This document shows, piece by piece, positions 1 through 24,000 of a DNA stretch of 24,000 nucleotides. Every line of letters starts with the position of its first letter. Position 1 is the first letter of the stretch. The notes beneath the pieces are model-generated. The model was given only the letters and a program-made list of their open reading frames with translations. It was not told the origin of the DNA and did no database searches. This stretch comes from Salibacteraceae bacterium (lineage in GTDB: Bacteria; Bacteroidota; Bacteroidia; Flavobacteriales_G; Salibacteraceae): contig JBLFZF010000019.1 of NCBI GenBank assembly GCA_047610145.1, positions 10,025-34,024 on the forward strand. Direction: 5' to 3'. The position numbers and the translations under genes were made by a program.

Positions 1-1104
1 ATTGAAAAAGGAGGCTATGATCACTTTATGCTGAAGGAAATCTACGAGCAGCCCTCAGTAATTAAAGACACCTTTAGAGGAAGACTCCTAGCCGATCAGG
101 GCATTATTAAGTTGGGTGGTTTAGAAGATTATATTCCCAAGTTCATAAATGCAGATAGAATTATCATTGTTGCCTGTGGAACGTCTTGGCACGCGGGTTT
201 GGTTGCTGAGTATATTTTTGAAGATTTGGCGCGAATTCCTGTTGAGGTTGAATACGCATCTGAATTCAGATATAGAAATCCGATTATCACAGAGAAAGAT
301 GTAGTAATTGCCATTTCTCAAAGTGGCGAAACCGCCGATACGCTTGCGGCAATTAAACTTGCCAAAGAAAAAGGGGCCTTTGTCTACGGAATTTGCAATG
401 TAGTTGGATCTACGATCTCAAGAGAGACACATAGTGGAACATATACACACGCTGGTCCTGAGATTGGAGTAGCGTCTACAAAAGCATTTACAACGCAAAT
501 AACTGTGCTGAGTATGATTGCGCTTAAATTGGCGAAAATCAAGGGAACTATTTCACAAAGAGATTATATGTTGTACTTGCGTGAGTTGGATACTATTCCA
601 ACGAAGGTGCAAGAGGCTTTGGTGAGTGATTCAAAGATTAAAGAGATTGCGAAGATATTTAAAGATGCGCGTAATTTTCTGTACCTCGGAAGAGGATACA
701 ATTTCCCAGTTGCTTTGGAAGGCGCATTGAAACTAAAAGAAATATCCTATATCCATGCCGAGGGCTATCCTGCAGCCGAGATGAAGCATGGTCCTATCGC
801 CTTAATTGATGAGCATATGCCTGTGGTTGTCATTGCCGTGAATAGTAACCACTACGAAAAAGTGGTTAGTAATATTCAGGAAATAAAAACACGTAAGGGT
901 ATAATTATTGCTGTTGTTACTGAAGGAGATACAACCGTAAGAGAACTGGCAGATTACGTTATGGAGGTGCCAAATACTCCAGAGGCCCTGTCACCATTGG
1001 TGACTACTATTCCATTACAATTATTGTCTTATCATATTGCAGTGATGTTAGAGCGAAACGTTGACCAGCCTAGAAACTTAGCAAAGAGCGTTACGGTGGA
1101 GTAG
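1..1104 (+). CDS. glmS: Glutamine--fructose-6-phosphate aminotransferase (isomerizing), C-terminal part; the 5' end lies upstream of the window
   Basis: Frame 1 is open from base 1 (IEKGGYDHFMLKEIYEQP...). It has two SIS-type modules (VACGTSWHAG, ISQSGETADT, LGRGYNFPVALEGALKLKE) and the universal GlmS C-terminus NLAKSVTVE followed by a stop at 1102-1104. Confidence 0.95.
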   Translation: MEKGGYDHFMLKEIYEQPSVIKDTFRGRLLADQGIIKLGGLEDYIPKFINADRIIIVACGTSWHAGLVAEYIFEDLARIPVEVEYASEFRYRNPIITEKDVVIAISQSGETADTLAAIKLAKEKGAFVYGICNVVGSTISRETHSGTYTHAGPEIGVASTKAFTTQITVLSMIALKLAKIKGTISQRDYMLYLRELDTIPTKVQEALVSDSKIKEIAKIFKDARNFLYLGRGYNFPVALEGALKLKEISYIHAEGYPAAEMKHGPIALIDEHMPVVVIAVNSNHYEKVVSNIQEIKTRKGIIIAVVTEGDTTVRELADYVMEVPNTPEALSPLVTTIPLQLLSYHIAVMLERNVDQPRNLAKSVTVE

Positions 1105-1106
1105 TG
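1090..1106 (+). repeat. att-like direct repeat, copy A (the true glmS terminus, GTTACGGTGGAGTAgTG)
   Basis: The 14-mer GTTACGGTGGAGTA is identical to 2219-2232, and 16 of 17 positions match when extended. It encodes VTVE plus the stop codon. Confidence 0.7.
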
Positions 1107-1436
1107 ACTCGTGACAGTTACTCTTACTCCTATAAACTACTCGTAACATTCTCAATATCAATAAGAACTACCCATCTTTGGAGTTCTTCATATTCTGATT
1201 ATCAACAGTATTTATTTGATAGAATAAGGGGTTTTAAGGAACATTTTCTTACCCCTATTGGATACAGAAAGATATCTCAAATCTTCAATAAGGAGGGGTT
1301 AAAAACACCTCGTGGTAATGTGTTTAAAAACAACCACGTTCATTCCATTTATAAGAAAGGTTTAATTCGTGAAGAAAGAATGAATAGAAAAGATATCGTA
1401 GAGGTGTCTCAACCTATCATTGAGGAGTTAAATTAA
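1104..1436 (+). pseudogene. Remnant of a serine-recombinase-type 'Recombinase' domain protein, with the N-terminal catalytic domain and the C-terminal part missing
   Basis: From about 1203 the ORF reads QQYLFDRIRGF...GYRKISQIFNKEGLKTPRGNVFKNNHVHSIYKKG. This matches the pattern (G-s-yr-IA--LN-eGi-TprG--W----V--iL-N) of the central domain of large serine recombinases. The ORF abuts the glmS stop, so no room exists for a catalytic domain. The first ~33 codons (SYSYSYK...) look non-coding. Confidence 0.5.
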
Positions 1437-1452
1437 AAATCCGTTTTTGATT

Positions 1453-1497
1453 AAATGTAAAGTATTTTTGTCATTATGTAAAAAATACTTTACATTT
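1453..1497. promoter_or_regulatory. 17-bp perfect inverted repeat (AAATGTAAAGTATTTTT / AAAAATACTTTACATTT, 11-nt spacer); candidate operator overlapping the cassette promoter
   Basis: Arms at 1453-1469 and 1481-1497 are exact reverse complements. The left arm overlaps a TTTG at 1467-1470. The right arm overlaps TAcaTTTG at 1491-1498, with a 20-nt spacer between the two boxes. Confidence 0.55.
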
Positions 1498-1519
1498 GTT
1501 GAAATATAAAAATTATAAT

Positions 1520-1978
1520 ATGAGTTATTTATTTAGTAATAAGTTTAAAAAAACAAGTGGTGTGGTTTTTTATTTGTCAATACTAGTTGGATTATTTTTA
1601 CTCTTGACAGATAGAATACAAGACATTTTTGTTGTCAACGTTTTTTCAATTTTTTCATATGAATGGTTTGGTTCAGAACAAACAGGTTTTGGTTGGATAG
1701 AAAATGGGTTAGGTGATGAAATTTTTACCCTATTAATTATTGTTTCAGGTTTAATAAACTCTTTTAGTAAAGAGAAAATAGAAGATGAATTAATTTCAAG
1801 GATTAGATTAGAAAGTTTGTCTTTATCTCTCTTTATTAGTTTTGGATTAATAATTATATCTACATTTTTAGTTTTTAATATTAACTATATGTATGTATTG
1901 GTGTTCAACTTATTTTTAATAATTCTCTTATTTAATTTAATATTTAAATTCAGACTATTCAAACACTATAACTCATGA
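1520..1978 (+). CDS. Small multi-pass membrane protein of unknown function (an alternative TTG start lies at 1496)
   Basis: The ORF has four or more hydrophobic segments (VVFYLSILVGLFLLL, IFTLLIIVSGLI, LSLFISFGLIIISTFLVF, VLVFNLFLIILLFNLIF). Its stop overlaps the start of the downstream HTH gene (ATGA at 1975-1978). Confidence 0.7.
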   Translation: MSYLFSNKFKKTSGVVFYLSILVGLFLLLTDRIQDIFVVNVFSIFSYEWFGSEQTGFGWIENGLGDEIFTLLIIVSGLINSFSKEKIEDELISRIRLESLSLSLFISFGLIIISTFLVFNINYMYVLVFNLFLIILLFNLIFKFRLFKHYNS

Positions 1979-2169
1979 AAAATAATTTAAAGTTATATCG
2001 AACAAAGTCTGGATATACACAAGAAGATATTTCAAAAAAAATTGGTGTTTCTAGACAAACAATAAACTCCATTGAAAATAACAGATTTCATCCCTCTATA
2101 TTATTGTGTTTGAAACTTTCAAAAGAATTGGATTGTCGAGTAGATGATTTATTTTTTCTTGAAAGATGA
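1975..2169 (+). CDS. XRE/Cro-C1 family helix-turn-helix transcriptional regulator (64 aa, YozG-like short form)
   Basis: LKLYRTKSGYTQEDISKKIGVSRQTINSIENNRFHPSILLCLKLSKEL is a canonical HTH_3 motif. The gene is translationally coupled to the upstream membrane protein. Confidence 0.9.
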   Translation: MKNNLKLYRTKSGYTQEDISKKIGVSRQTINSIENNRFHPSILLCLKLSKELDCRVDDLFFLER

Positions 2170-2218
2170 TTTTAGAAAAGTTTAAGGGGTAAGATAATTG
2201 GTCACAATGGATTAATCA

Positions 2219-2235
2219 GTTACGGTGGAGTAATG
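2219..2235 (+). repeat. att-like direct repeat, copy B (GTTACGGTGGAGTAaTG), a duplicate of the glmS terminus
   Basis: It is identical to 1090-1103 over 14 nt. In frame it reads S-V-T-V-E-stop (tca gtt acg gtg gag taa), the same last residues and stop position as glmS. Confidence 0.65.
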
Positions 2236-2251
2236 TAAGAAGGGGGTGAAT

Positions 2252-2401
2252 TTAGGAATTCAATCTTCTATTCTTCCATTTCACTCCTTCAACCTTACCA
2301 TCCTTTAACCATTGAAAAACGGTTCTTTCAGATACATCAAATTGTTGTGATAAATCAGCTACTCCATATCTTCCAAATGTAAATGGAAAGAATATGGGAG
2401 A
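2252..2401 (-). pseudogene. Start-less fragment of an excisionase/MerR-like (HTH_17-type) DNA-binding protein
   Basis: Minus-strand translation gives ...GRYGVADLSQQFDVSERTVFQWLKDGKVEGVKWKNRRLNS*. There is no ATG, GTG or TTG in the open stretch, and a stop lies immediately upstream. It is absent from the ORF track because it is under 60 aa. Confidence 0.4.
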
Positions 2402-2626
2402 TTATTGGAATGAAGATATTGTGAGAACTTCTGTTGCAAATCAAAAACTAAACATTCAAGGAGAACATCCCGCTCCATTTCCAAATGAAATATCACATTA
2501 CCAATTCTTCAAACTTCAAATGAGGGGGATTTAGTTCTTGATCCCTTTATGGGAAGTGGAACTGTTGGAAGGGTTTGTGATAAACTGGGAAGGGATTTTG
2601 TTGGGTATGATTTAATGTTATTTTAG
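2373..2626 (+). pseudogene. Fragment of an N4/N6 DNA methyltransferase: N-terminus missing, internal frameshift near 2486-2492, C-terminus cut short
   Basis: Frame A reads NGKNMGDYWNEDI...GEHPAPFPNEI and then hits a stop. Frame B continues ITLPILQTSNEGDLVLDPFMGSGTVGRVCDKLGRDFVGYDL. Together they rebuild the conserved HPAxFP ... GDxVLDPFxGSGTT ... LGRxFiGxE motifs. Confidence 0.7.
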
Positions 2627-3277
2627 AATCACATAAGTAGAATCTTTAAAAATTCTTTGACCAATTATATCAAAAGAATTAGACCCTTCTTCTTTTTGAG
2701 TGATTGAATGAATATATGTCATTTTAATCTTCATTGTATCTCCAATCATTTCTTGAATTGGAGCAATTACAGTATTTACTATTCCCGTTTCATTATCACT
2801 ATATGAACTTTTGTTGATAGTTGAAACAAGGACATCTCTCCAATTAACAAGTGGTGGTAGATTAACATAAACCAGTTCTCCTGTAAATAAATTGAGGTAA
2901 GTTTTAGTAATATTTGCAACAGTATCTCCCTCTAATAACCACCAATATAGATTAGATTCCCAATTTACTTCTTTAGGTTGAGATCCACTCCATAAATCCT
3001 CAATAGGATCTCCGTTTCTAAGTAATTTACCTGTAATGCGTTGAATGGTTTGATTTTCACTTCTATCTAACGTTAAGTTGTAAAACCCATTTAAATCTTT
3101 AGAAAGTTGATAGGATGGATCATCATTTAACCCATCAACAAATTCAATAGTAATTCCTTCTCCATTATCTGTTATTATATCATCTTTACTACAAGAGATA
3201 ATAAAGATTATTAATGAGAATAACAACAACAACTTCCTAACTTCAACCTTTCCAAACAACAGATTTTTTTTAATCAT
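2618..3277 (-). CDS. Lipoprotein of unknown function (219 aa)
   Basis: It has a signal peptide with a lipobox (LLLLFSLIIFIISC-SKDD). I recognise no family. Confidence 0.7.
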   Translation of the reverse strand: MIKKNLLFGKVEVRKLLLLFSLIIFIISCSKDDIITDNGEGITIEFVDGLNDDPSYQLSKDLNGFYNLTLDRSENQTIQRITGKLLRNGDPIEDLWSGSQPKEVNWESNLYWWLLEGDTVANITKTYLNLFTGELVYVNLPPLVNWRDVLVSTINKSSYSDNETGIVNTVIAPIQEMIGDTMKIKMTYIHSITQKEEGSNSFDIIGQRIFKDSTYVILK

Positions 3278-3640
3278 GAACTTACAATTTTAAATGTTTT
3301 TTATTTACGAAATATATAATAGTAAAAAAGTATTAAACATATTTTAATCAAAGAATAAATACCATCTATATAACCAAATCCTTCAACACCTTTATTAGTG
3401 CTTTTTAATTCAATTACCATTAAAAAAAGTAATATAAAAAAATAAATTTTCAAAAATCAATAAACCCTTTCTTTTAAATTTTTAGTAAATTAATTATTGA
3501 TAAAATAATAATTAAATAAACAAATCTTATTAAATCAGAACCAATAGTTTGTGATCAAAAGTAGTTTATCTTAGGATTCAAATACTCAAACATGATTGTT
3601 TTACATATTATTTAAGGACAGGTTCATTGAGTAACTAATT

Positions 3641-3883
3641 TTAGTATTTGGCACCGTTATATGATATCTGAACTCCCTCTTTATATTCAGCTTCAAAATC
3701 TAATTTACCCTCCTTATATCGAACAATTGTTCCAGTAAAAGGGGTTCCTTTATAAATTAATTCATTGTTGTTTTTAACCATATTCTTATTAAAATCAAGA
3801 GAATCAATATCAATGGTTTGTGTCCCACAACTTAGAACTAGGAACAGTAAAAGTAAAATCGAATAATTAAATAATTTTTTCAT
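3641..3883 (-). CDS. Small lipoprotein (80 aa) with a MORN-variant / YwqK-like repeat signature
   Basis: It has a lipobox (LLFLVLSC-GTQ). The C-terminal YKGTPFTGTIVRYKEGKLDFEAEYKEGVQISYNG resembles the Y-x-G-x-x-x-G repeats of YwqK-family (immunity/antitoxin-annotated) proteins. Confidence 0.65.
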   Translation of the reverse strand: MKKLFNYSILLLLFLVLSCGTQTIDIDSLDFNKNMVKNNNELIYKGTPFTGTIVRYKEGKLDFEAEYKEGVQISYNGAKY

Positions 3884-3968
3884 TGTTAGTTTTTTAAATT
3901 AATGTGATATAATTTCTGTTGGATAGTGGGATTATGTAATACAAATGGATAAAAAAGAGAAGAAAGAA

Positions 3969-4298
3969 TCAATACATCAGATGTTGTTTCGATTTATCTT
4001 TCCAGCCTGATTGATTTTTATACGTAACAAAGAATATCTTCAAATCACTTTGATTAGCGTATTCAACAAAATATATCTTTTTATCGGATTGGTTTTGATA
4101 ATCAACAAAATACCATAACCCTTTGTTTCCGTCTGCTTGGTTTTGGTAATCTACTTTGAACACCTTTAAATCACACTGATTTTCATATTCAACGACATAT
4201 ACCTTTAGATCAGATTGATTTGAATACTCAACGGAGAACACCTTTTGAGAATAGGATGTAAGTGGGATAAGGAATAGCATAATTAATAGATACTTCAT
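3969..4298 (-). CDS. Secreted repeat protein (109 aa) with six tandem ~13-aa V-x-Y-x-N-Q-x-D-x-K-[VI]-[YF] units
   Basis: The signal peptide is MKYLLIMLFLIPLTSYSQ. The repeats read VEYSNQSDLKVYV / VEYENQCDLKVFK / VDYQNQADGNKGLWYF / VDYQNQSDKKIYF / VEYANQSDLKIFF / VTYKNQSGWKDK. Confidence 0.75.
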   Translation of the reverse strand: MKYLLIMLFLIPLTSYSQKVFSVEYSNQSDLKVYVVEYENQCDLKVFKVDYQNQADGNKGLWYFVDYQNQSDKKIYFVEYANQSDLKIFFVTYKNQSGWKDKSKQHLMY

Positions 4299-4360
4299 AC
4301 GTTTTAAAATTTTGAGAGTACTAGTAAGATTATATTGATAAAAAGCAGCATTTTTTCAAA

Positions 4361-4726
4361 CTACTTACATCGAATCATTTTAGTTTCTTCTGTTGGTGCA
4401 TTGACTACAATTATGTTGCCATCATTGCCCATTTTTATATTTAATTCTGATTCATACTCTTCTCCCTCTGAAGATGATATCATTAATAGGGTGTAATATT
4501 CATCACTTTTTATTACTCTAACTTCACTAGCACTCCACTCATAACCATAGACAATCAACTGGGTATCTTCTTTAGAAATACTAAGAATCGGACTAATTTC
4601 ACATTGATTTAATGTTTCAACCCAATCTCCGATAAATTTATCAGGTAATTCATTTCCTGTTGTCTGCCCAAAAACAGAAGTTGTCAATGTAATTGTTAAT
4701 ACAATTGTAGTTAATAAAATTTTCAT
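4361..4726 (-). CDS. Secreted protein of unknown function (121 aa)
   Basis: It has an N-terminal signal peptide (MKILLTTIVLTITLTTSVFG-QTTG) and two Cys residues (in the NQCEI motif, and as the penultimate residue). A TAttTTTG -7 box lies 22 nt upstream on the minus strand. Confidence 0.7.
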   Translation of the reverse strand: MKILLTTIVLTITLTTSVFGQTTGNELPDKFIGDWVETLNQCEISPILSISKEDTQLIVYGYEWSASEVRVIKSDEYYTLLMISSSEGEEYESELNIKMGNDGNIIVVNAPTEETKMIRCK

Positions 4727-4748
4727 GGTTTAATTTTTAAGTTCAATT

Positions 4749-4756
4749 CAAAAATA
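4749..4756 (-). promoter_or_regulatory. Candidate Bacteroidetes -7 box (TAttTTTG) for the minus-strand exported-protein genes
   Basis: The plus strand reads CAAAAATA, which is the reverse complement of TATTTTTG. It lies 22 nt upstream of the start at 4726. No convincing -33 element was seen. Confidence 0.3.
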
Positions 4757-4857
4757 ATAATTAAAGATTAATGATTCGTATTATTGTAATGCGATACAAT
4801 TAACTTAATTCCGTTCGGTTATATGTTAATCATTTTAATTCGAGAATAGATTCCATT

Positions 4858-4903
4858 TGGGCGAGGGTTGTCCGCCTAGCTTAAGCTTCGGTGGATTAAT
4901 AAT
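4858..4903 (+). repeat. Possible degenerate third copy (C) of the last ~55 nt of glmS
   Basis: A gapped alignment by eye pairs GgGCGAgg-GTTGtCC-GCCTAG---CTTAaG...C-TT-CGGTGGAtTAaT with glmS 1051-1105 GaGCGAaacGTTGaCCaGCCTAGaaaCTTAGc...GCgTTaCGGTGGAgTAgT. It sits exactly where the composition returns to core-like. Confidence 0.3.
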
Positions 4904-5091
4904 CTAAGGGTTTTGACTGATATTCGGGCAGGGATTGGAGCAAGCTACCGCGTAGCGCGAAAAGCCCGGTGCACCAAAGTTTTCAAAGCGTCCGTAGCCA
5001 TTTTGGCGTAGGAGGCTAACGAAGGTGGAGCCCGCCAAAAAAATCTTGAGGTTTTCTATTAAAATTTACAAGAATTCCATTGCATAATTAA

Positions 5092-6678
<1,587 letters not shown>

Positions 6679-6747
6679 TTAGACTATAGGCATGAGATTA
6701 TAGTTATTAAAACTATCTCAGATCTTAAATATCAAATCTAGTAAAAT

Positions 6748-7023
6748 ATGTACTTAGAAATTGTAACCCCTGAAGCAGCCATTGTTAGCGGAGAAGTAGA
6801 TTCTGTAACCGTTCCTGGTGTTGAAGGTCCTTTCCAAATGCTAAATAATCACGCAGCCATTGTATCTCTATTAGATGCTGGAAAAGTGATGTTTAGAGGA
6901 ACTCCAACAATCGCTCAAGGTCATGAGAGTAAGTTTACGCAAGAAGACGGAAAATGGATTCTTGAAATAAACGGTGGTACCGTTGAGTGCAGTGATAATA
7001 AAGTAATTGTTTTAGCAGATTAA
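6748..7023 (+). CDS. atpC: F0F1 ATP synthase subunit epsilon, short form (91 aa)
   Basis: MYLEIVTPEAAIVSGEVDSVTVPGVEGPFQMLNNHAAIVSLL is the epsilon beta-sandwich. The gene lies directly downstream of atpD. Confidence 0.9.
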   Translation: MYLEIVTPEAAIVSGEVDSVTVPGVEGPFQMLNNHAAIVSLLDAGKVMFRGTPTIAQGHESKFTQEDGKWILEINGGTVECSDNKVIVLAD

Positions 7024-7046
7024 GTTGAAACTAGAATTTATATTTA

Positions 7047-7077
7047 AAACGCCTTCCAAATGGAAGGCGTTTTTTTT
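7047..7077 (+). terminator. Rho-independent terminator of atpDC
   Basis: An 11-bp perfect stem AAACGCCTTCC / GGAAGGCGTTT has a 4-nt loop and is followed by a T-run. Confidence 0.85.
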
Positions 7078-7483
7078 GTATCAAATTCGTTTCCTCAAGA
7101 ACCTGTGCACTAGCTTAAGGCGTCTTCTCTCTCTACAAAATTTTAAAATTTAAGGTACGTGGTCCAAATGGAAGTCGCTTTTCGGCACTTTGTTTTTTTA
7201 GCAAAGGTGTTTTTTACAGTATTTGGTTTTTTGCTTTTCGAAGTATAGGACGAGGAAACCTAGAACCCGACTGCGTTATTTGTAAGTGCAATGATTGGTA
7301 ATTGAAAAGATGTTTTTATGGCATTGAAAAGGTATCAAGAATGCCAATCGAGCTTCGGGTGTATTAAGAATAAGCTACTTAAATTAGGGGTCGTATAATA
7401 CGACGCAATCAAGTGATTCAACGTGGCTTGATATTTAACGATACTTTAAATATATTATTGACGTCATCATGTCTTCTCGGACG

Positions 7484-7491
7484 TATCTTTG
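7484..7491 (+). promoter_or_regulatory. Candidate -7 box TAtcTTTG for the TonB-dependent receptor gene
   Basis: It is an exact TAnnTTTG match 26 nt upstream of the ATG at 7518. A TTG lies at 7458-7460, giving a rather long 23-nt spacer. Confidence 0.4.
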
Positions 7492-7517
7492 TTTTTATAA
7501 AAAAACCAAATCCCACA

Positions 7518-9893
7518 ATGAAGCTTTTTCTTAGCGCTTTTCTTGCCCTAATTAGTTTACAACTCTTAGCTCAGGAAGCTTATAGTATTCGAGGTAATGT
7601 CAAAGATATTAGAAATGGCGAAGTGGTCATTGGCGCTACCGTATTTCTAGAAAACACGGCTATTGGTTCTCTGACCAATGAATACGGTTTCTTTTCAATT
7701 ACTGCGGCAGCCGGAAGTTATACTTTAAAGGTTTCGTATTTGGGTTATGAGGAGCTGAGTTCCGGAGTAGAATTAAATGTAAATCAGACGTTAAATTTCG
7801 AAATCAAAGAATCGTCCACCGCATTGGATGTGGTGGTTATTACCGCCGAAGAATCTGAACGCGTAAGCATTCGAAAACCTCAAATGGGCGTTTCTAAATT
7901 AAAGGCATCAACCATAAAACAGATGCCCGCAGTCTTGGGCGAGGTTGATATTATTAAATCCATACAGCTTCTGCCGGGCGTTACTAATAATGGAGAAGGA
8001 TCTGCTGGGTTTAATGTACGTGGTGGAGCTGCAGACCAGAACCTTGTTTTATTGGATGAGGCTATTATCTATAATACGTCTCACTTTTTTGGTTTTTTCT
8101 CAGTTTTTAACGCAGATGCCATTAAAGATATCAAACTGTACAAAGGAGACATCCCTGCGAAGTTCGGCGGAAGAGTTTCTTCAGTACTAGATGTTCGACA
8201 GAAGGACGGAAATAGCAAAAATTTTGAACTAAATGGAGGCATTGGGCTTATCTCAAGTAGACTTGCCATCGAGGGGCCGCTTTTTAAAAATAAAGGTTCT
8301 TTTCTTATGGCCGGAAGAACAACATATGCACAACTTTTTACAAAGCAAATAGAGAATCTTAAGGATGATAAAATTTCGTTTTACGATCTGAACTTAAAAA
8401 CGAATTATGAGATCAACGAGAATAACCGTGTCTATCTCTCGGGTTATTTTGGACGAGACACCTTTAATATTGGAAATTTCATAGAGAATAGTTATGGGAA
8501 TATTTCAGGAAATTTACGTTGGAATCATATTTTTAACGACCGTCTTTTCTCTAATGTATCGGTAATATATAGTAAGTACGATTATAAAATTGTACTTGAC
8601 TTTATCCAACTTGATTGGGTTGCAGATATTGAAAACTACAACCTAAAATACGATTTACGATACTATCTATCTGATAAAGTAAAAGTTGATTTTGGAGCTA
8701 GTGGGATAACCTATAATTTGAACCCAGGAGCAATTAAACCATCCACACCAGATTCCCCTATAAATCCATTGACCCTTGATCAGAAAAGAGCATTTGAAGG
8801 TGGCTTATATGTGAGTGCCGAGCATAAGTTATCGAATAAGCTAACGGCTCAATATGGCCTGAGATTTAGTGCTTTTGCGAGATTGGGAGGCCAAGATGTT
8901 GTTGACTATGCTAATGATTTACCGGTTGTATATAATGAAGAAGTTGGAATATATGAAGCAGGCGAAGCTATTGGTTCCACAGCATTTGGAAAGGGGGAAG
9001 CTATTAAAACCTTTTCAAATTTTGAGCCTAGAATCGGGATTGCTTATGAACTGAATGAATCTGCTTCAGTAAAGGCGAACTACACGCGTTCTGCACAGTA
9101 CTTGCATCTTTTGTCAAATACAGCTTCTGTGACACCTTTAGATGTCTGGACGCCAAGCGGAGAGTACATTAAACCGCAGCTATCTAATCAATATTCTGTG
9201 GGTTACTATAAAAATTTCGTGGATGATACCTACACCGTGGAGCTCGAGACCTATTATAAAACAACAGATAATAGAATTGATTATATAAACGGTTCTAACC
9301 TAATAGGAAACAATACTATTGAAACTGAGATTCTCAATGGGGAAGCAAGAGCCTACGGATTAGAAGTTTTACTTAGGAAGAACAAAGGAGATTTTACAGG
9401 ATGGTTGGCCTATACACTATCAAAATCTGAGCAACGCACCTTGGGCGGTAAGGCGGGAGGGCCTGGAATAGCAAATGGTGATTGGTACAATACCGCTTAT
9501 GATAGAACGCATGATGTGTCTTTTACGGGGAGCTATAAATTGACTGATAAATGGCGTTTTGGCACTAACCTAGTGTTTCAAACAGGAAGACCAGTTACCT
9601 ATCCAAATGGCCAATACGAATACGAAGGCTTATCAATTGCAAGCTACTCAATAAGAAACGCAGATCGCTTGGCAGCGTATCATCGTTTAGATATTTCAGC
9701 AACATACACCCCTAATAAAAAACCAAATAGACGTTGGGAGGGTGAATGGAATTTTGGAATCTATAACGTGTACAACCGTCAGAATTCTGCTGCTGTAACG
9801 TTTAATCAAAATACGGAAACAGGGTTGAATCAAGCTACAAGGTTATCGATCTTTGGAATTATACCATCGATCACCTATAATTTTAAATTTTAA
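7518..9893 (+). CDS. TonB-dependent outer-membrane receptor with an N-terminal CarboxypepD_reg-like domain (791 aa from the ATG at 7518)
   Basis: The signal peptide is MKLFLSAFLALISLQLLAQE. A carboxypeptidase-regulatory-like domain follows (YSIRGNVKD...GATVFLENT...GSYTLKVSYLGYEE), then the plug (DVVVITAE...IKQMPAVLGEVDIIKSIQLLPGV). The barrel ends ...ITYNFKF. The 35 extra codons of the track ORF (from GTG 7413) precede the signal peptide and are rejected. Confidence 0.92.
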   Translation: MKLFLSAFLALISLQLLAQEAYSIRGNVKDIRNGEVVIGATVFLENTAIGSLTNEYGFFSITAAAGSYTLKVSYLGYEELSSGVELNVNQTLNFEIKESSTALDVVVITAEESERVSIRKPQMGVSKLKASTIKQMPAVLGEVDIIKSIQLLPGVTNNGEGSAGFNVRGGAADQNLVLLDEAIIYNTSHFFGFFSVFNADAIKDIKLYKGDIPAKFGGRVSSVLDVRQKDGNSKNFELNGGIGLISSRLAIEGPLFKNKGSFLMAGRTTYAQLFTKQIENLKDDKISFYDLNLKTNYEINENNRVYLSGYFGRDTFNIGNFIENSYGNISGNLRWNHIFNDRLFSNVSVIYSKYDYKIVLDFIQLDWVADIENYNLKYDLRYYLSDKVKVDFGASGITYNLNPGAIKPSTPDSPINPLTLDQKRAFEGGLYVSAEHKLSNKLTAQYGLRFSAFARLGGQDVVDYANDLPVVYNEEVGIYEAGEAIGSTAFGKGEAIKTFSNFEPRIGIAYELNESASVKANYTRSAQYLHLLSNTASVTPLDVWTPSGEYIKPQLSNQYSVGYYKNFVDDTYTVELETYYKTTDNRIDYINGSNLIGNNTIETEILNGEARAYGLEVLLRKNKGDFTGWLAYTLSKSEQRTLGGKAGGPGIANGDWYNTAYDRTHDVSFTGSYKLTDKWRFGTNLVFQTGRPVTYPNGQYEYEGLSIASYSIRNADRLAAYHRLDISATYTPNKKPNRRWEGEWNFGIYNVYNRQNSAAVTFNQNTETGLNQATRLSIFGIIPSITYNFKF

Positions 9894-9897
9894 CATT

Positions 9898-10737
9898 ATG
9901 AAATTAGCTAATACGTTTTTGATTCTGATGCTCGTAGTACTTAGTTCATGCGAGGAAATAATTGAGGTCGATTTGCAAGATGAAGCACCTCGTTTGGTCA
10001 TTGAAGCGTCCATTAATTGGGGAAAAGGGACAACTGGAAATGACCAATTGATTAAATTGAATAGGTCTACGCCGTTCTTTGAAACAGGATCAATCACTGC
10101 AGTTGAGGGAGCGATTGTGAGCGTTACAAATGATAGTACGGATGATGTTTTTGTTTTCGCTGATACTGGAGAAGGGAATTACACCACGTCAGAATTCATA
10201 CCCATCCTTAATGACACATATACCTTGGAGGTTATACATGATGGGGAGACGTATACTGCTTCGGAGGCGCTCGTTTCTGTAGCTCCTATTAATGAAATTA
10301 GACAATCGATTGAAGGTGGTTTTAATGATGAAATTATTGATCTCAACCTCTATTTTGACGACCCAGTTAATGAGGAGAATTTTTACTTCTCAAAATTACT
10401 TCGAGATGGTGATACGTTCACAGAATTAAATACATTATCAGATCGCTTTATCGATGGGAATGAGGTGTTTATTATTTTCGAAAAAGATGGCGATAGTGAT
10501 AATGATAGCGAGTTTCTCCCAGGAGATGTTGTGAAAATTGAATTACTTGGTGTTTCGGAGCAGTTTTATGGTTTCATGGAAATATTGATAGAGCAATATT
10601 ACGGAGGTGGCGACCCATTTAGCTCTACTGCTGCTGAAATTAGGGGTAACTGCATAAATTTAACCAATGAGGCTAATTATGCTTATGGCTATTTTAGGTT
10701 GAGTGAAGCAGACATTATTACATATACGGTTGAATAG
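9898..10737 (+). CDS. DUF4249-family lipoprotein, the usual partner of this TBDR class
   Basis: It has a lipobox (LMLVVLSSC-EE) followed by EIIEVDLQDEAPRLVIEASI.... It starts 5 nt after the TBDR stop. The track ORF start at 9853 overlaps the TBDR and is rejected. Confidence 0.8.
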   Translation: MKLANTFLILMLVVLSSCEEIIEVDLQDEAPRLVIEASINWGKGTTGNDQLIKLNRSTPFFETGSITAVEGAIVSVTNDSTDDVFVFADTGEGNYTTSEFIPILNDTYTLEVIHDGETYTASEALVSVAPINEIRQSIEGGFNDEIIDLNLYFDDPVNEENFYFSKLLRDGDTFTELNTLSDRFIDGNEVFIIFEKDGDSDNDSEFLPGDVVKIELLGVSEQFYGFMEILIEQYYGGGDPFSSTAAEIRGNCINLTNEANYAYGYFRLSEADIITYTVE

Positions 10738-10757
10738 GTCATTTCTAGGAGTGTCAC

Positions 10758-10765
10758 TATCTTTG
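10758..10765 (+). promoter_or_regulatory. Candidate -7 box TAtcTTTG lying only 4 nt before the bioF GTG start
   Basis: It is an exact TAnnTTTG match in the 32-nt gap between the DUF4249 gene and bioF. No good -33 element was seen. Confidence 0.35.
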
Positions 10766-10769
10766 ATTT

Positions 10770-11912
10770 GTGCTACCTAAAAAACTGCAACTTAAAATTG
10801 ATAAGCGCATTGAAGAAAACGCGCTTCGAAGCCTAGGAAAACCTAATGATTTAATCGATTTTTCATCGAACGATTATTTAGGATTTAGCGCGTCCGAGGC
10901 CATCTATACACGCACCTTAGAAATCTTAAAAGTATCTAAGCTAGCGGTTAATGGCGCAACAGGGTCTAGGTTGTTAAGTGGGAATCATGCCCTTTATGAA
11001 ACCACCGAAGCAGCCATTGCCAAGTTTCATAATACTGAAAGTGCGCTCATTTTTAATAGCGGTTATAGCGCAAACATTGGCTTTTTTAGTTCCGTGCCAC
11101 AACGAGGAGATATTATTTTGTATGACGAACTATGCCATGCCTCTATTCGTGAAGGGATTCAATTGAGCTCCGCTAACGCGTATAAGTTTAAGCATAATGA
11201 TCTGGATGCTATTGAAAAAAAGTTGTTGGTTCGAGCCCAAGCGAACACTGAAAACGAGGAAATTTATGTAGTCACAGAAGCTGTCTTTTCTATGGACGGT
11301 GATCAACCAGACTTAGCATTAATGATAGCATTGTGTAAAAAACATGGGTGTCGTTTAATTGTTGATGAAGCTCATGCCGTCGGAGTTATTAATGCTGGTC
11401 GCGGCGCTTTATATGCCGTGGAAGCCGCAAATGAGGTGTTTGCTCGTATTGTCACCTTCGGAAAGGCCATGGGTTGTCATGGGGCCGCCATTTTAGGAAG
11501 TGCCACCTTAATCAAATATCTGGTTAATTTTACGCGAAGCTTTATTTATACTACAGGACTGCCACCCCATAACGTTGCTACAGTTCAGGCCGCTTATGAG
11601 GAACTTGAGAAAAGCAGTCATATGGTGGAATTGCTAAAGCGTAATATTGATTTATTACGATTAGTAATACAAGAACGAAGCCTAGAGGAACATTTCATAT
11701 CAAGCGGTTCTGCAATTCATTCATGTGTGATTCGTGGAAATGATCGTGTAAAAGAGGCGTCAAAATTGCTTGCAGAAAATGGGTTTGATGCAAAAGCAAT
11801 AGTATCACCCACCGTGCCTAGGGGTCAAGAGAGATTAAGACTATGTGTTCATAGCTTCAATACTGAAGAAGAAATCACAAAACTTGTAGAACTTATAGCT
11901 ACTTTTGTTTGA
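10770..11912 (+). CDS. bioF: 8-amino-7-oxononanoate synthase (GTG start)
   Basis: It is a class-II aminotransferase fold with the PLP-lysine motif VTFGKAMG, DEAHAVG, and the N-terminal motif FSSNDYLGF. An in-frame stop lies 2 codons upstream of the GTG. Confidence 0.9.
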   Translation: MLPKKLQLKIDKRIEENALRSLGKPNDLIDFSSNDYLGFSASEAIYTRTLEILKVSKLAVNGATGSRLLSGNHALYETTEAAIAKFHNTESALIFNSGYSANIGFFSSVPQRGDIILYDELCHASIREGIQLSSANAYKFKHNDLDAIEKKLLVRAQANTENEEIYVVTEAVFSMDGDQPDLALMIALCKKHGCRLIVDEAHAVGVINAGRGALYAVEAANEVFARIVTFGKAMGCHGAAILGSATLIKYLVNFTRSFIYTTGLPPHNVATVQAAYEELEKSSHMVELLKRNIDLLRLVIQERSLEEHFISSGSAIHSCVIRGNDRVKEASKLLAENGFDAKAIVSPTVPRGQERLRLCVHSFNTEEEITKLVELIATFV

Positions 11913-12319
11913 TGACGCAAGCTTTTACAACTGTCGCGGTTTTTACCTATTCATCTGAAGCGAAAATTATGCAAGGTCGCTTGGAAGCCGAAGGAATACC
12001 TACATTTTTGTTTGACGATTTAATCATCGATACGGATCCTCTTGTAAGTAATGCGATTGGTGGAGTAAAACTTCGAGTTGATTCGGTAAATGCTGAACGA
12101 GCCCAAGAAATTTTAAAATCAATAAGTGAATATTCTCTTGACAATGCTGGAAAGGCTATTGAATGCCCCAACTGTGAAGGAAATAAAATAACATACGCAA
12201 GTACTATTATGGATGTTAAATCCCTCTTTCATTTCATCTTTGGCTTCTTAATTAGTGTTTTACCTTTTTATACGAATTACGAATATACGTGTCAGGATTG
12301 CAATCATAAATTTAGCTAA
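11912..12319 (+). CDS. DUF2007-like (putative signal-transducing, PII-like fold) domain protein with a C-terminal split zinc ribbon and one hydrophobic segment
   Basis: The N-terminal part VAVFTYSSEAKIMQGRLEAEGIPTFLFDD...GGVKLRVDSVNAERAQEIL matches the DUF2007 pattern. It is followed by CPNC, a TM-like stretch LFHFIFGFLISVLPFY, and CQDC. The ATG at 11912 shares a base with the bioF stop (TGATG). Confidence 0.75.
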   Translation: MTQAFTTVAVFTYSSEAKIMQGRLEAEGIPTFLFDDLIIDTDPLVSNAIGGVKLRVDSVNAERAQEILKSISEYSLDNAGKAIECPNCEGNKITYASTIMDVKSLFHFIFGFLISVLPFYTNYEYTCQDCNHKFS

Positions 12320-12321
12320 AC

Positions 12322-12948
12322 ATGAGTCAGACATACTTCATTACTGGAATCTCTACGGAAGTTGGAAAAACGGTTGTTGCTGCTATTGTGACGGAGGCCT
12401 TAGAGGCAGATTACTGGAAACCTATTCAAGCCGGTGAGCTTGACACTAGCGATACGCACAAAGTGAAGGCTTGGATTTCCAATTCAAAAACTGTCTTTCA
12501 TCCTTCGGCATTCGAATTAAACACCCCTATGAGCCCTCATGCAGCTGCAGATATTGACGGTGTAGTTATTTCGAACAAGAAAATTAAGAGGCCTAAAACC
12601 AAAAACAATTTGGTAGTCGAGGGCGCCGGTGGTCTGCTTGTTCCTATAAATGATTCCGAAACGATAGTAGATCTCATTAAAACTACAGATTGTGTGATTG
12701 TGGTTTCAAAGCATTATTTGGGGAGCATCAATCATACACTTTTGACGATTCAGAACTTGAAATCAAAAAAACTAAAGGTCTTTGGAATTATTTTTAATGG
12801 AGCAGAAAATAAAGCCACTGAGAATATTATAGCCAAAATGAGTGGGGTTCCAATTCTAGGTAGGATTGATCAAGAGCCGTTTATTGATACAAATGTAATT
12901 AAGGAATACGCAGATATATTTACACATGAGCTTACAAGAAAGAGATAA
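12322..12948 (+). CDS. bioD: Dethiobiotin synthase
   Basis: It has the P-loop GISTEVGKT and EGAGGLLVPI motifs, and it overlaps bioA by 23 nt. Confidence 0.92.
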   Translation: MSQTYFITGISTEVGKTVVAAIVTEALEADYWKPIQAGELDTSDTHKVKAWISNSKTVFHPSAFELNTPMSPHAAADIDGVVISNKKIKRPKTKNNLVVEGAGGLLVPINDSETIVDLIKTTDCVIVVSKHYLGSINHTLLTIQNLKSKKLKVFGIIFNGAENKATENIIAKMSGVPILGRIDQEPFIDTNVIKEYADIFTHELTRKR

Positions 12949-14191
12949 AAAACATCTGTGGCATCCGCTCACGCAGCATCAAACCGCGTCTGATCCAATT
13001 GCCATAGTGAAGGCCAAAGATGCACTGCTTTGGGACGAAGATGGTAATGAGTACATAGATGGCATTGCTTCGTGGTATACCGCCATGTATGGGCATTGTA
13101 ATGACCATATTGTACTGGCAGTTTCTGAACAATTAAAGCAGCTCGACCAAATTGTTTTCGCTGGATTTACCCATGAACCAGCAATTGAACTTTCCGAAAA
13201 ATTAATGGAAATTCTTCCTGCGAATCAGCAGAAGATTTTTTTCAATGATAATGGCTCTACCGCTGTGGAGGCAGGTATTAAAATGGCACTACAGTTTCAT
13301 TACAATAAGGGACAAAAAAAAGACACTTTAATTGCCTTTGAGGATGGTTTTCATGGAGATACTTTTGGAGCAATGAGTGTTTCAAGCTTGTCTGTTTATA
13401 ATGGCCCATTCGAAGAGTTTTTCCTCAACGTGATTCGGATACCAACACCAAACGAGAACAATCTTGAAAACGTTCTTGAGTTGCTAAGACTTGCTATTGC
13501 TGAAAATAATTGTGCGGCATTTGTATATGAACCCTTAGTTCAAGGGGCAGCGGGAATGAAAATGTACAGTGCAGATGGCTTGGAGGAGATTCTGAAGATT
13601 TGTAATGCACATTCGGTGATCACAATTGCCGATGAGGTGATGACGGGTTTTGGTAAGACAGGGACTCATTTTGCGTCACTTCAGCTTGAAAACTATCCAG
13701 ATATTATGTGCTTGAGTAAGGCACTTACTGCTGGTGTAGCCGCTATGAGTATTACAACATGTACACAAGAAATTTATGATGCTTTTTTAGATGATAGCAT
13801 TGGTAAAGCCTTTTTTCATGCACATACGTATAGCGCTAATCCTTTAGCCTGTGCTGCAGCCATTGCAGGAATTAAGTTATTGACTTCCGAAGAAATCCAA
13901 AAAAACATTAAGCGTATTGAAAATCAGCATTGTGAATTTCTAAAACGAATCTCTAATCATATAAAAATTGGGAGTTCACGGCAGCATGGCGTTATTTTAG
14001 CAATCGATTTAAATATTGAAATGGAGCGTTATGGAGACTTGCGCCTCAAACTCTTCACTCATTTCATAAATGCAGGTATTTTTCTTCGTCCTTTAGGGAA
14101 TACCATCTATATCTTACCTCCCTATGTGATTACTAATAATCAATTGGAGAAAGTATACCAATCCATTGAAGAAGCTTTGGAGATAGTTTAA
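12926..14191 (+). CDS. bioA: Adenosylmethionine-8-amino-7-oxononanoate aminotransferase
   Basis: It is a class-III aminotransferase with HLWHP near the N-terminus, ADEVMTGFGKTG, and the PLP lysine in LSKALTAG. Confidence 0.93.
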   Translation: MSLQERDKKHLWHPLTQHQTASDPIAIVKAKDALLWDEDGNEYIDGIASWYTAMYGHCNDHIVLAVSEQLKQLDQIVFAGFTHEPAIELSEKLMEILPANQQKIFFNDNGSTAVEAGIKMALQFHYNKGQKKDTLIAFEDGFHGDTFGAMSVSSLSVYNGPFEEFFLNVIRIPTPNENNLENVLELLRLAIAENNCAAFVYEPLVQGAAGMKMYSADGLEEILKICNAHSVITIADEVMTGFGKTGTHFASLQLENYPDIMCLSKALTAGVAAMSITTCTQEIYDAFLDDSIGKAFFHAHTYSANPLACAAAIAGIKLLTSEEIQKNIKRIENQHCEFLKRISNHIKIGSSRQHGVILAIDLNIEMERYGDLRLKLFTHFINAGIFLRPLGNTIYILPPYVITNNQLEKVYQSIEEALEIV

Positions 14192-14212
14192 ATTTGTAAT
14201 AAAATATAGCAG

Positions 14213-15367
14213 TTGCCACTACCAATTACCATATCAAGTATTCATTCAGTTTCAGCTTTAGGGAGTTCCCCTGCGGCCATATGGCAAAGCTATCTTGCGA
14301 GGCATGCGTTATTCAATAAAGTTAAAGCCGGAAACGAGGAAGAAATTTGGTGCTCCCAACTTGCTGCCGACTTAGAGCCAGAACTAAATGCACTGCAGCA
14401 AAGAACAGCATACCGTAATTTGGATAGAACTGTTCTACTTGCGATTTTAGCTTCTAAAAAAGCCTTTAGCCAGCGTGAAGTGCAGAAAAACATGGGTGTT
14501 AATATTGGCTCTTCCCGCGGTGCCACCCAATTATTTGAAAAATATCACAAAGAGTTCTTAGCAACAAATCGGGTTTCTGCCTATTCCTCACCGACCACAA
14601 CTTTAGGAAATGTTTCTTCTTGGGTTGCCCAGGAATTAGGCGTCAATGGGGTTTCAATTGATCACTCTGTAACGTGTTCAACAGGCTTGCATGCAGTTTT
14701 AAATGCTATTGCGTGGTTGAAATCAGGCATGGCAACAAGTTTTCTTGTAGGCGGAAGTGAAGCAGCTATTACTCCCTTCACCATCGCACAGATGAAGTCG
14801 CTCAAGCTCTATAGTACTTCGGAAAATTTGTTGGCTTGTGAATCGATGCGTTTCGAAAAGAAAAAAAACACTATGGTTTTGGGTGAAGGAGCTGCCGTTG
14901 CATTATTGGAGCAAGGAATTTCGGAAAGAACACAAGCAATAATTAGTGGATATGGTTTTGCTTCGGAAGTATTGGCCCATAATAGCGCCATTTCGGAAAG
15001 TGCAGATTGCTTTCAGAAATCAATGAAAATGGCTTTACAACAGGCGAATTTGGAAACGGTTGATGCCATTGTGATGCATGCGCCGGGAACTGTGAAAGGT
15101 GACTTAGCAGAAAAGCAAGCCATTGAAATCGTTTTCGAGAAACTGCCCTTATTAACCTCCAATAAGTGGTTAGTGGGACACACCTTCGCAGCATCTGGAA
15201 TGCTCAACATGGAGATGGCCGTATTGATGTTGCAAAACAATAAGTTTATTGAAAATCCATTTTTCGCGAATGCGAGAGACCTTCCGAAGGAACTAAAAAC
15301 CATCATGGTAAACGCAGTTGGCTTTGGAGGAAATGCTGTTTCCATAATTTTGCAAAAAGCGCATTAG
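14213..15367 (+). CDS. Beta-ketoacyl synthase, KAS I/II (FabF/FabB-like) fold with a Cys-His-His triad, embedded in the biotin operon (TTG start)
   Basis: The active-site Cys155 lies in HSVTCSTGLHA (codon 14675-14677). His289 lies in MHAPGT. Lys318 and His323 lie in SNKWLVGHTFAASG (compare FabF STKSMTGHLLGAAG). The C-terminus has NAVGFGGNAVSIIL. At 384 aa it is somewhat shorter than housekeeping FabF. Confidence 0.85.
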   Translation: MPLPITISSIHSVSALGSSPAAIWQSYLARHALFNKVKAGNEEEIWCSQLAADLEPELNALQQRTAYRNLDRTVLLAILASKKAFSQREVQKNMGVNIGSSRGATQLFEKYHKEFLATNRVSAYSSPTTTLGNVSSWVAQELGVNGVSIDHSVTCSTGLHAVLNAIAWLKSGMATSFLVGGSEAAITPFTIAQMKSLKLYSTSENLLACESMRFEKKKNTMVLGEGAAVALLEQGISERTQAIISGYGFASEVLAHNSAISESADCFQKSMKMALQQANLETVDAIVMHAPGTVKGDLAEKQAIEIVFEKLPLLTSNKWLVGHTFAASGMLNMEMAVLMLQNNKFIENPFFANARDLPKELKTIMVNAVGFGGNAVSIILQKAH

Positions 15368-15457
15368 ACAACCTTGCTGGATTTCACTATTAAGACTTCC
15401 TTGATAAATCGTTGATTATTTTTTTCATTTCTATAAAAACCTCGTCATCCTTTTTAT

Positions 15458-15465
15458 TATTTTTG
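15458..15465 (+). promoter_or_regulatory. Candidate -7 box TAttTTTG lying 5 nt before the bioB ATG
   Basis: It is an exact TAnnTTTG match in the 103-nt KAS-bioB gap. No -33 element was seen. Confidence 0.35.
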
Positions 15466-15470
15466 ACACT

Positions 15471-16562
15471 ATGAGCGAGATTAACCACAACTGGACAAAA
15501 GAAGAAATTTTAGCCATTTATAATAAGCCTATGATGGAATTGCTTTACGAAGCAGCAACCATACATAGAGCGGGTCACAACCCGAATCAGGTGCAGGTTT
15601 CTACCTTGCTTTCTATAAAAACAGGAGGCTGTCCTGAAGATTGTGGCTACTGTCCGCAAGCCGCTCGTTACCATACTGACATCGAAGGAAACGACCTTAT
15701 GACGGTCTCTCACGTAAAAGCACAAGCACTCCGCGCTAAGGCATCTGGTAGCTCCCGTGTATGCATGGGAGCCGCATGGAGAAATGTAAAAGACGGCCAG
15801 GAGTTTGATCAAGTTTTAGAAATGGTTCGTACCATTAACAAACTAGAGATGGAGGTTTGTTGTACCCTTGGAATGATTACTGAAAATCAAGCACATCGCT
15901 TAGCGGAAGCTGGATTATACGCCTACAATCATAATTTAGATACTTCAGAAGATTACTATAAAGACGTTATTTCTACGCGTGCCTATCAGGATAGATTGGA
16001 CACGATTGGGAATGTTCGTAAAACAAATGTCACGGTTTGTAGTGGCGGGATTATTGGCATGGGTGAGAAGATTGAAGATAGAGCTGGCATGTTGGTTGCG
16101 CTGGCATCCTTGAGCCCGCAACCAGAATCTGTCCCTATTAACGCTTTAGTTGCTGTTGAAGGCACTCCCATGGAAGATGTGGAGCCAATTTCGATTTGGG
16201 AAATGATCCGAATGGTTGCCACCACACGTATTGTTATGCCTAATACGCAGGTTCGTCTTTCTGCGGGACGTACGGAAATGAGCAGAGAAGGACAAGCTAT
16301 GTGTTTCTTTGCGGGTGCAAACTCTATTTTTGCTGGAGATAAACTGCTCACAACACCAAACCCAGATGTAAATGAAGACATGAAAATGTTTGAGCTATTA
16401 GGTTTGGAGCCTATGAAACCCTTTGTTAAAAAAGCGCAGCCTGAAACAGTTGAAGCAACAGAGTCAAAATTGCAACCCTTAGGTGAAAAACCAAAATGGA
16501 CGCGTCCAGGGCATAGTATTGAGCGCAACGAAGAAGCTAAAGCAAAGGCCAAAGTAAAATAG
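15471..16562 (+). CDS. bioB: Biotin synthase (radical SAM)
   Basis: It has the CPEDCGYCPQ radical-SAM cluster motif, full-length BioB similarity, and a lysine/alanine-rich C-terminal tail (EEAKAKAKVK). Confidence 0.96.
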   Translation: MSEINHNWTKEEILAIYNKPMMELLYEAATIHRAGHNPNQVQVSTLLSIKTGGCPEDCGYCPQAARYHTDIEGNDLMTVSHVKAQALRAKASGSSRVCMGAAWRNVKDGQEFDQVLEMVRTINKLEMEVCCTLGMITENQAHRLAEAGLYAYNHNLDTSEDYYKDVISTRAYQDRLDTIGNVRKTNVTVCSGGIIGMGEKIEDRAGMLVALASLSPQPESVPINALVAVEGTPMEDVEPISIWEMIRMVATTRIVMPNTQVRLSAGRTEMSREGQAMCFFAGANSIFAGDKLLTTPNPDVNEDMKMFELLGLEPMKPFVKKAQPETVEATESKLQPLGEKPKWTRPGHSIERNEEAKAKAKVK

Positions 16563-16582
16563 CGTTTTAAGGGCTAAGTTTC

Positions 16583-16602
16583 TTCCGAAATTTCTTTCGG
16601 AA
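16583..16602 (+). terminator. Hairpin downstream of bioB (TTCCGAAA tttc TTTCGGAA); weak terminator candidate
   Basis: It is an 8-bp perfect stem 21 nt after the bioB stop. An A-run rather than a T-run follows, so function is uncertain. Confidence 0.35.
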
Positions 16603-16682
16603 AAAATTACTACACAATTTATAACATGATATTGCCGTTCTAAGGGCCTGTCAAGATCTACCTAATTCTTAAATTTTATTAT

Positions 16683-17318
16683 ATGAAAAGAATGCTTTTT
16701 TTAGCAGCGGCCTGTGCCGTGATGCTAGGTTGTTCAAAAAATGATGATGACACTAACAGAAACTGTTCAAAGCCACAAAACCTGTCCATCGATCAAGTTA
16801 ATAGTACCTCCGCTTTTTTCAGTTGGGATACGGGAGGGGAATCTGCCTTTGAAATTGAATACGGAGTACGCGGTTTTAGATTAGGGGAAGGAACTATCAG
16901 ACAAACCTCACAAACCGAATATTTAATTGACGGATTAACGCCAGTGACAGAATATAAAGTGTATCTCCGCTCCAACTGCGGAAGCGATGGATACAGTAGT
17001 TACATTTCGGCTGTTTTACTGACACTTGAGAATACTGACGCCTGTCATACACCAACTAATCTGGAGTTAGTAGCAGTAGATTCTAATAGTATTGAACTCA
17101 CTTGGGACGAAAATAATGAGGCTGCTTGGGAAGTGGAATATGGCACTAATGGATTCCCTTTGGGCGCAGGTATCATCATTCAAACCACACAAAGTAATGT
17201 TGAAATCATGGACTTGTTGCCTGCCACAACCTATGAAATTTATACGCGAGCCAATTGCGGTGATGATGGATACAGTGGTTATTCTGAACAGTTAGTTGTC
17301 ACAACGGATGGAATTTAA
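16683..17318 (+). CDS. Lipoprotein with two tandem fibronectin type III-like domains
   Basis: It has a lipobox (VMLGC-SKN). Two ~88-aa repeats each start C-x-x-P-x-N-L, contain W-[ED]-x-x...[FW]E[IV]EYG..GF.LG.G, and end R-[SA]-N-C-G-[SD]-D-G-Y-S. Confidence 0.85.
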   Translation: MKRMLFLAAACAVMLGCSKNDDDTNRNCSKPQNLSIDQVNSTSAFFSWDTGGESAFEIEYGVRGFRLGEGTIRQTSQTEYLIDGLTPVTEYKVYLRSNCGSDGYSSYISAVLLTLENTDACHTPTNLELVAVDSNSIELTWDENNEAAWEVEYGTNGFPLGAGIIIQTTQSNVEIMDLLPATTYEIYTRANCGDDGYSGYSEQLVVTTDGI

Positions 17319-17330
17319 TAGCTTTTTAAT

Positions 17331-17360
17331 GAAGAGCGCGGTTTAACTGCGCTCTTTTTA
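17331..17360 (+). terminator. Rho-independent terminator after the Fn3 lipoprotein gene
   Basis: The stem AAGAGCGC / GCGCTCTT (8 bp, 9-nt loop) is followed by TTTTTA. Confidence 0.75.
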
Positions 17361-17385
17361 TACGGTACGTTTATCTAAAGTTTTG

Positions 17386-17393
17386 TAATTTTG
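17386..17393 (+). promoter_or_regulatory. Candidate -7 box TAatTTTG for the cupin/OMP gene pair
   Basis: It is an exact TAnnTTTG match 16 nt upstream of the ATG at 17410. Confidence 0.35.
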
Positions 17394-17409
17394 TTCGAAG
17401 GAATATTCC

Positions 17410-18276
17410 ATGCAATTACAAGAAATAGATAGAGTCAAGACGATCACAAAGGAAGATTTCCTAAGGCTTTACTTTAGGCCTCAAAGACCTGTTGTTATTG
17501 AACAATTTGTGGATGATTGGCCCGCTATTGAAAAATGGGATTTAGATTATATGGCGGAAGTAGCCGGAGACAAGGAAGTGCCGTTGTATGATAATAGACC
17601 TGTGGACTATAAGGATGGCTTTAATGAGCCCCACGCCACCATGAAAATGCGAGAATACGTGGACTTGCTGAAGAAGGAACCCACGAAGTTTCGAATTTTT
17701 CTTTGGAACATTCTTAAGGAAGTGCCAGAACTCCAAAAAGACTTTACATTTCCAGACTTTGGTCTAAAGCTTATGAAGGGCCTGCCAATGTTGTTTTTTG
17801 GTGGAAGAGATTCCTATACTTTCATGCATTACGATATTGATTTGGCGAATATTTTTCACTTTCATTTTCAAGGCGAAAAAGAAGCCATTCTTTTTAATCA
17901 AAAACAGAATAAGTACCTTTATAAGGTTCCTCATTCTTTGATTGCAAGAGAAGATATAGATTTTGCCAATCCAGATTATGAGAAATGGCCGGCATTGAAA
18001 AATGCGAAAGGATTTAAAGCCAAACTGGAGCATGGCAATGTTTTGTATATGCCTGAAGGATATTGGCATTATATGCGTTATATAACCCCTGGTTTTTCCA
18101 TGAGTTTACGAGCTATCGCTCGGAATCCTAAAAATTTAGGTAAAGCGGTTTATAATATTTTTGTGATGAGGCATTATGATAATCTTATGCGTAGAATAAA
18201 AGGACAAGCATGGATTGATTGGAAAAATAAAGAGGCAATTAAGAAAACTAATAAGAATGTAGCTAACACACAATAA
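17410..18276 (+). CDS. Cupin-like / JmjC-domain protein (probable Fe(II)/2-oxoglutarate-dependent hydroxylase)
   Basis: FMHYDID supplies the His-x-Asp, and EGYWHYMRY supplies the distal His of a JmjC/cupin facial triad. The N-terminal part shows the typical cupin_8 pattern (FLRLYFRPQRPVVIEQFVDDWPAIEKW). Confidence 0.8.
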   Translation: MQLQEIDRVKTITKEDFLRLYFRPQRPVVIEQFVDDWPAIEKWDLDYMAEVAGDKEVPLYDNRPVDYKDGFNEPHATMKMREYVDLLKKEPTKFRIFLWNILKEVPELQKDFTFPDFGLKLMKGLPMLFFGGRDSYTFMHYDIDLANIFHFHFQGEKEAILFNQKQNKYLYKVPHSLIAREDIDFANPDYEKWPALKNAKGFKAKLEHGNVLYMPEGYWHYMRYITPGFSMSLRAIARNPKNLGKAVYNIFVMRHYDNLMRRIKGQAWIDWKNKEAIKKTNKNVANTQ

Positions 18277-18278
18277 TC

Positions 18279-18770
18279 ATGAAAAATCTATTTATCATTG
18301 TTGCGATTTTAAGCATGAATTTTGCGTTTTCACAAGCATACACTGGCGCCGGGGATGTGAAATTTCAATTAGGAGCTAATATCCAAAGCGGTGGAAATGG
18401 TATTGCAGGTTCGTTGGGTTTTGGACTGGGAGAAAACATTTCTATTGGCGTATATTCTGCTTATTTATTAGGTATTCAGGATTCTTTGGAGCCAGAATTT
18501 AAAGATCGGTTTGATATTCAAGGAAGGTTTAATGCCAATTTGGGAAGCGTTCTTGGAGCAAGCCCAAACCTAGATGTCTATCCTGGTTTACATCTAGGTA
18601 CTCGAAATTTTGGAGGACATATTGGCTTACGTTATTTCTTTTCGCCTAGCTTTGGTTTATATTCTGAAGTACATGTTCCGTTTGCTTTTTATAATCCCAA
18701 TACGTTGAAAGCTGAAGAGGAGCTCAACAATCAGTTCGTTTTTACGATTGGGGCTTCTTTTAATATCTAG
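18279..18770 (+). CDS. Small outer-membrane beta-barrel protein (163 aa)
   Basis: The signal peptide is MKNLFIIVAILSMNFAFSQ. It has alternating Gly/aromatic beta-strand patterns and the C-terminal motif FTIGASFNI. It starts 2 nt after the cupin stop. Confidence 0.75.
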   Translation: MKNLFIIVAILSMNFAFSQAYTGAGDVKFQLGANIQSGGNGIAGSLGFGLGENISIGVYSAYLLGIQDSLEPEFKDRFDIQGRFNANLGSVLGASPNLDVYPGLHLGTRNFGGHIGLRYFFSPSFGLYSEVHVPFAFYNPNTLKAEEELNNQFVFTIGASFNI

Positions 18771-19270
18771 CGTATTTCTCGAATATAATCATACACCATA
18801 CTACTTTCCCAACCGCGGTATAGTAGATAATCTGCTGTCTTTTTTCTTTTTTTCTGAAGGTCTTTCTCTGAAATTAATTGAGCGAGTCGTTTTTCGGCAA
18901 GTGCATCAAAGGTTTGGTAATACTCAGAATCGGGAATTTCTTTAAGTGCTAGCTTGATATTATAGGCTGAGATGGCACGTTGCTTTAGTTCCCGAATAAT
19001 TCTAACTTTCCCCCACTTTTTCATTCTGAATTTCCCTCTCGCGAATGCCTGTGAGAATCGGGATTCGTTTAAGAAATTATGCTGCAGCAAGTGATGAATT
19101 ATTTGTGCCTTGGCCTCAGGAATCATCCGCATTTCATATAGTTTCTGCTCTACTTCTTTATGACAGCGTTCTTGGTATGCGCAGTATTTTTCGAGACGCC
19201 TTTTGGCTTCTTCTACGGTGTATGTTTTTGTTGGTTTCACTACGTGAAAATAGTTTTTTTTTCTGTTCAT
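18767..19270 (-). CDS. recX: Recombination regulator RecX
   Basis: It is 167 aa with the RecX three-repeat helical pattern (EEAKRRLEKYCAYQERCHKEVEQKL..., FLNESRFSQAFARGKFRMKKWGKVRIIRELKQRAIS..., KKTADYLLYRGWESSMV). Confidence 0.85.
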   Translation of the reverse strand: MNRKKNYFHVVKPTKTYTVEEAKRRLEKYCAYQERCHKEVEQKLYEMRMIPEAKAQIIHHLLQHNFLNESRFSQAFARGKFRMKKWGKVRIIRELKQRAISAYNIKLALKEIPDSEYYQTFDALAEKRLAQLISEKDLQKKRKKTADYLLYRGWESSMVYDYIREIR

Positions 19271-19829
19271 TTCTTTTGCTTGTCCAAAAGAAACGAACCA
19301 AAGAAAAAGACCCTTTTACTAAGGTATTTTTGATTCACTTTTAGTTCATAAAAACCGTTCGCATGTTTCTAAATTCACTACAAGGCTTCGCGAATTTTTA
19401 ACGAAACATGCTCACATATACTCAAGTAAAAGATTTTAATATTGGAATGAGCCAAAACTAAAAATTGCCCTCGCATTCGACACTTCAACTTCGTTCAGTA
19501 CGGCTTCAGGTTTGGACCCCTTCCGTCAATGCTTAGCTTTGACATCTTTCCCTAACTAGGGAAGGATCTTTCTAATCTCTTACATTAGGATCAAACGCTC
19601 CCCTCCTTTTTAAGGGAGGGGTGGCCGCGATAGCGGACGGGGTGGGTGCGTTAGCGATAGCAGTGTAAATCCTTTTTTATTGTCAATGACCTTTCGACTC
19701 GCTTCACGAGCTACCTTCGTTACAGAATATATTCTGTTTCTCGATAATGCTCAAGGTGACAATAAAAAAGATTGAAACGAATAGCGCGACCGTACCGAAG
19801 GTAGGGAAACGCCCTTAAAAATAGCGCAT

Positions 19830-19861
19830 AAAAAAACCCCTCAAATATAAATCTGAGGGGT
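19830..19861 (-). terminator. Rho-independent terminator of the RNase E/G-family gene
   Basis: The minus strand reads ACCCCTCA gatttatatt TGAGGGGT followed by TTTTTTT. It begins 8 nt after the stop codon. Confidence 0.85.
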
Positions 19862-19868
19862 CTTAGGG

Positions 19869-21413
19869 TTATTTTATCCGTTCACCATTTTTGTCATAAA
19901 AATGATATTCCAGATACGTGTAAGCATCTCTTGGTTGAATTGTCACCCATTTCTTGTGTTCCATAAACCATTTGGAACGCATAGATGGAAAACCTTTTGT
20001 TAAAAAGGCCGCTATAAAAGGGTGGGTATTTAATGTCACCTTCTTATAGTCTTTTTTGAAGAGGTTTTTAACATCTTCATTAATCCTATTAACCACGTTA
20101 ATTGGCGCTTCAACTTCGCCGTCATTACCCATTTCGGGATTTTCTTCACGTGTTTTAATATTCATTTCTGGCCGCACACGTTGTCTTGTAATTTGGATTA
20201 ATCCAAACTTCGTGGGTGGAAGAATTTTGTGTTTTGCTCTATCATCTGCCATTTCATCGCGCAAATGATTATAAAGCATTTTACGGTTTGCAGCAGCTCC
20301 CATATCAATGAAATCTACTACAATAATTCCTCCCATATCACGTAAACGTAATTGGCGAGCTACCTCAGAGGCAGCGATAATATTTACTTCGAGAGCAGTG
20401 TCTTCTTGGTTCTTAGCTTTGTTACTACGGTTACCACTATTCACGTCTATTACGTGCATGGCTTCCGTGTGCTCAATTACCAAATAGGCTCCTTTACTGC
20501 CTGAAACAGTTCTCCCAAAGGAAGTTTTAATTTGTCTCTCAATTCCAAATTTTTCAAAAAGTGGAACTTTTGAGTCATACAACTTCACGATATTTTCATT
20601 ATTAGGTGCTATTTCCTGCACATAATCTTTAATTTGTAAGTATAGGGTTTCGTCATCAATGTAAATATTCGAGAAAGAATCGTTAAAAAGATCTCGAATG
20701 ATAGATGCTCCCCTATTTAGCTCACTCAACACCTTTGATGGGTGGTGTGCCCCTTGTAGCGTTTTACACATCGCTGTCCAGCGATCAACGAGATTTTGTA
20801 AATCTCTATCCAGTTCTGCTACTTTTTTGCCCTCTGCTACTGTACGTATAATGACACCAAATCCTTTAGGTCGAATGCTTGTAATTAAGCGTTTCAACCT
20901 TTCTTTTTCTTCTTTAGACTCTATTTTCTGTGAAATAGAAATCCGGTCGGAAAAAGGCACTAGAACGATATATCGTCCGGCTATTGAAAGCTCAGAACTA
21001 ATACGCGGTCCTTTTGTGGATATAGGTTCTTTTACGATTTGTACCAGAGTAGATTGATTAGATTTTAAGGCATCGTTAATGCCGCCATGCTTATCAATCT
21101 CTTTTTCAAGTGGAAATTCTTTTAAAGTATAATCTTTAAGTTTACCTGTGCTTACACGTTTTATGAATTTCAAAAGGGAAAGTACTTTCGGACCTAAATC
21201 GTGATAGTGCAAAAATGCATCTTTCTCGTAACCAACATTAACAAATGCTGCGTTAAGTCCTGGAACAGTTTTCCTGATTTTGGCGAGGTATACATCGCCA
21301 ACAGCAAACTTGTTTCCTTCTTCTTCCTTATGTAATTCTAATAGTCTTCCATCTTTTAAAAGGGCAAAATCAACTTCTTGTGAACTGGATCTAATAAATA
21401 ATTCGTAGCTCAC
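19869..21413 (-). CDS. rng: Rne/Rng-family ribonuclease (RNase G-like, 514 aa, GTG start)
   Basis: It has an N-terminal S1 domain (GDVYLAKIRKTVPGLNAAFVNVGYEKDAFLH) and the catalytic region IEHTEAMHVIDVNSG ... GGIIVVDFIDM. Stops lie immediately upstream of the GTG. Confidence 0.92.
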   Translation of the reverse strand: MSYELFIRSSSQEVDFALLKDGRLLELHKEEEGNKFAVGDVYLAKIRKTVPGLNAAFVNVGYEKDAFLHYHDLGPKVLSLLKFIKRVSTGKLKDYTLKEFPLEKEIDKHGGINDALKSNQSTLVQIVKEPISTKGPRISSELSIAGRYIVLVPFSDRISISQKIESKEEKERLKRLITSIRPKGFGVIIRTVAEGKKVAELDRDLQNLVDRWTAMCKTLQGAHHPSKVLSELNRGASIIRDLFNDSFSNIYIDDETLYLQIKDYVQEIAPNNENIVKLYDSKVPLFEKFGIERQIKTSFGRTVSGSKGAYLVIEHTEAMHVIDVNSGNRSNKAKNQEDTALEVNIIAASEVARQLRLRDMGGIIVVDFIDMGAAANRKMLYNHLRDEMADDRAKHKILPPTKFGLIQITRQRVRPEMNIKTREENPEMGNDGEVEAPINVVNRINEDVKNLFKKDYKKVTLNTHPFIAAFLTKGFPSMRSKWFMEHKKWVTIQPRDAYTYLEYHFYDKNGERIK

Positions 21414-21428
21414 TTGCTATTAATTTTG

Positions 21429-21445
21429 ATCCGCCTTGGGCGGAT
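21429..21445 (-). other. GC-rich hairpin (ATCCGCC ttg GGCGGAT) 15 nt upstream of the rng start codon
   Basis: It is a 7-bp perfect stem with a 3-nt loop in the presumed rng 5' leader. Confidence 0.4.
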
Positions 21446-21577
21446 GGATTAAACAATAAATTATCACAGGTTTTTAACCCGTCGAAATTACCAACGACTA
21501 ATTTAGTCAATGTAATCTCATTTTCAATGAACGTTTGATTTGTTTTCTCGATTCAAAGTTCGAGTGGTTTTTAAACC

Positions 21578-21605
21578 AAAGAAGTAGTGATAACACTACT
21601 TCTTT
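21578..21605 (-). terminator. 12-bp perfect hairpin overlapping the stop codon of the small basic ORF; likely terminator of the HU/small-ORF unit
   Basis: AAAGAAGTAGTG (21578-21589) and CACTACTTCTTT (21594-21605) are exact reverse complements with a 4-nt loop. On the minus strand the stem's own CUUCUUU end is followed by GGUUU. Confidence 0.5.
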
Positions 21606-21685
21606 TTGTGGCGATTAGCGCGTCTTCTCTTTTTACGCTTATGCGTCGCTACCTTATGTCTTTTTCTTTTTTTACCACTTGGCAT
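21596..21685 (-). CDS. Unannotated 29-codon ultra-basic peptide, MPSGKKRKRHKVATHKRKKRRRANRHKKK (bS22 / AURKAIP1-COX24-like ribosomal-protein candidate)
   Basis: It has an ATG start at 21683-21685 and a TAG stop at 21596-21598. Twenty of 29 residues are K, R or H. It lies 45 nt downstream of HU on the same strand and is followed by a strong hairpin. It is absent from the ORF track because of the 60-aa cut-off. Confidence 0.6.
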   Translation of the reverse strand: MPSGKKRKRHKVATHKRKKRRRANRHKKK

Positions 21686-21730
21686 ATTAAAATTGTTTTA
21701 TAAAGCCCCACTTGACGAGGAGCGGATTAA

Positions 21731-22021
21731 TTATTTTACTTCAACGTTGGTCTTAACTCCTTCTACAAAAACTTTTGCAGGTTTAAATGCAGGGATATTG
21801 TGCGCAGGAATTTTGATTGTTGTATTCTTAGAAATGTTTCTTCCTGTTTTTTCAGCTCTTTTCTTGATAATAAAGCTTCCAAATCCTCTTAAATAAACGT
21901 TGTCACCACTTTCTAGGGAAGTTTTAACTTCTTCCATAAAGGTTTCAACTGTAGCTTGTACATCTCCTTTTTCCATTCCTAGTTTTTCTGAAATCTTCGC
22001 TACGATATCTGCTTTCGTCAT
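21731..22021 (-). CDS. HU-family nucleoid-associated DNA-binding protein
   Basis: MTKADIVAKISEKLGMEKGDVQATVETFMEEVKTSLESGDNVYLRGFGSFIIKKRAEKTGRNISKNTTIKIPAHNIPAFKPAK is a canonical HU/IHF fold sequence. Confidence 0.95.
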   Translation of the reverse strand: MTKADIVAKISEKLGMEKGDVQATVETFMEEVKTSLESGDNVYLRGFGSFIIKKRAEKTGRNISKNTTIKIPAHNIPAFKPAKVFVEGVKTNVEVK

Positions 22022-22076
22022 TATTTTTAATTTTTTAATTGTTGTTGTAAATTATTGGGTTTGTTTTACAAGATGG

Positions 22077-22084
22077 CAAATATA
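22077..22084 (-). promoter_or_regulatory. Candidate -7 box TAtaTTTG for the HU gene
   Basis: The plus strand reads CAAATATA, the reverse complement of TATATTTG. It lies 55 nt upstream of the HU ATG. Confidence 0.4.
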
Positions 22085-22154
22085 ATAATTTTATAATCAA
22101 ATACTCATTAGGTAAACCGTTAAAAAGTAAATACATAACTATTATTTTAGCCAG

Positions 22155-23222
22155 ATGCTTAATAACCCACCCCAATTCTCTAAAAAGCTCATTCAGTGGT
22201 ATTTAAAAAACAAACGGTCTATGCCATGGCGCGAAACAACCAATTCATACCATATTTGGCTGAGCGAAATCATTCTTCAGCAGACTCGAGTTGCTCAAGG
22301 TTTGCCATATTATCTAGCGTTTACGACTAATTTTCCGACAGTTGAATTATTAGCGCAAGCACCGGAAGAAGAAGTGCTAAAGCTTTGGCAAGGACTAGGA
22401 TACTATTCTCGGGCAAGAAATTTACATCATACTGCTAAAGTTGTGAGCAACGAACTAAACGGAGTTTTTCCTGACACCTATGAGGCCTTGTTGAAGCTTA
22501 AAGGCGTTGGAGACTATACTGCTAGCGCGATTGGATCGTTTTGCTTTGACTTACCTACGGCAGTTGTTGATGGGAATGTATATCGGGTTTTAGCGCGCTA
22601 TTTTGGTATTGAAACACCTATAAATAGCACGAATGGCATTAAAGAGTTTAAGGCTCTGGCTCAGCAACTTATTGACGTAAAGCAACCAGGGTTATATAAT
22701 CAGGCTATTATGGAATTTGGCGCGCTTCATTGTGCTCCGCAAAACCCAGATTGTGGCAGCTGTATATTTAGTGATAGTTGCCATGCGCTTCAGCAGAAAA
22801 AAGTTACAGCATTACCGGTTAAGATAAAAGCAGCTAAAGTTAAGAAGCGTTACTTTAATTATATGGTTGTGATTTCCGAAGAAAACAAAACAATTTTGAA
22901 GCAACGGACTCAAAAAGGTATTTGGCTACAGCTCTATGAATTTCCACTTATTGAAAGCGCAAATTCGCTGAGTTTGGAACAATTGCGTGCTGAGTCTAAG
23001 TTTAAAGATTTTACTGCTAAAATAGCTATTGATTCCATAACACTATATAAGACCGAGGCGGTAATACATAAACTTTCACACCAGCATTTATACACCCATT
23101 TTTGGATTGTAAATACGGTACAGCCACTTAAAGATGGCGTCCCAATTGCCGAAATCAGAAGTTATGCAGTTCCTGTGCTTATAGCGAACTTTATTTCTTC
23201 ATTTTCAGGATTTAAAGCGTAA
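22155..23222 (+). CDS. mutY: A/G-specific adenine DNA glycosylase
   Basis: It has the HhH-GPD domain (LKGVGDYTASAI), the 4Fe-4S loop CAPQNPDCGSCIFSDSC and a C-terminal NUDIX-like domain. Confidence 0.93.
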   Translation: MLNNPPQFSKKLIQWYLKNKRSMPWRETTNSYHIWLSEIILQQTRVAQGLPYYLAFTTNFPTVELLAQAPEEEVLKLWQGLGYYSRARNLHHTAKVVSNELNGVFPDTYEALLKLKGVGDYTASAIGSFCFDLPTAVVDGNVYRVLARYFGIETPINSTNGIKEFKALAQQLIDVKQPGLYNQAIMEFGALHCAPQNPDCGSCIFSDSCHALQQKKVTALPVKIKAAKVKKRYFNYMVVISEENKTILKQRTQKGIWLQLYEFPLIESANSLSLEQLRAESKFKDFTAKIAIDSITLYKTEAVIHKLSHQHLYTHFWIVNTVQPLKDGVPIAEIRSYAVPVLIANFISSFSGFKA

Positions 23223-23251
23223 TATTTTGATTATATTTAAATCACAAAACA

Positions 23252-23259
23252 TACCTTTG
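23252..23259 (+). promoter_or_regulatory. Candidate -7 box TAccTTTG for ssb, with a TTTG at 23226-23229
   Basis: It is an exact TAnnTTTG match 25 nt upstream of the ssb ATG. The spacer to the upstream TTTG is 22 nt. Confidence 0.35.
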
Positions 23260-23284
23260 TGTTTAGGATTAAAACGATAGAGTT

Positions 23285-23743
23285 ATGAGTGGGACAATAA
23301 ATAAAGTGATGCTAATTGGGCATACAGGTGACGAAGTTAAGATGCACTATTTTGAAGGTGGAGGGAGTATAGGTAGATTTCCTTTGGCTACTAACGAAAC
23401 ATACACAAATAGAACCACTGGCGAGAAAGTTTCGAATACGGAATGGCACAATATCGTTGTTAGAAATAAAGGCGCCGAAATCTGTGAAAAGTATCTAAAA
23501 AAAGGTGATAAAGTATACATTGAGGGCCGTCTAAAGACCCGCAAATGGCAAGATGATCAAGGGAAGGACAGATACAGTACAGAAATTCAATGTACAGAGT
23601 TCACCTTTCTATCGCCAAAAGCAGATGGAGCTATGGGGCAAGGTCAAGCGCAAGCACCAGCGTCTAATCAGGTGGTGCAGCAGCCTGCGCAAACCCCGGT
23701 TGAGGTTCAGGCAGGTCAAGAAGAAGATGATTTACCATTTTAA
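23285..23743 (+). CDS. ssb: Single-stranded DNA-binding protein
   Basis: It has an OB-fold N-terminus (INKVMLIGHTGDEV...TEWHNIVV...), a Gln/Pro/Ala-rich linker and the canonical acidic tail EEDDLPF. Confidence 0.96.
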   Translation: MSGTINKVMLIGHTGDEVKMHYFEGGGSIGRFPLATNETYTNRTTGEKVSNTEWHNIVVRNKGAEICEKYLKKGDKVYIEGRLKTRKWQDDQGKDRYSTEIQCTEFTFLSPKADGAMGQGQAQAPASNQVVQQPAQTPVEVQAGQEEDDLPF

Positions 23744-23763
23744 GTCTAATTAATTAGGACACT

Positions 23764-24000
23764 TTGGATATAGAGCCTCCCAGTTTATTGTTAATTTCTT
23801 TACTGCCTTATACACATATCGCAAGTATGGTTATTCTGCTTGTGCTGCTGGGGTGTTCAGCCCTTATTAGTGGTGCTGAGGTCGCTTTTTTTTCCTTAGC
23901 ACCATCAGATTTAGAAGAAAGAGAAGAGAAATTATCTTCCAAAAAACTAGAAATAGTTCGCAAGCTCCTAACGAAACCCAAGAAACTTTTAGCAACGATA
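23764..24000 (+). CDS. gldE: DUF21/CNNM (CorC/TlyC-like) membrane protein, N-terminal 79 codons; probable gliding-motility protein GldE (TTG start, runs off the window)
   Basis: The frame is open from a TTG right after an in-frame TAG to base 24000. It reads (M)DIEPPSLLLISLL...VILLVLLGCSALISGAEVAFFSLAPSDLEE, which is a typical DUF21 N-terminus. From memory, the mutY-ssb-gldE order matches Flavobacterium johnsoniae. Confidence 0.6.
   Translation, partial: MDIEPPSLLLISLLPYTHIASMVILLVLLGCSALISGAEVAFFSLAPSDLEEREEKLSSKKLEIVRKLLTKPKKLLATI

Follow-up and report, generated by a model that had tools for sequence, protein, structure and literature searches.

The glmS gene is a classical target of Tn7, and in SCCmec and its relatives CcrAB or CcrC act at the 3' end of rlmH (orfX). 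Programmed -1 frameshifting at the heptamer A_AAA_AAG is known from the IS3/IS911 transposases and from dnaX of E. coli. In Myxococcus phage Mx8 (intP/intX) the attachment site lies within the recombinase gene, and integration partitions or alters that gene. The same has been described for the SSV-type 'suicidal' tyrosine integrases of archaea, which have been called exclusive to archaea (PMC8371274).

In this study, a 24-kb stretch of DNA (the window), in which AT-rich DNA follows glmS, was analyzed together with 130 related loci. The elements found after glmS share with SCC the use of large serine recombinases (LSRs) that place an island in the terminal codons of a conserved housekeeping gene and leave that gene intact, junctions resembling 15-18-nt direct repeats, and a gene-proximal entry of new cassettes that leads to tandem composite islands. 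They differ from SCC in their Bacteroidota hosts, in their target (the AC of a Thr codon in glmS), in having a single and distantly related LSR (29-37 bits with the CcrA model, cut-off 700), and in an LSR gene that abuts attP and is paired across the site with a detachable C-terminal module. Like the large serine integrases of phages (phiC31, Bxb1, A118/LI and SPbeta), the LSRs contain Resolvase and Recombinase (plus zinc ribbon) domains, the attachment sites are short and form an imperfect dyad centred on a 2-nt crossover, and target duplication is limited to the crossover dinucleotide. Unlike in those systems, the outer half-sites are repeats of unusual length and perfection (20 nt, lying 15-36 nt from the centre), and the elements are not phages, with no matches in IMG/VR; no separate directionality factor was identified. 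Tn7 also uses the conserved glmS 3' end as a safe harbour, with entirely different chemistry and anatomy.

The window begins within glmS, and the 3' 1.1 kb of the gene (1..1104, plus strand, from the ORF list) ends with the stop codon TAG at 1102-1104; its product is 89-91% identical in amino acids to GlmS of L001-L003. The GC content is 41% in glmS, 26% at 1105-2235 and 28% at 2236-4860, and reaches 39-42% again from about 4860, which bears out the AT-rich island reported in the earlier note (26-28% against 39-41% in the host). For intact related elements the figures are 28% inside and 34-37% in the flanking host DNA. Relatives without the island were found, with a glmS-atpD gap of 116-404 bp (L014, L028, L005 and L022). 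In L001-L003 other genes occupy the gap, and the nearest relatives, L002 and L003, carry two unrelated housekeeping genes there and no clean empty site. Positions 1090-4860 very probably represent a composite island built by LSR-using integrative elements of marine Flavobacteriia.

The window contains exactly two copies of the 14-mer GTTACGGTGGAGTA, at 1090-1103 and 2219-2232, with no further match in the 24 kb even at two mismatches, and two matches were obtained in 0 of 100 shuffles. On extension, 16 of 17 positions of the repeat agree, and the second copy (copy B) reads TCA GTT ACG GTG GAG TAA, or S-V-T-V-E-stop; its local alignment score is 29 (shuffles: mean 13, maximum 26). The exact repeat described in the earlier note is real, and within this window the 14-mer is not a common word. 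Each copy lies in an attachment site. attL (1053..1134) consists of a host B arm (1053-1092), the crossover dinucleotide AC (1093-1094) and an element P' arm (1095-1134) with an inverted-repeat half-site at 1111-1134. attR (2182..2263) consists of a P arm (2182-2221, half-site 2184-2205), AC (2222-2223) and a right part in which the displaced older glmS end (2216-2233) is followed by about 30 nt of older downstream DNA. The P arm and the reverse-complemented P' arm are in register and equidistant from AC, agreeing at 16 of 24 outer positions (shuffle p=3e-5), and the family half-site motif GGAGTAAGAGTAATTGTCAC is found in the 24 kb only in the attL P' arm (minus strand) and at 2184-2205. The unit 1105-2235 is bounded by the attL and attR of an LSR, their half-sites mirrored around the AC in the Thr codon of SVTVE-stop.

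Both arms have counterparts elsewhere. The attL P' arm is also present in L087, L088, L097, L098 and L111, while positions 2176-2232 are homologous to the recombinase-proximal arm of related elements: the attR P arm is 84% identical to the arm directly after the LSR stop codon in L081, and the same arm was found at 11 LSR-linked junctions. Compared with the LSR-linked consensus, the window P arm has several substitutions and two 1-nt indels and may no longer be recombination-competent. In L098, attL (GTA AC AGT) and attR (ATT AC TGT) have AC alone in common, in keeping with the 2-nt crossover of serine recombinases; the other positions of the 14-mer agree since each arm encodes an identical glmS C-terminus. 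The tension seen earlier between a serine recombinase and long direct repeats thereby dissolves. Judging from the L098 pair, the last glmS codons of the window, beginning with base three of the Thr codon (G GTG GAG TAG), are probably element-derived.

Intact relatives of 8-9.5 kb occupy the same position in Polaribacter-like genomes, with a small ORF by glmS and an LSR at the far end. In L098/L099 and L111 the order is glmS, small ORF, further genes, ParB-methylase, a 636-641-aa LSR with Resolvase and Recombinase domains, and the P arm; their P and P' arms form inverted repeats (20/20 and 19/20) spanning 36+2+36 nt about AC. No tyrosine integrase was detected in the window or any related element, and every intact relative has an LSR, in agreement with the serine-type recombinase suspected earlier. 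Unoccupied sites exist in reference genomes. The locus L081, which carries an element, and L082-L086, which do not, share identical sequence to the right of the glmS terminus and are unrelated to its left. The DNA on the right side of the elements in L098 and L111 matches that immediately 3' of glmS in Polaribacter L021 and L016, down to a shared terminator hairpin. These pairs confirm site-specific integration into the glmS 3' end and, together with the homology of 2176-2232, a replacement gene end supplied by the element. The same P arm follows each of the 11 LSR genes, and the right flanks differ, being either native glmS ends with terminators or resident small ORFs. Tandem accretion was observed in L081, L087, L102, L103, L104, L113 and L117, and displaced small-ORF copies in tandem loci carry frameshifts or stops.

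The small ORF of the window (1104..1436, plus strand, 110 codons) starts with a GTG that overlaps the glmS stop (TAGTG), and the ORF adjoins the glmS stop in 6 of 6 contexts looked up. A total of 394 homologues were found, all about 100-170 aa, and 514 homologous clusters at 50% identity. Its dN/dS is 0.13-0.34, or about 0.2 overall, with dS of 0.27-1.05 while glmS synonymous sites are saturated. It matches Pfam Recombinase weakly, and its domain is fused in frame to the C-terminus of the LSRs P0187 and P0197, where (L128/P0187 and P0197) the LSR reading frame crosses a palindromic site into the small-ORF domain. The earlier note had taken this ORF for a catalytic-domain-less recombinase remnant; the relationship to recombinases stands, and decay does not, as the ORF is full-length, under purifying selection and found in the same place in intact elements. 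It is a conserved, detachable, recombinase-related C-terminal module and not a pseudogene. In L128/P0187 and P0197, as in the suicidal integrases, the site lies inside the recombinase reading frame; unlike in SSV and Mx8, the enzyme is a serine rather than a tyrosine recombinase, the detached part is just a C-terminal accessory module of about 110 aa, and the glmS-targeting families have a stop codon between the two parts. These families carry the A_AAA_AAG slippery site of IS3/IS911 and dnaX, with a zero-frame stop just after the heptamer, though slippage in them is only predicted. A strong hairpin (the attP palindrome) begins 5-6 nt downstream in family 1, and the palindrome lies about 47 nt downstream in family 2. 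Frameshifting by -1 at the heptamer, aided in one family by the attP hairpin, could fuse the LSR and the small ORF. Unlike in IS3/IS911 and dnaX, the putative stimulatory hairpin would be the attP palindrome itself, which requires joined P and P' arms.

The remainder of the unit 1105-2235 is a cargo cassette, and the window contains no recombinase gene. A palindrome with 29-nt arms (1446..1504, 83% complementary) at the 5' end of the cassette is the probable operator/promoter of the membrane-protein/XRE operon; it moves along with the cassette, whose orientation is reversed in L082. It is followed by a 152-aa multi-pass hydrophobic protein (1520..1978, plus strand, from the ORF list; open from a TTG at 1496), with no Pfam, NCBIfam or PADLOC family, and a 64-aa XRE/Cro-type HTH regulator (1975..2169, plus strand; Pfam HTH_3, 2e-16), which are 89-97% and 92-95% identical in amino acids, respectively, in L082, L097 and L102. 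The mini-element is 89-93% identical in nucleotides while glmS is 66-73% identical (L102 and L097), and therefore has moved horizontally; in L111 the small-ORF region is 96% and glmS 72% identical. The unit of small ORF, membrane protein and XRE gene ends at a P-arm-type junction in L102. In L097 (93% identical) the XRE gene runs straight into an inverted second small ORF with no P arm seen. L097 contains two convergent glmS/small-ORF units and may be a chimeric metagenome assembly.

To the right of attR lie an internal 100-nt fragment of an HTH gene (2264..2366, minus strand), truncated at both ends and 90% identical in nucleotides to L113 (1925-2027) and L114, and a frameshifted 3' fragment of an N6/N4 DNA methyltransferase gene (2352..2628, plus strand; Pfam N6_N4_Mtase, profile positions 136-211 of 221). 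In family elements the HTH gene sits just upstream of the LSR gene; the methyltransferase fragment is 81-87% identical in nucleotides to the methylase genes of L081, L098 and L111 and inverted relative to their orientation. Four small ORFs on the minus strand follow (2618-3277, 3641-3883, 3969-4298 and 4361-4726; 28% GC), with lipobox or signal-peptide N-termini and no similarity to any fetched locus. The product of 3969-4298 is a DUF6150 protein (4e-23), and a 121-aa secreted protein has no homologue among 5.8 billion proteins. They are probably cargo of an older insertion, from which 2640-4860 would derive. More than one insertion, as proposed earlier, is thus upheld by the fragments of a second family element right of copy B, and the tandem bounded by a third glmS-terminus copy is not. 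This copy C (4858..4903), at the compositional boundary, is an imperfect palindrome (TCCGCCTAGCTT/AAGCTTCGGTGGA) that cannot be shown to be an attachment site. Under stringent gap penalties its score is 16 (shuffle mean 12, p about 0.06). The alignment needs about 6 gaps per roughly 50 columns; with lenient gaps, each of the four scoring schemes ranks it among the best 0.2% of 76-nt windows or higher, and in three of them unrelated places of the window score as well or better. It lacks the inverted-repeat motif of both genuine sites, no terminator is predicted there (fold z-score about 0), and the half-site motif search found no recognizable attachment site at the right-hand limit of the island. 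The adjoining non-coding spacer (4904..5060) is lineage-specific with normal GC and no Rfam match; similarity to relatives returns only at about 5061-5104, and the contigs of strains with identical AtpD all start at the equivalent of position 4981.

Other explanations of the locus were weighed. The glmS-atpD interval varies across Flavobacteriaceae, and a 13-mer match to the glmS tail in L024 (in the TonB plug motif PVTVE) is pure coincidence; even so, a chance repeat in a native, AT-rich, strain-variable intergenic region is extremely improbable and is refuted by the shuffles, by the homology of the copy B flank to the LSR-proximal arm at 11 other loci and by the mirror symmetry of the arms. 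A Tn7-like (attTn7) insertion downstream of glmS, for which the choice of target speaks, is scarcely conceivable and is refuted by the junction anatomy: the junction is inside the last glmS codons rather than about 25 bp beyond them, a 5-bp target duplication is lacking, and neither TnsA-E-like genes nor Tn7 end repeats were found in the window or related elements. Two tandem insertions with tyrosine-integrase-style long direct repeats, three glmS-terminus copies (1090, 2219 and 4858) and in-place decay, as in the earlier note, would agree with the 14-17-nt repeat and with the rank and position of copy C; we consider this very improbable, given the LSR in every intact relative and the lack of a tyrosine integrase, the AC-only identity in L098, the rivals of copy C and its missing half-site motif, and the purifying selection on the left-junction ORF.

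It is also unlikely that the mini-element is an in-situ deletion derivative of a once-inserted full-length element that never moved as a 1.1-kb unit. This would suit the window P arm, more diverged than LSR-linked arms, the deletions and rearrangements nearby at 2264-2628, and the L082 cassette, which is inverted and lacks a P arm. However, the recombinase-less unit recurs in L102 and L097 at the identities given above, which also speaks against the simple in-situ decay of the integration machinery supposed earlier, and the known intact elements L098 and L111 have different genes after the small ORF, so recurrent identical deletions are unlikely. The 1.1-kb unit is most likely a non-autonomous element moved in trans by the LSRs of full-length relatives, because it occurs nearly unchanged in distantly related hosts; in SCC, recombinase-less 'pseudo' cassettes are likewise common and movable in trans.

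In this reading of the locus as a composite island, strand exchange by the LSR takes place within the Thr codon of the invariant glmS end (S-V-T-V-E-stop), at its AC; the P' arm then gives the remaining bases (N GTG GAG TAG), so that glmS stays intact, and the original gene end is displaced to the far junction. As to the order of events, new insertions would always occur at the glmS-proximal site and thus shift older material to the right. From left to right, the island comprises the unit without a recombinase gene (1105-2235: attL, small ORF, cassette of palindromic operator, membrane protein and XRE gene, attR), inverted and internally deleted fragments of another family element (2236-2640: HTH gene and methyltransferase), and AT-rich orphan secreted-protein genes to about 4860. 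The AT-rich DNA after glmS is an integration scar left by mobile elements of marine Flavobacteria that form a family not described before.

The window was identical to a JGI metagenome contig (Ga0535642_0000007, L089), and its closest genomes were those of Aequorivita, Patiriisocius and an uncultured Flavobacteriaceae MAG, with GlmS proteins 89-91% identical. The glmS gene ends in TAG (1102-1104). An AT-rich island following this stop codon had been described in the earlier note and was borne out by the composition: the GC content is 26-28% over the stretch from 1105 to about 4860, against 41% before it and about 40% after it. The reported repeat of the glmS terminus was also recovered: GTTACGGTGGAGTA was found exactly at 1090-1103 and 2219-2232 with no third site even when two mismatches were allowed, 0 of 100 shuffles gave two matches, and 16 of 17 positions agreed on extension. 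The order glmS then atpD is conserved in Flavobacteriaceae with a gap of variable length, which was 116-404 bp in L014, L028, L005 and L022, about 1.9 kb in L002 and L003 (a sulfotransferase-like gene and a class IV aminotransferase), and 4.5-5 kb in many genera including L001 (a TonB receptor and a lipoprotein). Window 1105-5060 had no DNA-level likeness to these loci, and no remnants of the intervening sulfotransferase-like, class IV aminotransferase or TonB receptor genes were found in the window; the island is therefore lineage-specific. An exact empty site for the window's own genome was not found, the nearest relatives having no clean one. Farther along the window, a tRNA-Lys(CTT) gene (19548-19618) was directly followed by a Flavo-1 RNA (RF01705, 50 bits) at 19646-19795.

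Full elements of 8-9.5 kb were identified in the relatives L098/L099 and L111, arranged in the order glmS, small ORF, small genes including an HTH_17 protein, a 207-209-aa resolvase/invertase, a ParB-N6/N4 methylase, a large serine recombinase (LSR) of 636-641 aa, the junction and native downstream DNA. LSRs with catalytic and Recombinase regions were encoded in the relatives L081, L098, L111 and L104-L113. In the L098/L111 elements the arm GGAGTAAGAGTAATTGTCAC... directly abuts the LSR stop codon, and the reverse complement of its 20-mer lies just inside attL (20/20 in L098 and 19/20 in L111), the two 20-nt repeats being symmetric about an AC dinucleotide (36+2+36 nt) in both elements. The L098 attL reads ...TCTGTA-AC-AGTGGAGTAG... 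and its attR reads ...AACTATT-AC-TGTAGAATAA, followed by a terminator, so that the two junctions (GTA AC AGT and ATT AC TGT) have AC alone in common. Since the flanking bases differ, the exchange was placed at AC, the first two bases of the Thr codon in SVTVE-stop, and judging from these junctions it is confined to this 2-nt core. All of the 80 glmS tails compared end in GTN ACN GTN GAR-stop; with the exchange at AC, the element donates the last glmS bases and the native end is displaced to attR. The proposal of the earlier note, integration into the glmS 3' end by an element that supplies a replacement gene end, was thus right in essence, as seen from the L098 junctions and from pairs of occupied and empty sites. 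Occupied L081 and unoccupied L082-L086 were identical rightwards of the glmS terminus and unrelated leftwards; the single base by which they differ, within a GG run, probably reflects a long-read error, as genes nearby are fragmented in the sister contigs. To the right of the L098 and L111 elements, the sequence corresponds to what immediately follows glmS in Polaribacter L021 and L016, and the terminator hairpin is the same. Eleven further metagenome LSR genes carry the same arm, with diverse right flanks. At 2527-3703 in L081, the full-length element inserted at glmS encodes an ArsR/MerR-like regulator and a MerT/HMA mercury-transport gene; the element also has a PD-(D/E)XK nuclease and a ParB-like gene. 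The glmS ending of the window has AGC as its Ser codon (1087-1089), on the host side of the crossover, where nearly all other Flavobacteriaceae tails have TCN, a two-step codon difference; L028 has AGT and the displaced end TCA (2216-2218).

No LSR gene (Resolvase catalytic, Recombinase and zinc-ribbon/coiled-coil regions) was found in the window and, as intact relatives carry one, the window holds a non-autonomous derivative, a mini-element occupying 1105-2235. Its attL comprises AC at 1093-1094 and the P' arm at 1095-1134, with a half-site at 1111-1134. Its attR comprises P arm homology at 2176-2232 with AC at 2222-2223, followed by G GTG GAG TAA of the older glmS end. The segment 2176-2232 matches the LSR-proximal arm of intact elements (84% to L081), the P and P' arms agree in register about AC at 16 of 24 outer positions (p=3e-5), and the half-site motif was found at the two junctions and nowhere else in the 24 kb. 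The predicted excision joint is ...AGAGCGTTAC followed by GGTGGAGTAATGTAAG (window 1094 joined to 2224), and the predicted circle joint is ...TTAATCAGTTAC followed by GGTGGAGTAGTGACTCG (2223 joined to 1095). Between the two sites are the small ORF (1104-1436), a palindrome with 29-nt arms, a hydrophobic 152-aa protein and an XRE regulator, and nothing more; PADLOC and NCBIfam searches of the island proteins gave generic XRE matches only.

The mini-element was 89% identical to that of L102 and 93% identical to that of L097, and its small-ORF region was 96% identical to that of L111, against glmS identities of 66%, 68-73% and 72%, respectively. The break in identity between these hosts lies at the junction and the synonymous sites of glmS are saturated, and the unit is therefore horizontally mobile. 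Having no recombinase of its own, it would most simply have been mobilised in trans. The attachment arms of L102 are of a different sequence type, though its interior is 89% identical to the window. The cassette of membrane-protein and XRE genes with its palindrome is inverted between the window (1453-2154) and L082 (9020-8319, 89% identity). Intact elements encode the 207-209-aa resolvase/invertase (L098 13396-14025), a possible candidate for cassette flipping. In L097 (1-3400), two glmS/small-ORF units, with identities to the window of 93% and 70-79%, converge and share one membrane/XRE cassette; this is either a real inversion or duplication, or a chimeric metagenome assembly through the common cassette.

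About 40 nt past attR begins a 100-nt stretch from the interior of an HTH gene, with 90% identity to the gene that immediately precedes the LSR in L113 and L114. It abuts a frameshifted 3' fragment of the methylase of the element family (81-87% identical). Both fragments have lost their 5' parts and run opposite to the orientation they have in the elements; they are the wreck of a second element of the family. Tandem arrays are common elsewhere (L081, L087, L102, L103, L104, L113 and L117), and small-ORF copies displaced from glmS bear frameshifts or stops. The wreck is followed by four AT-rich secreted or lipoprotein ORFs, one of them of the DUF6150 family; for another, a 121-aa secreted protein, no homologue was found. 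The DUF6150 gene (3969-4298, minus strand) contains 39-nt periodic repeats (4000-4232) encoding reiterated ...YxNQxDxKV(F/Y)... units. No attachment site closing the island on the right was detected. A third, decayed copy of the glmS end had been suggested at 4858-4903 and did not hold up: in Smith-Waterman comparisons with shuffles it reached p ~0.06 at ordinary gap costs, and with lenient gaps it ranked in the top 0.2% of windows, yet was equalled by unrelated sites under a window-wide null. As an attachment site it drew no support from the half-site motif scan, the terminator scan or Rfam, and RNA folding gave z ~0. The segment 4904-5060 is non-coding, of normal GC content and absent from L001-L003. 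The contigs L091, L095 and L096, from different samples and with identical AtpD, all begin at the equivalent of 4981 and are 95% identical onward; this common start suggests a branch in the assembly graph, and so a strain-variable region that reaches past the supposed third copy, with its boundary about 75 nt farther right.

A second LSR lineage was found to use the same target. Its LSR (603 aa; loci L116-L120) is 27% identical to that of the first family, and the LSR gene ends beside a mimic of the glmS end, TCC GCA ACC GTT GAG TAG, within a palindrome centred on the AC of ACC (GTACTCGC.ATTC ... GAATAGCGAGTAC). The same AC of the glmS Thr codon is thus targeted through a palindromic site unrelated to that of the first family. 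Integration at glmS was observed in L118, whose host GlmS is 47% identical to that of the window. A 35%-identical homologue of the small ORF follows the second-family LSR, and its product scores 25.7 bits with the Pfam Recombinase model, which is enough to reach the threshold. In L117 two elements of this lineage, 94% identical to each other, stand in tandem.

The small ORF of the window falls below the threshold of the same Pfam model (E 0.004), and the earlier note had taken the ORF at the left junction for a decayed recombinase remnant. This was not sustained, for it is a conserved gene: pairwise dN/dS is 0.13-0.34, and an exhaustive profile search yielded 514 clusters (50% identity). Its 394 homologues are all about 100-170 aa long, with 66-93% identity among the 120 matches listed, and in 6/6 contexts examined the ORF starts at or just after the glmS stop. 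Its product matches the extreme C-terminal HTH-like module of the first-family LSR alone (BLASTP E 0.002; hhalign E 7e-4). Full LSRs carrying the small-ORF domain in frame at the C-terminus numbered two among the best 150 of the 514 clusters, P0187 (726 aa) and P0197 (710 aa), and both have a palindrome in the linker. In L128 the fused gene sits between element genes on both sides, and its linker codons YSTVTD contain an imperfect palindrome whose left side resembles the P arm of the first family; an integrated counterpart of L128 was not found. From the C-terminal match, the in-frame fusions and the linker palindrome, the small ORF is best viewed as a putative C-terminal domain that can be detached from the recombinase, whose gene would contain the attachment site or end at it.

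The L128 contig with the 726-aa fused LSR (4824-7004) is 10.3 kb long. A rolling-circle-type Rep (PF23343) is encoded on it as well, and because of this Rep the L128 relative may replicate as an episome. The very divergent P0160, P0187, P0197, P0232 and P0253 have a short [Y/H]-S-T-V motif some 25-45 residues ahead of the small-ORF domain. In L128 this motif falls on the centre of the palindrome (TCT ACA GTC), and it may indicate where the crossover region is read in the frame of the recombinase. The genes for P0160 and P0197 are at or near contig ends, and their context is uninformative. AlphaFold gave one small-ORF model with a pLDDT of 82 and four poor ones; a Foldseek search of the model against the PDB returned nothing significant, a profile search of PDB sequences returned a weak HTH-like match to RpoN and nothing else, and a scan of IMG/VR with the small-ORF profile found no relatives.

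In the glmS-targeting families a stop codon and a -1 shift of frame lie between the LSR and the small ORF. Programmed -1 frameshift sites combine an in-frame X_XXY_YYZ heptamer with a -1 frame that is open into a conserved domain and with an RNA structure 5-9 nt downstream. An in-frame A_AAA_AAG heptamer is located one codon (first family) or three codons (second family) before the LSR stop, and from it no stop interrupts the -1 frame across the attachment site until that of the small ORF, over 128 codons in the reconstructed L098/L111 attP and 143-154 codons in L117, L119 and L120. The frequency of such heptamers is about 1.2 per 1000 codons, and the one near the stop is the sole one in the second-family LSR. 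The first-family attP palindrome is predicted to fold into a hairpin of 21 bp (-38 to -41 kcal/mol) that begins 5-6 nt past the heptamer and cannot form in a single integrated copy; in the second family the palindrome is about 47 nt from the heptamer. That the small ORF is conserved for its translational coupling to glmS was rated less likely, because the frame of the small ORF relative to glmS differs between the families and its -1 relation to the LSR is kept in both. On these sequence features, frameshift joining of the two reading frames is suggestive, not proven.

A mechanism can be proposed in which attP is located within the LSR gene or at its extreme end, so that integration would split the small-ORF domain from the enzyme, the P' arm of the glmS-targeting families being obliged to provide the glmS stop codon. 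The two parts would be rejoined only where P and P' are contiguous, that is, in the excised circle or a tandem array, by -1 frameshifting at A_AAA_AAG, which in one family an RNA hairpin of the attP palindrome might stimulate. Through the structure of its attachment site the element would then 'read' its own integration state. We advance this reading of the small ORF, as a detachable domain of the LSR separated by integration and rejoined by frameshifting, tentatively, as possible and a little short of probable.

Several known systems were weighed against the island. Tn7 inserts at attTn7 about 25 bp downstream of the glmS stop with a 5-bp duplication and requires TnsABC(+D); here the junction is inside the last glmS codons, with no duplication and no Tns genes. 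Islands of tyrosine integrases carry a Phage_integrase-family gene next to the junction and identical repeats across a 6-8-nt overlap; no such gene was found in the window or in 50 related loci, and attL/attR identity is as short as 2 nt. The design of the attachment sites is the same as that of large serine integrases. SCC elements integrate at rlmH in staphylococci, SCCmec being the best-known case of island accretion, and the behaviour of the glmS island matches theirs in gene-proximal accretion, recombinase-less cassettes and tandem arrays. Membership of SCC fails, however, on the target, which is glmS and not rlmH/orfX, on the host, and on the recombinases, which are only remotely related to Ccr (29-37 bits with the CcrA NCBIfam model against a cut-off of 700). 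The island is thus an SCC-like LSR island at glmS with an unusual recombinase architecture. Splitting of the integrase gene upon integration is known from Mx8. Archaeal SSV-type tyrosine integrases likewise split their own gene; these 'suicidal' integrases are described in a review as exclusive to archaea (PMC8371274). No report of a serine-recombinase counterpart was found in the literature, nor anything specific on LSR elements at glmS or in Flavobacteria. A survey of 80 species genomes (10-kb flank) gave no real direct repeats of the glmS tail; a 13-mer match in L024 was rejected, being inside a TonB plug motif.

These results identify the invariant last codons of glmS as a new safe-harbour target. 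At least two LSR lineages, with 27% identity between them, exploit it, and the GlmS proteins of their hosts have 47% identity. Genome engineering is looking for large serine recombinases as tools, which gives practical interest to enzymes whose bacterial attB is near-universal. For annotation, the 110-codon ORF overlapping the glmS stop is a real and widespread gene with no family assignment. Island growth of the SCC kind also operates in the abundant marine Flavobacteriia, another phylum. The layout of recombinase, attachment site and small ORF could control direction with no dedicated directionality factor, relying on the splitting of the gene and perhaps on frameshifting that depends on the attachment site; if true, it would be a bacterial serine-recombinase counterpart of the archaeal suicidal integrases, with a built-in directionality switch.

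Follow-up and report, generated by a model that had tools for sequence, protein, structure and literature searches.

We identified a biotin gene cluster in the window, which is the whole 24,000-nt stretch of DNA analyzed here, from a Salibacteraceae bacterium. Pfam and NCBIfam scans revealed the gene order bioF, a small DUF2007-like ORF, bioD, bioA, a ketoacyl synthase (KAS) gene and bioB (Table 1). The genes are closely packed. With a TTG start at 11909, the small ORF overlaps the end of bioF by 4 nt, and with an ATG start at 11912, by 1 nt; 2 nt separate the small ORF from bioD, bioD and bioA overlap by 23 nt, and the KAS gene follows bioA after 21 nt. The gap between the KAS gene and bioB is 103 nt and possibly contains a separate promoter for bioB. 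A previous sequence-only reading had reported this cluster and its embedded KAS; we reproduced its coordinates and spacings, with the 1-nt overlap dependent on the ATG start.

Table 1. Biotin genes and selected KAS residues in the window
Feature	Position	Strand	Evidence
bioF (8-amino-7-oxononanoate synthase)	10770..11912	+	Pfam Aminotran_1_2; top NCBIfam model TIGR00858, 336 bits, below 426 cut-off
DUF2007-like small ORF, 136 aa	11909..12319	+	Pfam DUF2007, 22 bits, below 25.7 cut-off
bioD (dethiobiotin synthase)	12322..12948	+	TIGR00347, 118 bits, above 83 cut-off
bioA (SAM:KAPA aminotransferase)	12926..14191	+	TIGR00508, 533 bits, above 405 cut-off
KAS I/II-type condensing enzyme of the bio operon, 384 aa	14213..15367	+	Pfam ketoacyl-synt N and C domains
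KAS Arg102 codon	14516..14518	+	Alignment position of FabF back-gate Ile108
KAS Cys155 codon, active-site nucleophile	14675..14677	+	Aligned with FabF Cys163
KAS Gln193-Met194	14789..14794	+	Alignment positions of FabF Gly201 and back-gate Phe202
KAS His289, Lys318, His323 (decarboxylation/condensation)	15077..15181	+	Aligned with FabF His303, Lys335, His340
bioB (biotin synthase)	15471..16562	+	TIGR00433, 402 bits, cut-off 225

BioF consumes the pimeloyl thioester. We scanned every ORF of at least 80 aa against Pfam and NCBIfam and found none of the known pimelate-arm genes in the window, and phmmer searches with E. coli BioC, BioH and FabH returned no matches, either in the window or in 93 sources totaling 1.67 Mb. 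These searches bear out the reported absence of bioC, bioH/G/K/J, bioW, bioI and bioZ from the window, and the description of an operon without a recognizable pimelate-arm pathway holds for the scope covered, namely the window plus related loci amounting to about 1.67 Mb. The list of known routes used in the earlier reading omitted BioE (PMC12704756, PMC12915131). Domain scans of the window found neither a ferritin-like diiron oxygenase nor a MocR regulator of the BioE-BioL type, and clustering of ORFs (as opposed to a BioE query) revealed no recurrent ORF of this type upstream of bioF in 80 related loci.

Among the 93 sources, phmmer detected AcpP once, adjoining a housekeeping fabF (L068), and FabG-type proteins twice, at isolated and unrelated loci (L013 and L075); genes of these types are therefore not recurrent cluster partners of the KAS. 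The Pfam lists of 12 distant loci include no dedicated ACP, FabG-like or FabZ-like gene, and ORF clustering revealed no other conserved partner of the bio-KAS locus. The KAS is the only recurrent extra gene in the related bio loci.

Conservation of the linkage between the KAS and biotin genes

We compared two samples of related loci, one comprising the best 80 genome loci of at least 573 genome matches and the other 12 distant relatives (36-45% identity). The order bioF-bioD-bioA-KAS occurs in approximately 75 of the best 80 Flavobacteriaceae loci, from genera including Flavobacterium, Zobellia, Tenacibaculum, Polaribacter and Psychroflexus. In this sample, 69 of 80 loci have bioF upstream of the KAS, and 75 have bioA directly upstream (median gap 100 nt). 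In 28 loci bioB lies downstream in the same orientation; in the rest it is placed elsewhere. A JmjC-type oxygenase gene is a conserved neighbor of bioB in 24 loci; none was found in the distant operons.

Nine of the 12 distant relatives also have a bio-linked KAS. Their gene orders, abbreviated with K for the KAS, are F-D-A-K-B (L084, L090), K-B-F-D (L087), F-D-A-K (L092), B-F-D-A-K (L091 and L095, and L094 with inserted ORFs), K-B (L089) and bioF-K (L086). The flanks of these loci, which include Kryptoniota-type contigs, are unrelated, and their genes are arranged in at least three orders. No bio gene was found near the KAS at the remaining three (L085, L088 and L093), nor at a few of the close loci (for example, L063 and L068). 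The adjacency of the KAS and bio genes is beyond chance: about 75 of the 80 close loci and 9 of the 12 distant ones share it, despite changes in gene order and flanks that are unrelated. Conservation of the linkage over such large evolutionary distances supports a functional tie between the KAS and biotin synthesis. Members of the family also occur in Pontibacter (Cytophagales) and Candidatus Kryptoniota, and the proposed restriction of the route to Flavobacteriia was too narrow.

The small ORF, which is translationally coupled between bioF and bioD, is less widely distributed: 25 of the 80 related loci contain it, and it was absent from all distant-clade operons inspected. It encodes a CxxC...CxxC zinc ribbon split by a hydrophobic segment, and a search for a PDB relative found none. 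Because its Pfam score is under the cut-off, it deserves only the label ‘DUF2007-like’.

A FabF-like enzyme with a remodeled acyl pocket

The KAS probably descends from FabF-type enzymes. Its AlphaFold model (pLDDT 95) superimposes on FabF structures with TM scores of 0.88-0.90, and it shares with FabF the GFGG gate loop with its Phe. The complete Cys-His-His-Lys active site claimed from the sequence was confirmed, as all four residues align with those of FabF (Table 1) and are invariant in 150 representatives of the family, which comprises 368 clusters (50% identity, E<=1e-30).

The fold and the intact active site are what would be expected of a housekeeping FabF or FabB that sits beside bio genes by chance, an alternative that the sequence-only reading had itself named. 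This explanation is effectively refuted. The KAS is only 23% identical to E. coli FabF and scores 146.6 bits on the fabF model TIGR03150, far under the equivalog cut-off of 493.75; none of the NCBIfam KAS models attains its own cut-off with this protein. Hydrophobic residues of the FabF acyl pocket are substituted, and the gene lies in a bio operon without an acpP neighbor. Furthermore, Flavobacterium dankookense encodes a true FabF (596 bits) beside acpP at locus L068, 2 kb from its bio-type KAS.

The substitutions fall at informative positions. In FabF, a back gate made up of Ile108 and Phe202 lies at approximately C7-C8 of the bound chain (PMC9006962). The KAS motif GSSRGAT aligns with FabF GSGIGGL, which puts Arg102 at the position of Ile108, a residue that is Ile in the FabF of both E. 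coli and F. dankookense. Of the 150 representatives, 149 have Arg102 (the single exception being a gap), as do 42 of 42 sequences of alignment A1. The Gly201-Phe202 pair of FabF is replaced by Gln193 (149/150) and Met194 (124/150), Val134 by Ser126 and Ile138 by Thr130. These pocket substitutions are invariant or nearly so across the 150 representatives, and the gate residue Phe371 is retained. Based on the alignment to FabF, from which the placement of Arg102 relative to Cys155 is inferred, Arg102 is a candidate carboxylate anchor. The pocket looks closed at about C7 and ill-suited to long chains, and its remodeling is what a short primer with a free omega-carboxylate would be expected to require, which would fit glutaryl- or malonyl-primed condensation.

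Proposed role in pimeloyl-ACP synthesis

Given the observed operon linkage, intact catalytic residues, distinctness from FabF and remodeled pocket, we lean towards the KAS being a dedicated condensing enzyme of biotin synthesis, which would join an omega-carboxy primer to malonyl-ACP to form 3-oxopimeloyl-ACP and so replace BioC/BioH. Cys155 would be acylated by a short primer with a free omega-carboxylate, with glutaryl (C5) the best fit and malonyl perhaps used in a first round. The carboxylate may be gripped by Arg102, Gln193 and the Ser/Thr lining, at the site of the FabF back gate, while the His-His-Lys machinery would decarboxylate malonyl-ACP and catalyze the condensation. Housekeeping FabG, FabZ and FabI would then convert 3-oxopimeloyl-ACP to pimeloyl-ACP, from which the co-transcribed BioF, BioA, BioD and BioB would make biotin, and both BioC methylation and BioH-type demethylation would be dispensed with. 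It is known that E. coli FabG, FabA and FabI act on free-carboxylate 3-keto-pimeloyl-ACP. What we infer from these features is which substrate is used, that its carboxylate remains free, that housekeeping reductases are employed and how many rounds take place. Counting against this assignment, KAS I/II enzymes as a rule use acyl-ACP primers, no gene for making glutaryl-ACP is found in the cluster, and three distant and a few close family members lack a neighboring bio gene. Overall, the suggestion that a condensing step was recruited to the bio operon stands with respect to linkage and the non-housekeeping nature of the enzyme, and the pocket appears to fit a glutaryl or malonyl primer.

More tentatively, we suggest that a lone FabF-derived enzyme with an arginine back gate may constitute a further, methyl-ester-free route to pimeloyl-ACP, which would be the principal source of pimelate in Flavobacteriaceae and would reach into Cytophagales and Kryptoniota. 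It might follow the Lynen scheme, in which three malonyl units undergo two decarboxylative condensations with the omega-carboxylate free, or elongate glutaryl-ACP or glutaryl-CoA. In either case, only housekeeping FabG, FabZ and FabI would be borrowed.

Alternatively, the KAS may act in a methyl-ester pathway of the BioC/BioH type, with the methyltransferase and esterase encoded elsewhere in the genome, and be specialized for malonyl-ACP and glutaryl-ACP methyl esters that housekeeping FabF handles poorly. Our searches for BioC and BioH covered the window and related loci (~1.67 Mb), genes for bioH-type esterases often lie apart from bio operons, and a short closed pocket would also fit C3 and C5 methyl esters. 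However, a BioC-like methyltransferase is found in none of the 93 sources, although bioC is usually located within bio operons, and the invariant Arg with its Ser/Thr/Gln lining seems better suited to a charged carboxylate than to a neutral methyl ester. In addition, the pimeloyl methyl ester can pass through fatty acid synthesis and hence fits a ketosynthase pocket (PMC9006962), so a special enzyme would be unnecessary. We consider this explanation unlikely. We regard as similarly improbable a different origin of the pimeloyl moiety, for instance through oxidative cleavage of fatty acyl chains (BioE-like or otherwise) or uptake of pimelate, with the KAS either in an accessory role (perhaps producing or trimming the acyl-ACP to be cleaved) or in one unrelated to biotin, its gene in the latter case being kept in place by synteny. 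BioE, a ferritin-like oxygenase of Weeksellaceae (PMC12704756, PMC12915131), has also been reported from some Flavobacteriaceae (PMC12915131), the JmjC-type oxygenase is conserved beside bioB in 24 loci, and some KAS family members lack bio linkage. Synteny alone does not explain a linkage that survives at least three gene orders, unrelated flanks and phylum-level distance. Moreover, the loci contain no recurrent ferritin-like, P450 or BioW-like gene, the JmjC gene is missing from distant operons, and the apparent closure of the pocket at about C7 makes it a poor fit for long chains. The dedicated condensing enzyme remains our preferred reading.

The pimelate arm is a variable and still incomplete part of the bacterial biotin pathway, and BioZ (2020) and BioE (2025) were each reportedly a new route. 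To our knowledge, the flavobacterial source of pimelate has not been described so far. Comparative studies find many genomes with bioFADB and no known pimeloyl source (PMC6593275), and Flavobacteria are among the main marine biotin producers (PMC9561691). The KAS family is probably an uncharacterized maker of the C7 pimelate arm in Flavobacteriaceae and relatives, and provides a concrete candidate gene in at least 573 species-level genomes. The motif GSSRGAT, with Arg102, could serve as a simple signature for annotating biotin prototrophy. The enzyme would be a natural case of a fatty acid ketosynthase pocket rebuilt for a charged dicarboxylate, useful for engineering the production of dicarboxylic acids, and might serve as a target for selective drugs against fish pathogens, among them Flavobacterium psychrophilum and Tenacibaculum.

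Comparison with known pimelate routes

The proposed enzyme would occupy the same pathway slot as BioC-BioH and BioE-BioL, which supply pimeloyl-ACP or pimeloyl-CoA to BioF. Both systems are unrelated to the KAS, the former consisting of a SAM methyltransferase and an esterase and the latter of a ferritin-like diiron oxygenase and a MocR regulator, and neither was found in the window or the related loci (for BioE-BioL, by domain scans and ORF clustering). A closer parallel is BioZ, the KAS III-type 3-ketoacyl-ACP synthase of alpha-proteobacterial bioBFDAZ operons (PMC7645780, PMC8024396, PMC12625853). Both are lone condensing enzymes encoded within a bio operon that has no bioC or bioH (93 sources searched for the KAS loci), and the proposed logic is the same, with an omega-carboxy primer and malonyl-ACP giving 3-oxopimeloyl-ACP and housekeeping reductases completing the chain. 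However, BioZ is a FabH homolog with a Cys-His-Asn active site that uses glutaryl-CoA and anchors the carboxylate with two serines, whereas the KAS is FabF-like, has Cys-His-His-Lys and a candidate anchor in its invariant Arg, and gives a negligible 22 bits on the FabH-type model PRK09352. The KAS was recruited to biotin synthesis independently of BioZ.

Our literature search found no paper describing the bio-operon KAS family, consistent with the sequence-only claim of a distinct, apparently uncharacterized route. The route is less distinct than claimed, as a precedent in Desulfovibrio had been omitted: the FabF-like DVU2563, in the extended bio cluster DVU2558-2565, is required for biotin synthesis without bioC/bioH, as determined by RB-TnSeq (PMC10102598). 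The biotin link there has genetic support, whereas the KAS family is known here from sequence and gene context. The Desulfovibrio cluster also has its own ACP, FabG-like reductase, FabZ-like dehydratases and a needed nitroreductase-like gene, none of which occur as cluster genes in 92 KAS loci. That Desulfovibrio needs its own ACP, reductase and dehydratase suggests that their housekeeping counterparts may be unable to carry out the C3-to-C5 round. By description and context, as opposed to sequence alignment, the KAS and DVU2563 are nonetheless alike: in each case a KAS I/II-type gene lies inside a bio cluster and elongation without methyl esters is proposed, as was suggested earlier for Desulfovibrio by Rodionov (2004) and Lin and Cronan (2011), as cited in PMC10102598.

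The biotin operon and its surroundings

The window encodes a biotin cluster of six genes, all on one strand, that includes a 384-aa FabF-like ketoacyl synthase (KAS) between bioA and bioB. The bioD and bioA genes overlap by 23 nt, and gaps of 21 nt and 103 nt separate bioA from the KAS gene and the KAS gene from bioB. The overlap of bioF with the small ORF that follows is 1 nt or 4 nt, depending on whether translation of the latter begins at ATG 11912 or at TTG 11909. The sequence-only reading had reported overlaps of 1 nt and 23 nt and a 21-nt gap before the KAS gene, and the ORF coordinates agree, given the ATG start. Its statement that the window lacks bioC, bioH/G/K/J, bioW, bioI and bioZ is also borne out: Pfam and NCBIfam scans of the window ORFs revealed no protein like any of these, nor a ferritin-like BioE. 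E. coli BioC, BioH and FabH had no phmmer matches in the window. A scan of positions 9800-19400 for sigma-70 promoters and terminators, with a model that does not cover Bacteroidota promoters, found sites no more often than in shuffled sequence.

Features of the window, with positions, strand and supporting details
Feature	Positions	Strand	Details
AT-rich region with orphan ORFs	~1000-5000		GC 0.24-0.32 vs ~0.39 elsewhere in the window
TonB-dependent receptor and DUF4249 genes	7413-10737	+	End 32 nt upstream of bioF
bioF	10770-11912	+	ORF list, Pfam/NCBIfam scans
DUF2007-like ORF, 136 aa	11909-12319	+	Pfam score under cut-off
bioD	12322-12948	+	Pfam/NCBIfam scans
bioA	12926-14191	+	Pfam/NCBIfam scans
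KAS, 384 aa	14213-15367	+	Pfam/NCBIfam scans
bioB	15471-16562	+	Pfam/NCBIfam scans
JMJD5-like JmjC/Cupin_8 oxygenase	17410-18276	+	Intact HxD...H motif
DUF6646 protein	18279-18770	+	Directly 3' of the cupin gene, as also in 10 related loci
tRNA-Lys(CTT) gene	19548-19618	+
Flavo-1 sRNA (Rfam RF01705)	19646-19795	+	50 bits vs gathering score 42; directly 3' of tRNA-Lys(CTT)

The DUF2007-like ORF, translationally coupled between bioF and bioD, has a weak N-terminal DUF2007 domain followed by CPNC, a hydrophobic segment and CQDC; the two motifs form a split zinc ribbon, which is possibly membrane-anchored. Roughly one Flavobacteriaceae locus in three has this ORF, the distant operons inspected all lack it, and a PDB search found no relatives. 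The TonB-dependent receptor of the window has CarboxypepD_reg, Plug and barrel domains; a TonB receptor gene also adjoins the KAS gene in two relatives (L085 and L061).

A JMJD5-like cupin gene lies directly 3' of bioB in 24 related loci (L015, L024, L031, L038 and 20 more). This adjacency is kept even where bioB is on the opposite strand and distant from the bioFDA-KAS genes, and bioB and the cupin gene are thus a conserved pair in their own right. The bio operons of the distant clades lack the cupin gene.

The remaining ORFs encode a SIS-domain protein, the beta and epsilon subunits of ATP synthase, an fn3 protein, RecX, RNase G, HU, MutY and SSB, with a few orphan ORFs. The tRNA-Lys(CTT)/Flavo-1 pair is consistent with a flavobacterial source. 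The AT-rich region may be a mobile-element remnant; below threshold it matches a recombinase and a phage-tail C-terminal domain, and DUF6150 alone scores above its cut-off (81.7 bits).

Linkage of the KAS to biotin genes across genomes

With each GTDB species represented by one genome, a scan returned at least 573 stretches that encode a relative of the KAS, the best 80 of which are all from Flavobacteriaceae, including Flavobacterium (among them F. psychrophilum), Zobellia, Tenacibaculum, Polaribacter, Psychroflexus, Tamlana and Ulvibacter. The order bioF-(small ORF)-bioD-bioA-KAS is present in about 75 of these 80 loci, with a median bioA-KAS gap of 100 nt, and bioB is either immediately downstream or at another place. 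An exhaustive HMMER search of 1.84 billion cluster representatives recovered 368 clusters at E<=1e-30, with identity down to 36%, and we examined the genomic context of 12 distant members. The genes are arranged as bioF-bioD-bioA-KAS-bioB, with overlaps, in L084 and L090; as KAS-bioB-bioF-bioD in L087; as bioB-bioF-bioD-bioA-KAS in L091, L095 and, with inserted ORFs, L094; as bioF-bioD-bioA-KAS in L092; and as KAS-bioB in L089. In L086 the end of bioF is followed by a 32-aa ORF and then the KAS gene, and no bio genes were found near the KAS gene in L085, L088 and L093. The flanks of these loci are unrelated to those of the window. Pontibacter (Cytophagales), Schleiferiaceae and Candidatus Kryptoniota are among the named distant members. 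Because the linkage outlasts at least three gene orders over a large distance, this comparison of genomes argues for a functional tie of the KAS to biotin synthesis. Correlating KAS identity with that of BioA, BioF, BioD and BioB across loci was uninformative, as all 80 loci are about equally far from the window.

Clustering of all ORFs of the 80 loci identified the KAS as the sole recurrent extra gene of the bio loci. Further recurrent neighbors are ordinary syntenic genes (atpD, atpC, recX, rng, mutY and ssb), and sporadic inserts encode NfeD and flotillin, GNAT, GIY-YIG and SET-like proteins. The NfeD-like and flotillin genes lie between the KAS gene and bioB in 10 loci (Zobellia-type; L014, L019, L027, L065 and others), indicating that bioB is readily split from the bioFDA-KAS unit. 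On inspection of the sequences, we deemed these inserts, together with a PD-(D/E)xK-like protein and a permease, unrelated cargo.

No match to E. coli BioC, BioH or FabH at E<=0.01 turned up in 93 sources (1.67 Mb), where AcpP had a single match and FabG had two, both unrelated SDR genes. The loci searched thus lack the set of dedicated ACP, reductase and dehydratase genes known from the Desulfovibrio cluster. Other KAS neighbors, each a single occurrence, could bear on primer supply: a rhodanese and an acetyl-CoA-synthetase-like AMP-binding enzyme immediately 3' of the KAS gene (L092, 4409-6746), two family-less ORFs between bioA and the KAS gene (L094, 8729-9940) and an acyl-CoA dehydrogenase divergent from the KAS (L087, 273-1460). 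The last was rejected as a glutaryl-CoA link, being a generic ACAD under all cut-offs.

The acyl pocket and the distinction from FabF

Alignment with solved FabF structures upholds the active site named in the sequence-only reading: Cys155, His289, Lys318 and His323 correspond to Cys163, His303, Lys335 and His340 of E. coli FabF. These residues are invariant in our three alignments (81 close sequences, 150 representatives and 42 diverse sequences), as is Gly370-Phe371-Gly372, the equivalent of the FabF GFGG gate loop (Phe400). A change of the Phe400 gate residue to Val was ruled out, since Phe400 is kept as Phe371 and the variable residue is Phe398. The pocket is distinctive at five further positions, given with their frequency among the 150 representatives and the FabF equivalent: Arg102 (149, the remaining one being a gap; Ile108), Gln193 (149; Gly201), Met194 (124; Phe202), Ser126 (147; Val134) and Thr130 (144; Ile138). 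The housekeeping FabF of Flavobacterium retains Ile, Gly-Phe and Ile at these pocket positions. The I108F change in FabF is known to limit elongation to short chains, and the best structural match of the AlphaFold model of the KAS (pLDDT 95) is the I108F mutant of B. subtilis FabF. Judged from the residues, an Arg at the Ile108 back gate and the Ser/Thr/Gln lining would be a design-like fit, shutting the pocket and pairing with the carboxylate at the end of a C5 acyl-enzyme.

On the fabF equivalog, whose cut-off is 493.75 bits, the KAS reaches 146.6 bits; it attains the cut-off of no curated KAS model and shares 23% identity with E. coli FabF. Flavobacterium dankookense (L068) encodes a canonical FabF (596 bits on the fabF model, 49% identity to E. 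coli FabF) beside acpP, with the bio-type KAS 2 kb away. The possibility, raised in the sequence-only reading, that the KAS is the only FabF of its genome thus falls, and its interpretation as a housekeeping FabF is effectively refuted.

Proposed role and relation to known systems

Hu and Cronan showed that the BioZ product, with its free omega-carboxylate, is processed to pimeloyl-ACP by E. coli FabG, FabA and FabI. Desulfovibrio has neither bioC nor bioH, and RB-TnSeq by Trotter et al. showed that it requires the FabF-like DVU2563 and its neighbors for biotin synthesis; the authors suggested less hydrophobic active sites (PMC10102598). By analogy with this processing and these genetics, we propose that a glutaryl group, or perhaps malonyl for a first round, would be loaded onto Cys155 and held by its carboxylate on Arg102, and that the His-His-Lys site would decarboxylate malonyl-ACP for condensation to 3-oxopimeloyl-ACP. 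Housekeeping reductases would finish pimeloyl-ACP, to be consumed by the co-transcribed BioF. The enzyme may run a single BioZ-like round that starts from a glutaryl thioester or two Lynen-type rounds from malonyl-ACP; we regard the two schemes as about equally likely.

A pathway through methyl esters, for which bioC and an esterase would be encoded elsewhere in the genome, is unlikely, given that bioC is missing at every locus searched and that the charged, polar pocket speaks against a neutral ester. It is possible that pimelate has another source, BioE or another oxygenase, with the KAS as an accessory; BioE has been reported in some Flavobacteriaceae (PMC12915131) and the JmjC oxygenase gene is a conserved neighbor of bioB, but that gene is lacking in the distant operons.

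The literature searched recognizes four routes to the pimelate arm, BioC-BioH, BioI-BioW, BioZ and BioE (PMC12704756), and also describes the Desulfovibrio cluster. Full-text searches of literature other than subscription journals turned up no paper on a KAS of the FabF type within bio operons of Bacteroidota, and NCBI names these proteins just 'beta-ketoacyl synthase N-terminal-like domain-containing protein'. In antiSMASH-based work, a comparable stand-alone KAS locus of Leeuwenhoekiella was labelled an aryl-polyene cluster (PMC9859067), apparently a mislabelling of what may be a bio locus. The bio-operon KAS family is thus uncharacterized and widespread, and its role is directly open to experimental test. 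The Desulfovibrio cluster represents a similar solution, but its ACP, reductase and dehydratase companions are absent from the loci searched here. For BioZ, the resemblance would lie in the mode of action proposed for the KAS, which falls outside the BioZ family because its KAS class and catalytic triad differ.
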